Origin: a virus | Lineage: Duplodnaviria; Caudoviricetes | DNA length: 53,807 bases | IMG/VR virus record: IMGVR_UViG_3300010354_000118 | Coordinates: 1 to 53,807 of that record | Strand: one strand, 5' to 3' | Shown here: positions 1 to 53,807 of the stretch, piece after piece | Numbering within the stretch: position 1 is the first letter of the stretch | How the letters are laid out: the number at the start of each line of letters is the position of its first letter | Position numbers and translations under genes: made by a program | Notes under the pieces: generated by a model | What the model saw: only the letters and a program-made list of their open reading frames with translations | The model's database searches: none | Told to the model about the DNA's origin: nothing

Positions 1-2
1 TA

Positions 3-86
3 AAAGGTGCTTTCAAAGACGACCAAGGCACTAAAAAAGAATTCATGGATAATATTAAACTTCAACAGGAATTTGCACCGAGGTAA
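3..86 (+). CDS. folE: 3' end of probable GTP cyclohydrolase I (partial, runs off the left edge)
   Basis: Frame from nt 3 reads KGAFKDDQGTKKEFMDNIKLQQEFAPR*, resembling the FolE C-terminal GxF..d...r.EF segment; queE lies ~0.8 kb downstream. Confidence 0.6.
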   Translation, partial: KGAFKDDQGTKKEFMDNIKLQQEFAPR

Positions 87-88
87 TT

Positions 89-505
89 ATGGCAATTTGG
101 AAAATAACTAATCATCATAAAAAGAATGCAGTAGAACGTCAGTTCTGGACTAAAGACGGTGTCACCGTTATTAAGGAAGAAGGGTTTAGATGGGGCGTAT
201 GGACATGTGAAAACGATGAAGAAGAGCTAGATATTGATCTAGATAATCCCGATGGTTATGAATTAATGTCAAATGATTATGATTGGGAAATGGAAGAAAT
301 GATTGATGGTTGCTGGGTAGAGTGGGTATTTCCCAAAGACATGGACGAAGAAGAACAAGAACGTATCAAAGAACTTTGGGAAGAAGATAGCTTCGAAGGA
401 CTAGAAGGTGATGGATGGTACAATCATGAAACTGAGCATTGGATTCATGGACCTCTTAAATTAACTAATGAAGACACAGGTGAAGAATTTTATGGCAACC
501 ATTAA
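89..505 (+). CDS. hypothetical protein, very acidic and Trp-rich
   Basis: 138-aa ORF with GAGG RBS upstream; about 40 D/E residues and 10 W by hand count. Confidence 0.8.
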   Translation: MAIWKITNHHKKNAVERQFWTKDGVTVIKEEGFRWGVWTCENDEEELDIDLDNPDGYELMSNDYDWEMEEMIDGCWVEWVFPKDMDEEEQERIKELWEEDSFEGLEGDGWYNHETEHWIHGPLKLTNEDTGEEFYGNH

Positions 506-791
506 AAGAATTAAAGATCTAACCGACGACGAAATTGAAAGTTGTATTGACGGTTCTAGTAGTATTGCGCTGATTAGAGACATATTGACCAAGCACGGTG
601 TTGTAGGTGATAATGATTTTATAGACCCAGAAATATTCGCTGACTGGTTTGCAGATAATCTACAAGACCTAACAGGCACAGAAGAAGATACACCAGAATG
701 GACTGAAGCATTTGATGTGAACTGGAATTGGGGTTATGATATTGCAGACAATATCAATGCTCTTATTTCTGATAATTTCAAGGAAGATTAA
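492..791 (+). CDS. hypothetical acidic protein
   Basis: ORF track gives 468..791; ATG at 492 (MATIKRIK) is the likelier start; about 25 D/E in 99 aa. Confidence 0.7.
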   Translation: MATIKRIKDLTDDEIESCIDGSSSIALIRDILTKHGVVGDNDFIDPEIFADWFADNLQDLTGTEEDTPEWTEAFDVNWNWGYDIADNINALISDNFKED

Positions 792-886
792 TGCTAAGGC
801 TATATGTCGAGTATGCTGTGATATCAGTAATTATCAGCACAGTCATGGGTTTCATAGTAGGCTATGCTATAATAAATTTATTATGA
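791..886 (+). CDS. small single-pass membrane protein (31 aa), not in ORF track
   Basis: ATG at 791 overlaps the upstream TAA (TAATG); MLRLYVEYAVISVIISTVMGFIVGYAIINLL* is one hydrophobic helix. Confidence 0.5.
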   Translation: MLRLYVEYAVISVIISTVMGFIVGYAIINLL

Positions 887-922
887 GTAACTCAAACAAA
901 ATTAAGATGTGGACAAAAATTT

Positions 923-1777
923 ATGAGTAAATTAAAAGTATCAGAATTGTTTTATAGTGTTCAAGGTGAAGGACGTTATATGGGAGTTCCCAGTGTATTC
1001 CTTCGCGTATTTGGATGTAATTTCACCTGCGACGGATTTGGAAAACCTAGGGGCGAACGTTCAAACGAACGGCATCTTATAGCAGAACGTATTGCCGAAT
1101 TTAAGACCTATAAAGATTTACCATTAGTTCACAGCGGGTGTGATAGTTATGCCAGTTGGGATCCCAAATTCAAAGATTTTAGTCCGGTATTAGAAACAGA
1201 CGCTATTGTAGATGCTATCATGGACATGCTGCCATATAAGCGTTGGATGAGAGAACATCTTGTGATTACAGGTGGTGAACCATTGTTAGGGTGGCAACGT
1301 AGCTATTCTGATCTATTAGATCATTCAAAGATGCAGGATCTAAAAGAAATCACATTTGAGACCAATGGTACTCAAAAACTTTTACCAGATTTCAAACGCA
1401 GATTGCTTGCATGGATTGATCAGCGTGAAGCTAACAGTAATGTTCTTACATTCTCAGTCAGTGCCAAACTTCCTTCAAGTGGAGAAAAATGGGAAGAAGC
1501 TATCAAACCTGAAATAGTATGTGAATATGAAGAAATTGGTTGGACTTATCTTAAATTTGTAGTAGCCACAGAACAAGACGTTCAAGATGCTCTGCGTGCC
1601 ACTATGGAATATAGGGATGCAGGATTTGAGGGTGAAGTATATCTTATGCCCATAGGTGGAGTAGAGAGTGTTTATAGCCTAAATAACAAGAATGTAGCCT
1701 TGGCCTGTATGAAACATGGATTGAGGTACAGTGATAGACTTCAGGTGCCGCTTTTCAAGAATGCATGGTCGACATAA
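923..1777 (+). CDS. queE: 7-carboxy-7-deazaguanine synthase (radical SAM)
   Basis: ELFYSVQGEGRYMGVPSVFLRVFGCNFTC...CDS, VITGGEPLL, FETNGT, SVSAK, LKFVV, VYLMP and RLQV motifs typical of QueE. Confidence 0.9.
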   Translation: MSKLKVSELFYSVQGEGRYMGVPSVFLRVFGCNFTCDGFGKPRGERSNERHLIAERIAEFKTYKDLPLVHSGCDSYASWDPKFKDFSPVLETDAIVDAIMDMLPYKRWMREHLVITGGEPLLGWQRSYSDLLDHSKMQDLKEITFETNGTQKLLPDFKRRLLAWIDQREANSNVLTFSVSAKLPSSGEKWEEAIKPEIVCEYEEIGWTYLKFVVATEQDVQDALRATMEYRDAGFEGEVYLMPIGGVESVYSLNNKNVALACMKHGLRYSDRLQVPLFKNAWST

Positions 1778-1782
1778 ATAAA

Positions 1783-1834
1783 AGTTCCCCATTTATTTTA
1801 AAAAAATATAAATATTTAAAATGAATGGGGAACT
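1783..1834 (+). promoter_or_regulatory. 20-bp hairpin sequestering the endonuclease RBS, with T4-type late promoter TATAAATA (1807-1814) in the loop
   Basis: agttccccatttattttaaa (1783-1802) pairs with tttaaaatgaatggggaact (1815-1834) with one G-U pair; the 12-nt loop contains TATAAATA; ATG at 1838. Confidence 0.85.
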
Positions 1835-1837
1835 AAT

Positions 1838-2596
1838 ATGACTAATCCTATAAACAAATATTCCGAAGAAGTATTCAAAAATAAAGTAAAAGAAAAAATA
1901 TGTTCTATTTTAGATATTACAGAATACAAAGGTGTTGACTATAAACTTAAAGTGCATTGTATCCACGGTATAAATGAAAGAAGAGGATGGAGTGTTTTAA
2001 ATGGAAAATACTGCTGTCGCAAAGGCTATTACGAAAGCGGCAACATGTGGAAGAACAGAATTAATACTTTAGAAGACTTAAAAGAAAGTGCTCTAAAATA
2101 TAGACAAAACATCGATGTTTCCGAATCTTATATAGACACTTCCGGTAGGTATAAAAGGTTAGAAAATATAAGATGCACTATACATAATATTTTTTATAGT
2201 AGTATTGCTACACAAAAAATCGGTCAATGTCCAGAATGCTTTAAAGAGGATAATAGAGAAAAACTCAGGACAGCGGCGCCTAAAGCATGGGCAAGTCAAT
2301 CAACGGGAAGTTTTGTAAGCAAAAAAGAAACTAAATGGTTAGATGAATTAAACATTAAGGATAGACAAGTATGGCTTGAGGATGTAAAATACAAAGTAGA
2401 TGGATACGACTCTGAAACCAATACTGTATATCTTTATCACGGAAAGTTCTGGCACGGATGTCCTAAAACATTTGATCCAGAAATGATACATCCGATCATA
2501 AAAATTACTATGAAAGATTTATACGAAAAAACAATGTATTACGAAAATAAATTAAAACAAGCAGGTTATAACTTAGTAGTAAAGTGGGGAACATGA
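1838..2596 (+). mobile_element. free-standing putative homing endonuclease (Cys/His zinc-binding repeats plus Vsr/PD-(D/E)XK-like C-terminal domain)
   Basis: CIHG...CC and CTIH...CPEC motifs; C-terminal SKKETKWLD, YKVDGYD, YHGKFWHGC and GYNLVVKW resemble Vsr/DUF559-type nucleases; late-promoter hairpin upstream. Confidence 0.7.
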
Positions 2597-3090
2597 TGAA
2601 ACAGTTTATAAAAAATCTATTTGGCATCACAGAAATGGAACGTGCCATTGCAGAAACTCAACAACGTATTCTCGAAGCAGAACAGGCCAAAAAAGCAGCC
2701 GAAGAAAAGGCTCTAGAGGCAATAGAAGAAGCTAGATTAGCCAAAGAAGCAGCAGAACAAAAACTCAAAATTGCGATAGAAAAGTCCAGTGTTGATTCTT
2801 CTAAAGAAGATGCAACAGAAAGAGGGGAACCTTGGATAGCTGTCCTTGATACCAAAATCAACAAAGAAAATGTACGGAATGGATTTTTTGAACTTGACTG
2901 GAACGAATACTTTGTAGTACAATTAAAACTAGCAGGATATACTGGATCGAGTGATGAAGAAATTGTAGAACGCTGGTTTCAAGATCTTTGCCGAAATATT
3001 GGCAATGAAGTCGGCGTAGACATGGAACGACGTGGTTCAGGGTATATTAATGTCAATAACATAGGTAATGGTAAGTCGGAAATAAGCTAA
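2593..3090 (+). CDS. hypothetical protein with N-terminal coiled coil
   Basis: ATG at 2593 or 2596 overlaps the upstream TGA; E/A/K-rich helix followed by a globular domain (GFFELDWN). Confidence 0.75.
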   Translation: MMKQFIKNLFGITEMERAIAETQQRILEAEQAKKAAEEKALEAIEEARLAKEAAEQKLKIAIEKSSVDSSKEDATERGEPWIAVLDTKINKENVRNGFFELDWNEYFVVQLKLAGYTGSSDEEIVERWFQDLCRNIGNEVGVDMERRGSGYINVNNIGNGKSEIS

Positions 3091-4121
3091 TGACTTTTAT
3101 TCTTGTAGATACTGCAAATACATTCTTTCGTGCTAGGCATGTCATCAGAGGTGATGCTTCTGAAAAGGTCGGTATGGCCTTTCATATCATTTTTAACTCT
3201 ATCAAAAAGGCCTGGAAGGATTTCGATGGTAGTCATGTAGTATTCGCCTTAGAAGGCCGTTCATGGCGTAAAGACCACTACGCTCCTTATAAAAGAAATA
3301 GGACAGAAGCTAGAGCTGCTCTATCACCTAGAGAACAAGAAGAAGACAAACTATTTTGGGAAACCTTTGATCAATTTAAAGAATTTATTACAACAAAAAC
3401 AAACTGTTCAGTATTACATCATCCTACACTTGAAGCAGACGATCTTATTGCCGGTTTTATTAGACTACATCCCAATCATAATCATGTTATCATTTCAACA
3501 GACAGTGACTTTTCGCAGTTAATAAATCATAATGTCTGTCAGTATAATGGAGTCAGTGGTGTAACAACAAAGTCAACAGGTTATTATGATGAAAAGGGTA
3601 AACCAGTTGTTGATAAAAAAACAAAGACTGTAAAGCCTGCACCAGACCCAGAGTGGTTATTATTTGAAAAATGTATGCGAGGCGATACCACAGACAATAT
3701 CTTCAGTGCCTATCCAGGAGTAAGAGAAAAAGGCACCAAGAACAAGATTGGTTTGAGAGAAGCATTTTCAGATAGAAATAATAAAGGATACAATTGGAAC
3801 AACATGATGCTACAACGTTGGTTAGATCATGAAGGCATTGAACACAGAGTCAAGGAAGATTACGAACGCAATCGCATACTATGTGATCTCAATGCGCAGC
3901 CGCACGAAGTAAAAGAGATAATAGATCAGGTTATAATACAAGAAGTTAATAGTAATAAAAATATAAGTCAGGTAGGAACACGTCTACTAAAACTCTGTCG
4001 GGAATTCGACCTGCAGAGAATATCAGATAGCATAGAGCAGTATGCTAGACCACTAAATTCGAGGTATGCAGATGTCAACTATAGCCAAAACTCTAGTACC
4101 AAACAAGTCCTGGTTGATTAG
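3090..4121 (+). CDS. rnh: T4 RNase H-like 5'-3' exonuclease / flap endonuclease
   Basis: ILVDTAN, SWRK..YAPYKRNR, LEADDLIA, ISTDSDFSQL and GDTTDNI (FEN/Pol I 5'-exonuclease motifs). Confidence 0.9.
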   Translation: MTFILVDTANTFFRARHVIRGDASEKVGMAFHIIFNSIKKAWKDFDGSHVVFALEGRSWRKDHYAPYKRNRTEARAALSPREQEEDKLFWETFDQFKEFITTKTNCSVLHHPTLEADDLIAGFIRLHPNHNHVIISTDSDFSQLINHNVCQYNGVSGVTTKSTGYYDEKGKPVVDKKTKTVKPAPDPEWLLFEKCMRGDTTDNIFSAYPGVREKGTKNKIGLREAFSDRNNKGYNWNNMMLQRWLDHEGIEHRVKEDYERNRILCDLNAQPHEVKEIIDQVIIQEVNSNKNISQVGTRLLKLCREFDLQRISDSIEQYARPLNSRYADVNYSQNSSTKQVLVD

Positions 4122-4548
4122 ATCAGAAGATAAAAAACTTGGAACTATTAATCGAGACAAAAAAGGTTTTAATCTTTTTGTCAAGGGGAAAAAAATATTT
4201 CTAAAAAAACAAGAACTTACAGACAAGTTAGGTCTAATATTACCTGAGAAATCTTCAGGAACAGAAAACAAGGCAACTATAAGTAATATCATTTACGGAT
4301 ATCCTTGCGGCAGCAGACCCTATCATCCTGTTTATAATATCAAGAAAAAATTACCTATCTATTCTAAAAGTAACAAGAGTAAGAGTCTATATTGTGCCGG
4401 CTATTATATAATTAAATTTAGAAAAGGGTGGGTTAAAAGCTTCTGTCCGAAGCTAATTACTCTTGACAGATACGAATTTCATGGACCATTCCGAACAGAA
4501 GAAGAAATGAAACAACAGCTATCCATTGTAAATAGAGACCAAAAATGA
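4066..4548 (+). CDS. hypothetical protein
   Basis: 160-aa basic ORF (start may be 4072); its stop is ATGA-coupled to the next gene. Confidence 0.7.
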   Translation: MQMSTIAKTLVPNKSWLIRSEDKKLGTINRDKKGFNLFVKGKKIFLKKQELTDKLGLILPEKSSGTENKATISNIIYGYPCGSRPYHPVYNIKKKLPIYSKSNKSKSLYCAGYYIIKFRKGWVKSFCPKLITLDRYEFHGPFRTEEEMKQQLSIVNRDQK

Positions 4549-4763
4549 ATCAAATCAATACAAATCCTATTGAATTGTACCTAGAAAAAGAAAGAATCGC
4601 CAGTAGAAGTGGTCAAAAAACACTTACTCTTGATATTAGAGAAGCTCGAGCACTAAGTGATAGTCTAGCTGCCTTAATGGCAAGATTGTTAAACGGAACA
4701 AATACTAATGTTCAAACTGAGGCTCCGGAAATTAGAATTAACATGGACGGTGGTAGATTTTAA
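4545..4763 (+). CDS. hypothetical protein
   Basis: 72-aa ORF with ATGA overlap. Confidence 0.7.
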   Translation: MNQINTNPIELYLEKERIASRSGQKTLTLDIREARALSDSLAALMARLLNGTNTNVQTEAPEIRINMDGGRF

Positions 4764-4776
4764 TATTGGAGTATAA

Positions 4777-4805
4777 TAAATATATGTGCTTCGGAGCACA
4801 TATAT
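4777..4805 (+). promoter_or_regulatory. TAAATA late-promoter core overlapping an 11-bp hairpin that covers the RBS and start codon
   Basis: TAAATA 4777-4782; atatatgtgct (4780-4790) / tcgg / agcacatatat (4795-4805) is a perfect stem; GGAG 4793-4796; ATG 4804. Confidence 0.75.
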
Positions 4806-5100
4806 GTCAAGACCAAAACCAAATATACTTTTAGAAATAACAAATAAGAAAACTTTTAAGACTGAACAGGTCTTAGAAGCCGAAGCTATCTGGGCTGTTT
4901 TCTATAAGGATAAGCCTGTCAATCTTAAAATCACCAGTATCGTAGCCCAAAAAATTGGTCCTAAATACAAAAAAGTAAGTTTCTCAAATAGTGGACATGC
5001 CTTCAATCTTGCAGATAAATTAAACAAAGCCTACAACTGCTCTGACTTCACAGTAGTTAAACTTACCAAAGGTGAACTTGTGATAGAAAGATATGAATAA
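4804..5100 (+). CDS. hypothetical protein
   Basis: Start reassigned to ATG 4804 (MSRPKP), 7 nt after GGAG. Confidence 0.75.
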   Translation: MSRPKPNILLEITNKKTFKTEQVLEAEAIWAVFYKDKPVNLKITSIVAQKIGPKYKKVSFSNSGHAFNLADKLNKAYNCSDFTVVKLTKGELVIERYE

Positions 5101-5473
5101 AAAAGAATTTACTGGTATAATTTTAGAAAAGATAGGTAAACCTAATACAGCAGAAACCATCAAAAGATATCAACATGTTTTTTGGGTAGACATCAGAAAC
5201 AATCAAAACTATAGACTTACACTTAATGGCTTTGAAGCCTGTAATCAAGCCCAAATCCGTCATTACAAATTCGAATTAAGCAAGATTAACATCCTTCCAA
5301 GTCTTACTGCCAAAAATCTTTTGGACATGCAGAAATATGTTCCTTATCCATTTTATCTCAATGAACATTCTGTGTTCCTTTTTGACCAAAAATCCACTGT
5401 GGAACTAATGCTCTATGAAGGCAATTTCTTCAAATTCATAGAATTCAAGAAGCATAGCACAAAAACCGCTTGA
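5093..5473 (+). CDS. hypothetical protein
   Basis: 126-aa ORF overlapping the upstream stop. Confidence 0.7.
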   Translation: MNKKEFTGIILEKIGKPNTAETIKRYQHVFWVDIRNNQNYRLTLNGFEACNQAQIRHYKFELSKINILPSLTAKNLLDMQKYVPYPFYLNEHSVFLFDQKSTVELMLYEGNFFKFIEFKKHSTKTA

Positions 5474-5498
5474 CGAGGTCTAGCTTTTTTTGTATACT
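5470..5498 (+). promoter_or_regulatory. sigma70-type promoter
   Basis: TTGACG (5470-5475), 17-nt spacer, TATACT (5493-5498); AGAGGA RBS before ATG 5531. Confidence 0.75.
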
Positions 5499-5530
5499 AT
5501 ATAGACACTAACAAACTAATAGAGGATTAA

Positions 5531-6613
5531 ATGGCTGAGAAAATTTCCAGTATTCGTACCGTAGGTCCAAATGATGCAAAGTCAGCAATTCGTTTTGCCA
5601 TGAAGGTACGTCGTCCAATTTTTATGTGGGGACCTCCAGGTATTGGTAAATCGGACATCATCAAACAACTAGGTTATGAACAGGAACGAGAAGTAATTGA
5701 TGTTCGTTTGAGTCTTTGGGAACCCACTGATATCAAAGGTATTCCATACTACAATAGTCAAGCTAACACTATGACTTGGGCTCCTCCGTCGGAACTGCCT
5801 TCAGATCCAGACAGCAAGGCTATTCTGTTTCTTGATGAGTTGAACTCTGCGGCTCCTGCTACACAGGCAGCGGCTTACCAACTTATTCTCAACCGCCGTG
5901 TTGGCACCTATCGTTTGCCAGATGGTGTAGACATTGTAGCAGCAGGTAACCGTGAAGCAGACAAGGGTGTAACTTTTAGAATGCCTGCTCCATTGGCAAA
6001 CCGTTTCATTCACGTTGAATTAGAAGTCAGCTTTGACGACTGGCATGAGTGGGCTGTAAACAATCGTCAGCATGAACAGGTTGTAGGCTTTTTAGGCTTC
6101 AGTAAGCAGGATCTATATGATTTTGATCCAAAAGGTGCGAGTCGCTCATTTGCAACACCGCGTTCTTGGTCGTTTGTCAGCGATCTTTTGCATGACTCAG
6201 CTCTCAGTGAAAACACTCTAACCACATTGGTAGCAGGTGCCGTCGGTGAAGGCCTTGCAGTCAAATTTATGGCACACCGTAAGGTTGCCAAGCAGATGCC
6301 TAAGCCTCTTGATATTTTGGAAGGTAAGGTTACCAAAACTGAGATTAAAGAAGTTTCTGCCATGTACTCTTTGACTATCAGTATGTGTTATGAGCTTCAG
6401 GAACTTAACAAGAAGAAGGTCAAGGATTGGGACAAAATGGCAGACTGCTTCTTTGGATTTATGATGGACAATTTTCCAACTGAGCTTGTGGTTATGGGTG
6501 CCAAAGTAGCATTGGTAAATTATCAACTTCCTTTTGATACTACCAAACTTAAAAACTTTGATCGCTTCCATGAAAAATATGGAAAATACATCATACAGGC
6601 AATGGAAGGTTAA
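5531..6613 (+). CDS. MoxR-like AAA+ ATPase
   Basis: Walker A GPPGIGKS, Walker B ILFLDELN, AAGNR, and ALANRF-like arginine finger (PLANRF). Confidence 0.9.
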   Translation: MAEKISSIRTVGPNDAKSAIRFAMKVRRPIFMWGPPGIGKSDIIKQLGYEQEREVIDVRLSLWEPTDIKGIPYYNSQANTMTWAPPSELPSDPDSKAILFLDELNSAAPATQAAAYQLILNRRVGTYRLPDGVDIVAAGNREADKGVTFRMPAPLANRFIHVELEVSFDDWHEWAVNNRQHEQVVGFLGFSKQDLYDFDPKGASRSFATPRSWSFVSDLLHDSALSENTLTTLVAGAVGEGLAVKFMAHRKVAKQMPKPLDILEGKVTKTEIKEVSAMYSLTISMCYELQELNKKKVKDWDKMADCFFGFMMDNFPTELVVMGAKVALVNYQLPFDTTKLKNFDRFHEKYGKYIIQAMEG

Positions 6614-6636
6614 AAAGGGCCCGCAAGGGCCTTTTT
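6612..6636 (+). terminator. rho-independent terminator
   Basis: aaaaa-gggccc-GCAA-gggcct-tttt: GC stem, GNRA loop and T tract immediately after the stop. Confidence 0.85.
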
Positions 6637-6639
6637 CAT

Positions 6640-6668
6640 TTGACCTAGATGAAGAAAGACTATATAAT
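6640..6668 (+). promoter_or_regulatory. sigma70-type promoter
   Basis: TTGACC (6640-6645), 17-nt spacer, TATAAT (6663-6668). Confidence 0.8.
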
Positions 6669-6689
6669 TGTATATGAAAGGGGAAACAA

Positions 6690-7919
6690 ATGAGTCAAGT
6701 TATGAAATCTGAAAAAACTTCTAAGGTAGTATCTGATAAGGTATATACCAGTGCTGAGAAAAATAAAATCCTAGAGAAACTTACCACTGCTAGAATTGGA
6801 CTGCTTCTGCGTCACCCATTCTTTGGAAACATGGCCACTCGTATGAAATTGATAGATGCCAGTGATTGGTGTCCTACTCTAGCCACTGACGGAAGAAACT
6901 TTTACTACAGCAATGCCTTTGTAGATAAACTAAGCACTAAGGAAGCCGAATTTGGTTTCGCGCATGAAGTCATGCACAATATCTTTGATCATATGGGACG
7001 CCGTGAGGGGCGTCATCCCATGCTGTCTAATATTGCCGCAGACTATGCAGCCAACCAAATTCTTATAGATGAGAAAATTGGTGCCAAACCCAGTTTTATT
7101 AAAATTTTCCAGGATGACAAATATCGAGATTGGAGCTACGAAGCTATCTACAATGATATCTATGAAAAGGCAGAAAAAATTGACATCAGTAAATTAGGAG
7201 AATTATTAGACGACCACCTCGATCAAGACGATGAAGATGGAGGAACCGGTAAAAAGCCTAAACTTACTCCAGAAGAGCGTAAGGCCATTAGAGACGAAAT
7301 CAAAGAAGCCATGATTGCCTCGGCACAGAGTTGTAGTGCCGGAAAAATGCCAAAAGGAATCAGTCGTCTTATCAAAGATCTTACTGAACCAAAAATGGAT
7401 TGGAGAGAGATTCTAAGAATGAATATTCTTAGCATTATTAAATCTAACTTTTCTTTTAACAAGCCCAATCGCAAAAGTCAGCACACCGGCGCAGTTCTAC
7501 CTGGTTTGTTAAATGATGAAACCATCGACATCTGTGTTGGCATTGACATGAGCGGTTCAATCAGTGATGCTCAAGGCAAAGACTTTCTAAGTGAAATCAA
7601 AGGCATTATTGATCAATACACAGATTACAAAATCACAGTTTGGTCTTTTGATACTCAAGTCTATAATCAACAAGAATTTACACCAGATAATGGCGAGGAC
7701 ATTGCCGAATACGAGCTCAAAGGAGGAGGTGGTACAGACTTCATGGCCAATTGGGAGTACATGAAAGATCATGATATTCAACCTAAAAAGTTCATCATGT
7801 TCACTGACGGTTATCCCTGTGGTGATTGGGGAGATGAGGACTACTGTGACACATTATTTGTTATTCACGGTAACGAAACCATAGTTGCACCATTTGGTCA
7901 AACCACTTATTACAAATAA
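6690..7919 (+). CDS. metallopeptidase-like (HExxH) plus vWA domain protein (DUF2201-type MoxR partner)
   Basis: TLATDG, AHEVMH; C-terminal MIDAS DMSGS, GGGGTDF, FTDGY. Confidence 0.85.
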   Translation: MSQVMKSEKTSKVVSDKVYTSAEKNKILEKLTTARIGLLLRHPFFGNMATRMKLIDASDWCPTLATDGRNFYYSNAFVDKLSTKEAEFGFAHEVMHNIFDHMGRREGRHPMLSNIAADYAANQILIDEKIGAKPSFIKIFQDDKYRDWSYEAIYNDIYEKAEKIDISKLGELLDDHLDQDDEDGGTGKKPKLTPEERKAIRDEIKEAMIASAQSCSAGKMPKGISRLIKDLTEPKMDWREILRMNILSIIKSNFSFNKPNRKSQHTGAVLPGLLNDETIDICVGIDMSGSISDAQGKDFLSEIKGIIDQYTDYKITVWSFDTQVYNQQEFTPDNGEDIAEYELKGGGGTDFMANWEYMKDHDIQPKKFIMFTDGYPCGDWGDEDYCDTLFVIHGNETIVAPFGQTTYYK

Positions 7920-7927
7920 CTAGGTAG

Positions 7928-7940
7928 TAAATAATAAATA
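7928..7940 (+). promoter_or_regulatory. tandem TAAATA late-promoter cores
   Basis: TAAATA at 7928-7933 and 7935-7940 in the short gap before ATG 7954. Confidence 0.5.
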
Positions 7941-7953
7941 AAATAGGTATATT

Positions 7954-8244
7954 ATGAGTCTGGCAAGAGGAGAAATAAACCCCTTGGGACTGTTAGGTCT
8001 TAGGAAATTACATTTTATTCCTCCTCATTTTTCATCAATCTCGATAGACTACGGTGTAGACATGTTGGCTATTGAGGACTGGATCGAATATAACCTTAAC
8101 GGTAGATATTGTATTAAACTAGATCTTATGATTAAAGATAATAAAATTACTACCGGAATTATGATTGGCCTTGAAGATCAAAAAGAACTCACAATGTTGA
8201 CACTAGGTTGTAAAGAACTACACGTAAGAAAGGAATTATTTTAA
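7954..8244 (+). CDS. hypothetical protein
   Basis: 96-aa ORF, TAATG-coupled to the next gene. Confidence 0.7.
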   Translation: MSLARGEINPLGLLGLRKLHFIPPHFSSISIDYGVDMLAIEDWIEYNLNGRYCIKLDLMIKDNKITTGIMIGLEDQKELTMLTLGCKELHVRKELF

Positions 8245-8456
8245 TGGAAAATGAACAAACAATACCAGTTGATACCCAGGCAGCGGCACCAGAATTAACT
8301 GTAACTGATCTACAAAATATTCGATCAATTTTAGATGCTGCCTGTCGCAGAGGAACTTTTGCCGCAGGTGAAATGGCATCAGTGGGCGCGGTATATAACA
8401 AGCTGGATACATTTATCAATGCTGTAGCTCCCAAAAAAGATGAAGCAGCACAATAA
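8244..8456 (+). CDS. hypothetical protein
   Basis: 70-aa ORF with AAGGA RBS. Confidence 0.7.
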   Translation: MENEQTIPVDTQAAAPELTVTDLQNIRSILDAACRRGTFAAGEMASVGAVYNKLDTFINAVAPKKDEAAQ

Positions 8457-8465
8457 GGACCAAAC

Positions 8466-9053
8466 ATGAAACATGTTGGAAGAATGAAAAACAATGGTGC
8501 GAAGATAGCAGTGGCCTATAGAACCATTCCGGGAGATCCTCATAGTTGTCTTGTAATTGCAACTAACGGTTTACCTGATGCATTTCATGATGCTTTCATG
8601 AGTGTATTAGAAAGCGATAGTGGTCAACAAGCAGACGAATTAGCTGACATACTGACCGCAAGGCGTTTTCCAGACGGCAGTAATATGCTGGGCTATCTAC
8701 ACACAAATAACCTCTTAACCAAGGTTAAAACGTCAGCAGTAAATATTTTACCCAATAACAATACCAGTATCTCGCTTGACGAACTCAATCTACTTATTGC
8801 CCAACAAAAGGGTATAGCGTTAGAGGAGCTCGCAGTCAAAAGTGAATCAGGACAAAAAGTACCTGAGAAAAATGCTGAGCCTGTAAAAATTGAAGAAGCT
8901 CCTGCTGCTCCTAAACAAGAGTTTGAGTTAACACCAACTGAATTAAGATCTAGAGCAGATGCTCTATTCAAACAGGCTCAACAACTACGCAAAAAAGCCG
9001 ACGAACTGGATCCTCCTAAAAAGAAAGTCAAAGCTGAAAAGGTAGAACAATGA
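8466..9053 (+). CDS. hypothetical protein
   Basis: 195-aa ORF with AAGGA RBS and a charged C-terminal helix. Confidence 0.8.
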   Translation: MKHVGRMKNNGAKIAVAYRTIPGDPHSCLVIATNGLPDAFHDAFMSVLESDSGQQADELADILTARRFPDGSNMLGYLHTNNLLTKVKTSAVNILPNNNTSISLDELNLLIAQQKGIALEELAVKSESGQKVPEKNAEPVKIEEAPAAPKQEFELTPTELRSRADALFKQAQQLRKKADELDPPKKKVKAEKVEQ

Positions 9054-9229
9054 CAAATCTAAAAGTAGGTGATATAGTTGAGAAAGTTTCAGGCTATAAA
9101 TGGCCCGGAGTAGTAGTATCAGTTTTCCATACACTGGCAGGTGAAAAGAGAGTAGTGGTTGAATGCACAGTAGCTGAAGTAAAAGGCGCTCTACATATCT
9201 ATAACGAGTCACAGCTTAAAATAACATGA
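9050..9229 (+). CDS. DfrB/R67 (type II dihydrofolate reductase)-like SH3-fold protein, 59 aa, not in ORF track
   Basis: MTNLKVGDIVEKVSGYKWPGVVVSVFHTLAGEKRVVVECTVAEVKGALHIYNESQLKIT*; ATGA overlaps at both ends; aligns by eye with R67 GDRVRKKSGAAWQG...AVE...GSVQIYP. Confidence 0.7.
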   Translation: MTNLKVGDIVEKVSGYKWPGVVVSVFHTLAGEKRVVVECTVAEVKGALHIYNESQLKIT

Positions 9230-10098
9230 ATGAAGATCTATATCTAGATTCTCTTAGAGATATTCTTGAAACAGGAGAATCTAGACCTGACAGAACTGGC
9301 ACAGGTACCATATCGAAATTTGGTCTACAATTAAGATTTAATTTGCAAAAAGGATTTCCTGCTGTTACCACTAAAAAACTAGCATGGCGTAGTGTAGTCA
9401 GCGAACTATTATGGTTCATAGAAGGCAGCGGTAATGAACATAGGTTACAAGAAATACTCTACGGTAATGCAGGTTCACATAAAACTATATGGACAGATAA
9501 CCTGAATGCAGACTATTGGAAGCCTAAAAAGAAACATGCAGGGGACCTAGGTAGAATCTATGGAGTCCAATGGCGTACTTGGCGTGCGCCCGTGTTAGGT
9601 GTTAACAAAATGGGGTTGAAGCATATTGATCAACTCACAGAATTAGTAAATGGTCTAAAACAAGATCCCATGTCTCGAAGGCATATCATAACTGCATGGA
9701 ATCCAGGGGAACTACATTTAATGGCTCTACCACCCTGTCATATGATGGCTCAGTTTTATGTTAATAATCTAAATCAGTTGAGCTGTCAAATGTACCAAAG
9801 GTCCGCCGATATGTTTTTGGGAGTGCCATTTAACATTGCATCGTATGCTCTATTAACTCATATGCTAGCACAGGTATGCGACCTAACTGTAAAAGAGTTA
9901 ATAATTGTATTTGGAGATGCGCATATCTATAGGGATCATGTTCAACAGGTACGTGAACAACTTACAAGAACACCATTATCTAGTCCCAGTATTAGATTGA
10001 ATCCAGCTATTAAAAATATTTTAGAGTTTAGCATGGACGACATTACATTAGAAAACTACGAATCGCTGGGCCCCATCAAGGCCAGTATGAGTATCTAG
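9226..10098 (+). CDS. thyA: thymidylate synthase
   Basis: DRTGTGT, ELLWF, YGVQWR, SRRHI, MALPPCH, YQRSADMFLGVPFNIASY, GDAHIY. Confidence 0.97.
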   Translation: MNEDLYLDSLRDILETGESRPDRTGTGTISKFGLQLRFNLQKGFPAVTTKKLAWRSVVSELLWFIEGSGNEHRLQEILYGNAGSHKTIWTDNLNADYWKPKKKHAGDLGRIYGVQWRTWRAPVLGVNKMGLKHIDQLTELVNGLKQDPMSRRHIITAWNPGELHLMALPPCHMMAQFYVNNLNQLSCQMYQRSADMFLGVPFNIASYALLTHMLAQVCDLTVKELIIVFGDAHIYRDHVQQVREQLTRTPLSSPSIRLNPAIKNILEFSMDDITLENYESLGPIKASMSI

Positions 10099-11300
10099 GC
10101 AACCATTACTTCTATAACACCCTGCCCGTCCGAGTGATTGGATTGTAGAGCTCTGGCAAATACAGCATTAGGACTATCTGACTTTTCAAATGATCTAGCA
10201 TGCCCTGGTACACTACTGGTTACTAATAAATCCCCCTTGTGAACACGCCCAACTACTTGGCAAGGTAATCTTCCTTTCAGTGCTAGATAGGGATGTGTTA
10301 GATCTGTACCAGCATCTTGATTCATTTTAAAAGCAGGTTTTTCGCTCACTATACCTGCTACAGCTACATCAGCAGATGTTGAACATATAGTAACATCATA
10401 TTTTCCGCCTATAACTAATACAGTGCCTGGAGCATATTCTGCGTCAGCGTGATAACGTTCTGCAATATCAGCATAGGTAGCATGTAAACTAGAACCAGCA
10501 GTTAATGTCCATGCCCCTTCGATGGTACCTGGCAGTACAGGACTACCTGTACTAATTCTAGTTATATTACCAAGTTCTGTTATATTAATGAGAGAGGAAA
10601 TACTACTTTCCAAAACATAATTACTAGCAGGCAAACCATTTAATCGTTTAGAATCTGCTGCTGTACCCCAAAACCAATAATCTTGGCTAGTAGAAGTACC
10701 AGTAATATTATCAGCAGTTTTAAGAGTCACACCTTTTTTAATTTTAGTAAATTCACTAGATAATGGATGACTAGCAGCTACAGTAAATTCATAATTACTT
10801 AAAACTGCCACAGTTTGATCAGCTATCATTAACTTAATAATATTATAGGTAATATCACTGTCAGATAGAATCTGAGTTGTAGCAAGTGTGCCTGACCCGC
10901 TTTCATTTCCACTGCCAGCGTTTGGTCCTATTAATAATAGTTTACCAGCACTTTTAATATATAAAAGTTGAGAAAACTTATCAAACCAAAAATCACCTTC
11001 GGCTAGATCCGTTGGCTCATCTGAACTTGTAGAACTTTGCAGTACATTATTCCATCTTACACCATCATATACTTTAAGTCTTTTACTAGCTGAATCATAC
11101 CATAACTGGCCAGTAATAGGTTTTCCCGGGGGTGAAATATTTGAAAAATTTTCTAGAAGTCTTACAAGATTTTCGTTTACAACTTGTCCATATCCAGCAT
11201 AATTCTTACCAACCAGTTTTAGATCAGTGGTAAGATTAAGAGTTCCATCAGCTATCGATGTAAGCGTTACTCCGTTTGTTCTAAAAAGTGTATATGGCAT
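10095..11300 (-). CDS. tail fibre-like protein with probable C-terminal intramolecular-chaperone (peptidase G2-like) domain
   Basis: Shared N-terminal module (LVGKN..GYG...NEN...LLENF...P..GQLWYD); C-terminal YADIAERY...GTVL...GIVSEKP...LKGRLPC...KGDLLVTS. Confidence 0.7.
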   Translation of the reverse strand: MPYTLFRTNGVTLTSIADGTLNLTTDLKLVGKNYAGYGQVVNENLVRLLENFSNISPPGKPITGQLWYDSASKRLKVYDGVRWNNVLQSSTSSDEPTDLAEGDFWFDKFSQLLYIKSAGKLLLIGPNAGSGNESGSGTLATTQILSDSDITYNIIKLMIADQTVAVLSNYEFTVAASHPLSSEFTKIKKGVTLKTADNITGTSTSQDYWFWGTAADSKRLNGLPASNYVLESSISSLINITELGNITRISTGSPVLPGTIEGAWTLTAGSSLHATYADIAERYHADAEYAPGTVLVIGGKYDVTICSTSADVAVAGIVSEKPAFKMNQDAGTDLTHPYLALKGRLPCQVVGRVHKGDLLVTSSVPGHARSFEKSDSPNAVFARALQSNHSDGQGVIEVMVA

Positions 11301-11311
11301 AGTTACTCCGA

Positions 11312-12235
11312 CTAAACAACCTTAATAATATATGCCAAAGCATAGTATGGATTGATAATATTAATCTCAGCCTGTCCTACTGAATTAGTGCTTCCTGCTA
11401 CCTGATGAGAATGATCCTGGGTATTTTCTCCTAGTGTGATGGTATGATTGTGCGAACCAGCAGAACCTGTTAACCAAAAAGTACCATTTCCGCCACCATA
11501 AGTTGACCTAGCATCATATTGAAAATTTCCCACAGTTGTTCCAGGCCATCCAGATTGACCTGCTCCAAATGCAAGTTGGTCATCACCTGGCATAATATGA
11601 GCGTGACTGTCTGCAGCATTACTTACTCCAGAATGACTGTGACCTTGACTTTGCCCGCTAGATACAGCGGAAAAATTATGACTATGAGCTACGACTTGTG
11701 AAATAGTCGCACTACCTCCTGTAGAATCAACCGCAGGAGTTGAGGTTCCAGCACCTAAAATAAATTTATTTCTTAGATCGGGAATTCTTTGACCATTTAC
11801 TGCTACATCATTATTACCATCACATAATCTCCAACCTGACGGAATATTGTTGGCTGCGCCACTCCAGAGAAGAATAACACCTTTAGGAACTACTCTGTGT
11901 ACGAATCTTGTTGTGGCAAAAACATCTTCATTTGAATCTACAGGATAGGTTGTTACACTAGCATCAAAAGGTCCAAGAGGTTGAAATCCTTGATCTGTTT
12001 TTACCTGTATTTGTTGATTAGTAGTATCAAACCATAATTGACCTAGCGTAGCATTTGTTGGCTCGGAGTTACCAGCGAAATTTTCAAGTAATTTTATAAA
12101 ATTTTCATTTTGAACTTTTCCGTAGTCAGTAGACATTTTACCTATAAGGGTAAGGCTAGTCAATGACGTATTTTTAACCCCGTCTTCTAGATTAATCAAT
12201 AATGTTCCGTCGCTCTTTCTTATACTATAGGGCAT
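11312..12235 (-). CDS. short tail fibre / tail-collar domain protein
   Basis: Same N-terminal module; collar motif PKGVILLWSG..IPSGWRLCDG..PDLRNKF; HSH/HNH metal-binding repeats; PYYALAYIIK end. Confidence 0.8.
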   Translation of the reverse strand: MPYSIRKSDGTLLINLEDGVKNTSLTSLTLIGKMSTDYGKVQNENFIKLLENFAGNSEPTNATLGQLWFDTTNQQIQVKTDQGFQPLGPFDASVTTYPVDSNEDVFATTRFVHRVVPKGVILLWSGAANNIPSGWRLCDGNNDVAVNGQRIPDLRNKFILGAGTSTPAVDSTGGSATISQVVAHSHNFSAVSSGQSQGHSHSGVSNAADSHAHIMPGDDQLAFGAGQSGWPGTTVGNFQYDARSTYGGGNGTFWLTGSAGSHNHTITLGENTQDHSHQVAGSTNSVGQAEINIINPYYALAYIIKVV

Positions 12236-12244
12236 TATTATTCC

Positions 12245-14464
12245 TTAATTGATATTCCTATACCATTTCCATTCTAATGGAGGGGTGTTATAGACTCTGA
12301 ATTCTTTGATAGTGTATACAATAGTTGCCTTGGTAGAAGTATTCACGTTGGTAGCTCCTACGTTTTGTAATACATTAACCTGTGATCCGCCTGGATAACT
12401 CATTACAGCACTAAATGATTTTGTCAGTGATATTGGAGGTGCTGTAAGTGGAATAGTATGAGTTATACACAAGACCCGAGCTCTAAAACCTTCAGGTAAA
12501 TTATACTTGGTATCATCTGGATATTCAAAAGTTGGAACATTGACAGGCGGCGTGAGTAGATTCAATAATTGTTCAATTTCAGTGTTAGGAGCTAACATAT
12601 TTGTTATATCTACAGTTGCTACATATCCTTTGAGAGCAGCTATGGTAAATTGATCTTGAACATACTGAGCGTTGGCAGCATCGTTTAGGTCTAAAGGATA
12701 TGCTACATTACGAATTTTATTATTCGCAGCATCTAATTCACCTGTGCCGCTGTCTAAAATTAGATCATTTATAATTACCTCCGAACCAGAATCTATAACG
12801 GCTGTAGTCACTGATAGAGTATTAGTAACACTAGTCTGTACTGTTACAACTGTAGAAGTATTGCTGATAACCTGTTTAACAGTATAGACGCCATTAAAAT
12901 CACCAGTTGTAGTTAATCCGGCAACTTCAACTACTAACCCAGGATGAACTAACGGCAAAGGACCTGCGAATTGTAGAGTCATTGCACTATTTGGACTGGT
13001 TGCTGTAGCAGTGAACGCTATTAAAACTCTTGACAAAGATGTATTGCTTATGCCAGTTGGTTTAACAAGTACATTGGTTACGGTCAGTTCTTCTAATATG
13101 CCCAATCTAGTAAGATTAGATCCTATTACATCTACACCAAGACTAGTTCTTGACAGCGTGGCGGTATCACCTAGGTATAGACTACTTCCGCTAGTAGTAG
13201 CTAGATTTATATTAGACATCCATGCTGTAAGCGAATTGTTGTAGGTGAAAGTTTTATTTACTGCTGAAGAACGAAGAGTAATTCCACCACCATTTATCTG
13301 CGCATCACTTAACGGAGAGGTAGTGGCTGCAAGTTCAATATTAATATCGTCTACAGTCAACATCACTGTATTAATAATAGTTTGTGTTCCGTTGACGATA
13401 AGATCCTTGTTTACTGTAAGTGTGTTAGATATAATCACTGATCCAGTGACATCAAGTTCAGCCTGTGGGCTAATATTGTTTATTCCTACCCTGTCATTTA
13501 GTAATGTTATAACATCAACATCACCACTAGGTGTAGTCTGGCGAAATCTTAGAGGTTGATTTTGATTAAGAGAATGAACAATTGATAATCTATTCGGCAC
13601 TGTGCCTGCAACATAGATATTTAGATCAGGAGTTCCTCCAGGATGAACTCCGTTTGACCCTATATAGAGACCCCCTGGGTCACTACCTGTTGTAGGCCAT
13701 GCTCCTGGAAATCTAGTAAACACAGGATCAATGCCCATTCTTATATCATTTTTGATCCAAATACTGCCTGTTGTAATTGTATCTGCAAAAGTATACATAA
13801 AATCAGTCAGAGTATTAAGACTTAATACTGTCTTAGCAGCAGTAGCAGTACCATTGAATTCCAAAGGTAAGTTACTACTTAATGTTAGGCCTGCCTGACC
13901 TGACAGTATACCACCTGCTTTATCTGCATCTGCTCCAGTAATAGAGAATGAAGAAGTTGAAATTACTGCTATTACTCTGCCGTTGCTGTAGAGCTTGGTT
14001 AATGGAAAATAAGTACCACTGCCGTCTCTAATCAGTTCAGTGAATATACCTGATTTACCGTATTGAGGATTATAATTTGGACCTACCAAAGTCAGCTGAA
14101 CACCGTCTTTGGTAAAATACATTTGAGTACTGGTAGTATCGATTAATATATCACCAGGTTCTAGTCCTGAATACGGTATGGTTCCTAGCGTAGTTGGTTT
14201 AATTTCATTAAAAACACCTGTCTTAGAAAAGATCTTAAGACGCTGTGCCAAAGTGTCGTACCATAATTGTCCCACAAGTGGGGCTCTCGGTTGACTGTTT
14301 GATGCGAAATTTTGAAGAATATTAACAAAATTAGTATTCAGTGATTCACCATAAGAATCTATATTTTTTCCTATAAGTGTTATACTGGTTGTAACCTTGT
14401 CTATTTCATTTTCAGGTAGTGTAACCAGTATAGAACCATCAGAATTTTTTATAGAATATGACAT
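12245..14464 (-). CDS. tail fibre-like structural protein
   Basis: Same N-terminal module; RVGINNISPQAELDVTG beta-helix repeat; T/S-rich. Confidence 0.7.
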   Translation of the reverse strand: MSYSIKNSDGSILVTLPENEIDKVTTSITLIGKNIDSYGESLNTNFVNILQNFASNSQPRAPLVGQLWYDTLAQRLKIFSKTGVFNEIKPTTLGTIPYSGLEPGDILIDTTSTQMYFTKDGVQLTLVGPNYNPQYGKSGIFTELIRDGSGTYFPLTKLYSNGRVIAVISTSSFSITGADADKAGGILSGQAGLTLSSNLPLEFNGTATAAKTVLSLNTLTDFMYTFADTITTGSIWIKNDIRMGIDPVFTRFPGAWPTTGSDPGGLYIGSNGVHPGGTPDLNIYVAGTVPNRLSIVHSLNQNQPLRFRQTTPSGDVDVITLLNDRVGINNISPQAELDVTGSVIISNTLTVNKDLIVNGTQTIINTVMLTVDDINIELAATTSPLSDAQINGGGITLRSSAVNKTFTYNNSLTAWMSNINLATTSGSSLYLGDTATLSRTSLGVDVIGSNLTRLGILEELTVTNVLVKPTGISNTSLSRVLIAFTATATSPNSAMTLQFAGPLPLVHPGLVVEVAGLTTTGDFNGVYTVKQVISNTSTVVTVQTSVTNTLSVTTAVIDSGSEVIINDLILDSGTGELDAANNKIRNVAYPLDLNDAANAQYVQDQFTIAALKGYVATVDITNMLAPNTEIEQLLNLLTPPVNVPTFEYPDDTKYNLPEGFRARVLCITHTIPLTAPPISLTKSFSAVMSYPGGSQVNVLQNVGATNVNTSTKATIVYTIKEFRVYNTPPLEWKWYRNIN

Positions 14465-14469
14465 ATTTT

Positions 14470-15954
14470 TTAGGTCTTTATCACATATTTAATTGTTACA
14501 GGAGAACCGTCTGTTACAAGATATTTGGTTCTAAGATCAGGAATTTTTACGTTAGTAGCCGTTGTAGGTGCACCATATGTGGTTCCTAAAACACTTTTTA
14601 ACTGACTATAAGATATTCCAGAAACCTCCGATCCATCGCATTCAAGATAACCATCTGGAACTACTGCTCCAGCATATGGAATAATCATTCCTGTTGAAAC
14701 AAATGCTTTCACAGTTGAGGTAGATATTATACCATTAACATAGATATTTCTAAAAGGAAAAGCAGCACTGCCAATGTCGTAAGTAGCAGTAGTTTTAGGT
14801 TCTATAATTGTGCCTAAACCGCCAGCTTGACCAAGTTCAACTTTAGTTTTGAGGTAAGAACTGCTATTGACAGTTAATGTTTCCCCTGCTCTGAGATCTT
14901 TTACAGCGTTCACACTACCATTAGTGTAAATGCTGTTAGCAGCTGAACTTTGCACAGTTAACTGGCCATCAATATTAACGGTTCCTCCAACATCCAAATC
15001 ATATAACGGCGATTGCTTTTTAATTCCTACACGAAGGTTAGCTCCATCTATGACTAAAAGTTCATCATAAACCAAACTTGATATTGTCTGCTTGGTTCTA
15101 AATCTAAGTCCAGCTCCTGCTACACTGTTGGTAATAACACCATCATTGATAATTTTTTCAAGAAAAAATGATTGAGTATCAAAACCTATACGTACACCGG
15201 CATTTGATTGTATTCTTAAAAAACCATTTATTGTACCAGCAGTATCATTTCTTAAAAAACTATCTGCAGATATAGGCTCTGGCTCACTAGAAATTTTAAG
15301 TTTAAGCGCTGCATCGCTAAAACCCGTAATTGTAGCTGTGGTATTGGCAAAACCTCTCTTAGTGATGTTTAGTCCCGGCATTATTTCTACAAAACCATTT
15401 ATACTGGCTGTAGGAGTAAATTTATCTTTTGAAACTATTGAAATGACTTCATTAGCTAAAAATGTAATTAGACATTCATGAAAAACTCCGTCAGTACCTT
15501 CTATATTTTCAGTATAACTTCCGGTTTTATTTGCAGAATTACTAGGATCAAAACCAACAGGTGTCCATACTCCGTTCCTGTACATCTTTAATTTCAACTG
15601 TGCAGTATCAACCCATAAATCGCCATTCTTAGATGGTAAATTAGGAGGTAGATTAGGATCAGTGGTTCCTGTATAGATGTTTGACGTACTACGCCAGACT
15701 GCACCATCATATACCCTTAAAACCTTATCATGAGGAAGACTGGTATCAAACCATAACTGACCTTCAATAGGCGAGCCAGGCGCTGTTATATATGCGGAAT
15801 TTTCTAATAATGTTATAAAATTTCTTGCAAAAGTCTGTCCATAATTGGCAACATTCTTACCTACTAAGCTAACACTTGTAGTCTGATTAATTGTACCTGT
15901 TGTGACTGTTATAGGAGTTTTAGTAGGATTAGTAAATGTTACACTGTAAGTCAT
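14470..15954 (-). CDS. tail fibre protein with C-terminal tail-collar domain
   Basis: Same N-terminal module; RVGIKKQSP..DLDVGG; C-terminal GMIIPYAG..PDGYLECDG..PDLR. Confidence 0.75.
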   Translation of the reverse strand: MTYSVTFTNPTKTPITVTTGTINQTTSVSLVGKNVANYGQTFARNFITLLENSAYITAPGSPIEGQLWFDTSLPHDKVLRVYDGAVWRSTSNIYTGTTDPNLPPNLPSKNGDLWVDTAQLKLKMYRNGVWTPVGFDPSNSANKTGSYTENIEGTDGVFHECLITFLANEVISIVSKDKFTPTASINGFVEIMPGLNITKRGFANTTATITGFSDAALKLKISSEPEPISADSFLRNDTAGTINGFLRIQSNAGVRIGFDTQSFFLEKIINDGVITNSVAGAGLRFRTKQTISSLVYDELLVIDGANLRVGIKKQSPLYDLDVGGTVNIDGQLTVQSSAANSIYTNGSVNAVKDLRAGETLTVNSSSYLKTKVELGQAGGLGTIIEPKTTATYDIGSAAFPFRNIYVNGIISTSTVKAFVSTGMIIPYAGAVVPDGYLECDGSEVSGISYSQLKSVLGTTYGAPTTATNVKIPDLRTKYLVTDGSPVTIKYVIKT

Positions 15955-15957
15955 TGA

Positions 15958-16626
15958 TTAAACTCCGCTCAAACTCTGAATTCTTATGGTATAGTCTATC
16001 TGTATAAGTCGGTTCAATGTTTTTTGCACAGGGTGAAATATAACATGAGTTAATAATATACCTTGATTAGATCCGTTAGCAGCATAACTACGTAAACCAA
16101 GTTCGTTAAAAACAAAATCACTTTTATTTCCTATAACAATTATGTTATCAAAAGCTGCCTGTCCGGATGGTTCTCCGAAATCTAATAAGCAGCTGACCAA
16201 TACGTCGCTGTAGGGAGCTCCGGTAACATGTCTAACTTCCATAAAATTTCTGCTAGGATCTATAGCATTTGGATTCCTAGCATCAACAGTTTTGTAATAG
16301 GTCTGATTATATAAGCTGGCCGCCGTCCCTACAACATTGGGTGTTAGGTAAGTAATTATTCCAGTTGGATCTATAGTTGTACCGCCATTTCCAAAGCACA
16401 TTTCAGCTATGAAACCAGTTTCTTGATTACTGATACCACTGGCCAAAGCTATGCTAAAATTTTCATAATGTATGGCATTGCGTTTATCAACGAACACTTC
16501 TTGACTTTCTGGATCAAAGATTTTAATGTGTCCCTGCAATACAATACCTGCGGCTTCATTAGGTTTCGCGTCATCTTCTAATTTTTTGTCTGATTCAGGT
16601 ACAATTTTGTCATTTTCAGTTTTCAT
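15958..16626 (-). CDS. baseplate / tail-fibre attachment structural protein
   Basis: GHIKIFD, FGNGGT, FNELGL, THVIFHPVQK..NR.IQIDYTIRI; located in the tail module with TAAATA 5 nt upstream. Confidence 0.6.
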   Translation of the reverse strand: MKTENDKIVPESDKKLEDDAKPNEAAGIVLQGHIKIFDPESQEVFVDKRNAIHYENFSIALASGISNQETGFIAEMCFGNGGTTIDPTGIITYLTPNVVGTAASLYNQTYYKTVDARNPNAIDPSRNFMEVRHVTGAPYSDVLVSCLLDFGEPSGQAAFDNIIVIGNKSDFVFNELGLRSYAANGSNQGILLTHVIFHPVQKTLNRLIQIDYTIRIQSLSGV

Positions 16627-16631
16627 GTTGA

Positions 16632-16638
16632 TATTTAT
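16632..16638 (-). promoter_or_regulatory. late promoter core ATAAATA
   Basis: Plus-strand tatttat, 5 nt upstream of the ATG at 16626. Confidence 0.6.
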
Positions 16639-16652
16639 TCCAATTAATTCTA

Positions 16653-19600
16653 CTAGAAGCCGACTGGGATTATAGGTTTGGTATTTGTACTTGGAAACTG
16701 TCTAAAATAAGCCCAATTGTTTCCTCCCCATATAACTCTGACTGCTCCTGATGCTCCTAAACCTTGGTAAGCTCCTCCCCCACCAAATAATGCACCGTTT
16801 CTAGATACTATAGAAACTCCGTTTTGACTTAGAGTATCTCCAGCATGGGGATCAGCTGTATAACATTCTGGTAATAAACTACCTGTACCCGGATAAACAG
16901 CAGTATGTGTAATTTTTTGATTTGTAGCAGAGTTAACCGTTTCTGTTATCTTTGTTATATAAGATCCGTCTGGACCGAGACCATAAACTTCGGTACCTCC
17001 GCCTCCGGTAGGACTGGGCCCGGAAAGTAAACCTCCAGCACCTCCGCCTCCGAACTGTGAAGGAAGAGTAGATCGTGAATTAAAAGGATATAGTTGTCCT
17101 GCACCACCAGTTGCACTACCAGCTGGACTATACCCGCCGGCACCCCCGCCGGCACCAAGAAATTGTTTATTATTAGGATAATCACTTCCAGGCCCTCCAG
17201 CACCGCCGCCGCCATTACCGGCGAATCCATAGTTCATTGGTCCTCCCATACCTCCTCGTGTATAACCGCCTCTACCTCCATAACCGCAGACTAGTGTTCT
17301 TGAACCAAAATAACTGTCTCCTCCATCTCCTCCTCTTATCGTACCATCAGTTTCAACAAATTCTAGACTTGGAGCACCCCCTTGACCTACTTGTATGAAT
17401 ATTTTTTGTCCCGGTGTTACTTCGATGCTATTTCTGTAGGCTAAACCGCCGCCTCCGCCGCCTGAAGGTTTAACTTTCCAGCTATCTGGATGATTGAAAT
17501 TTGTATTGATAAATCTTGGATCAGGATCTGACGGATCTTCAAAACTTTTTATAGTTGTAGATCCAGACCCTCCTCCACCTATACAAACTACACTGACTTG
17601 AAAAACACCGTCAGGAACTGTCCATTCTATAGTACCAGGAGTTATAAACAAAGCTTCACCATAAGGTGTTCTTGGTCTAAGTTTTATGTTCAATTGCGAA
17701 ACTTTGTTAACATCCGCTCTATCATTAATCTTAAAATCCATAGATCTTCCGTTAGTAGGAAATGGTATACTGAATCGTGGAACTGTGCCTATTGTAGACT
17801 TTTTGAAATTAATTTTCATGGTACCTGTGGTCAAAGGTCTATACAACTCTACAGCCTTTCCAGCTCCATCAGTAGAATCGTAGGCAAAAATCGTTGTAGG
17901 TTCTACCAATTCATACCAATCATAATTGCTTGGGTAGGAAGGCCACGGGGGGGCTAATAATGCGATAGAATAAGTTCCTGTAAAATCAGGATTTCTTGTT
18001 CCTGTACGCCTTCCGTCGTTACTTGGGGAGGGAAGTTTTGATATTATATCGCTGCCTCCCGAACATGAGAATAACACTAGGTCGTTAAGTTTAACATTTT
18101 CACTAAACTGCACTGTCATATATGTTATAGGATCAAACCCTGGCAATGAAGCTGTTTTTGACAAGTATTGCGTATTAATATTATATGTTTGTAGAGTTAG
18201 AGGAACAGGCACAGTACATTGTGTGTAAAATTGGAGTGTCTGCGCAACATTATAACTGGTTAGTGTCAGCGTGTGAAGTGTTCTAGAAGAAGTGGTTAGA
18301 GCTGTTCCTCTTATATAATAATATATAATTCTATCAATATCTGTTTGTACACTATTATCAACAGCTTCAAGAGTGATTCCTGCAGGTAATTGTGGTGATA
18401 TACCTGTAGTGGGTAATGTATTGGTTCCAAAGGCTTTTACAACACCTAGTAATATTCTTTCAAATAAATCTACTTGCAGTGATAATTCTGGATCCCCGGT
18501 GGTAACTCTCAAAGATTGATATCTTTGTATAGACATGGGATTACGAAATGTAGGCGTTAAGGTAAATGTGTTAGCTCTAGACGAAGGACCATAAGTGGCA
18601 GTGATGGTAAACGCTCTAGTTCCTGACCAATTAACAATACCCGATAATGTGGCCGTAGCTTCATTGAAACTAAGTACTCCTTTATCCCCAGATAATGTAT
18701 ACGAAGGTGTGGCTTTATATCTAGATTTTATTTCAGCCAACTTTAAATTTATATAGGAATAGGCTTGAAATGAAGGGTTACTTAATAGTAATAATGTAAA
18801 AAAATTATTATTATTAATAATCTTGTAGGGAAATCTTATAATAACAGGATCTTCCTCATCGTTAATAAAATTCATATCTCTACTTGGATCTCTAACAAAA
18901 TTAGTGTCTATAAAGGCCACACGATTAGGAGTTCCATTTAGATTTATGTCATGAACTCCGCCATTTACGAATGAGAATGAACCTTCTGTCCCTGCAGGAT
19001 TATGTTTGAATAATGAAATCTTGCCTGCATATAATAAATCAGTATCATAATTCGCTGTAGGTAGTGGATTAGAAGGCCAATCTGCCACTACAGGATCTCT
19101 TAAAAAACCTTTTTTAGATTCATTAATCAGAACAGCCTTTAGTTCTCTAGGACTTGGAGCTCTTTTATTATAGGTCATAAATTTGTCTGCCAAAGCAGCC
19201 AGAATACCTGTAACAACTGGGCCTGCACAGCTGGTACCTCCAAACATTCCGTACCAATCATTACCTATTTTCAAACCGGGATAAGCAGAAAACATACTGG
19301 TATCAGCCACTATATCTATACCGTATCCTCTTGCAGAGTAACTGGTTAAAAGAGGCTGTGCATCAGATGACTGCATGGCTGCTACATTTATAACATTATC
19401 ATAACCACCCAATGTTGTTGCTTGTAGAGGAAAATATTCAACCTCTCCGGCTATCTGAGTTTCGGACTGTCCATCTGTTAAATCTGTAATTGTGCCAAAA
19501 CGGCTTTGAGGTTTATATAATATATGCCCCGGTTTAGCGACAATTTTAGTATCTCTCCACTCTTTGGAATCGTATTTGGCATAGTGATTACAGTCATTTG

Positions 19601-21125
19601 CAGCACTGTAGACCATTAATAAATTATATTCATTCATAAAATCATTAGCATAATTCCAACCTGAATTTCCCCCATCAAAGACTACCATCCATTCGACAAC
19701 ATTTGTATAGGTGGGAGTACCGCGAAAAGTACCAGTTTGTTTACGAACCTTCACATACATCACATGCAAATTAGCCAGTTTACAGTCGTTGACTGTTATA
19801 GGATTTTGAGTTGTTCCTGTTTTTAAAACTAATTGATCATTAAGATAATATTGTATTCGAGTTATATCTGAAATGCGTATGCCATTCATCATACCAAGCA
19901 TAATGCCATACGAATTATTGACTATTGTAGGGGTCTTAAATCCCCAAAATTCATCTGCAGGTTTATAAAATTCGTAATATACCAATGCATTGTAAGTTCG
20001 AAACCCGTCACCTTCTACATATATTAATCGTAAATTAGAATCTATACCAAACCCGGTAGTTAGTCCTCCAGAAACACTGAGGCTTCCTGCAGGATGATAT
20101 CCAATAAATTGCTTAGTTGATTGGAATATATTAGTATCGAATCCCAGACCTGGATAAACTTGAGACCAATTCATGGGTATCAATCTACTCCTAGTCTTGG
20201 ACTTATCTAACCAAAGAGGGTGATTTTCAAACTGATGACCTATGAAGTCTTCAACTTCAACAACCATAATATCAACCCCCTTACCTGTGAAAGGTGTGGT
20301 GTAATTGTATTGAATGTCGCTACGTATATCTCCAAAATTCAGTGTTCTAAAAGTAATTTCCCACGTTCCAGCACCGGCTAGGGAAACAGGAAAAACAGTA
20401 CCTGTGCTCAAAAAGCTGGTTTGATCTATTTGTAACGTGTAATAAGTGGAAGTCCCTACAGTGTCTTTGGTTATTGATGTGACTTCTAATTCTTTTGATA
20501 CACTTAAATCTCTGTTACTTCTTATTAAAACTGTATTATTTTTTAATCGCCAATTTGATGTAGCAGTAGGATTAAAAACAAAAGCACTGTTGGTATGAAT
20601 GCCGAAGGGAGTTTTATTTGCATCTGTAGTGAATAATCTTACTCTTGCAGGAACAATATCATCAGGATTGGTTAATTCTATGTTAAAAGTCCCGGGAGTA
20701 TTGGGATAAAATGTGGTATTGACATTACTTAGGTAATAGAGATAGGTAACTCGTGTAGGCTGTGCGTTCAAATAATCCATTTGCCCGATATTACCTATGC
20801 TTCTCACTTGATTAGCATGTGTATAATAAATCATACTGCCATACTTACTGATATCAGGATTTACGGGTAGGTCACTTTGTTGGCCTATAAGTCGTAAATC
20901 ATTTTGATAATGATTCAATTTCCATAGATTTTTTTCAACTTCTGTAATCTGTATGTTTAAAAAAGTTTTAAGATAATCTGCATACTCTTCTGTAGTGGCA
21001 ACCGAAAGTAATCTAGGCAATAGAGCATATCTGCCCATTAAAATACAGCTATCATTTATAATATTAACGATTAATTCATCCATGTCACCGTCATAGATAA
21101 TTAGATAATCCTTGAGTTGCGACAT
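16653..21125 (-). CDS. virion-associated subtilase (S8)-like protein with Ig-like segments and C-terminal Gly-rich domain
   Basis: GKGVDIMVVE, HPAGSLS, SAAND, YSARGYGIDIVA, FGGTSCAGPVVTG; C-terminal WTVPDGV..VSVVCIGGGGSG Gly-rich domain. Confidence 0.75.
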   Translation of the reverse strand: MSQLKDYLIIYDGDMDELIVNIINDSCILMGRYALLPRLLSVATTEEYADYLKTFLNIQITEVEKNLWKLNHYQNDLRLIGQQSDLPVNPDISKYGSMIYYTHANQVRSIGNIGQMDYLNAQPTRVTYLYYLSNVNTTFYPNTPGTFNIELTNPDDIVPARVRLFTTDANKTPFGIHTNSAFVFNPTATSNWRLKNNTVLIRSNRDLSVSKELEVTSITKDTVGTSTYYTLQIDQTSFLSTGTVFPVSLAGAGTWEITFRTLNFGDIRSDIQYNYTTPFTGKGVDIMVVEVEDFIGHQFENHPLWLDKSKTRSRLIPMNWSQVYPGLGFDTNIFQSTKQFIGYHPAGSLSVSGGLTTGFGIDSNLRLIYVEGDGFRTYNALVYYEFYKPADEFWGFKTPTIVNNSYGIMLGMMNGIRISDITRIQYYLNDQLVLKTGTTQNPITVNDCKLANLHVMYVKVRKQTGTFRGTPTYTNVVEWMVVFDGGNSGWNYANDFMNEYNLLMVYSAANDCNHYAKYDSKEWRDTKIVAKPGHILYKPQSRFGTITDLTDGQSETQIAGEVEYFPLQATTLGGYDNVINVAAMQSSDAQPLLTSYSARGYGIDIVADTSMFSAYPGLKIGNDWYGMFGGTSCAGPVVTGILAALADKFMTYNKRAPSPRELKAVLINESKKGFLRDPVVADWPSNPLPTANYDTDLLYAGKISLFKHNPAGTEGSFSFVNGGVHDINLNGTPNRVAFIDTNFVRDPSRDMNFINDEEDPVIIRFPYKIINNNNFFTLLLLSNPSFQAYSYINLKLAEIKSRYKATPSYTLSGDKGVLSFNEATATLSGIVNWSGTRAFTITATYGPSSRANTFTLTPTFRNPMSIQRYQSLRVTTGDPELSLQVDLFERILLGVVKAFGTNTLPTTGISPQLPAGITLEAVDNSVQTDIDRIIYYYIRGTALTTSSRTLHTLTLTSYNVAQTLQFYTQCTVPVPLTLQTYNINTQYLSKTASLPGFDPITYMTVQFSENVKLNDLVLFSCSGGSDIISKLPSPSNDGRRTGTRNPDFTGTYSIALLAPPWPSYPSNYDWYELVEPTTIFAYDSTDGAGKAVELYRPLTTGTMKINFKKSTIGTVPRFSIPFPTNGRSMDFKINDRADVNKVSQLNIKLRPRTPYGEALFITPGTIEWTVPDGVFQVSVVCIGGGGSGSTTIKSFEDPSDPDPRFINTNFNHPDSWKVKPSGGGGGGLAYRNSIEVTPGQKIFIQVGQGGAPSLEFVETDGTIRGGDGGDSYFGSRTLVCGYGGRGGYTRGGMGGPMNYGFAGNGGGGAGGPGSDYPNNKQFLGAGGGAGGYSPAGSATGGAGQLYPFNSRSTLPSQFGGGGAGGLLSGPSPTGGGGTEVYGLGPDGSYITKITETVNSATNQKITHTAVYPGTGSLLPECYTADPHAGDTLSQNGVSIVSRNGALFGGGGAYQGLGASGAVRVIWGGNNWAYFRQFPSTNTKPIIPVGF

Positions 21126-22006
21126 TATGCTTCTATCCTTACCAAGGTTAAGGTGACCTGTATTTGTCTATTAACTGAATCTTGATTGGTGACAGCATAG
21201 TGAATTAATTCCTGTCCGTCGGCATTGTAGCCAATTAGGCACGGTGTACAGGTAATAAAATTATTAACATTATTAATAGTAAAATCAACAATAATACCGG
21301 CATAGGGCAAGGGCTCATCTCCCCATGTTCTAGTATTATCATCAACTCTGCTTTGACTGCTGTCATATAATCTCACCCAGGCTTTGTTATTGGCCTGCAT
21401 CTTGTATAAAATAAATCCTTTGGGACATGCTACCGATCCTGTGGCAGTTTGACCTGGCGTTAATACCGAAGTTGTTATCTGAACTGCCTGTCTGGTGCCT
21501 AGATTAGCACCACTGCCTGCACCTCCTCCACCTGATAGAGTATTACCAGCGAAGTCTTTCACGGTCTGTGTTCTAACAGATGTTACCCAAATTTCTCTAA
21601 ATGCCTGTGTGCTCAATCCTATATCAAATTGACTATTAGTAGTAGGTATTACATTACCAGTTATAGCTCCAATATTTCCACTGCTACCTGTGAATCCCCC
21701 TGCTCCCCTACTACCTGTAAATCCTGCTATAGTAGACGCACTGCCAGTGAATCCCTTTTCCCCTTGACTACCTCTAAATCCTGTTACGCCTACTGAACCT
21801 GTTCGTCCTACACTGCCAGTGAATCCAGTGTCGGCCTTACTGCCCGTAAACCCTCTACTACCAGTAAAAGACTGTAAAAAATTATTAAGAGTAGTTACAG
21901 ATGCTTTTTGTAGAGCTCTGGTTGTTGGATTATAGGTAATTAGTTCTGTAGTTCCGGCTACCGTAGTGACTAGCGGCAATCCGCCTAAATTTACACTTGT
22001 TGTCAT
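21125..22006 (-). CDS. collagen-like fibre protein
   Basis: Run of G-x-y triplets with a GFTGSx period in the N-terminal half. Confidence 0.7.
   Translation of the reverse strand: MTTSVNLGGLPLVTTVAGTTELITYNPTTRALQKASVTTLNNFLQSFTGSRGFTGSKADTGFTGSVGRTGSVGVTGFRGSQGEKGFTGSASTIAGFTGSRGAGGFTGSSGNIGAITGNVIPTTNSQFDIGLSTQAFREIWVTSVRTQTVKDFAGNTLSGGGGAGSGANLGTRQAVQITTSVLTPGQTATGSVACPKGFILYKMQANNKAWVRLYDSSQSRVDDNTRTWGDEPLPYAGIIVDFTINNVNNFITCTPCLIGYNADGQELIHYAVTNQDSVNRQIQVTLTLVRIEA
21680..21870 (-). repeat. degenerate 18-nt coding repeat (GFTGSx)
   Basis: Recurring plus-strand units such as ctgccagtgaatcc, ctacctgtgaatcc and ctacctgtaaatcc. Confidence 0.75.
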
Positions 22007-22007
22007 G

Positions 22008-25000
22008 TTAGAATCCCTTTATTCTTATACCGCTATCATATGTCAGGTACGTGCCATCATCTAATCTTATATACATATCGCCACCATAATAATTAATATC
22101 CGGAATTCCAGCGGTTCTATCATGTATAAATGTACTAACTGAGCTTTCAGGTTTTTTCGCTACCGAAACGCTTAATAGACTCGTATCACTTACGTATCTT
22201 CTAACCAGCGATAATGGATATCCGGTTTGTATATTTACTGTAGAGGTATTTAAAATTATTTTAAATGTACTGGTTCCTTGCTTTATAATACTAAAATCAT
22301 TTTCTAATTCACTGAGTCCAAGATCAGAATTGTTATCAAAGCTATAGTTTTTATCATGAACTAATCTCTTATTACCAGACTTAAGAGGTTTTACCAAAGG
22401 AATTCCTCTATAAAAAACCTGTACTTGATCATGATAAGCTATTGAATCATCAAAACGAATATTATTAATTACGTAGGTATTAGTTGTAGACGTTGTGGAA
22501 ATGACGACTCTTTGGAAATTGTCAGTTAGGGGGATGTTTTGTTTAACACTTCCATCCATGACCCATGTGCCTATGGCATAAAATTCCCTAGGTCCTGTTC
22601 CTAACGTACCCCTTTTAATTCTACGTAATGTGTTGCCCTGTTTCTCTAAATATTCTATGCGTTCGCCTGCAATGAATATGATACCAGGTCTATTTTGTTC
22701 AGGATAAGGATTGGCCATTACTAATCCGTCGCTGACTTCTATTTCTGTATCATCATATCTTAGTTCTTTGGTAAGATACACAGTGTCTTGCTGACTGATT
22801 CTCTTGAAATGATTTCTATTGAAAATATCTTGAAATAATTTGAATCCGATAGTCTTAGTTTCACTATAACCAAATGCCAATATATTAACTAAACCGTCGG
22901 TTTCTTTCATTAGATCTTCGTCAATCTTTATGGTCTTTTTATCAGAAAGAACATAAAAATCAGATCCGCCAAGTAGAGCCTTACCATTCAAACTTACCCA
23001 AACAAAATTTTCGTCGTAGACTACTCTAGAAATTCTATAATATCCGCTGCCATTTATTGGAAATACTTCATTGATAGCGAAACTATTATCTTGGACTGGC
23101 CAACTTAAAACTCTTAATTTTCCAGCCGTATTATATTTTTTTATGATATAAATTTGATTTCCTATTATTCTAAATTCAGCAGGATATTGATAGATAGTTA
23201 TACCAAGTGTATCTCCAGGTACCAAATAACCATTTGGCAATCTAACAGTCATAGCGTCTGTATCTAAGAAAAATGCAGTACCAGGAACTTCGACTGAATT
23301 TTTAAAAAGTTCAATTTCACTATATCCTAATGATTCAATAGGATAACTAAATCTTCCTTGTAATGAAAATTCAACTTGGTTATTTTCAGTAATTTTAATG
23401 TAAGTCGTATTTGGTGGTGTAAGCCTCCTACCATCTAATTCTACAATAACCTGCGATGACTGAGAATAATTGTAAGCTGGAGGATTTTTTAATGTATAAC
23501 CGCTAGCATAAATTGTATTAGCTAGATTATTATCGATTCCTCTGTAATCTATAAATTGTTCGTAAAATAGTGTAGAATGTAAAGATTCATTGGCAAACAT
23601 ACTGGTAACTATTGTTCCTCCGGCACTATTGAGATTTGATATTTGTACTGCTGCTCTCGAAGCGTTGAATCCTGGTGCTTGAACTATTTGATATGAATAA
23701 TTTGTAGCACTGTTTACATAGATATCAACCGCAGAACTTTTTACTTCGTTATAATCTGCGTCAGTTAAAAATAGGTACTCATCTAATCCAGGTGGTATAT
23801 TGCCATAATTTACAGATAATAATCTACTGCCTCCCGGAACTGCGGCGATAATTTCTAATGATCCAGATTTTACAAAATCTGAAACTCTATTAGGACTGAA
23901 GCTACCTTCACCAGCATAAACCCAATTTCCCCCATCAGCTAGACTATAGAATACATGCGAACTATTATCACGAATAGCTGTGTAGCCTATTTGAGTTCCA
24001 GATCCATTTAGTGAGCCAGATCTTGCTGTAGAAACACCTGTAATAAATCCTCGATCGCCGTTAAAATTTATACCCTTCCATACGTTTCCGTAGACCATTT
24101 CTATGTATTGGTATACTCCATTAGTATATAGAGTTACTTGATATTGATAGGACGGAAAAGGACTTTGCAATCTCTCATTATAATGTCCGCCTTCATGCCT
24201 AATTTTAAAATATTGCCACTCTCCTATAGTTCCAGAATCTGTATACAAACCTGGATTTCTTCCGCTGTTCAACGGCTGACCGTTAGAACCTAATGATAAC
24301 CATAAATCACAGTACATGACATAAATTGCAGGAGAAGTTAAAAACCCAAATTGCAAAGGAGTCCAATTAGTAAAACCGTAGCCAAATGTAAGATATCCGT
24401 TAGATCCCACATAAACTTGGTCAAAAGTTTTTCCAAACATGTTCCATTTTATAGGAAGTGGATAAGGGCCGAAAAAGGCATCATCCCCTATGTCGGAATT
24501 TTCTATAAAATTATCATCCGAATAATTCATAGATTTTATAGCCTTGCTAAAATAGGGCCCAACTGTATATCTTGTTGGATCGTCTTTAAGTTCGATAGAT
24601 CTAGAATTGTAATCAATATCATAGACTTTTCTATCTAATTGTTGATTATTAAATGTAACAATAATAGGATATCCTGGATATACTCCCTTGCTAAATGAAT
24701 ATGTACCTGTACTCACATCCTCGACTGTGTGAACTCTTCTATAGAAAGCAGGACCTGCTGTTATAGATCTAGAATAAACATTGATACCTACAGTATCATA
24801 GGCCTCCCCTTTGACCATTTCTTCAGGTGCGTGTGATCGCCAAGGTGATAGGAATTGATCACCATCTAATCTAATATCTAGAGGATCAACTCCTCGAGCA
24901 GTTAGAAATGCGCCAGACGTAGATGTGGTCATGTCTCCGCCACTGATTTGAACATCTAAATTGTCTACATCAAACGCTACTTTACCCCATTCGTTTGATT

Positions 25001-28000
25001 CAAATAAATCGTTATCAAAATTATAATTGGGATTAAGAGGTTCTGTTATCAAAGTGGTACCAGGATATTCTGCACCTTTCATATTTTGAGAAACGACATT
25101 TCCTGACATTCCAGACCCAGATTCATATAGATCTAGCATTCTTTCAACAGCAGAATATAGTTTAACATTCTTTGTATAACTGACTTCCAGTGTTTCTCCG
25201 TTATTAGGAATTCTATCTATAACAATGTCTGTCATTAAGGCATGATAACTATTCTTTAGTTTCCTGTATTCCCTAACAAAAAACTTATTTTTCAAAAGAT
25301 TAATCCCGTTTAGTTTTACTTCTATTTGATTTTTATCAGGTGTAGCGGCCCATCGAGTGGTTTGATAATCTTTTGTTCCGTCAAAGGTAAAAGTTTCAGT
25401 TACTCTATCCGAGGGCACTTCTCTTGATGTAGTAATTCTGTCAAATTTTATGTTAATAAGATTTGATCTTACTTTACGATTATTCATTATGCAATAGGCT
25501 GTGGCATTTTCACCAGTTTTTTCGAAACTATTAATAACAATAGTAGGTGTTTCCGTATAGCCATCACCTTGATCTAAAACTTCTATTTTATAAACTTGAC
25601 CTCTTCTTATATAGGCTTTGGCCCTGGCAGGACGAATTAATGGTTGAGATTGATTAGAAAGAATTATTACTTCTGGCGGATTTAAATATCCGCTGCCTGT
25701 GTCACGAATTTTAATTTCTTCTACAAATAATTTATAATTTTTAGACCATGATCTATGAGGTTCATTGTTGATCCTCTCATCATTTAATGACAATGGAACA
25801 AAGGTTTTTTGCTGTTCACTATAGACAAGTGGATAATCAAAATCGGTTATCACTCCATTAAATGGTTCAAGATTATTATAGGACAAAGCGTAATTTCTTA
25901 TTTTGCTGTGAAATGGTTTTATTTCTTTCACATAATCTTCATACCATTCGGAATTTGAAAATTTATACGAACCTGGTTGTGTAAGACCGTTAATTTCTGC
26001 TTTGACTGAGATAAAAGATGTTTTAAAAGCCCAATCAAGTGTTTTCTGCTCGCTATGAGCGTATCTTACCGCGGTCAAAAACATGGCTACCCAGTTCGAT
26101 TTAAGTATGCCTACAAAAATATTATCTCTTATAGCTGTTAGAATATTTGTTAATTCTATATTAGGAGTTTGATCGAAAAGAGTTACATCAAATGGCGTAA
26201 CTTGGTCAAAACCAAGGACACTTAATCTATTGTCCCATAAGCTATCTTTTAATTTTATAGTAGATAATTCTCCAAAAACAATATCATAATCTTTTGTAAA
26301 ATTACCTTGGATTCCGTCGGTTTTTCTTAAAATTAAATATCTAGATTCATAATTATTAACTTTGACGTAACCAGAGGGTTTGATATCCAACGTCTGAAGC
26401 TGATAGATATTATCTATCACTGCATCATAAGATTGATAAGATTTATAATCTTTATTTTTATAATCGACAAAATCCCAATACCTTGTAGTATCAAAACTCT
26501 GAGTTTTTATCTTTATCCATGATGAATTAATATATGAATATATAGCCCATCTTCCATTAGAAGTTGAATCGGACCTTATCAGGACTGAAAAAGGTCGAAT
26601 GACCAAATTTACCGTTTGATAATCATTTCCTGGACGAATGATTACTATATCAATGATTCGTCCTAAGTGATCGACAATGCTTTCTAGTTCTAAACCATTT
26701 AGATCGTTCTCAATATATATTCTAGGCCCTAGCCATTTAATAGGATTGCCGTTGATGTCTACTTCTTTCACTACTAATCTGCCATAACCTAGGCCAGGTT
26801 CTAATATATTAACTTTTGTAATTCTACCATTTTCTATTTCAGCTGAGACTGCTGCAGACTTGATTGTTTTTATATCAATACGATCTTTGTCAATTATGTC
26901 CTCAACCGCCAAATCGTAGCTTGACTCTGCAACGTCAGGTTCTTCTTCTCGTAAAAACAATCTGCTGAGATCATAATAATCTCTAATAAGATTTTGCTCG
27001 AAAATAGAATTTACATAATCAATGATATTTCTCAAAGCATAAAATCTATTTTTAAACATTGACTGTTTTGGTCTAAAATCTATCCCATACCGCTGACGAG
27101 CAGATAAATTGATGTCTGGTATAGGATTACCAAGTTTATCCAATCCAACAATACTATCTATAAACTTCCTCTCTAATAGAGGAGGTATACCATTTTTAGA
27201 ATTTTCATTTAATAAAAACCACTCAGTATGATTTTTATTTGTGTTGTTTATTGAATCATTAAGTACATTTAACACTATATCATTTGATTTTAAGTACGAC
27301 CTTACATTTACTAATGACATAGAATTAGGAGACAAGGCCTGTAGATAAGGAAGTCCATAAAATAACGGATCTTGAATTATAGAAGTTATTTCGCCCGCTG
27401 AAATTTTTCTACCCTGTCTATTTGGTACAAGACTTCTTCCTGACACCCAAAAATAATAACTGGTTTTAAAAGTATCTGAGTATATATCATAGATTTTTTC
27501 TATCGAAAAGTCAGTCGTTGATTTAGCTATGCCATCTATACCTTGTATTAGGCCAGCTTCCGATCCTGTGAGTTCATTCCATTGGGTGGGATTAATTGAA
27601 CTTTCTACCCATTCATAGATATCAATCGAACAACCGGGAAATAGTTTACCCCAATAGGCATTTTTAAAATCATCATCTCCTTGATCATAATAAATGTATT
27701 TTAAATTACTTAGATCCCACCATAATTCTCCAACTTTTTCTTTACCCCAAGATTGTTTTTGATCTAGATTATTTGTACCTTGATTATATACTGCCGGATC
27801 AAACTGTGTTTTATAACGTATTTCTTGATCTGCAATAGAAGGAATTTTTCCTTTTAGCGGATCAAATATTGTCAAATAATCTACAACTTCTTCTTTCTTT
27901 ATATCAATTAATTTCGCAGATCGAATAGAATCAGGATCTACATTTACATATTGATCCTGATACCTTAGTCTTTTCCAACTTAAATTATTTGTATCAATTC

Positions 28001-31000
28001 TGTCCCAAACATAGACGCATCCATCTCTACTTTTATTTTTTATAGAATTGATAGTATCTGGTAATTTTAGATACCTGTTAACTGCTCCATTTATATCATA
28101 TAGATCTGCTACTGATCCTGTAGTGTACTGTATTTGACCCTTAGAAGTAGCTATATCATAGATAATGGTTTTAACACCAGACTGACTAAGAGTAGGATTT
28201 TGTTCAAGAATAAGAGCTACAACACCTGCTACCTGCGCAGCAGCCACATCCGATCCGCTGTTTTTGGTAATATAATGAGTAGATGACCTTAGATCTAAAA
28301 CAGCATTACTTGATGTTCCTACCCAAGCACCCATTATATTAGTACCAGGGGCGAAAAGATCAATCCTAGGTCCTGAATTACTTGATGTGCTTAATGAATC
28401 TATTCCTGGGCCAGCTGATGAATCTGAAATATTACCTACTATGATTGTAGATTGTATGAGCCTATGACCTAATGGTCTGTTATAATATATAGGATTATTA
28501 TTGTTTAGTCCACTGGCAGTAATATAGTTATAGTAATCTTGATCTTCAAAAGTTTTTACTATTTTCAAAGAACTGTCGCCCGCACCGCTTATGGCAATCA
28601 TTCCTGCATTTATACATTCTTGAAGGTCATTAGCTAAATCTGGCAAATACCTACTTATTAGAATTTTATTTTCATATGGACCAGATTGTTTTAGGTGTAT
28701 GCCTTTAGTTGCCAATGTGCTTGTTGAAATCGTTGAGGTAGTGATTCCCCTAAAATTGATAGATGTTATACCACTATATTCTACAGTTAGAAATGAATCT
28801 GCTGCAATTAAAATAATAACAGGCCTATAATTATAGTTTAGTCTTCTTTCCTTGTACCATTCTAATATATATTTGTAGATAAATCTATCGTTTATTACAG
28901 GATAAGCATATGATGGACTAATATTATATATATCAGCACCTCGTGCCCAACCTTGAGTATTACCTGCTACAATAGAAGCTAGATGTGTAGAATGTCTGCT
29001 ATCAAAATTAGAATCGTTTAAATTTGACAACAGTGCCGCAGAATAAGTACTACCTGCATTTATGTCACCGGGAATTTTGTAAGAGAACCAATTTACATAC
29101 TTTACGCGAGATCCGCCAGATCCGTTTGGATATACAGCAAATTCAGGATGGCTAGGATCTATATATCCTCCTATGATTAATATATCAACCCCTTTTCCGT
29201 TATTGACAAGATCCAATGACCCTGACTTAGACATCGTCGAGGACCCAGCTCCCCACAAGGAATCAAGATTCGCCCCGTCAAATATCCTTAAAAGACCCCA
29301 ATTCTTAACTGTAGAAGTTATTGATGTGCCTTTAGAAAAATTATCAGTTTGTTTATATCCTTTATATTTAGAATCATCTGTTAACTTATGAATGGTATCA
29401 GGAGCTCCAACATAGACTGTGTTAGTATCAACAGCTAGTCCAAATCCATAATCATCATCGCCTGGTAAACTAATATCGTTGAGTTCTTCTGCAAAAAGAT
29501 AAAATTCATCTAAACGATTGTAAACATAAACCGACCCAGAATCTTTTTTGAGTCCACCAAATTTCGTATACTTGTTATCAAAAAATGTTGTATTTTTATC
29601 AAAAGTCATACTATAAAAAGTACTTGTACCCTGTGCTCCTATCGCTATGACTGTTCCATCTTTATTACTTTCAACTGACGCCCCAAATTTTAATTCTTTA
29701 AATTGTGTGGGATTTTCTAGAACTTGATGAAACTTAAAACTATTTTCTGACCATTTATAGACTAAAACTTTACCAAGTGTGCCTTGAAGATTAACTGAAT
29801 TAGGAGCTGTGACGTATAGGTAATTACCAACATCATCCATATCAATGTCATCAGCATATAGAGATTCTGTCTTTATAATTCCTAAATTTTGAGGACTGTC
29901 CCATGCTAGTATTTGAACTAGATTATAAGACTTATTATTCTTGAAAATTTCTCTCAGCCAAGTATATAGTTGTTGTTGAGCATCGGGTATATTAATTGCA
30001 TGGCTATAGACCCCGGGAATTTCCAAACCTGCAGAATCTAAAACTGTAACAACTTGGTCAGTAGGTAATAGATCAGTGAATTCTTGAATGTTAGATAAGG
30101 GAACTATATTATCAAAGACACTGTGTAAAAAGTAAAATTTAACTCTATTGGTTTCAATAGAAGTTTTCCAAGAGGCATATTTGTATACAGGGCTTAACAC
30201 TTGAGCATTAGCACCATTATTAGTATATGGATTTAATACGTTAAACACTACCTCATTGGGAATACCATTAGTTGAAGTTCCGGATATACTGCCTATTAAA
30301 TTAGCAGGTAATTTTAAATATCTGTTTGGAGATCCTAGAAGATCATAAGGATCCATGATACCTCCAGACGATGTAGATATTTGATTGATACCGGCGGCAG
30401 CGATAAGAGCAGCCTTGGCAGTGGTAGCGTCTAAGGCAGGATTTATTGAAGCCATTAAGGCCAAAACGCCAGCTACCTGAGGAGCAGCCATACTGGTTCC
30501 GCTGGCCTTGGCCAAATAATATGTAGTAGAGGTACTTCTTGCATCTATGGCAGGTGGTAGTCCTGTATAGCCAAATGAGCTGGTATATGGTTGATCATCT
30601 AGCCAAGCTGAAGTTATATAGGCTCCAGGAGCGAAGATGTCTATTCTATCGCCTCGATTTGAAAAGTTTGCGATTCCGTCAACGCCTACTATGTTGGAAT
30701 TAGCTCTTATAGCGCCAACTAGAATTACACCTGGTACAGATCCAGGAGTTCCTCCTCTCATATAGTAAATAGGATTTCCAGAATTATACCCAGTGGCCGT
30801 TATCGTATTATTGTAATCGGGATCAGCAGCATTGGCAGTTACTTTTAGACCATAGTTCCCAGCTGAAGCAGTTATGATAATTCCAGCTGCTAGGCAGGCA
30901 GAGACATCGGCGGCCACGGTCGTGTCGTAATTTGGTACTTGAATACGATTACTAGCATCAACCCTAAGTCCATATAATGCCAAAGTAGAAGTGGTAAATG

Positions 31001-34000
31001 GTCCAGTATAACTAGTACCTCTAAAATTTATTGCTATAATATCTGTTATTAGCGGACTATGACTCATCAACCAAGAACAATTAACTATTGTAGGATTATT
31101 TGCGTAAGGAGTTGCAGATGCTCTTTTCTCGTCGTGCCATGCTTTGATATATTTGAATACGAGGGTCGTAGGAAAGTTGTCTACATCCATGTCAAAGATT
31201 CTGGCCTTTCTAGCCCAACCTTGTGTATTTCCAGCGATAATACCTGCAACATGCGCACTGTGCTTCATTCTCAAATCGATAGGAGATGTCACAGGGGTAT
31301 AGGTAGTTGCTGTGGTCGGATCTCCTACTGTGGTTTTAAGCGAAAACCAATTATAATATTCTACTCTGGTTCCGCCGGTTCCATCAGGATTTAGTGCGAA
31401 TTCAGGATGGTTAGGATCAGTCCAACCTACATCACAGATTACAACGTCGACATTAGATGCTGAAGTAGACAGGTAAAAACTACCACCTAGATCAGTAACA
31501 TTTGTATCCGCTCCCCAATTTGCCACAGGATTTTGACCGTTATAAACACGCCAAAGTCCCCAATTAACGTCTGTAGGTTTATTTGCTTCAGCCTTGCTAA
31601 AACTATTAGAGCTCACAGAAACCAAGGACGATATACTATTTGTTATAGTGGTTACTAGACCCATGGGACTAGCTATTGGTATTATGGCGAGAGGATGTAC
31701 ATTGAATAATCTTCCATATTCGCAAGCTGCCATTACAGCTAAATGACCCCCAACACTAGTTCCCGTTACCACTAGATCATATTGTTTATAGTATTCATTT
31801 ATAATCTTCCAATAACCTATTCCGTTTTTAGTAAATTGATCTCCTGCTCCTTGAACATAGATAAACTTTAAAATTGTCAAAATATCGTTGACATTTTGCG
31901 CTTGTGAGCCAAAATCTGTTGTTTCAAAGTTATTCGCTTCTCCTGTACTACTGGCTATATACACAGAATTGAAGGCATTTTTTACCAATCTATAATTACA
32001 ATTAATAACGATATATCCTTGCTGTACAAGATCTATTGCCAAATATTCGTCGCTTACAATATTTTTTACAGGATCATTTGAAGAAAAAGTAGGTAATGTT
32101 GAAATATCTATTGCGAATGGTAATGCCTGGTTAGGGGTATTAGCTGATGTTTCTAATACCAAATGCTGTGTTGATGCAACTATAGGTCCAGATGGGCCAC
32201 CGGTTCTAATTTTTATATCTACTAATGTATCTCCTATAAACTGTGCATCCTGAGGGAATCTAATTGTAAAACTTTTTCGAAATTGATCTTCATTAATATC
32301 CCATTCTGTTACAGCAGTATTGCCAATCAAACTGGTTCTTATAAAACGTTCTTCGCAGGTTATCCAAAATTCGCCTTCTACTTTATCAGAACTAACAATG
32401 ATCGATATAGTAATTCCTTCGTTAGCAGAGTAACTAGACAGGCTCACAATAGACCAATTGGCAGTTTCCTGTGAAACATTAACATTTTCCGTTATTGATT
32501 TTGCTTGATCAATTAAACTTATATTTGGTTGAATAGTTAAATCAATTTCTGTTTTAGAATTAGACGCTGATGCAGACAAATACCTAGAAATGCTTTTAGT
32601 TCCCCCTGACCATCCCCCTCCATGCACCATCATTACCATGCCTTTGACCATTCCGGAAGTTGGTATCAATAAATCTACACTTTGAAGAAAGTCGTTTCCA
32701 TAGGGGATATCATATATAACTCTAAAATTTTCAAATGACTCAGACTCTGGTACTGCAACTTTATCGAATATATATACAGATCCGTTTGTACCATCACCTA
32801 AGGTAGTGACAGCTATTCTACTTCCTTCTAGATTTCCTGCTATCTTTGTCCCAAATCTTTGCCCTATTGCGCTAGAGACTGGCAAAAATTGCTGTTTAGG
32901 AGAATTTACGTTAGCTCGATAAGTTTTTTTAATGGCAGCATCAAATGGCGTTATACCTCCATCAAAAACAGTTGTATCTCTATCGAAGATTGTTCTTTTT
33001 GAATCAAAACTTTCATAAAATAAATCATAGACAAAGACAGCGCCAGAAGCAGTATTATATCCAGGAGCTCCTACTAAAATCGTTTTATTCAAAGGTGTAG
33101 ACGATATGTAAACACTATAACCAAACTCAAGATTATTTTGAGGGTATTGAGAAATAAGTGTTGTTAATCTTTTATCTTGATTAGATGTAGATTGGAAAAT
33201 TGATGAAACAGTCACTAGTCCCTGATTAACATAATTAGAAACTGTAGACCCGGGAACAGCCAGAAATGTAGCATTATTCAATATTTTAGTAGGAATTTTA
33301 GAAGCATAAGGACTTCCTACTACAACTAAGTCATCAGAAGAATCAAAAGACAAAGAATGACCAAATCCGGCAGAAGGATAATTTATATTGTCAAAATATT
33401 GTTGATTTTGATAATTTAGATAAAAAGAAGAAATTATTTTTTTATTAGAACTATCTATAATAAAAACTTTACCATATTGATTAATTGAATCATTTTTCAA
33501 ATTTGCAGCGGTCAATATAATGATTTTATTTTCTTCATTAGAAATTATTTTAGTTCCAAATCTCTGCAGATTAGATCTTTCAGGTCTAATCTTATCTATG
33601 GCGTAATTTTTTATTTTTTGATATACTTCCCATTTACCCTTTTCGTTGTTATCTATCCATAATTTTTGATCAATAGCTATATCTGCAATACCATTGACAT
33701 TAATTAAACTATCTATATCTACTAATCTAGCAGTTTCTAGTCTGCATAATACCGCTTGGTCGACTCTTTCTGGTAAATCGGCTTGAGATTCTATAACGAA
33801 ACTGTTTAGAGACGGAATAGAAATTATTTCAAATACTTTATCAAAATCATCATTCAAATATTGAATTAAAACTCTGTCTCCTTGATTAAGGTAATGATAA
33901 TTTTTTGTTGTAACCTTAAATGATTGCCCAGATTGATAATTTTCTACGTTTATCACAGGATTTTTCAAACGCACTGTTCTATAAATCATCCAATCATTAT

Positions 34001-37000
34001 TTTGATCAAAAGCTACCCATATACTTTGGCCTGCAGACAATTTGATTTTTGATTCTTTTAATTCGTTCCAATTTTTAATAATGATATCGACATCATCTGG
34101 TCTAGGATACCCTGCATCCATTAAAACATGGCCATTATTTTCAAAATTTACTGACAAAGGTTTGAATATATTTTCTATATCAAATAAATTAGGCTTAATG
34201 GTTATTTTTTCATTAGTAACCTGGTACCTAACAGTTTCTAAAATATCTTGTTCTTTTTTAAACTGAACTAGTTGCCTATTATCAATAAATTCTTTTTCGT
34301 TTAATAAAAATTCTAATTCAATTAGAGATGAATAAGAGCCGAGATTGCCTAATCTTAATGCCCACTCTTCAGACACCGAAATTTTTGTATTTGAATTTTC
34401 AGAACTGGCTTTAGATATATTTTCAAGTGCTAATCTTGTACCTTTTTCTCTAATATATCCTTGATAGAATTTGTATTGTGTAATTGGATTAATTAAAATA
34501 TTGGTTAGATAGGGTCTAGGACTATAGCCAATAAGATGTTGAGCTAACTTTTGTTGCCCAGAATCAAAATTATCAATATCTAAACTATAGAAATCCTCGA
34601 ATTGATTAATTTTATAATCAAAATTTGGTAACAAATCTGCTATTGGTTTATCCCCTAGTAGATCCCAATCAGCTTGTTCAAAATCCTTAGTGCCTATAAT
34701 ATTACGTTTTAAACTATAATATTTGTTATTATATCTTACTAAATCTCCTGCTAGATAATCACTGTATGGTTGCCAATCTTGTATATAAGCATCATCGTAA
34801 ATAAATCCGGGTGTAAAATAATCGCCATTCCAGTCTATGGTTTTAAATCCTACAAGTCGTATACGTGTTTGTCTATAACCTTTGACACGATCATAGATAA
34901 CATCATTGAATCTACTTAAATTATTAAAAATTAAAATATGTTCTTTTTGAACAAGATTTAATCTAACAAAATATATAGCGTTTTCATTATTAATTGTATG
35001 AATTATAAAATTAATACCATCTCTTTCTAAACTAAAAGAATCTTTGGTCAAAGGTTTCCCAGATTCATCAAGAATATTATACTCATAAAATGAATTAAAA
35101 ATATTATCAACTACACCAGATTCACTAACTAATGTAAATTTATTTGCAAAAGGACTAAGTGTAAGTACACTATCTAATGCCCAATTTTGAGTAGACCAAA
35201 ATAAAAACTCCTTGATACTGAATGTCCAATTAATTATTTCTGCTAGATCGGTGTTATAGTCATCAAATACCACACCTATACTGCTTAGAAAATTATCATA
35301 TCCTAAAATAAAATCTACTACTTCCTGAACGTTAGAATAAATTTTTCCATAAGGAACTCTTGTTATATTATTTTCAAATTGAATCGCTAGGTAGACTTCT
35401 GCACCTCCAAACTCAGGTAGGTCTGTTAAAAGATTATAATTTCTACTGTCAAATAAATCCCCACTGGTATGATTTGTGTTTACTCTATAATACCTATTTT
35501 CATACTTGACCACAGCGCCTGTGCTATAGAATATTCTGCTTGCCCAGATTTCATATTCTTCTAATCTACCGCCAACTCTCAGTACTTTCTCACCTGTAGT
35601 ATGTATTACTTGTCTAATTTCAAAGTAGCTGGTTTTATTATCATAACCTCTAATTTGATAACCGTTGGCAACTTTTTGTACAATAACTCCACTCATACTA
35701 ACTGTTTTAACAGCATTACTAGAGTTTAAAAATATTTCATAGTCTTCAGAAGGTAATAAAATACCAGAGGACTGGCTATCCGGATCTAGAGAATCTATTA
35801 CAATTTGTAGTTTATCTTTGCTGATAAATCCACCTACCTTGTGTGCTAGTCTGTAATCAACAAAGGTTAAATCTTCATATAAATTGTTAACATAATTTAA
35901 ATTATTGGTCTGATTGGCTTCAACTAATAACACACTGTAACCGGAGGTTAATGTCTTTGTGTTATTTTTGATAAGATAAGGTATATCAAGTTTGTTAAGA
36001 CTAGGAAATAGATTAGAGTCTTTTTTAACTAGTTGATTATTAATTCTAACATATCTACTAGGATCCCATAATGTAGACAGATATTTGGCAGGCTTAGTCA
36101 GAATAGCTAAAATCTGAACAGCATAAGGCCAAGCACTGCTTCTACGCCAGGCAGTTTCAGCAGGTCCATGATCCCCAAACTCCCATGTATCATTTTGAAA
36201 ATTAAGATATTGTATTGGTAGAGGTGACCAATTTATAAGGTTGATTAGGTCACCATTACTATCAACTGGAATATAATTAATTAAACCGTCACGTTTATAT
36301 AAATTATCTTGACCTTTCCTAATTCCTTGACGGATAATACCTTTTTCTAAATCTTCCCATAATATGTTATTATTTTTTGTATAGGGAGCAGGTCCATATT
36401 CTTGTTCCCACCATTCAGGTTGTTCACCAAATCCCAACATTTCCCATGGATTAGTATGTGGCCTATCGGTGTCAAAAAATAACTTGAAAATTCCACGCCA
36501 ATTTCCAGGAAACTTATAACCTCTAGTAGTTACCAGTTCGCTGAAATTAAATGATCTTAGATCTTCATTATCATAGAATGTGTTATTTTCATAATCTATA
36601 TTGTATCCCGATTTCCATTTTACAAAATCAGGATATATGACATTCATAATATCCCAATAATCAGCGCCCCATGTGTTTGATCTTGTCAAACTAGGTAAAA
36701 CACTATTAATATCAAACAGTGAGTGATCGTACGTTGCTTTTATAGAATTATATACTCTTGTCTCATACTCTAAAATTATGTCATCTCTATAATCATTATA
36801 GGCCACAATAATGCTACCATCATGTCCTTGAATTACCTTTACTGGCTCCCCAATATAGGTATTATCAAAATACATTGAGGGCTTGAATTTAGGATATAAT
36901 CCTAGACTAGTTGGGGTAGGAGGAACATAATTTCCTACTATAGAAACATAGCATCTTATGTTAATTTTATCATTCAATTCTATATCAATCTTCAACTCAA

Positions 37001-39566
37001 TAGTTTGATCAACACTGTTAATAATATAATCTGTACCATGTATAAGCTGAACATCATTAAGATAAACATAGACTGCTTTTTCCGACAGCACTGTAGGATC
37101 GAATGCCATAGGCATATAATAGGTCTTAACCTGTATATTACTAACTTGATATTCTTTAAACGACGTAGGTAATCCTATACCTAGCATTAGACTATTGTAA
37201 AAACCAAACTGTGAAATTTTATCTTTGTTAATAAAAGATAAAACTTGATCTAAAAATACATAAGCAGGACCGATATAAGGCCTATCAGTTATAAATTTTA
37301 ATAAGTTATGCTTAAATTGATTATACTGTTCAGATACCTGCCTAATCGCAGATATAATGTTATTATTTTTATCAGAGAGAAACGCTAAACTATATGCTAA
37401 ACTGTTTTCATTTAAAATGAGTCTAGTGCCTGTATTGAAAAGATAAGCTAACGAACTGAGATTACTTACACCAGGATATGATCCTTTAAAATCATTTGAC
37501 GCTTTAACAATAGTTTCTACATGGTCAAAAATTTCAGAGTAGGTAAGATTATTTGAATATTCATTTAGAGGATTATTTTCATTGTTAATAGGAAATTCAT
37601 ATAATCCATCTGTTGTAATTTTTAATTCATAATCTTGTTGCTCAGAATAAACATTTTTAAACTCAAATGTATAACTTTGTTCTAATTCATTGTAAAAATA
37701 TTTTTTAAGATAACAGGCATTTACCTGTTTAAAAATCACAGTATCTCCCTCTACAATACTGATAACATCCGTGTTATAATTATTGTCAAAAAGGTAAGAA
37801 CTTTCTATCTTGGTATTTTTATATTTTAATGGAAATCCTAAAACTTTATCATCGGTACCTGTACCTTGAGCATAACTAAAAACTTTTGTGCCTTTGAAAT
37901 CAGACTGAAATAATGCACTTGAATACGAGATTCCATTGGGATCAAAAAGATCAAATAGAGGTGCTTGGTTCCTTGAAGTTTTTTCTTGGCTTAGGATCCA
38001 ATTAGTACCATCAAAAAAGTAAGATTTTCCTTTGTTGGTTTCTCCGTCTAATACTACAATATTGGCTCCTTCCGTAACTTCGTGAAGAACCTTTAAATCT
38101 ATTTTTTGAAGACCTGTTACTGAGACAATATCTACTTCGTAAATTTTATTTCTTACAGCTACATCGTTATCTAATGCAAATATAACAGTGTCCCCTTTTT
38201 GAAGAGAATAACCATCTGCCATGAAACCAAAACTATTTTCAACTTTATAAAATGCATTAGTTTGCAATTGATCTAGAGCTTTAATATTTCCTAGAGAATA
38301 ATGTCCAAATTTAAAAAGTTTAAGCCCGCTAACGAATTCGATTATGGGTCTATTCGCTCGATAATTTTGAGGTAATACAGGCAATTTGCCATTGATGGAT
38401 GCTACTGCCTTTAAAACACTAGAATGATACCATCTATTATACCGTGACCAGGGATTAAGATCTTTGCTGGCACGATTGATTGTGACGTATTCAGGTACAA
38501 TTGGTAAATTTTTAAATGAATCAAATGGGTATATATCAAAATTATATCCGTCAAATCTATCATCGATAAGTTCTGTTATATCTTGTTCTGGATTTTGTAG
38601 TGTAGACCTATCCACAAGTCTTATGCTATCTCCAACACCTTCAACTATATAGATCTTATTTCTATAAGACTCGGGATAAACAGTTCCGTCAAATCTTACA
38701 GTAAGGCCATTTATAAATTCAATATTATTTCCTGATGTATAGCTCTTTTTTCCTACTATTTCATCTACATTGATAACAGTATTTTCGTCCTGGTCAAATA
38801 TATTAATAGCCCCTACAGATAGTTGTTCATTTAGAGCTGCATAAAATAATCTATCAGGTGTATCCCAATTTACAGTAAAAACAATTTTGCCTTTATTTGT
38901 ACCATTATTTACAACACCGCTATCATAACTATTACCGTCTGCAAGGAAGGCATTGTTTGTATAGGTGATAAAAAAGCTTCTAGCACAATCAACATCAAAC
39001 ACATAGGTATAACCCCGATATAATTTTAATTCGGCCGATGGAGTTCTAGAATCAAAATCAAATTGAATTCCGTCCTTGTTATCTTTAACCGAAATTGTAG
39101 TTACAGGTTCTATAATATTACCAGAAACATCAACAGGGTCAATGCCCATAGGAAACCAATAGTATTCTCTAAAATTAATAAACTTATCCCAATCAATCTG
39201 CGGATAGTAAGAATAAAATTTTTGTTCTAATAGATCTTTTAAGTTATAGGGAGTTTTATAAAAATTTAATTGATTAATTAGATCTTCAAGGCCTAGAACT
39301 TTTTTAGTTACTTGATCTTTACTTCTAATAATTAAACTAGGTTCTAATTGATATTGTTGTCTAAGTTGAGTAGGTTCTACTACATATTGATCTGTAGATT
39401 TATAATTAGGGGATGATTTTCTACCTACAAATGAATCAATACGGTTTAGCGCAGCAGGTTCTATTAATTGGTCAAGTGTATTACCTAAGAATTTCTTATT
39501 CTTTTCTGTTCTAAAAAAAGCCGGTAGTAAGTTTACTGTGCTTCTATTATTTTTTTTACCAGCCAT
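22008..39566 (-). CDS. giant (5852 aa) baseplate wedge-like structural protein with FG-GAP-like repeats, an alpha/beta hydrolase, two S8 subtilase domains and a NIDO-like domain
   Basis: Directly follows gp6; N-terminal NLLPAFFRT..NKKFL; VGSPY/VGAPG/IGAQG propeller repeats; HGGGW and GTSVGG esterase motifs; SGTSMAAPQVAG; YVGSNGYLTFG. Confidence 0.8.
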   Translation of the reverse strand: MAGKKNNRSTVNLLPAFFRTEKNKKFLGNTLDQLIEPAALNRIDSFVGRKSSPNYKSTDQYVVEPTQLRQQYQLEPSLIIRSKDQVTKKVLGLEDLINQLNFYKTPYNLKDLLEQKFYSYYPQIDWDKFINFREYYWFPMGIDPVDVSGNIIEPVTTISVKDNKDGIQFDFDSRTPSAELKLYRGYTYVFDVDCARSFFITYTNNAFLADGNSYDSGVVNNGTNKGKIVFTVNWDTPDRLFYAALNEQLSVGAINIFDQDENTVINVDEIVGKKSYTSGNNIEFINGLTVRFDGTVYPESYRNKIYIVEGVGDSIRLVDRSTLQNPEQDITELIDDRFDGYNFDIYPFDSFKNLPIVPEYVTINRASKDLNPWSRYNRWYHSSVLKAVASINGKLPVLPQNYRANRPIIEFVSGLKLFKFGHYSLGNIKALDQLQTNAFYKVENSFGFMADGYSLQKGDTVIFALDNDVAVRNKIYEVDIVSVTGLQKIDLKVLHEVTEGANIVVLDGETNKGKSYFFDGTNWILSQEKTSRNQAPLFDLFDPNGISYSSALFQSDFKGTKVFSYAQGTGTDDKVLGFPLKYKNTKIESSYLFDNNYNTDVISIVEGDTVIFKQVNACYLKKYFYNELEQSYTFEFKNVYSEQQDYELKITTDGLYEFPINNENNPLNEYSNNLTYSEIFDHVETIVKASNDFKGSYPGVSNLSSLAYLFNTGTRLILNENSLAYSLAFLSDKNNNIISAIRQVSEQYNQFKHNLLKFITDRPYIGPAYVFLDQVLSFINKDKISQFGFYNSLMLGIGLPTSFKEYQVSNIQVKTYYMPMAFDPTVLSEKAVYVYLNDVQLIHGTDYIINSVDQTIELKIDIELNDKINIRCYVSIVGNYVPPTPTSLGLYPKFKPSMYFDNTYIGEPVKVIQGHDGSIIVAYNDYRDDIILEYETRVYNSIKATYDHSLFDINSVLPSLTRSNTWGADYWDIMNVIYPDFVKWKSGYNIDYENNTFYDNEDLRSFNFSELVTTRGYKFPGNWRGIFKLFFDTDRPHTNPWEMLGFGEQPEWWEQEYGPAPYTKNNNILWEDLEKGIIRQGIRKGQDNLYKRDGLINYIPVDSNGDLINLINWSPLPIQYLNFQNDTWEFGDHGPAETAWRRSSAWPYAVQILAILTKPAKYLSTLWDPSRYVRINNQLVKKDSNLFPSLNKLDIPYLIKNNTKTLTSGYSVLLVEANQTNNLNYVNNLYEDLTFVDYRLAHKVGGFISKDKLQIVIDSLDPDSQSSGILLPSEDYEIFLNSSNAVKTVSMSGVIVQKVANGYQIRGYDNKTSYFEIRQVIHTTGEKVLRVGGRLEEYEIWASRIFYSTGAVVKYENRYYRVNTNHTSGDLFDSRNYNLLTDLPEFGGAEVYLAIQFENNITRVPYGKIYSNVQEVVDFILGYDNFLSSIGVVFDDYNTDLAEIINWTFSIKEFLFWSTQNWALDSVLTLSPFANKFTLVSESGVVDNIFNSFYEYNILDESGKPLTKDSFSLERDGINFIIHTINNENAIYFVRLNLVQKEHILIFNNLSRFNDVIYDRVKGYRQTRIRLVGFKTIDWNGDYFTPGFIYDDAYIQDWQPYSDYLAGDLVRYNNKYYSLKRNIIGTKDFEQADWDLLGDKPIADLLPNFDYKINQFEDFYSLDIDNFDSGQQKLAQHLIGYSPRPYLTNILINPITQYKFYQGYIREKGTRLALENISKASSENSNTKISVSEEWALRLGNLGSYSSLIELEFLLNEKEFIDNRQLVQFKKEQDILETVRYQVTNEKITIKPNLFDIENIFKPLSVNFENNGHVLMDAGYPRPDDVDIIIKNWNELKESKIKLSAGQSIWVAFDQNNDWMIYRTVRLKNPVINVENYQSGQSFKVTTKNYHYLNQGDRVLIQYLNDDFDKVFEIISIPSLNSFVIESQADLPERVDQAVLCRLETARLVDIDSLINVNGIADIAIDQKLWIDNNEKGKWEVYQKIKNYAIDKIRPERSNLQRFGTKIISNEENKIIILTAANLKNDSINQYGKVFIIDSSNKKIISSFYLNYQNQQYFDNINYPSAGFGHSLSFDSSDDLVVVGSPYASKIPTKILNNATFLAVPGSTVSNYVNQGLVTVSSIFQSTSNQDKRLTTLISQYPQNNLEFGYSVYISSTPLNKTILVGAPGYNTASGAVFVYDLFYESFDSKRTIFDRDTTVFDGGITPFDAAIKKTYRANVNSPKQQFLPVSSAIGQRFGTKIAGNLEGSRIAVTTLGDGTNGSVYIFDKVAVPESESFENFRVIYDIPYGNDFLQSVDLLIPTSGMVKGMVMMVHGGGWSGGTKSISRYLSASASNSKTEIDLTIQPNISLIDQAKSITENVNVSQETANWSIVSLSSYSANEGITISIIVSSDKVEGEFWITCEERFIRTSLIGNTAVTEWDINEDQFRKSFTIRFPQDAQFIGDTLVDIKIRTGGPSGPIVASTQHLVLETSANTPNQALPFAIDISTLPTFSSNDPVKNIVSDEYLAIDLVQQGYIVINCNYRLVKNAFNSVYIASSTGEANNFETTDFGSQAQNVNDILTILKFIYVQGAGDQFTKNGIGYWKIINEYYKQYDLVVTGTSVGGHLAVMAACEYGRLFNVHPLAIIPIASPMGLVTTITNSISSLVSVSSNSFSKAEANKPTDVNWGLWRVYNGQNPVANWGADTNVTDLGGSFYLSTSASNVDVVICDVGWTDPNHPEFALNPDGTGGTRVEYYNWFSLKTTVGDPTTATTYTPVTSPIDLRMKHSAHVAGIIAGNTQGWARKARIFDMDVDNFPTTLVFKYIKAWHDEKRASATPYANNPTIVNCSWLMSHSPLITDIIAINFRGTSYTGPFTTSTLALYGLRVDASNRIQVPNYDTTVAADVSACLAAGIIITASAGNYGLKVTANAADPDYNNTITATGYNSGNPIYYMRGGTPGSVPGVILVGAIRANSNIVGVDGIANFSNRGDRIDIFAPGAYITSAWLDDQPYTSSFGYTGLPPAIDARSTSTTYYLAKASGTSMAAPQVAGVLALMASINPALDATTAKAALIAAAGINQISTSSGGIMDPYDLLGSPNRYLKLPANLIGSISGTSTNGIPNEVVFNVLNPYTNNGANAQVLSPVYKYASWKTSIETNRVKFYFLHSVFDNIVPLSNIQEFTDLLPTDQVVTVLDSAGLEIPGVYSHAINIPDAQQQLYTWLREIFKNNKSYNLVQILAWDSPQNLGIIKTESLYADDIDMDDVGNYLYVTAPNSVNLQGTLGKVLVYKWSENSFKFHQVLENPTQFKELKFGASVESNKDGTVIAIGAQGTSTFYSMTFDKNTTFFDNKYTKFGGLKKDSGSVYVYNRLDEFYLFAEELNDISLPGDDDYGFGLAVDTNTVYVGAPDTIHKLTDDSKYKGYKQTDNFSKGTSITSTVKNWGLLRIFDGANLDSLWGAGSSTMSKSGSLDLVNNGKGVDILIIGGYIDPSHPEFAVYPNGSGGSRVKYVNWFSYKIPGDINAGSTYSAALLSNLNDSNFDSRHSTHLASIVAGNTQGWARGADIYNISPSYAYPVINDRFIYKYILEWYKERRLNYNYRPVIILIAADSFLTVEYSGITSINFRGITTSTISTSTLATKGIHLKQSGPYENKILISRYLPDLANDLQECINAGMIAISGAGDSSLKIVKTFEDQDYYNYITASGLNNNNPIYYNRPLGHRLIQSTIIVGNISDSSAGPGIDSLSTSSNSGPRIDLFAPGTNIMGAWVGTSSNAVLDLRSSTHYITKNSGSDVAAAQVAGVVALILEQNPTLSQSGVKTIIYDIATSKGQIQYTTGSVADLYDINGAVNRYLKLPDTINSIKNKSRDGCVYVWDRIDTNNLSWKRLRYQDQYVNVDPDSIRSAKLIDIKKEEVVDYLTIFDPLKGKIPSIADQEIRYKTQFDPAVYNQGTNNLDQKQSWGKEKVGELWWDLSNLKYIYYDQGDDDFKNAYWGKLFPGCSIDIYEWVESSINPTQWNELTGSEAGLIQGIDGIAKSTTDFSIEKIYDIYSDTFKTSYYFWVSGRSLVPNRQGRKISAGEITSIIQDPLFYGLPYLQALSPNSMSLVNVRSYLKSNDIVLNVLNDSINNTNKNHTEWFLLNENSKNGIPPLLERKFIDSIVGLDKLGNPIPDINLSARQRYGIDFRPKQSMFKNRFYALRNIIDYVNSIFEQNLIRDYYDLSRLFLREEEPDVAESSYDLAVEDIIDKDRIDIKTIKSAAVSAEIENGRITKVNILEPGLGYGRLVVKEVDINGNPIKWLGPRIYIENDLNGLELESIVDHLGRIIDIVIIRPGNDYQTVNLVIRPFSVLIRSDSTSNGRWAIYSYINSSWIKIKTQSFDTTRYWDFVDYKNKDYKSYQSYDAVIDNIYQLQTLDIKPSGYVKVNNYESRYLILRKTDGIQGNFTKDYDIVFGELSTIKLKDSLWDNRLSVLGFDQVTPFDVTLFDQTPNIELTNILTAIRDNIFVGILKSNWVAMFLTAVRYAHSEQKTLDWAFKTSFISVKAEINGLTQPGSYKFSNSEWYEDYVKEIKPFHSKIRNYALSYNNLEPFNGVITDFDYPLVYSEQQKTFVPLSLNDERINNEPHRSWSKNYKLFVEEIKIRDTGSGYLNPPEVIILSNQSQPLIRPARAKAYIRRGQVYKIEVLDQGDGYTETPTIVINSFEKTGENATAYCIMNNRKVRSNLINIKFDRITTSREVPSDRVTETFTFDGTKDYQTTRWAATPDKNQIEVKLNGINLLKNKFFVREYRKLKNSYHALMTDIVIDRIPNNGETLEVSYTKNVKLYSAVERMLDLYESGSGMSGNVVSQNMKGAEYPGTTLITEPLNPNYNFDNDLFESNEWGKVAFDVDNLDVQISGGDMTTSTSGAFLTARGVDPLDIRLDGDQFLSPWRSHAPEEMVKGEAYDTVGINVYSRSITAGPAFYRRVHTVEDVSTGTYSFSKGVYPGYPIIVTFNNQQLDRKVYDIDYNSRSIELKDDPTRYTVGPYFSKAIKSMNYSDDNFIENSDIGDDAFFGPYPLPIKWNMFGKTFDQVYVGSNGYLTFGYGFTNWTPLQFGFLTSPAIYVMYCDLWLSLGSNGQPLNSGRNPGLYTDSGTIGEWQYFKIRHEGGHYNERLQSPFPSYQYQVTLYTNGVYQYIEMVYGNVWKGINFNGDRGFITGVSTARSGSLNGSGTQIGYTAIRDNSSHVFYSLADGGNWVYAGEGSFSPNRVSDFVKSGSLEIIAAVPGGSRLLSVNYGNIPPGLDEYLFLTDADYNEVKSSAVDIYVNSATNYSYQIVQAPGFNASRAAVQISNLNSAGGTIVTSMFANESLHSTLFYEQFIDYRGIDNNLANTIYASGYTLKNPPAYNYSQSSQVIVELDGRRLTPPNTTYIKITENNQVEFSLQGRFSYPIESLGYSEIELFKNSVEVPGTAFFLDTDAMTVRLPNGYLVPGDTLGITIYQYPAEFRIIGNQIYIIKKYNTAGKLRVLSWPVQDNSFAINEVFPINGSGYYRISRVVYDENFVWVSLNGKALLGGSDFYVLSDKKTIKIDEDLMKETDGLVNILAFGYSETKTIGFKLFQDIFNRNHFKRISQQDTVYLTKELRYDDTEIEVSDGLVMANPYPEQNRPGIIFIAGERIEYLEKQGNTLRRIKRGTLGTGPREFYAIGTWVMDGSVKQNIPLTDNFQRVVISTTSTTNTYVINNIRFDDSIAYHDQVQVFYRGIPLVKPLKSGNKRLVHDKNYSFDNNSDLGLSELENDFSIIKQGTSTFKIILNTSTVNIQTGYPLSLVRRYVSDTSLLSVSVAKKPESSVSTFIHDRTAGIPDINYYGGDMYIRLDDGTYLTYDSGIRIKGF

Positions 39567-39571
39567 ATGCT

Positions 39572-42500
39572 TTATTCCCTAGAATCTGTAATGTAACTGC
39601 CTTGAATATTAAGATCATAAGCAGTAAACGATTCAACTATTTCTATATCAGTTGAACTAGCACTAGAAATAAATAATTCATCAGGGCCACATTTTATTTC
39701 AAAAAGACTACCAAAACTATTTTTATTTTTTGGGACTATGACAAAATTTAAAATGTCTGGTGTTAACTTATTCATAACATAGGCACTAAGTTCTGAAAAA
39801 TAAAAAGTTTGTCCAAATTCCCAATTCTCTAATGCAAAAAATTCACTAAACGCTGTAAGTATTCGTGACTTAATATCGTTATCTGATATAGGTCTTTGTA
39901 AATTTCTAACAACTTTAAAAGTTGCCTGTATATTTGCTGGAGATCTATTTCCAAATAATACCTTATATTTTACAGGGAAAAATATTATTTCATCGCTAAT
40001 GGCCTTATAAGAATCAAGAGAAGATTTATATAAACTATCTAACGTACTAGATGAAGGAGGTAACGGCTCTAGACCTGTATCTGTGGACAACCAATTTTTA
40101 TAATCAACATCGTAATCTTTAGTCAAGACATATATATCAATTATGTTTGACTTACTAGGATCTATTCTACGAGACTCTGGCGCTTGATGCTCGTAGTGAA
40201 ATTTCAATTTTGACCTACCGGTTCTCACTTTGTAACCTATTTCAAGCTCAAAATCATTTACTATGGTAGAAAATTTCATTACCACATCATATTGTCCATC
40301 GTAAAAATAAAATAGCTGCTGATCTATCCTTAATGCTAGTGGTACATTATTAGGCTTAGGAAAAAAATAGAAAGTATCGTTATCTATTAAACGATAGGTA
40401 GTATTATCTGATTGAATTTGAAACACAACAAAATTGTTACGGAATCCGGTTTGTGCCGATATGTGATTAGAATCAACTATTTCTTCGAAACTATCTGGAT
40501 TATCTATCATTCCGTCATTGTCATTATCATAAAAACTTACCTTAACTCTGGACGGATTTTGATAACCATCTTCATCAATAATAGCATTATCTATTTGCCA
40601 TTCATAATCACTAACTAGTTCTGAACCTAGATTAGGTTTCTTATTAATTCCCAATACTGTAATTTTGTCTTTGATAACTGCATCAGATACAAAATCATAA
40701 TTTACTTCTTGAAAGTCCACAAAGAATGCTGTTTCTTTTTCACTTTCAAAAATATAGTCACAGGTTCTATATTTTAAATTATATTTCAATCCTGTCCATT
40801 CAAACGCTATGAGCCAGCTCGAATCTCTGTTAAAATTCGTTTGCTCTTTCTGGAAACGTAGAGTGAAAGGTGTAGTAAAATTAATATTTGATTTATCAAT
40901 TACGAACCAATCGCCAGTTTCTCTATCAAAAGTAATACCGAAATTTACACGGTTAAGACAGTTATCAATTAATTGGTTCTCTAATTCATTACCAAATAAT
41001 GTTAATAACTGAGGAATAACTTCTACCAGAATACTGTCACTAGGCACGATATCTGTAAAAGCGATAGGCCCTGTGCCATTTTTATATAGTCCTAGACCGT
41101 TATTGTATCCTGATCCATCTATAGATATAACTTTAGTCCAAATATACAGCCTTGTGGTTTCGTCTTCAACAAAAGTTAATTTCCCATTAGGTAAAAAATA
41201 CGTTTGTTCTGGCACTCCAACCCCACTACCTCGATTAAATTTTTTAGGTGCTTGAAATTTTAATAGAGATCCTTTTTTGACATATTTTAAACTAGAACTA
41301 GAACTAGATCCTACAGGTCTAGCCTTACCAACTTCTGCGAAATAACCTGTAGATTTGTTGTAACTACTTGTTCCCAATTTCCAAGTATAGACTGTGTTTT
41401 CAAACTTTATTCTAGGAAACTGATCGTAATAAAAAGATTTTAAACCAGATGATTCTGTTATATCTGCGACTGTATTTTGAAAAAATCTTTTCAATTCATT
41501 TTTATTACTGAGCTGAAATTCATAGATAGGTTCTAGAATCTCTCTAAACAAAATTCCATCTTTACCATAGATATTTAGATTGCTGTACTTGCCGCTGACA
41601 TCAGATAATTCAAAATACTTGCTAATGCCACTAGATACCCTATTAACAGCTTTGATTTTCATAATATCATTACCAGACAACAAGGGAAGAATATTATAAT
41701 CTTCGGCTGTTATCATACGGTTTTGAGTATAATAAATTTGAGGGGCTTTTAATTTGATATTTTCATTAGATTCCGTAGTCGTGGCATTATTAATAGTATA
41801 ATTTAATGATGCAATTATAGTGAGTGAGTGTAATTGATTTTGCCTATTGTAGTATTCTACATTAAAACTTATATTACTCATCTGTTGGGGAGTAATATTA
41901 TAATTTATACCCGCACTTTGACGATAGTATAATTTAAATTTACCTACAGGAAGGTTACCAAATGTTCCGTCCGAAAATTCTAAATCTATTTGATCATTAT
42001 TACGAGTATTGACCTTGTAGATATTTCTTTGTTTAGCAGTCAGACTATTATAGATAATATTGTTACCTACTATAGCAGGAACCTTAGACCACGGTGCATC
42101 TGGATAATTACCCTCAGGTGTCATTTGCCATAGCCATACATCAGTTTCATTTATATTAGCAGCATCAATGCCTACTATTTCATTCGGTACCGGAGTATCT
42201 AAGGTGAAATCAAGAAGATTTAATATTCCCTGTTTAAATAAAACAAAAAATCCAGTGTTACCTGAACCATTTCCTTGACTGTCATTTTTATAGATAAAAC
42301 TAAAACTATTTTTTGGCTTTGGAGTTTCTTCTACAATACTATTCTCAAAAGTAGCATTAACTATTTCAAAACTAAGATTTAGTCCATTGATTATCTTGGT
42401 AAAATTATATATAGGTACACCTATATTTGCGCTGTTAATTCTATATTGATCTGTTCTTATACCTGAAATGGTATCTGATTTGTAAGGTCTGCCATAGCTG

Positions 42501-43000
42501 TTTACTTCTAGCATGGCTGAATTTAAAATTGTTGTAAATTGCTGAAACCATTCAGAATTGGTAGAATCATTCCATCCGATAGCACTGTTGGCAAGATTTA
42601 TTCCATTGGCATCAATTACATTGTCTGTGGTCGCTATTGAAGTAATTTTCATTAGTCCAGAGGCAGCATTATTACGTTTAGGATTATAGTTAATTAATTT
42701 AGCTAGCCTGAGTATGCTTTCTCTACGCTCTGCTGTCTCCAGAAAGTTTTCTCTAGCATTAAGATCAATTCTAAAACTGAGATTTTGACCCATATAGGCT
42801 ATGAGGTCAATCAGCGCTACATATTCGCTACTGTCAATAAAATCGTTAAAATCTTCTGGATAATTTTCACGTAGATATTTGATCATTATTCTACGTAGAG
42901 AATCAAAATCGTAACTTTTTAAATCGGTACTGCGAATAGACTGGTAGAGTTTTTTCCAGTCTTCGGCTATCAATAATTGGTTAGTAGAACTAGGTATCAT
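39572..43000 (-). CDS. baseplate wedge subunit, T4 gp6-like
   Basis: YDFDSLR..MIKYL..YPEDFNDF, LIDLIAY, ENFLETAERRESILRLAKLINYNPKR, F.DG.FG..P, TQNRMITAEDY. Confidence 0.85.
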   Translation of the reverse strand: MIPSSTNQLLIAEDWKKLYQSIRSTDLKSYDFDSLRRIMIKYLRENYPEDFNDFIDSSEYVALIDLIAYMGQNLSFRIDLNARENFLETAERRESILRLAKLINYNPKRNNAASGLMKITSIATTDNVIDANGINLANSAIGWNDSTNSEWFQQFTTILNSAMLEVNSYGRPYKSDTISGIRTDQYRINSANIGVPIYNFTKIINGLNLSFEIVNATFENSIVEETPKPKNSFSFIYKNDSQGNGSGNTGFFVLFKQGILNLLDFTLDTPVPNEIVGIDAANINETDVWLWQMTPEGNYPDAPWSKVPAIVGNNIIYNSLTAKQRNIYKVNTRNNDQIDLEFSDGTFGNLPVGKFKLYYRQSAGINYNITPQQMSNISFNVEYYNRQNQLHSLTIIASLNYTINNATTTESNENIKLKAPQIYYTQNRMITAEDYNILPLLSGNDIMKIKAVNRVSSGISKYFELSDVSGKYSNLNIYGKDGILFREILEPIYEFQLSNKNELKRFFQNTVADITESSGLKSFYYDQFPRIKFENTVYTWKLGTSSYNKSTGYFAEVGKARPVGSSSSSSLKYVKKGSLLKFQAPKKFNRGSGVGVPEQTYFLPNGKLTFVEDETTRLYIWTKVISIDGSGYNNGLGLYKNGTGPIAFTDIVPSDSILVEVIPQLLTLFGNELENQLIDNCLNRVNFGITFDRETGDWFVIDKSNINFTTPFTLRFQKEQTNFNRDSSWLIAFEWTGLKYNLKYRTCDYIFESEKETAFFVDFQEVNYDFVSDAVIKDKITVLGINKKPNLGSELVSDYEWQIDNAIIDEDGYQNPSRVKVSFYDNDNDGMIDNPDSFEEIVDSNHISAQTGFRNNFVVFQIQSDNTTYRLIDNDTFYFFPKPNNVPLALRIDQQLFYFYDGQYDVVMKFSTIVNDFELEIGYKVRTGRSKLKFHYEHQAPESRRIDPSKSNIIDIYVLTKDYDVDYKNWLSTDTGLEPLPPSSSTLDSLYKSSLDSYKAISDEIIFFPVKYKVLFGNRSPANIQATFKVVRNLQRPISDNDIKSRILTAFSEFFALENWEFGQTFYFSELSAYVMNKLTPDILNFVIVPKNKNSFGSLFEIKCGPDELFISSASSTDIEIVESFTAYDLNIQGSYITDSRE

Positions 43001-43022
43001 AATATTTTTGTGCTAGATACCA

Positions 43023-43029
43023 TATTTAT
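43023..43029 (-). promoter_or_regulatory. late promoter core ATAAATA
   Basis: Plus-strand tatttat in the 51-nt gap upstream of gp6. Confidence 0.55.
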
Positions 43030-43051
43030 TGATCTAATTATATTGGTACTT

Positions 43052-43483
43052 TTAGAAGGCAATGCCCTTTTCCTTATCAAATGTCAACTTAAGAACTTCT
43101 GACTGGTCACTTTCTGTATATCTAACAGTGATTTCAATAATGATCCCATGTTCTCTTTCATAAAAGTTTACATTTTCAGGAATTATTCTAGGATCCGAAT
43201 ATAGAATTTGTCTTATATCATCTGATATATCACTTTTAAGTTCATCGGTGAGTGGATCAAAAATTATATCCCATATAATACTGCCAAAAGAAGGGTTCAT
43301 TACTCTTTCACCTCTTCTGGTATTAAAATGATTAAGAAGATCTTGCCTTACTAGATCTAGATCATATAACTTAGAATTTTGTGAATTAAACACCGTACTA
43401 AACCCTCGGTAGTATCTGGTTTTTTCTACAAAAGCTACAGAACTTACCGCAGCAGGTTTTAACACAAGATTTTTAATGGGCAT
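43052..43483 (-). CDS. baseplate wedge subunit, gp25/GPW-like
   Basis: LLNHFNTRRGERVMNPSFGSIIWDIIFDP...DPRI. Confidence 0.9.
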   Translation of the reverse strand: MPIKNLVLKPAAVSSVAFVEKTRYYRGFSTVFNSQNSKLYDLDLVRQDLLNHFNTRRGERVMNPSFGSIIWDIIFDPLTDELKSDISDDIRQILYSDPRIIPENVNFYEREHGIIIEITVRYTESDQSEVLKLTFDKEKGIAF

Positions 43484-43490
43484 AATATAT

Positions 43491-45599
43491 TTAACCGCCT
43501 AACAATCTTGTAATTATTGATTTAGCTCTTGGTAAATGTGCAGTAGCATCTCTTACTGTTATTCCGCCATCACGTGTATTTTTGTCTAGCACTTTGTTGT
43601 CTCTATATTCTCTTGTGCCTTCTCTATATAAGACAGTATCAAAAGAAGCACCTATACTAGCTGGCCTAAATATGGCCAAATACAAATTATCAAGATTAGC
43701 TCGACCTCTTAGCTTACCAGAAAACTGATCAAAATATTTTTCCACATAGACCATTTGTTCTTCTCTGGTCATTTGACGTAGGGCGGTGGTGCTGGTTCCT
43801 AACCCTTTGGCAGTGCTTTCTATAAATTGAATTAGGCCTGTAGCACTTCCTATAGGATTTTTAACTGATGGACTCATCCTTGATTCAACATACATAATTG
43901 TAAGTAGATCTAGGTGATCAGCACCTAACTTAGCTGCCAATGCCTTGACCTTGTTAAGGAATCCTGTGTCCTTGGTCCAATCAGGTGGTGTATTAGGGTT
44001 AGGTGGCGGTGGGGTTGGATTCGCAGCAGGTGCTGAAGTGTTTGCTCCTGCATCCTGTCCTTGATCTGGAGTAATACCTCGACTCTTACTGGAAGGTGGT
44101 GTTGTATTTTCTCTGTCTGTTGAATCTGAAGTGTATTTTGTAGGATCTGTGCTTTCGTGTTGTGTCCAAGGTTCTCTCATTGGGACACGTTGCATGATAC
44201 TGGTAATTGTTCCGTCCTGATATCGTTTACCTTTCCATTCAGCACCTTCATTGACATAAGGCAACTCAAATGTTTCAAGATCCTTAGTTTTCTTAGCAGC
44301 ATCTGCTGCTGGATCAGGAGGTTTAGGATTACCTCCCCCGTTAAATATTTTACCTTTTGCAGAATTATTAATATCACCATTGTAACTAATATTATGTGTT
44401 CCTGAATTACTGGCCATGTGCAATGTAGTGAGACTCATAATGTCAATTTTATTTGCTGTCAGCTTATAGTCACCCTTTATAAACTGTTCGAGATCTCCGT
44501 CGATAAGTACTCGACCAGATTTTTCACTGTCATCTCCTTTAGACTTTCCGTTAGCTTTCGTGCTCATTTTGCCATCAGCTTGTTTCTTCATATCTTTTCC
44601 AGCTTTGATATTAACATTTCTTACGGCTTCAATATTAACATCTCTATCTGCTCTAAAATTAAAATCTTGTTCAGAATGTATACTTACACTATCCTTTGCA
44701 TATATATCAATCTTTCCTTGAGCTGTCATCTCTATCCAAGCGGTTCCATCAGCATTGGCTATATAAATTAAATTATTTGTATCATGTAATAATATTTGAT
44801 GACCTGAAATTGATCTTATTCTTATTAACTTGTTATTACCCGTAAGATCACCGTCGTCCATAACAAAAGTATGTCCTCCACTTCTTGTTATAGGCAGGTC
44901 ATATTTGGCATTTTTATACCCTATCTGAAATTTTCTACCTTGTACTTCTAATGGGCCAGGTGTACTAATACCAAAAGTTTGACTAGGTACTTCTCTACGT
45001 GCTCCGCTAGAAGTCACTCCTCTGATTTTATCTTCCAGTAAACCTTGTTTTAATAATTTGTCTGCAAAAGGGTGAACAGGTTTAGGAGCGGTATGAAATT
45101 TTGCTAGATTAACTTCAGATTGATCACTATTTTTCTTGTTTAAAAATTCTGCAACAGGCACATAATTTACATCATACTTTTCCTGTTGGCCGGCTCTCCA
45201 TGCTACTTCTGTACTAGCAGCTATGCCAGGAACCATATGATTTTGCCATCTATCTTGAACGCAACCTATCCAGTAACCTTGATTGCTATCTCCTTCTACA
45301 AAAATACATAAAATCTTAGTGCCTATATCAGGTGGTACCATCCACATGCCATAACTTTTTTGTACATCATCAAAATTTGTAGGGTCATTACCTTGAAAAT
45401 TAGCAGATGTGGCTCCGGAAAAAGGACTAAGATACTGTAGAGTCACTGTGGTTTCTTTGATATCTGGGAACGGCACAATACCTTTTTGAAGCACAGCCTC
45501 TAGTCCTCCCATATAGGTAGGATCAAGGTTATTTGTAACAACAGCCACATAAGGGCCATTGTGAGGTAGTTTAAATCCTGTTCTTTTTGCTGTACTCAT
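43491..45599 (-). CDS. baseplate hub/spike gp5-like protein with C-terminal lytic transglycosylase/lysozyme domain
   Basis: OB-fold DPTYMG...VPPDIGT..L..F..GD....YWIG; SGHQILLHDT; beta-helix; C-terminal MYVES, ATGLIQF, EQMVYVEKYF, LYLAIF.P. Confidence 0.8.
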   Translation of the reverse strand: MSTAKRTGFKLPHNGPYVAVVTNNLDPTYMGGLEAVLQKGIVPFPDIKETTVTLQYLSPFSGATSANFQGNDPTNFDDVQKSYGMWMVPPDIGTKILCIFVEGDSNQGYWIGCVQDRWQNHMVPGIAASTEVAWRAGQQEKYDVNYVPVAEFLNKKNSDQSEVNLAKFHTAPKPVHPFADKLLKQGLLEDKIRGVTSSGARREVPSQTFGISTPGPLEVQGRKFQIGYKNAKYDLPITRSGGHTFVMDDGDLTGNNKLIRIRSISGHQILLHDTNNLIYIANADGTAWIEMTAQGKIDIYAKDSVSIHSEQDFNFRADRDVNIEAVRNVNIKAGKDMKKQADGKMSTKANGKSKGDDSEKSGRVLIDGDLEQFIKGDYKLTANKIDIMSLTTLHMASNSGTHNISYNGDINNSAKGKIFNGGGNPKPPDPAADAAKKTKDLETFELPYVNEGAEWKGKRYQDGTITSIMQRVPMREPWTQHESTDPTKYTSDSTDRENTTPPSSKSRGITPDQGQDAGANTSAPAANPTPPPPNPNTPPDWTKDTGFLNKVKALAAKLGADHLDLLTIMYVESRMSPSVKNPIGSATGLIQFIESTAKGLGTSTTALRQMTREEQMVYVEKYFDQFSGKLRGRANLDNLYLAIFRPASIGASFDTVLYREGTREYRDNKVLDKNTRDGGITVRDATAHLPRAKSIITRLLGG

Positions 45600-47704
45600 T
45601 GTATGTCAGTCCATTCTATGCCCTGTTTTTGCGTAGATCCGCTAGGTTTATCTGATTGTCCTGGTACTCTAACCAGAAATAATCTTTGAGTAAATAGACC
45701 GCTGCTAAAATAACTCATGGCCTTTGTAACTCTAAAAACACCGCTAAAAGGCACCTTTTGATCGGTAAATTTCATATATCCAGTATTCTTATCAATATCT
45801 TCCGGGTTTCTAAATTTTAGGCTTACAAAAACATCGTGATCTATAAAACTCGCTTCTGCGTTTGTGGTTAGGCCTTTGTCGGCTAGGTCTGGAAAATAAT
45901 TGCCGCTACCTTGTGTGACCAAATAATAAGGATCACCTAGAATTTCCAATTCGCAGGTAACCATATCTGTATTATCTAAGACAGCATCGTGCATGATTTT
46001 AACCATCTTGTCATAGGCGTCGTATTCTCTAATCTGCGCATTGCCCCCATACTGTACAACATTATGAAAACTCGGATCAGCTCTTATAGGAGCCGTTAGA
46101 TCTGATAAAACATCTTCTGGCTTGTCAGCTGGACTTCCTTTGGCATTAGTTCCGGGATCTTGTTCAAATTGCTTTTGAAATCCCTGTGGATATGCTTGGA
46201 AATACAATCTGTTAAATTTTAAATTAAATGATCTAATATCTATATTTTGACCTGTGAAAAGATAATTGTATTTCCTTCGTACGAATCTGCGTTCTAGTTG
46301 GCTGGGATCAAATTTAAGATTTTGATATAGGGCTACTCGGGTATAATGCATTTCATAGGGTATAATTACAAATTCGTATTCTAGAGGTTGTCTTAATTCA
46401 CGAGAATTAAATTCTCCTGTCGACTTAATTCTCACTGCAACGTGCGCATACTCTATCATTTCAGGGGCACTATTTTCTAACTGCTTGAAAACCTCTTTGC
46501 CATATTCACTATCTCTTATTACAGCACAAATTATATCATGAATTTTGGCGCCTGCAGGAAACTGTATGAGATTTTTGTTATCATTGTAGGCAAATTTATT
46601 TCTTCCAGCTGGGTTTGGTGCAAATCTTTGTTCTTGGCCAGGCGCACTGGTATTACGCTGCACAGCAGCGTTTCCTTCTGCAATAGAATGATCAGGAAAA
46701 GTATAGGCATTTTTATCTTCCCTAACTGACTGTATTTTAGACTCTGCTATTTTGTTGTCTGAACTAAAATTTAATGTGGATCCTTCCCTTTTAGGAAAAC
46801 TAACCTTAAATTTATCCATAAGCTCTTGTTTAACATCTTTCTCACTAGACTCAGTGTTATTAGTATTGAGCCCTTGAAATAGGCTTTCTAAAACTTCTTT
46901 GACAGTGGCACCAGACATTTGAAAATTTGTTTTAAGTGCCAGTGTATCGCTAAATCCCATATCATTATAACTAACTGCTTGACATCTGTATTTGGTTCCT
47001 TGTTCATTAACTTCAATTTCAATTCCAGTTATATTAATTACAAATATTCTTGTACCTTCTTTTCCAGTCCAATAAATCTTATCATCATCTCTATAGCCCG
47101 CAAACTGTACCTTGAGAAGGTAAGGTGCTCCTAAATATTGTTTATGGCCAGCAGCGGCTGCGGTGACCTGCAGAGCTTCTAAAAATCCATTCATGCTATA
47201 AGGTTCAAAAATATCGAAATTTATTTTAGTAGCTATGGTAAGATTTGTATCCTTGCTGAATCCCATTACAGTTTCTATTTCAACATTATCTATGAACATG
47301 TCAAATCTTCCAGGACTTTTTTCAAGAAACCCTTGAATTAACTGTCCACTTAGAGGATTTCCTATCGGTTTCCTCGATTCTATATCATCTGCCATAGCGC
47401 CCGGATTATATGGTGCAAGATTTCGAAGAGAATCTGAAGTTTTTCCTTGGCTTCTTGCAATGACCAAATACTCGGAGCTCGATCTCAAACTCTCTGGATT
47501 TTCAAGACCCTGGTTAGTGCAAGCCGCAAGTGTGAAAAGATAATTAAATGTTTTATATAGATTAAGTATATTTTGAGTTTTAGCATACTCAAAATCGGAC
47601 TGCTGCCCTGTTAGTCTTTGAGAATGAACTGTAATTGATTGATTGGGGTAATTAGAAACGTTGTCAAATACAACGCCCTCCTGGCTTCTGATAGTCACCG
47701 TCAT
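45596..47704 (-). CDS. probable baseplate hub protein (gp27/GpD-like)
   Basis: Upstream of gp5 with ATGA coupling; C-terminal LEILGDPYYL and FSGVFRV....YFSSGLFTQRL. Confidence 0.55.
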   Translation of the reverse strand: MTVTIRSQEGVVFDNVSNYPNQSITVHSQRLTGQQSDFEYAKTQNILNLYKTFNYLFTLAACTNQGLENPESLRSSSEYLVIARSQGKTSDSLRNLAPYNPGAMADDIESRKPIGNPLSGQLIQGFLEKSPGRFDMFIDNVEIETVMGFSKDTNLTIATKINFDIFEPYSMNGFLEALQVTAAAAGHKQYLGAPYLLKVQFAGYRDDDKIYWTGKEGTRIFVINITGIEIEVNEQGTKYRCQAVSYNDMGFSDTLALKTNFQMSGATVKEVLESLFQGLNTNNTESSEKDVKQELMDKFKVSFPKREGSTLNFSSDNKIAESKIQSVREDKNAYTFPDHSIAEGNAAVQRNTSAPGQEQRFAPNPAGRNKFAYNDNKNLIQFPAGAKIHDIICAVIRDSEYGKEVFKQLENSAPEMIEYAHVAVRIKSTGEFNSRELRQPLEYEFVIIPYEMHYTRVALYQNLKFDPSQLERRFVRRKYNYLFTGQNIDIRSFNLKFNRLYFQAYPQGFQKQFEQDPGTNAKGSPADKPEDVLSDLTAPIRADPSFHNVVQYGGNAQIREYDAYDKMVKIMHDAVLDNTDMVTCELEILGDPYYLVTQGSGNYFPDLADKGLTTNAEASFIDHDVFVSLKFRNPEDIDKNTGYMKFTDQKVPFSGVFRVTKAMSYFSSGLFTQRLFLVRVPGQSDKPSGSTQKQGIEWTDIQ

Positions 47705-47705
47705 T

Positions 47706-48005
47706 TTATAAACCTAGGTATTTCTGTAAATTTTCTTTGGTAGGTAAGAATATTGTTATACCTGCTGTCAAATCATATACTGGATCTTTTAAAATATCAG
47801 GATTTCTTACAGCGAATACCCACCACAGATTTTGATCATTATAAAAATCATAGGCCAAAAGATCAGGTCTGTGCTGATATTGGTCTAGAATTGTGTATTC
47901 TAGGTCACCTCGAAATTTAGGCAATGATCTATATTGTTGTACATCTAGATAAAAACCTTTGATAGGAGTAGTAAAATAAGGACTTGTTGATTTATAGTCA
48001 GCCAT
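47706..48005 (-). CDS. baseplate wedge protein, gp53/LysM-like
   Basis: YTI...RPDLLAYDFY..QNLWWVFAVRN..ILKDP. Confidence 0.8.
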   Translation of the reverse strand: MADYKSTSPYFTTPIKGFYLDVQQYRSLPKFRGDLEYTILDQYQHRPDLLAYDFYNDQNLWWVFAVRNPDILKDPVYDLTAGITIFLPTKENLQKYLGL

Positions 48006-48772
48006 TATAGATATCCTCGACTTCTTAGATTAGCATATCCTTTGTAATCATCCACATGAGCTAGGTTTAATAGTTCTTCTCTACTGTAAACAGGTATCAT
48101 AGTGACTGATAGAGAACTTACCATAGGGATCATAGCCACTCCTGCATAGTTATAATAATCTACGCTATCAGGATATTCTGCTCTAAAACTTGATATAACT
48201 ACTGGCACATCTTTGAATTGTTGATGACCGTAGGCGCTGAATCTACACACAGGAGGAGGTACACCGGCATTTTCATCTTGGCCAAATCTCATCTTCATCA
48301 ACGACCTTAACATATGTGAGGTGCTGATATACATGTCTGCATCTGAATCATTTTGAACAGTAAATTTCCCTGTAACTGTTATATTTCCTGGTTGTGTGTT
48401 TTTATAAAAATGATAGGCATAATTAGAATGTGTAGGATTATAAGACGTATAGTTAGCAGTGTAGTCTTGTTGAATTTGGGGTGTATAAGGAAACACAATG
48501 CCGCTGAGAGCCTTAATTTCGTTCTTTGATCCTATCCAAACCGCATCTAGATAGTCTGCAGGAACTTTTATTTTTACCCTATAATCCCTTTCTCCTTCAA
48601 AATTTACATCAAATGACGGCTTACCTACGCCCTTGGCTGTAACTCCACCCCGTCTAGTAAACTGCCTGAGACTCTCTGATAATTTACCTACTCCTGTGGC
48701 CTTAAGGAGATCATTGCCTATGGCTTTTCCAGCATTCACAATGGTTTTTGTAAAATCAAAACTATCAGCCAT
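48005..48772 (-). CDS. probable tail tube initiator / baseplate protein
   Basis: FPYTP, PPPVCRFSAYG, VPVVISSF motifs; first gene of the baseplate operon; AGGAG RBS. Confidence 0.55.
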   Translation of the reverse strand: MADSFDFTKTIVNAGKAIGNDLLKATGVGKLSESLRQFTRRGGVTAKGVGKPSFDVNFEGERDYRVKIKVPADYLDAVWIGSKNEIKALSGIVFPYTPQIQQDYTANYTSYNPTHSNYAYHFYKNTQPGNITVTGKFTVQNDSDADMYISTSHMLRSLMKMRFGQDENAGVPPPVCRFSAYGHQQFKDVPVVISSFRAEYPDSVDYYNYAGVAMIPMVSSLSVTMIPVYSREELLNLAHVDDYKGYANLRSRGYL

Positions 48773-48789
48773 AAGTACTCCTTTTTTTA

Positions 48790-48795
48790 TATTTA
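48790..48795 (-). promoter_or_regulatory. late promoter core TAAATA for the baseplate/tail operon
   Basis: Plus-strand tattta just upstream of RBS AGGAG (48778-48782). Confidence 0.6.
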
Positions 48796-48826
48796 ACCAA
48801 TAAATAAATCAGCGTTTTTCAATCCG

Positions 48827-48855
48827 TTGACAGCCCCTGTCATGTCTGTTATAAT
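48827..48855 (+). promoter_or_regulatory. consensus sigma70 promoter with extended -10
   Basis: TTGACA (48827-48832), 17-nt spacer, TGn-TATAAT (48847-48855); AAGGAG RBS follows. Confidence 0.9.
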
Positions 48856-48879
48856 ACTCATAAAGGAGTTATTCTCAAA

Positions 48880-49785
48880 ATGATAAGTCATTCTTCTACA
48901 GGAAGAAAAATAAAATACCTCAACAATAGAGATCTTTTGTTAGAGATACATCGCAGTAAATGTACATTTAGTAGTTTTACCAAGTCAGAATATAGTCAAT
49001 ATGACATAATCTTAACAGATCTTACCAAGGTCAACATACGAACTCTAGCCGAAGCCAAGAGAAATAGGGCTAAAAGACTGGGTCTTGAAGCATTTTTTAT
49101 AGCTAGAAATCAAGGAGATAAAAAATCAAAGTTGGCAGATCTTACACCTGATTACAAAAAGATACCCAAAACAGATCTAATCATCCGTATAATGACCTTT
49201 GAACACGTTCCGCTGGCTCCTGGTCGCAAAAAGACTACCAAGACCACTGCTGATAGTCACGAAAAAGTTAATTTTCCTCCATTTCAACATTGGAAATATA
49301 GCGACGAAGAAGAGTTAGTGTGCGTAGGTAAAAGCCACTGGCGTGGTGGCATGAAAACCGGTAAATTCAGTAAGGATCACGGACGTATCACAGAAAATCT
49401 TGGAAGAATGTTTATCAAGCTATCTGAAAGGTACGCTCAACGCAGTAATTGGCGTGGCTATACCTATATCGAAGAAATGCGGGGGCAGGCTATTCTACAG
49501 TTGAGTCAAATTGGTCTACAGTTTGACGAATCTAAATCCGAGAATCCATTTGCCTATTATACCGCAGCCGTTACCAATAGTTTTACTCGTATACTGAATC
49601 TAGAAAAGAAAAATCAAAATATCAGGGATGACCTACTTGAAATAGCAGGATTAACACCCAGTTTAACTAGACAAACTCAACAAGAATTCGCTGAAGAAAC
49701 TGCTAGACAGGCTGAAATGTATAAAAACATTAGGCTACCAAAAAGCGAAGAATCTGTTACGGAAGATGACGAAGAAGAGGCTTGA
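48880..49785 (+). CDS. T4 gp55-like late-transcription sigma factor
   Basis: KYLNNRDLL..I, NWRGYT..EEM, FDESKSENPFAYYT....NSF.R.L..EKK resemble gp55; precedes gp47 and gp46. Confidence 0.8.
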   Translation: MISHSSTGRKIKYLNNRDLLLEIHRSKCTFSSFTKSEYSQYDIILTDLTKVNIRTLAEAKRNRAKRLGLEAFFIARNQGDKKSKLADLTPDYKKIPKTDLIIRIMTFEHVPLAPGRKKTTKTTADSHEKVNFPPFQHWKYSDEEELVCVGKSHWRGGMKTGKFSKDHGRITENLGRMFIKLSERYAQRSNWRGYTYIEEMRGQAILQLSQIGLQFDESKSENPFAYYTAAVTNSFTRILNLEKKNQNIRDDLLEIAGLTPSLTRQTQQEFAEETARQAEMYKNIRLPKSEESVTEDDEEEA

Positions 49786-49809
49786 CCTATTTGTATAACA
49801 TGTTATACT
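49782..49809 (+). promoter_or_regulatory. sigma70-type promoter
   Basis: TTGACC (49782-49787), 16-nt spacer, TGn-TATACT (49801-49809); AGGAG RBS follows. Confidence 0.7.
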
Positions 49810-49825
49810 TTTATTAGGAGACTAT

Positions 49826-50839
49826 ATGAATCTTTTTAAAAAAGTAGCATGTTTGACAGATCTTCATGTTGGACTGAAAGGCAATTCTACAGTACATCTA
49901 CAGGACTGTGAAGAATTTGTAGATTGGTTTATACAAGAAGCTAAGACACAAGGCTGTGACACTGCTATATTTCTCGGTGACTGGCATCATCATAGAAACA
50001 GTATTAATCTAATGACCTTGGATGTCAGTATTCGCTGTCTTGAAAAACTAGGAGCAGCATTTGATCAGTTCTTTTGGTTTCCAGGTAATCACGATCTATT
50101 CTACAAAGACAAGCGCAGTATTCACAGCAGCATTTTTGGTAGACATATTCCAGGTGTTACTGTGATTGAAAAAGTAACAACACTAGACGATGTAACCTTG
50201 GTTCCGTGGCTGATCGGTGATGAATGGCGTTCTATGAAATCTGTCCGAAGCCGATATATATTCGGACATTTTGAATTGCCCTTGTTTTATATGAATGCCA
50301 TGATTCAAATGCCCGATCATGGTGAGCTACAAGGCAAAGACATGAGTCATGTAGAATATGTATTCAGCGGACATTTTCACAAACGGCAGAATCAAAACAA
50401 TATTTGGTACATAGGCAATGCTTTCTCTCATAATTATTCAGATTCATGGGACGACGAACGAGGCATGATGATTCTAGAATGGGGATCAAGTCCCAAATTT
50501 ATAAACTGGCCAGACGCTCCTAAGTACAGAACGCTGACTCTCAGTCAGCTCATAGATCAAGAAGATCAAATATTGAAATCAAAAATGTACCTTCGTGTAA
50601 ATCTTGATGTAGATGTCAGTTTCGAAGAAGCTAATTTTATCAAAGATAGATACTACGAAAACAGTGACATTAGAGAAATTACTCTCATACAAGAAAAATA
50701 CAACATAGAACAGGGTCTAGAAGACAAAGAAAATGCTGTTTTTGAAAGTGTAGATCAAATTGTCACCGAACAGATCTTAAACATTGATTCAGAAAATATC
50801 GAAGCTAAAATTCTACTAGACATCTACAGAAATCTATAA
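49826..50839 (+). CDS. recombination endonuclease gp47 (Mre11/SbcD-like)
   Basis: TDLHVG, LGDWHH, GNHD, GHFE and SGHFH phosphoesterase motifs. Confidence 0.93.
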   Translation: MNLFKKVACLTDLHVGLKGNSTVHLQDCEEFVDWFIQEAKTQGCDTAIFLGDWHHHRNSINLMTLDVSIRCLEKLGAAFDQFFWFPGNHDLFYKDKRSIHSSIFGRHIPGVTVIEKVTTLDDVTLVPWLIGDEWRSMKSVRSRYIFGHFELPLFYMNAMIQMPDHGELQGKDMSHVEYVFSGHFHKRQNQNNIWYIGNAFSHNYSDSWDDERGMMILEWGSSPKFINWPDAPKYRTLTLSQLIDQEDQILKSKMYLRVNLDVDVSFEEANFIKDRYYENSDIREITLIQEKYNIEQGLEDKENAVFESVDQIVTEQILNIDSENIEAKILLDIYRNL

Positions 50840-52623
50840 TGCTGACTCTACATAATCTCACAGTTAAAAATTTTATGAGCGTGGGTAATCAAACTCAAGC
50901 CATCGATTTCCACAAAGAAAACCTTACCTTGGTTTTAGGATCTAATCTAGATCTAGGGGGTGACGACAGTGGAAGTCGTAACGGAACTGGTAAAACAACA
51001 ATTGTCAATGCTCTTAGTTATTCTATTTTTGGACAGGCTCTGACTAACATTAGAAAAGAAAATTTAATTAATAAAATCAACGGCAAAAACATGTTGGTAA
51101 CAATTGAGTTTGCCCAGCATGGTAATCGTTATAGAATCGAACGAGGACGTAAACCAAATATACTACGACTATTTGTCAACGATAAAGAACAAAAAACTGA
51201 ATTAGAAGAAGACGAAAGTCAGGGCGACAGCAGAGAAACACAAAAGCATATCGACAGTATCATGGGCATGAGTCATAATATGTTTAAACACATATTGGCC
51301 CTAAACACCTATACCGAACCTTTTCTCAGCATGAAGGCTGCGGATCAGCGAGATATCATCGAACAACTATTAGGTATTACTCTGTTAAGTGAAAAAGCAG
51401 AACGTCTAAAACTTGAAATCAAAAATACCAAGGATCAGATACAGGCAGAAACCATACGCATAGAATCTATTAAAACTGCCAACGACAATGTTCAAAAAAG
51501 CATAGACAGTCTCAAAATCAAAAGCTCTGCCTGGGATAACAAGCATGATCAAGAACTAGAAAGTCTAGGTCGTGCCATTGTTAATCTTGAAGCAGTGGAC
51601 ATTGAATCAGAACTTGCATTGCATTCAGCATTAAAAACCTGGGTAGAAAATGATAAGAAATTAACCAGTCTTAGAAAGCAGCAGGCCACATTAGAGACTG
51701 CTGTGGCGCAGGCAGAAAAGACTGTGAAAAAATATCTAGAAGAAGTAGAAAAGTTACGAGATCATAAATGTCACGCCTGTGGACACGAACTTCACGATCA
51801 TCAACACCGAGAAATGTTAGATGAAGCTCTAAAATACAAACAAGATGCTGAAACCTATGCCCTAAAAGTGATCAAAGATTATGGACTAGTGGTTAACGAT
51901 ATTGAAAAAATTGGTCGGCAGGGTGCAAAGCCTAGAACCTTCTACGAAACCGAAGCAGAAGCTCTAGGTCATAAAAATAATTTAGAAAATCTAGAAAAGA
52001 CACTGATACAAAAATCTGAAGAATCTAATCCCTACCAAGAACAAATAGATGAATTAACCAATACTGCCATACAGGAGTTAAACTGGGAAGCAGTAAATAT
52101 GCTATCACGTCTTAAAGAACATCAAGAAGTTCTATTAAAACTGCTGACCAGTAAGGACAGTTTTGTTCGTAAACGAATTATTGACCAAAATCTTAAGTTC
52201 TTAAATAAGCGTCTCAGTTACTATATTGACAAGTTGGGATTACCACATAAGGTCATATTCTTAAACGATCTCAATGTAGAAATCACACAGCTAGGACAAG
52301 ATCTAGACTTTGACAATCTCAGCAGGGGAGAGCGAAATAGACTGATACTGAGCTTGAGTTTTGCCTTCCGTGACGTATGGGAAAGTCTATATCAGTCTAT
52401 CAATTTATTGTTTATAGATGAACTTATAGACTCAGGAATGGATTCTGCTGGTGTAGAAGCAGGACTAGCTGTCCTAAAAAAGATGGCCAGGGAGAGAAAT
52501 AAGAATATATACTTAATAAGCCACAAAGATGAACTAGTAGGCAGAGTAAACAGTGTACTAAGAGTAATAAAAGAAAATGGATTCACCAGCTACAGTAACG
52601 ACCTCGACTATATCGTTAGTTGA
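50839..52623 (+). CDS. recombination ATPase gp46 (Rad50/SbcC-like)
   Basis: KNFMSVG, Walker A NGTGKTT, zinc hook CHAC, signature LSRGE, Walker B LFIDE, ISH. Confidence 0.93.
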   Translation: MLTLHNLTVKNFMSVGNQTQAIDFHKENLTLVLGSNLDLGGDDSGSRNGTGKTTIVNALSYSIFGQALTNIRKENLINKINGKNMLVTIEFAQHGNRYRIERGRKPNILRLFVNDKEQKTELEEDESQGDSRETQKHIDSIMGMSHNMFKHILALNTYTEPFLSMKAADQRDIIEQLLGITLLSEKAERLKLEIKNTKDQIQAETIRIESIKTANDNVQKSIDSLKIKSSAWDNKHDQELESLGRAIVNLEAVDIESELALHSALKTWVENDKKLTSLRKQQATLETAVAQAEKTVKKYLEEVEKLRDHKCHACGHELHDHQHREMLDEALKYKQDAETYALKVIKDYGLVVNDIEKIGRQGAKPRTFYETEAEALGHKNNLENLEKTLIQKSEESNPYQEQIDELTNTAIQELNWEAVNMLSRLKEHQEVLLKLLTSKDSFVRKRIIDQNLKFLNKRLSYYIDKLGLPHKVIFLNDLNVEITQLGQDLDFDNLSRGERNRLILSLSFAFRDVWESLYQSINLLFIDELIDSGMDSAGVEAGLAVLKKMARERNKNIYLISHKDELVGRVNSVLRVIKENGFTSYSNDLDYIVS

Positions 52624-52918
52624 ATATAATAATTACCTAACATGTTATGATCCTCTGTTGGAAAAATTTGTTGAATTATGTAATGATCATAGAAACTATA
52701 CACTGAATCGAGGTACACCTAGTGCAGAAAAAGTAAAAAGTACATTGAAAAGAATCAAATGGCTTTTAGAAGACATGAGAAAATCTATAATCAAAGCTCA
52801 ATTAGAAAATAAAAAAAATTATCACATACAGGTAGCTATCAATAAAAAAGATCCAAATTGGTGGAAGAAACAAAAGCTCAATAAGAATCATTATAGAAAC
52901 CCTAATAATAAAATATGA
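52577..52918 (+). CDS. basic hypothetical protein (start uncertain)
   Basis: Fills the gap between gp46 and the GIY-YIG gene, ATGA-coupled at its 3' end; Lys-rich and helical. Confidence 0.55.
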   Translation: MDSPATVTTSTISLVEYNNYLTCYDPLLEKFVELCNDHRNYTLNRGTPSAEKVKSTLKRIKWLLEDMRKSIIKAQLENKKNYHIQVAINKKDPNWWKKQKLNKNHYRNPNNKI

Positions 52919-53361
52919 CATGGTACTATGATGATAAACCCGTTGACGAACTTCCGGACGATTGTGTAGGATTTGTTTATCTTATCACCAATCTAATCAA
53001 TGACAAAAAATACATAGGCAAAAAATTAGGCAAATTTTCAAAGACCACATATAAAATAGTAAAATTAAAAAACGGCACAAAGAAAAAGAAACGAATCAAA
53101 TCAAAAATAAATTCAGATTGGCAGACTTATTATGGCTCGAACGATCAACTCACAAAAGATGTAGCACAATTAGGCACCGATAAATTTCACAGGCAAATAT
53201 TATATTTTTGTAAATCTAAGGCAGAATGCAGCTATAAAGAAGCACAAGAACAATTCACAAGAAAAGTATTAGAATCAGACGAATATTATAACGGCCAGAT
53301 ATCTGTTCGTGTCCATGGCTCACATATTTTAAAATCCATCAAGGCTCAAAAAACGGTTTAA
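52915..53361 (+). CDS. minimal GIY-YIG family nuclease
   Basis: GFVYLITNLINDKKYIGKK, YYGS, conserved Glu helix (YKEAQEQ) and YYN; no C-terminal DNA-binding repeats. Confidence 0.85.
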   Translation: MTWYYDDKPVDELPDDCVGFVYLITNLINDKKYIGKKLGKFSKTTYKIVKLKNGTKKKKRIKSKINSDWQTYYGSNDQLTKDVAQLGTDKFHRQILYFCKSKAECSYKEAQEQFTRKVLESDEYYNGQISVRVHGSHILKSIKAQKTV

Positions 53362-53774
53362 GGCTCGCACAGGCTAACTTCATGTGCCCTATACCTGGAC
53401 TCTGTGTCGCAGGGATGGAATCTCGTCGCCGTAACGAGAACTCAACCACTACCCTGCTAGGATGAGGATCACTTAAATGCTGTGATTTGGTTGTTTGAAG
53501 ACAAAGAAAGCTAAAAAGACGCTCTAGTGATAGAGCACGTTCATTGGGTATGACCGCGTATGCCCCTTGAGCCGCCGTTGTGATAAAGACTGGGATGGAG
53601 GTACCGGACAACCGCCTCTGCTAAACACCCTAACGCTGTGTGATCTAGGTACTCGGATAATGTAGATCGAACTTTGCCCTGTCTGGGCAAAGTGTGACCG
53701 TTGTATCTGGATAATATATCTCGAGAAAAAGCTTCGAGTCTCGTAGACGAAGAAGACAACGAACGTAGTTCGTT
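53352..53774 (+). ncRNA. candidate large structured non-coding RNA (family not identified; strand and ends inferred)
   Basis: About 50% GC by hand count over 53361-53660 in an AT-rich genome, no credible ORF, about 10 helices including GCTCTA-GTGA-TAGAGC and ACTTTGCCC/GGGCAAAGT. Confidence 0.7.
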
Positions 53775-53782
53775 TATAAATA
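53775..53782 (+). promoter_or_regulatory. T4-type late promoter TATAAATA for the next gene (GGAG 53793-53796, ATG 53803, runs off the right edge)
   Basis: Exact TATAAATA followed by an RBS and ATG. Confidence 0.7.
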
Positions 53783-53807
53783 TTAGATTAACGGAGTCTA
53801 GAATGAA

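Follow-up and report, generated by a model that had tools for sequence, protein, structure and literature searches.

Genes and junctions at the locus

In the window, i.e., the whole stretch of 53,807 nucleotides of viral DNA analyzed here, three genes lie on the plus strand in an operon-like order: a 195-aa ORF, a dfrB-like gene, and thyA. The 195-aa ORF (8466..9053, +) is functionally unassigned, as it matches a family of unknown function (phrog_15894, E 1.6e-18) and has no Pfam matches above the cut-off. The dfrB-like gene (9050..9229, +) encodes a 59-aa homolog of the DfrB-type (R67-like, SH3-fold) dihydrofolate reductase (DHFR), according to profiles, fold, predicted tetramer, and residues. 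The thyA gene (9226..10098, +) encodes a 290-aa thymidylate synthase (TS) that is full-length compared to Pfam Thymidylat_synt (PF00303; profile positions 3–265 of 266, E 1.9e-103, 345.7 bits, cut-off 24.3) and also scores above the cut-off of 327 with NCBIfam NF002497 (347.5 bits); its translation contains PPCH and RSAD, which we take to be the ThyA catalytic motifs. The window also harbors T4-like baseplate and tail-fibre genes. Megablast of positions 8000–11500 against GenBank phages yielded no matches, and the identity of ThyA to cultured phages in tblastn is at most ~51%; judging by sequence, this phage has no close cultured relative.

Both junctions of the dfrB-like gene have the form ATGA, as claimed in the earlier note, which had described a 59-aa ORF exactly filling the gap: the stop codon TGA of the 195-aa ORF (9051–9053) overlaps the dfrB-like ATG (9050–9052), and the dfrB-like TGA (9227–9229) overlaps the thyA ATG (9226–9228). 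A Shine-Dalgarno-like sequence, AAGGTAG (9039..9045, +), is read directly upstream, its AAGG ending 7 nt 5′ of the dfrB-like ATG, and may serve as the ribosome-binding site. The 12 nt immediately preceding the thyA ATG contain no such purine run. Because the start codon of thyA and the stop codon of dfrB share nucleotides, the two genes would probably be co-translated via termination–reinitiation.

At 59 aa, the frame is short and falls under the usual ORF cut-offs, as would a frame left open by chance between two genes. That explanation, which we regard as having a negligible probability, is refuted by the number of relatives and by codon differences: a search at near length gave 475 clusters (90% identity), matches at E ≤ 0.001 comprise 1263 representatives (50% identity), and in 11 pairwise comparisons at 67–72% nucleotide identity 23–28 synonymous codon differences were observed versus 9–14 non-synonymous ones, that is, approximately 2–3:1. 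The confident predicted fold and the Shine-Dalgarno-like site also argue against it. Thus, 9050..9229 is a genuine and widespread gene.

Relation to R67 and published viral homologs

The only Pfam match of the 59-aa protein is DHFR_2 (PF06442), aligned at profile positions 24–70 of 78 with 14.1 bits (E 0.043), under the gathering cut-off of 25. Its only NCBIfam match, trim_DfrB (NF000331; E 0.011), has 15.7 bits compared to the curated cut-off of 137, and by its sequence the protein is outside the clinical DfrB resistance alleles. At the family level, DHFR_2 matches with E ≤ 0.01 were found for 33 out of 86 representatives (the best, 1.1e-6). The profile built from 38 relatives had R67 chains as the top four matches in PDB (E 0.0023–0.023), and the profile of the 86 representatives retrieved the R67 variant Q67H (2p4t) at E 6.1e-6 and the wild type (1vie) at 2e-4; beyond R67 it retrieved nothing under 0.8, the first non-R67 entry having E 0.84. 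Hence, the similarity to DHFR_2 expected in the earlier note holds for the relatives and as the sole Pfam match, but the protein's own score falls short of the cut-off. An exact UniProt look-up of the family members returned one accession, a 180-aa Sinorhizobium protein, with no tie to the proteins of the published survey discussed below.

The AF2 model of the protein (pLDDT 92.9) is a five-strand SH3-like barrel superposable on R67. All Foldseek matches in PDB at ranks 1–7 are R67 DHFR (TM 0.80, rmsd 2.2–2.6, 27–29% identity), with E-values of only ~1e-3, and are followed by generic SH3-like folds such as PWWP, Tudor, and KOW (TM 0.72–0.78). The prediction with four copies scored 0.87 (median of three runs) versus 0.01 for the best control. 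When calibrated with two copies rather than four, the score attained the mark for 20 of 30 solved pairs and for one of 23 single chains. The contact agreement was at least 97%, and partner pLDDT at least 88. The predicted homotetramer has two distinct interfaces, one formed by residues 15–19 (including W18) and 41–47, and the other by strands 21–30, 34–40, and 46–50. A DfrB1-like homotetramer, envisaged in the earlier note, is thus predicted, and this outcome may owe something to the model having memorized the R67 tetramer, whose structure is solved. Taken together, family-level sequence, fold, and predicted tetramer support the homology of the 59-aa protein to DfrB.

The residue correspondence proposed by eye in the earlier note was reproduced in the HMMER alignment to 2p4t, where R67 numbering equals the chain position plus 16, in agreement with the numbering of K32, W38, and V66–Y69 in PMC9835603. 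Residues G7–D8, K12, S14–G15, W18, G20, and V37–E38 correspond to G27–D28, K32, S34–G35, W38, G40, and V57–E58 of R67, respectively, and G46, A47, L48, H49, I50, Y51 correspond to G64, S65, V66, Q67, I68, Y69. The lack of an H62 equivalent was also noticed correctly, as V44 is aligned there, past a two-residue insertion. Many of these positions are conserved among the viral loci: K12 in 80 out of 80, W18 in 79 out of 80, G46–A47–L48–H49 in 79 out of 79, and I50 and Y51 in 76 out of 78 each. K12 and the pore motif are near-invariant in loci lacking thyA as well.

The protein therefore shares with R67 DHFR/DfrB1, the type II, plasmid-borne, trimethoprim-resistant enzyme (PDB: 1vie, 2rh2, 2rk1, 2p4t), the SH3-like barrel, the equivalents of K32, W38, G64, I68, and Y69, and the predicted homotetrameric state. 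Histidine naturally occupies here the position of Q67, as it does by design in the Q67H variant, the top-scoring PDB entry in sequence searches. The differences include, apart from low identity, LHIY instead of VQIY, missing equivalents of H62 and W45, no disordered N-terminal tail (59 aa compared to 78 positions of the DHFR_2 profile), and location in a phage operon rather than in an integron or plasmid resistance cassette. The suggestion in the earlier note that phages are a reservoir of this resistance family is not borne out, given the 27–29% identity to R67 and 15.7 versus 137 bits with trim_DfrB; moreover, clinical dfrB originated in Burkholderiales according to PMC11662351.

Viral DfrB homologs beside thyA in genomes without FolA, as well as a DfrB–TS fusion, have already been reported (Lemay-St-Denis et al., 2025; PMC12486381, September 2025) in a study covering 386 homologs, with 20 viral ones analyzed. 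Four viral homologs of cluster II were found within 20 kb of thyA, one of them 5 bp away, with no FolA, and a native role was proposed for the viral homologs of this cluster (Lemay-St-Denis et al., 2025). A viral protein of cluster II, A0A6J5PTB3, is an active trimethoprim-resistant tetramer with kcat of 1.07 per s, and DfrB–TS with the B4 motif LHIY is active as well (PMC12486381, Table 1). The kinetic constants in that table are about 1 per s for kcat and tens to hundreds of µM for KM(DHF). In active homologs, a positive residue at the position-32 equivalent is the most conserved feature, and the motif of strand B4 has the form nonpolar/polar/nonpolar/aromatic; activity is predicted by a positive electrostatic potential of the tunnel (Lemay-St-Denis et al., 2025). 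Here, K12 occupies the position of K32, and L48–H49–I50–Y51, the B4 pore motif, has this form.

A0A6J5PTB3 is the second-ranking BFVD match of the AF2 model (TM 0.89, rmsd 1.6, 46% identity in the structural alignment). The lysine at the position-32 equivalent, the predicted tetramer, the viral origin, and the adjacent thyA all resemble cluster II, suggesting that the 59-aa protein belongs to it; its LHIY is identical to the motif of DfrB–TS, whereas A0A6J5PTB3 has LHIF. The protein differs in being a stand-alone domain whose reading frame overlaps that of thyA by 4 nt, whereas A0A6J5PTB3 has 174 aa and DfrB–TS is fused to ThyA. Thus, the DfrB-type identity claimed in the earlier note agrees with the family profiles, the fold, the predicted tetramer, and the similarity to an assayed protein, and the pairing of the gene with thyA is a fresh instance of a published phage arrangement rather than a new idea.

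thyA and FolA in related phages

In our wider sample, adjacency to thyA is a minority state, differing in this respect from published cluster II: thyA is within 5 kb in only nine out of 80 related viral loci and is lacking at this distance in 71. In all nine loci, it is directly downstream, with the frames overlapping by 1, 4, or 8 nt or fused in frame. The synteny expected in the earlier note therefore holds wherever thyA is near, but does not extend to most relatives. The homolog of the 195-aa ORF lies upstream of the dfrB homolog in eight out of 80 loci (49–53% identity), and these are the loci with unfused thyA. Locus L080 encodes an in-frame DfrB–ThyA fusion, whose DfrB-like part has no Pfam DHFR_2 match at E ≤ 0.1 and was recognized by tblastn to the window protein (47% identity, E 5e-11); an in-frame fusion occurs in a complete 82-kb phage genome. 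Two longer forms with a C-terminal domain, P0131 (367 aa) and P0244 (429 aa), were considered as ThyA fusions and rejected, as the N-terminal parts have no ThyA match. Among three distinct cultured phages with a homolog, two, Pelagibacter phage Kolga (gp36) and Rhizobium phage RHEph10, have the reductase–thyA arrangement. In RHEph10, the dfrB-like gene is unannotated.

FolA was found in none of the 45 related records, consistent with the replacement of folA proposed in the earlier note as far as the relatives are concerned. FolA is absent from the window too, but the record is ~15% complete, and folA may be located elsewhere in this phage. In the records of at least 20 kb (n = 45), ThyA is encoded in eight and ThyX in none; in those at least 90% complete (n = 10), one has ThyA, and nine have neither ThyA nor ThyX. 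Therefore, most phage copies cannot serve a phage thymidylate synthase. In one case (G021), the homolog and thyA are ~135 kb apart. Completeness is 35–69% for the relatives G006, G028, and G021. Sampled neighbors in loci lacking thyA encode DNA ligase, SNF2 helicase, integrase, and glycosyltransferase, with no folate genes among them (10 ORFs from eight loci, four of the ORFs without a Pfam match).

Role of the dfrB-like gene and its meaning

Considering the evidence as a whole, we favor, at a probability of about 0.8, the explanation that 9050..9229 encodes a DfrB-type DHFR tetramer recycling dihydrofolate from the phage ThyA. The 59-residue SH3-like barrel would assemble as a D2 homotetramer with a central pore lined by LHIY of B4 and flanked by K12, which would bring NADPH and dihydrofolate near enough for hydride transfer. 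By analogy with the 46%-identical assayed relative and with the identical pore motif in the assayed DfrB–TS, the protein is probably catalytically active, and, as in A0A6J5PTB3, its NADPH-dependent reduction of dihydrofolate may be insensitive to trimethoprim. Translationally coupled to ThyA, the enzyme would turn the dihydrofolate released by this protein into tetrahydrofolate during phage DNA synthesis, thus doing the same job as the FolA-type frd upstream of td in T4. What tells against this explanation are the protein's own scores, below the Pfam cut-off and far below that of NCBIfam, the missing H62 equivalent, the weak Foldseek E-values, the possible memory of R67 in the tetramer prediction, and the rarity of ThyA among relatives (71 out of 80 loci without thyA within 5 kb; ThyA in eight out of 45 records).

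The last point would be expected if the main role of this DfrB-fold protein were other than recycling dihydrofolate from its own ThyA, adjacency to thyA being a secondary recruitment; the protein could be a tetramerizing SH3 binding or scaffold module in a set of replication and nucleotide-metabolism genes, or a reductase acting on the host folate pool. The nearly complete records with neither ThyA nor ThyX, the replication-related and other neighbors listed above, and the distant thyA in G021 are in line with such a role, as is the proposal that the domain derives from a binding module, made along with the observation of its association with replication and repair genes (Lemay-St-Denis et al., 2025). 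We consider it unlikely: when near, thyA is always directly downstream, overlapping or fused (nine out of nine loci and the window), the near-invariant K12 and pore motif in loci lacking thyA fit a conserved ligand-binding tunnel, and the 46%-identical relative is catalytically active. Still much less probable is a generic small SH3/Tudor/KOW-like protein devoid of DHFR activity. In its favor, phages often encode SH3-like folds, TM exceeds 0.7 for many matches in BFVD and PDB, the Pfam score is under the cut-off, and clusters III–V of DfrB homologs are non-catalytic and dimer-forming (Lemay-St-Denis et al., 2025). Against this, the family profile matches R67 alone in PDB, the protein has a positively charged residue where R67 has K32 and a B4 motif of the required form, and a two-interface tetramer is predicted, such predictions having agreed with activity in 139 out of 148 tested homologs (PMC12486381).

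A broader proposal, which we find rather doubtful for the family at large, is that the GALHIY-type DfrB is widespread in phages usually lacking both phage thymidylate synthase and FolA, that its general role is not the recycling of dihydrofolate from ThyA, and that coupling to thyA is a derived state acquired by a few lineages, among them the present T4-like one, with DfrB in the frd position. If true, the protein could keep the host folate cycle running during infection, beyond host regulation or antifolates, or, alternatively, the tetramer could have a non-catalytic function in replication modules.

Returning to the favored role as a reductase recycling dihydrofolate from ThyA, the coupling of consecutive folate-cycle enzymes, physical or genetic, is also seen in the bifunctional DHFR–TS of protozoa and plants. 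There, the fusion involves a FolA-type domain; here, L080 is fused in frame, and the genes in the window are separate. In T4, frd (145109..145690) and td (ending at 145112), on the minus strand, overlap by 4 nt, in agreement with the earlier note, which had placed the reductase in the frd position: in both phages, the reductase gene precedes that of thymidylate synthase with a 4-nt stop/start overlap. Since the folds are unrelated, the T4 reductase being a FolA Rossmann-like monomer and the one considered here an SH3-like predicted tetramer, the locus would be a clear case, found in nature, of replacement by a non-homologous enzyme, in which a T4-like phage keeps the frd–td order and the overlap with an SH3-fold DfrB.

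The intrinsically trimethoprim-insensitive fold would represent a latent resistance function; neither mobilization nor a tie to clinical dfrB was seen in this analysis. The dfrB-like genes of ~60 aa fall under common ORF cut-offs and are easily overlooked, and the family in viral metagenomes is far larger than the 20 viral homologs in print. The prevalence of phage copies with no thyA nearby qualifies the published generalization. The arrangement described here supports the published view that the native function of DfrB enzymes is metabolic and has no connection to trimethoprim.

A short gene between overlapping neighbours

The 59-codon ORF at 9050..9229 (+) is a real gene. In a near-length search its product matches 475 clusters at 90% identity, with 73–100% identity to the query among the best 120 of these 475, and an exhaustive profile search retrieves 1263 representatives at 50% identity with E ≤ 0.001, 354 of them reaching E ≤ 1e-10. 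Compared codon by codon with viral loci in 11 pairings (nucleotide identity 67–72%), it shows 23–28 synonymous versus 9–14 non-synonymous differences; a chance ORF is thus a very improbable explanation.

The ATGA overlaps described earlier at both ends of the ORF are present in the window sequence: the TGA of the upstream 195-aa ORF (8466..9053, +; phrog_15894) overlaps its ATG, and its own TGA overlaps the ATG of thyA (9226..10098, +). The latter encodes a full-length ThyA of 290 aa, as judged by Pfam Thymidylat_synt (E 1.9e-103, profile positions 3–265 of 266) and NCBIfam NF002497 (347.5 bits, cut-off 327). AAGGTAG lies upstream of the 59-aa ORF, with AAGG 7 nt before its ATG; the 12 nt preceding the thyA ATG are A/T-rich and contain no purine run. 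As thyA overlaps dfrB by 4 nt and lacks a preceding Shine–Dalgarno sequence, it seems that ribosomes ending dfrB restart on thyA, which would yield matched synthesis of the two proteins. The 195-aa ORF may be a third operon member. It is also seen upstream of dfrB–thyA in eight syntenic loci (49–53% identity).

The window is an IMG/VR virus record, 15% complete according to CheckV. Its genes include T4-like ones for baseplate wedge, hub and tail fibre, one for a 5'-3' exonuclease, and a Metallophos and SMC_N pair. No DHFR_1 (FolA) match is found within the window, which, at 15% of the genome, is weak evidence of absence. Other features are a MoxR-like AAA ATPase (AAA_5/AAA_3) followed by one protein that combines DUF2201 (putative metallopeptidase) and VWA-like domains (5531..7919, +; Pfam), a 284-aa ORF with weak radical SAM / 4Fe-4S similarity (923..1777, +; Fer4_12 E 1.2e-5, Radical_SAM under the cut-off), and, in the tail/baseplate module, a single 5852-aa ORF (22008..39566, −), a putative giant structural protein flanked by a 293-aa tail-fibre-like ORF and a baseplate wedge gene.

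Likeness to R67 in sequence, fold and predicted assembly

In line with the proposed relationship to R67, DHFR_2 (R67 dihydrofolate reductase) is the sole Pfam match of the 59-aa protein (E 0.043), while the score of this protein itself, 14.1 bits, lies under the 25-bit cut-off. Its sole NCBIfam match is trim_DfrB (E 0.011; 15.7 bits, cut-off 137), far from the clinical alleles; nothing seen here supports the suggestion of the earlier note that phages form a reservoir of this resistance, and PMC11662351 places the origin of the clinical dfrB alleles in Burkholderiales. The R67 signal rises as family information is added. A single-sequence PDB search has the R67 Q67H chain 2p4t as its top match at E 0.25, a profile of 38 relatives places four R67 sequences on top (E 0.0023–0.023), and a profile of 86 representatives retrieves R67 Q67H at 6.1e-6 and the wild type at 2e-4, with all others at E of at least 0.8. 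Among the 86 representatives, 33 match DHFR_2 at E ≤ 0.01 (best 1.1e-6).

The HMMER alignment to 2p4t, where R67 numbering is chain position plus 16 (an offset that reproduces the K32, W38 and V66–Y69 numbering in the text of PMC9835603), recovers the correspondences drawn earlier by eye: K12 to K32, W18 to W38, and L48-H49-I50-Y51 to V66-Q67-I68-Y69. V25 stands at R67 W45, and V44 at H62, past a two-residue insertion, in agreement with the remark that an H62 equivalent is not evident. In the viral loci, K12 is kept in 80/80, W18 in 79/80, G46-A47-L48-H49 in 79/79, and I50 and Y51 in 76/78 each. The histidine at position 67 is engineered in R67 Q67H, whereas the window protein has it naturally (H49). 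Q67H is a variant with tighter binding of both ligands and with substrate inhibition.

The AlphaFold2 model (38-row alignment; pLDDT 92.9) has five strands. In Foldseek against the PDB, ranks 1–7 are all R67 DHFR (TM 0.80, rmsd 2.2–2.6, 27–29% identity), followed from rank 8 on by PWWP, CAP-Gly, Tudor and ribosomal SH3-like domains. The homotetramer suggested earlier is also predicted, with 0.87 for four copies (median of three runs) against 0.01 for the best control, although this score may reflect model memory, since the R67 tetramer is solved; in calibration, done with two copies rather than four, 20 of 30 solved pairs and one of 23 single chains attained the mark. Contacts agree to at least 97%, with a partner pLDDT of 88 or more. 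Each copy is predicted to meet two others by different surfaces, the first including residues 15–19 and 41–47, the second, strand residues 21–30, 34–40 and 46–50; this modeled two-surface pattern is what an R67-type D2 tetramer requires.

According to Lemay-St-Denis et al. (Mol Biol Evol 2025; PMC12486381), 386 DfrB homologs were gathered and 148 assayed, with prediction of a DfrB1-like tetramer and activity concordant in 139/148. That paper describes no tunnel residue as invariant, position 32, a lysine or arginine, as the most conserved one, and the B4 motif (R67 positions 66–69) as usually nonpolar/polar/nonpolar/aromatic. In its Table 1, two homologs of cluster II appear as active, trimethoprim-resistant and tetrameric: viral A0A6J5PTB3 (LHIF), with substrate inhibition by NADPH, and a DfrB-TS fusion with LHIY, the same motif as in the window protein. 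A0A6J5PTB3 is rank 2 in the BFVD search with our model (TM 0.89, rmsd 1.6, 46% identity in 59 columns), and therefore the window protein is closely related, in structure and in sequence, to an enzyme that has been assayed.

The link to thyA in related phages

We sought thyA within 5 kb in 80 viral loci related to the window protein. The expected synteny holds in that thyA, where near, is directly downstream in 9/9 cases, but these are only nine of the 80 loci, the other 71 having no thyA within 5 kb. The frames overlap in eight of the nine, the eight that also retain the 195-aa ORF: by 1 nt in L010, L011, L013 and L048, 4 nt in L050, and 8 nt in L012, L031 and L071 (in L048 and L050, with the start taken as the ATG that precedes the aligned residue by 3 nt). 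In L080, part of a complete genome of 82,442 bp with direct terminal repeats, the DfrB-like domain and ThyA (residues 133–399) share one 399-aa frame without an internal stop (4782..5981, +). The fusion has F at the W18 equivalent.

Of the 80, the 45 whose records reach 20 kb or more were searched: ThyA is present in 8/45, ThyX in 0/45 and FolA in 0/45, the last as anticipated for related phages. ThyA occurs in one of ten records at least 90% complete, and in a 264-kb record (G021) it lies about 135 kb from the homolog. Ten ORFs beside the homolog in eight of the loci with no nearby thyA include DNA ligase, SNF2 helicase, integrase, glycosyltransferase, DUF2213 and a weak DUF4407, with no folate genes among them and 4/10 lacking a Pfam match.

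By tblastn, the domain occurs in four records representing three distinct cultured phages. In Pelagibacter phage Kolga, it is C-terminal in gp36 (150 aa; 2713..3165 of locus L081), which ends 4 nt short of a putative thymidylate synthase gene; the N-terminal part matches DUF1599 weakly (E 4e-4), the "nucleotide modification associated domain 1." In Rhizobium phage RHEph10, a DfrB-like ORF unannotated in GenBank (61486..61641 of the record; 3001..3156 of locus L082) precedes the gene of the putative thymidylate synthase gp077 by 12 nt; ribonucleotide reductase, glutaredoxin and dUTPase belong to the same cluster. In Ruegeria phage Tedan, the annotation has no thymidylate synthase at a distance of up to 3 kb from the match. 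The domain is also C-terminal in the longer proteins P0131 (367 aa), P0244 (429 aa), P0137, P0144 and P0138 (from a Sinorhizobium genome), whose N-terminal parts have no Pfam family, with a weak WYL match in P0244.

Function and meaning

The reading of the ORF beside thyA as a DfrB-type reductase is supported. Most likely (probability about 0.8), the protein assembles into a tetramer of DfrB type with a tunnel that would bind NADPH and DHF; this enzyme would regenerate tetrahydrofolate from the DHF produced by the phage ThyA. Most phage copies lack ThyA, hence the general role of the family might not be tied to this enzyme, involving instead the host folate pool or a binding or scaffold function; given the directly downstream thyA and the fusion, we hold this to be a less probable, still appreciable alternative. 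A generic inactive SH3 protein, as the later Foldseek ranks might suggest, is improbable next to the R67 matches and the predicted tetramer.

That a phage cluster II DfrB beside thyA is active and trimethoprim-insensitive in genomes without FolA was published in September 2025: PMC12486381 reports thyA at most 20 kb from all four viral cluster II homologs (5 bp in one) and no FolA in these four genomes. An earlier paper of that group (PMC9835603) reports DfrB homologs from two phages, one of Pseudomonas and one of Vibrio. In the T4 record, frd (145109..145690) and td (ending at 145112) overlap by 4 nt, the same order and overlap as in the window, whereas the T4 reductase is FolA-type; thus, a non-homologous enzyme appears to occupy the frd position in this lineage. 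What is added here is the overlapping-frame dfrB–thyA mirroring T4 frd–td in a T4-like phage, the phage-borne in-frame DfrB–ThyA fusion, the RHEph10 copy without annotation, how large the family is in viral metagenomes, and thyA adjacency as the minority state for this subgroup.

What the first reader, a model, noticed from the sequence alone, without database searches (positions are those of the whole stretch)
52915..53774. Minimal GIY-YIG nuclease followed by a ~400-nt ornate non-coding RNA: candidate nuclease-RNA system
Seen: after the GIY-YIG stop (53361) this tightly packed AT-rich genome has ~420 nt with no credible ORF, about 50% GC and dense pairing: GCACA/TGTGC (53367-71/53383-87), TCTCGT/ACGAGA (53421-26/53434-39), CAACCA/TGGTTG (53443-48/53488-93) enclosing GATCAC/GTGATT, GCTCTA-GTGA-TAGAGC (53521-36, GNRA loop), GGGTATG/TATGCCC (53546-65), GAGG..CGG-ACAA-CCG-CCTC (53598-618), GATCTA/TAGATC (53642-68), ACTTTGCCC/GGGCAAAGT (53671-93) and AACGAAC/GTTCGTT (53758-74). 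GCAGGG/CCCTGC (53409-14/53452-57) crosses another helix, suggesting a pseudoknot or alternative fold. AACGGTT in the last codons of the ORF (53352-58) can pair with GACCGTT (53696-702) to close the domain. The nuclease has only a catalytic domain plus a very basic insert (KIVKLKNGTKKKKRIKSK) and lacks the DNA-binding tail of Seg/I-TevI enzymes. Known: IscB/HEARO and TnpB use adjacent or 3'-overlapping RNAs, and phages encode large ornate RNAs (GOLLD, ROOL). Inference: either a ribonucleoprotein (possibly RNA-guided or RNA-regulated) or an independent large phage RNA.
Basis: partly seen in the sequence, partly recalled or inferred. Interest (0 to 1): 0.9.

Follow-up and report, generated by a model that had tools for sequence, protein, structure and literature searches.

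The report
Large structured phage RNA beside nuclease
The stretch after the small nuclease gene is a real folded non-coding RNA of about 415 bases in giant T4-like phages; its first third is a catalogued RNA of unknown function, the rest is unlisted, and it does not appear to work with the nuclease.

Summary
Window 53362-53775 (+ strand) is a conserved structured RNA. Its first 135 nt are a full-length match to Rfam RF01718, Polynucleobacter-1 (102 bits, cut-off 37). The other ~280 nt match nothing in Rfam 15 but are conserved in more than 130 distinct phage copies. My model has 20 helices, three of them pseudoknots. On 49 sequences, 90.8% of cells pair (74.3% shuffled; 37-43% slid) and 68 of 90 pairs show changes on both sides.

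The nuclease-RNA complex reading is not supported.
- Adjacency reflects one syntenic locus: gp47, gp46, small ORF, nuclease, RNA, variable cargo, baseplate genes.
- The same small GIY-YIG protein is single-copy in 341 cultured T4-like phages. Five of these genomes, scanned whole, lack RF01718; so does one complete 162-kb metagenomic phage that carries the protein.
- Three RNA loci carry an unrelated PDDEXK nuclease in the slot.
- Other genes sit between nuclease and RNA in several loci.
- No nuclease residue tracks RNA variation.
- It is not a leader: in 19 of 49 loci the next gene is convergent.

Unexplained and new: two loops about 54 nt apart always carry the same letters at their variable positions. 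One position changed at least 33 times, with both loops identical in 133 of 134 copies. Function is unknown.

The parts
52915..53361 (+). Small single-domain GIY-YIG (SegE-type) nuclease gene. It is a neighbour of the RNA, not shown to be part of it.
   Evidence: ORF. Pfam PF19835, E 2e-32. Full-length match to phrog_447. AlphaFold model with pLDDT 83.6; the only matches with Foldseek probability 0.77-0.89 are the I-TevI catalytic domain (1ln0, 1mk0), at non-significant E-values of 0.25-0.36.
53338..53361 (+). Possible 5' extension of the RNA inside the last codons of the upstream ORF, with semi-conserved AGGC and CGGTT/CAGT motifs.
   Evidence: The motifs recur in some loci where the upstream gene is not the GIY-YIG, but not in all. 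No pairing partner was found. The boundary is uncertain.
53362..53496 (+). 5' domain, equal to Rfam RF01718 Polynucleobacter-1. Helices: 53367-71/53383-87; 53395-400/53406-12; 53421-26/53434-39; 53443-48/53488-93, which encloses 53449-54/53460-64 and 53467-72/53482-87.
   Evidence: 102.3 bits against a cut-off of 37, model positions 1-141. Covariation.
53497..53520 (+). A-rich linker between the two domains.
   Evidence: Variable length with a conserved AAAAGA; no pairing found.
53521..53536 (+). Hairpin (GCTCTA-GTGA-TAGAGC).
   Evidence: All 4 pairs of the main stem change on both sides and 97.5% of cells pair (helix 10).
53540..53571 (+). Long hairpin. Its loop, 53553-53559, pairs with 53633-53639 (pseudoknot).
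   Evidence: Stem: 10 of 10 pairs change on both sides. Loop pseudoknot: 7 of 7 pairs change on both sides and 95.9% of cells pair (helices 12 and 13).
53577..53639 (+). Core of the 3' domain. It holds 53577-81 pairing with 53608-12 (pseudoknot), 53592-94/53628-30, 53598-601/53615-18, the near-invariant GGTACCGG..ACCGCC, and the 3' strand of the loop pseudoknot.
   Evidence: helices 14-16 (98%, 100% and 95% of cells paired). for example 53592-53630 with GC:56 CG:48 UA:18.
53640..53664 (+). First matched loop (GTGA.. N ACTC r G AT r A W G), flanked by a short variable stem.
   Evidence: Variable letters are identical to those of the second loop.
53671..53693 (+). Hairpin between the two loops (CTTTGCCC..GGGCAAAG).
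   Evidence: 86.7% of cells pair, with compensatory changes at 2 pairs (helix 17). Longest run 7.91 with own partner against 6.10 with mismatched partners.
53694..53718 (+). Second matched loop (GTGAC.. N ATCT r G AT r A W A).
   Evidence: Same as the first loop. The fixed difference CTC against TCT holds in 133 of 133 copies that have letters there.
53732..53755 (+). Hairpin (CTTC../..GAAG).
   Evidence: 4 of 4 pairs change on both sides (helix 18).
53757..53775 (+). Terminal hairpin, the likely 3' end of the RNA.
   Evidence: 8 of 8 pairs change on both sides (helices 19 and 20). The consensus scan called no + strand terminator here because the T-run is too short. It called the same hairpin on the - strand.
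53775..53805 (+). Start signals of the next gene: TATAAATA (53775-82), GGAG (53793-96), ATG (53803-05). The gene is cut off by the contig end.
   Evidence: Read from the sequence. TATAAATA occurs 34 times, all 400-519 nt after the RNA start and none before, in the 134 copies scanned. That this is the T4 late-promoter consensus is recalled, not tested.

Best explanation
Window ~53340/53362-53775 (+ strand) encodes a non-coding RNA of about 415-440 nt, carried by a clade of giant (~350 kb) T4-like phages.

Shown:
- It has two domains. The 5' domain is the Rfam family Polynucleobacter-1. The 3' domain, about 280 nt, is not in Rfam and contains at least two pseudoknots.
- It ends in a covarying hairpin, after which the next gene has its own TATAAATA box.
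- It sits at the end of the rightward gp47-gp46-nuclease gene block.
- The 3' domain displays two loops about 54 nt apart whose variable letters are always the same.

Inferred:
- It is made by read-through from the upstream genes or from a start near the nuclease stop codon.
- It acts in trans as a folded RNA.
- Either the two loops contact each other letter-for-letter, or they are two equal docking sites for one sequence-reading partner.

The GIY-YIG gene upstream is a separate gene. It is a small SegE-type nuclease common to T4-like cyanophage relatives, and it happens to occupy a slot that takes free-standing nuclease genes.
For: RNA identity and structure:
- Rfam RF01718 matches full length at 102 bits.
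- nhmmer finds the whole ~360-430 nt in 59 of 80 loci fetched with the nuclease, and in nearly all of the 118 loci fetched with an RNA pattern.
- Structure test on 49 sequences: 90.8% of cells paired against 74.3% shuffled (0 of 500 shuffles reach it) and 37-43% slid; 68 of 90 pairs change on both sides; covariation score 0.450 against 0.180.
- Many G-U pairs occur on the + strand, which fixes the strand.
- No conserved ORF. The minus-strand ORF cluster c11 appears in only about a sixth of 60 loci.

Bounded 3' end and own promoter for the next gene.

Not a leader: in 49 loci with at least 900 nt downstream, the next gene is on the same strand in 30 (15 different protein clusters) and convergent in 19.

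Independence from the nuclease:
- The locus is syntenic.
- 13 of 80 nuclease loci lie in another context without the RNA.
- The complete 161,882-bp record G005 has the nuclease and no RF01718.
- 341 cultured phages have one copy of the protein. 0 of 5 genomes scanned whole have RF01718, while the same search found it in 4 of 4 positive records.
- The PDDEXK_15 nuclease replaces the GIY-YIG in L117, L159 and L101.
- No nuclease column associates with the loop states: maximum MI 0.16-0.26 bit for the three two-purine/pyrimidine loop positions, as in controls.

Matched loops:
- 53655/53709 GG:68 AA:65; 53659/53713 AA:83 GG:50; 53661/53715 UU:111 AA:18 GG:4.
- At least 33, 14 and 13 changes on a tree built without these columns, with identical letters in 133 of 134 leaves.
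- Alignment-free check: 139 of 142 copies differ at no more than one of 8 letters, and in every one-difference case printed that letter is the one before ACTC/ATCT. There are 28 distinct states.
Against: - No transcript evidence: no RNA run was listed for this sequence.
- The 5' end is undefined, and no promoter better than chance lies upstream (5 promoter-like sites against 4.6 expected).
- The + strand T-run after the last hairpin is too short for the terminator scan.
- Every one of the 98 RNA loci with enough upstream sequence has a nuclease gene within about 1.3 kb upstream (95 GIY-YIG, 3 PDDEXK). So some functional tie to 'a nuclease' is not excluded.
- Function and partner are unknown. 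No complementary partner for the loops was found within the loci or in two complete genomes.
- One complete genome (G008/L062) has the 3' domain with a 5' part that RF01718 does not recognise. The two-domain unit is therefore not universal.
Confidence: 0.62

Rival explanations
1. Nuclease-RNA system. The RNA binds the adjacent nuclease as a guide, scaffold or regulator, as omega-RNAs do for IscB and TnpB.
For: A nuclease gene lies upstream of the RNA in 98 of 98 loci with enough upstream sequence. In 88 of these the GIY-YIG stop codon lies within 80 nt of the RNA start. The RNA may overlap the last codons of the upstream ORF. The protein has a lysine-rich beta-hairpin insert and no separate DNA-binding domain. 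The loops vary in a coordinated, 'programmable-looking' way.
Against: The protein family is single-copy in 341 cultured phages in varied contexts. RF01718 is absent from 5 of 5 of those genomes scanned and from the complete G005. 13 of 80 nuclease loci have another context and no RNA. The slot can hold an unrelated PDDEXK nuclease. Methyltransferase-like, RNase H and unknown ORFs sit between nuclease and RNA in L040, L061, L035, L065, L044, L102, L112 and L101. No protein column tracks the loop states. There is no long hypervariable guide segment; the variable parts are inserted hairpins.
Confidence: 0.07
2. A cis-acting 3' element of the upstream transcript. It would be a long structured 3' UTR that stabilises or terminates the gp47-gp46-nuclease message and insulates it from the convergent late genes. 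It might also serve as the conserved landing site beside which free-standing nuclease genes insert.
For: It always lies at the 3' end of the rightward gene block, directly after a stop codon whatever the upstream gene is. It ends in a hairpin that the scan also reads as a minus-strand terminator. In 19 of 49 loci it faces convergent genes. Two unrelated nuclease families occupy the slot next to it, as happens at homing sites. That Seg-type genes sit beside conserved targets, including the T4 tRNA cluster, is recalled and was not tested.
Against: About 400 nt with three or more pseudoknots, many invariant unpaired bases and two matched loops is far more than a stabiliser or terminator needs. 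No nuclease-free allele was seen among 98 loci, so homing is not demonstrated.
Confidence: 0.17
3. A cis-regulatory leader or riboswitch for the downstream gene. This is the original suggestion for Polynucleobacter-1 (marked 'y' for cis-regulatory in the table of PMC2864571; I saw that table passage only).
For: The family was listed as likely cis-regulatory. In 30 of 49 loci a same-strand gene follows. The 5' domain has riboswitch-like conservation of unpaired bases.
Against: The downstream genes belong to 15 unrelated clusters, and in 19 of 49 loci the next gene is convergent. About 280 nt of further conserved RNA, a terminal hairpin and a separate TATAAATA box lie between the Rfam element and any start codon.
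Confidence: 0.05
4. A DNA-level element, such as a replication origin, recombination site or protein-binding repeats, rather than an RNA.
For: The two matched segments are direct repeats, as iterons or paired protein sites would be. The locus borders a recombination-prone variable region.
Against: Compensatory changes keep Watson-Crick and G-U pairs on one strand across 20 helices, including pseudoknots. DNA sites do not require this. The 5' third matches an RNA covariance model at 102 bits.
Confidence: 0.04

Closest known systems
Polynucleobacter-1 RNA motif (Rfam RF01718; Weinberg et al. 2010, PMC2864571)
   Same: Window 53362-53496 is a full-length, high-scoring member. The helices are the same, and the family was likewise first reported from fresh water and estuary.
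   Different: The Rfam model is 141 positions long. Here it is the first third of a ~415-nt conserved RNA. The carriers are ~350-kb T4-like phages. The cis-regulatory reading does not fit.
Large ornate bacterial and phage RNAs (GOLLD, ROOL, OLE, HEARO, raiA)
   Same: It is over 400 nt with several pseudoknots and many invariant unpaired bases, it is phage-borne, and its function is unknown. GOLLD, ROOL and OLE form RNA-only homo-oligomers (PMC12286853; I saw the abstract in the search listing only).
   Different: It matches none of their Rfam models. It is smaller than GOLLD or ROOL (sizes recalled). No evidence on oligomers is available here.
IscB/HEARO and TnpB omega-RNA systems
   Same: A structured RNA lies next to, and perhaps overlaps, the 3' end of a small nuclease gene.
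   Different: The nuclease fold differs (GIY-YIG). There is no guide-like variable end. Nuclease and RNA each occur without the other.
Free-standing Seg-type GIY-YIG endonucleases of T4-like phages
   Same: The protein has a SegE-type GIY-YIG catalytic domain, sits in an intergenic slot that another nuclease family can also occupy, and appears in other contexts in other phages.
   Different: The window's protein has no NUMOD or helix-turn-helix DNA-binding part; a 397-aa relative in L133 does. The family is near-universal and single-copy in 341 cultured phages, which looks more like a settled gene than a sporadic selfish one.

Membership tests
Rfam RF01718 Polynucleobacter-1 | Covariance-model score at or above the curated gathering score, over the full model | tested here: met
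   102.3 bits against 37, model positions 1-141 of 141, E 4e-21.
Rfam RF01718 Polynucleobacter-1 | Consensus helices kept by compensatory changes | tested here: met
   Helices 2-9: 77-100% of cells paired, with changes on both sides in most pairs.
Rfam RF01718 Polynucleobacter-1 | Predicted pseudoknot (recalled from the family description, not seen in a call) | tested here: inconclusive
A 2-bp 5'-tail/loop pairing, 53363-64/53373-74, does covary (helix 1).
Rfam RF01718 Polynucleobacter-1 | 3' end lies near a start codon (cis-regulatory reading; table of PMC2864571, plus recall) | tested here: not met
   About 280 nt of further conserved RNA follow. The next gene is convergent in 19 of 49 loci.
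RNA-guided nuclease systems (IscB, TnpB with omega-RNA) | Nuclease and RNA always occur together | tested here: not met
   Nuclease without RNA: G005, and 5 of 5 cultured genomes scanned. RNA with a PDDEXK nuclease instead: 3 loci.
RNA-guided nuclease systems (IscB, TnpB with omega-RNA) | A hypervariable guide segment beside a conserved scaffold | tested here: not met
   The variable stretches are inserted hairpins and linkers. The loops vary only at about 5 positions each and in step with each other.
RNA-guided nuclease systems (IscB, TnpB with omega-RNA) | RuvC and/or HNH nuclease fold | tested here: not met
   The protein matches GIY-YIG (PF19835). The only fold matches with probability 0.77-0.89 are the I-TevI catalytic domain.
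Seg-type free-standing homing endonuclease | GIY-YIG catalytic domain | tested here: met
   PF19835, E 2e-32; phrog_7363 and phrog_314 'homing endonuclease'.
Seg-type free-standing homing endonuclease | Separate DNA-binding domain (NUMOD, helix-turn-helix) | tested here: not met
   No such Pfam match in the 148-aa protein. A weak NUMOD3 match (E 0.0008, 19.7 bits, just under the 20.4-bit cut-off) occurs only in the 397-aa relative of L133.
Seg-type free-standing homing endonuclease | Sporadic presence, with empty and filled alleles of the same site | tested here: inconclusive
   The slot is filled by GIY-YIG in 95 loci and by PDDEXK in 3 of 98, and none is empty. The family is single-copy in 341 cultured phages.
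Seg-type free-standing homing endonuclease | Cleaves the nuclease-free allele near the insertion site | not testable with these tools
   This needs enzyme assays or mixed infections.
Group I intron, tmRNA, tRNA, other Rfam ribozymes | Match to the family model | tested here: not met
   No other Rfam match at E up to 10 apart from two chance-level ones. ARAGORN found no tRNA or tmRNA in the window or in 7 loci.
Intrinsic terminator at the RNA's 3' end | G+C-rich hairpin followed by a T-run | tested here: inconclusive
   The hairpin covaries (helices 19-20). The + strand T-run fails the scan's rule, and the scan calls the hairpin on the - strand.

The most novel reading that the evidence does not exclude
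The 3' domain is a new kind of RNA architecture. Selection holds two loops letter-for-letter identical while they vary freely between phages. Either the loops form a parallel, like-with-like (G-G, A-A, U-U) helix inside the RNA, a pairing mode not known from natural structured RNAs as far as I recall. Or they are a matched pair of docking sites that read one variable nucleic-acid partner twice. Either way, Polynucleobacter-1 would be redefined as the front part of a large ornate phage RNA.
Probability: 0.3. Interest if true: 0.85.

Novelty: new variant of a known kind. Interest (0 to 1): 0.6.

Why it matters
- An Rfam family that has stood for 16 years as a 141-nt motif of unknown role, thought to be cis-regulatory, turns out to be the first third of a ~415-nt pseudoknotted RNA. 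That RNA belongs to giant T4-like phages and does not behave as a leader.
- This adds a member to the short list of large, complex-folded phage RNAs. It gives a defined construct for structure work: both domains, their boundaries, and more than 130 natural variants.
- The same-letter coupling between two loops cannot be produced by ordinary base pairing. It therefore points either to an unusual tertiary contact or to an unknown partner, and both can be tested with simple double mutants.
- The attractive 'GIY-YIG plus guide RNA' idea is very probably wrong.

Tried and rejected
- Rfam at E up to 10 on 53200-53807 gave nothing for the 3' domain.
- blastn against 50,697 phage records found no match for the RNA.
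- A pattern scan of one genome per prokaryote species gave 91 pattern hits, and 0 were real by nhmmer. The pattern was tailored to the phage copies, so absence from bacteria is not shown.
- I looked for a Watson-Crick partner of the matched loops.
  - Within each locus, the best match was no better than shuffled probes: 3.4 and 2.9 against 3.2 and 3.0 mismatches.
  - In four large records, a pattern allowing wobble found only the loops themselves, plus one extra hit shared by two related records. The control pattern gave a similar count.
  - In two complete genomes, the best site pairing with both loops scored 18-22 against a null mean of 21.
- RNAduplex of the 35 nt upstream against the RNA found no consistent site.
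- An alignment-free search for the best repeated 15-mer did not discriminate (the control was similar), so I dropped it. The anchored version replaced it.
- I considered a codon reading of the loops (sense codon plus UAA or UGA, as in translational bypass). I rejected it because an in-frame stop lies 3 codons upstream in the window, a stop also follows the second site, and there is no conserved ORF.
- I considered a sigma-70 promoter reading of GTGAC..GATAAT and rejected it because the spacing is only 10-12 nt.
- tRNA and tmRNA: none found.
- PDB sequence search with the nuclease gave no meaningful hit.
- Sequencing runs: no RNA holder was listed.
- Supplements of PMC2864571 (motif alignment and drawing) and of PMC10690425 (8,495 candidate viral RNAs of 29-151 nt from IMG/VR) could not be read. 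Part of the 3' domain may be listed in the latter.
- Search for prior description. 'Polynucleobacter-1' found 1 paper, the 2010 paper. 'structured RNA / jumbo phage / covariation' and 'GOLLD / ROOL / phage / large noncoding RNA' found nothing describing this RNA.
Full report
WHAT IS THERE

The window is a whole IMG/VR contig of 53,807 bp, estimated 15% complete. Its right end carries these genes:
- gp47-like Mre11, 49826-50839.
- gp46-like Rad50, 50839-52623.
- A 113-aa ORF, 52577-52918.
- A 148-aa GIY-YIG ORF, 52915-53361.

Then come about 440 nt with no + strand ORF over 35 aa. GC here is 0.47, against 0.29-0.40 in the flanking genes.

Rfam's curated threshold gives one match in the whole window. 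It is RF01718, Polynucleobacter-1, at 53362-53496 on the + strand, 102.3 bits against a cut-off of 37, covering model positions 1-141. A permissive search of 53200-53807 adds only two chance-level hits. So the first third of the 'ornate RNA' is a known family. Its only mention in the searchable literature is a table line in Weinberg et al. 2010 (PMC2864571; for the listing, for the passage). That line reads: RNA likely, cis-regulatory likely, riboswitch uncertain, Burkholderiales and fresh water/estuary.

THE RNA IS MUCH LONGER THAN THE RFAM MODEL

- I fetched 80 viral loci with the nuclease protein; 566 of 600 candidate stretches encoded a relative.
- nhmmer with window 53362-53807 matched 59 of the 80, usually over query positions 1 to 360-430.
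Nearly all carry the whole element.
- After removing duplicates I had 134 distinct copies.
- Conservation runs from the Rfam start to a hairpin at 53757-53775.

STRUCTURE

RNAalifold on 49 sequences found, among other things, a loop-to-strand pseudoknot. A scan of all column pairs gave the model written out, with 20 helices.

5' domain (Rfam helices):
- 53367-71/53383-87
- 53395-400/53406-12
- 53421-26/53434-39
- 53443-48/53488-93, enclosing 53449-54/53460-64 and 53467-72/53482-87

3' domain:
- Hairpin 53521-36.
- Long hairpin 53540-71, whose loop 53553-59 pairs with 53633-39.
- 53577-81 pairing with 53608-12.
- 53592-94/53628-30.
- 53598-601/53615-18.
- Hairpin 53672-92.
- 53732-35/53752-55.
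- Terminal hairpin 53757-75.

Counted on alignment A1:

| Measure | Observed | Shuffled | 3' partners slid 1-3 columns |
|---|---|---|---|
| Cells forming standard pairs | 90.8% | 74.3% (0 of 500 shuffles reach it) | 37-43% |
| Covariation score | 0.450 | 0.180 | 0.074-0.087 |

68 of 90 pairs change on both sides. Frequent G-U pairs on the + strand fix the transcribed strand. Folding the window sequence alone is not persuasive (z -1.97). The evidence is comparative.

- Nine are confirmed.
- GATCTA/TAGATC is weakly supported.
- GCAGGG/CCCTGC is untestable or unsupported.
- The closing helix AACGGTT/GACCGTT is unsupported.
- The 'ACAA loop' is in fact one strand of a pseudoknot.

CONTEXT AND BOUNDARIES

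Clustering the ORFs of 59 loci plus the window shows one syntenic locus (Pfam):

gp47 - gp46 - small ORF - GIY-YIG - RNA - variable cargo genes or none - two minus-strand genes (one a T4 baseplate protein, PF12322) - a large + strand gene.

The adjacency is therefore inherited. It is not a two-part module moving among sites.

After the terminal hairpin many copies carry TATAAATA. It occurs 34 times, all 400-519 nt after the RNA start and none before. In the window it lies at 53775-82 and is followed by GGAG and ATG. From memory, TATAAATA is the T4 late-promoter consensus.

In 49 loci with at least 900 nt downstream, the next gene is on the same strand in 30, spread over 15 protein clusters, and convergent in 19. 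The RNA is thus not a leader for a particular gene.

Upstream of the Rfam start, AGGC and CGGTT/CAGT motifs recur in some loci with a different upstream gene. The element may therefore begin about 25 nt inside the upstream ORF. I found no partner for this stretch.

The carriers are about 350 kb. G001 is 354,680 bp and 100% complete; G004 is 345,154 bp and 99% complete. Each has one RNA and one GIY-YIG gene, adjacent.

IS THE NUCLEASE A PARTNER?

In favour:
- In the RNA-anchored sample, 101 of 118 loci had at least 700 nt upstream of the RNA.
- Of these, 88 have the GIY-YIG directly adjacent and 7 nearby.
- Of the other 6, three were chance pattern hits with no RNA. The remaining three (L101, L117, L159) carry a PDDEXK_15 nuclease (PF24608) in the same slot, and L101 also has an RNase H gene.
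- So all 98 real RNA loci have a nuclease gene upstream.

Against:
- 13 of the 80 nuclease-anchored loci hold a ~70%-identical GIY-YIG in another context, followed by an overlapping 334-398-aa ORF. No RF01718 was found in 20 such or similar loci.
- The complete 161,882-bp record G005 has the nuclease and no RF01718 anywhere.
- tblastn finds one copy of this small protein in each of 341 cultured phages. 259 are Synechococcus phages, and the best match is Methylophilales phage Melnitz at 53% identity. Their neighbourhoods differ.
- RF01718 is absent from 5 of 5 of these genomes scanned whole. The same search found it in 4 of 4 positive records.
- Unrelated ORFs lie between nuclease and RNA in L040, L061, L035, L065, L044, L102, L112 and L101.
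- No column of 104 aligned nucleases associates with the states of the RNA's variable loops beyond what control RNA columns show.
- There is no guide-like hypervariable end.

The protein itself is a bare catalytic domain with a long lysine-rich beta-hairpin at residues 40-66. The model has pLDDT 83.6. The only fold matches with probability 0.77-0.89 are the I-TevI catalytic domain, at non-significant E-values. A 397-aa relative in L133 adds a weak NUMOD3 match, just under Pfam's cut-off.

I read the slot as a place that accepts free-standing nuclease genes beside a very conserved sequence. This resembles the alternative nucleases that share sites in T-even phages (recalled). However, no empty allele was seen, so homing is not shown.

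THE UNEXPLAINED FEATURE

Two segments, window 53640-64 and 53694-718, lie 47-57 nt apart in different copies. Each follows a GTGA(C) motif and each precedes a hairpin in most copies. Wherever they vary, they carry the same letters:

| Position pair | Letter pairs observed |
|---|---|
| 53655/53709 | GG:68 AA:65 |
| 53659/53713 | AA:83 GG:50 |
| 53661/53715 | UU:111 AA:18 GG:4 |
| 53656/53710 | GG:123 CC:6 AA:4 |
| 53650/53704 | AA:69 GG:23 UU:12 CC:5, plus UA:21 |

- Three adjacent letters differ in a fixed way: CUC in the first segment and UCU in the second, in 133 of 133 copies.
- All four combinations of the two purine positions, which lie 4 nt apart, occur. Linkage therefore cannot explain perfect agreement across 54 nt.
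- On a tree built without these columns, the positions changed at least 33, 14 and 13 times. The two segments were identical in 133 of 134 leaves.
- An alignment-free, anchored check agrees: 139 of 142 copies differ at no more than one of 8 letters, and there are 28 distinct states.
- No third column of the RNA covaries with these positions.
- No complementary partner was found in the loci, in four large records or in two complete genomes.

Ordinary pairing cannot give same-letter coupling. The remaining explanations are these:
- A direct parallel like-with-like contact. This needs only double changes, like normal covariation.
- Two docking sites for one sequence-reading partner that lies outside the phage genome or pairs over fewer than about 10 nt.
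- Templated conversion between the repeats. This is hard to square with the fixed CUC/UCU difference right next to the most variable position.

A second odd coupling sits in the 5' domain: 53452/53463 is UC:89 and CU:45, never both U or both C.

DOMAINS ARE SEPARABLE

The complete genome G008 (L062) has a clear 3' domain after its GIY-YIG gene, with both matched loops and the terminal hairpin. Its 5' part is not recognised by RF01718. L186 also lacks the 5' domain. In 9 of 11 divergent loci tested, RF01718 was present.

VERDICT

- The first third is already catalogued. The rest, and the RNA's true size, carriers and non-leader behaviour, are new as far as my three literature searches and Rfam 15 can tell. 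Supplements that might list parts of it could not be read.
- The nuclease-RNA system is very unlikely.
- The most likely reading is a trans-acting, complex-folded phage RNA of unknown function with a pair of matched loops.
- No transcript evidence could be obtained: no RNA holder was listed.

Noticed in passing
window 53775-53805, and the region after the RNA in L002-L081: Between the RNA and the minus-strand baseplate genes lies a hypervariable cargo region. At least 15 unrelated ORF clusters, none with a Pfam match above its curated cut-off, are inserted there in different phages. Many are preceded by TATAAATA.
   Followed up: partly
L117:3963-4481, L159:8819-9382, L101:1198-1719 (-): A PDDEXK_15 (PF24608) nuclease gene replaces the GIY-YIG gene in the same slot upstream of the RNA. 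L101 also has an RNase H gene between it and the RNA.
   Followed up: partly
window 52915-53361 and 341 cultured phage records: This small GIY-YIG protein is widely labelled 'NAD synthetase' (phrog_447 and many GenBank records). Pfam and the fold point to a GIY-YIG nuclease, so the label looks like a propagated misnomer.
   Followed up: partly
window 53452 and 53463: Two pyrimidines in the small internal loop of the 5' domain are always opposite in kind (UC:89, CU:45, never UU or CC). One A-U pair and one A-C mismatch therefore swap places. This is not explained.
   Followed up: no
L062:4430-4900 (record G008) and L186: The 3' domain occurs without a recognisable RF01718 5' domain. In L186 the GIY-YIG match is also truncated at residue 121.
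   Followed up: partly
L021, L024, L035, L052, L069, L074, L078 and others, between gp46 and the GIY-YIG gene: One or two Radical SAM genes (PF04055) are inserted between gp46 and the nuclease in a subset of loci.
   Followed up: no
window 53339-53611 and 53541-53807, minus strand: The 90-aa and 88-aa minus-strand ORFs that overlap the RNA are not conserved. The related ORF cluster c11 appears in about a sixth of 60 loci. They are by-products of the G+C-rich RNA gene.
   Followed up: yes
window 52577-52918: A 113-aa ORF overlaps the end of gp46 and ends in ATGA with the GIY-YIG start. It has no Pfam or PHROG match. Two alternative small-ORF clusters (c6, c7) hold this position in relatives.
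   Followed up: no
G003:C1:200580-200591 and G004:C1:62634-62645: One extra 12-letter match to the pattern (the reverse complement of the second loop) lies about 145 kb from the RNA in G004, and also in the related record G003. The count is within what the control pattern gives.
   Followed up: no
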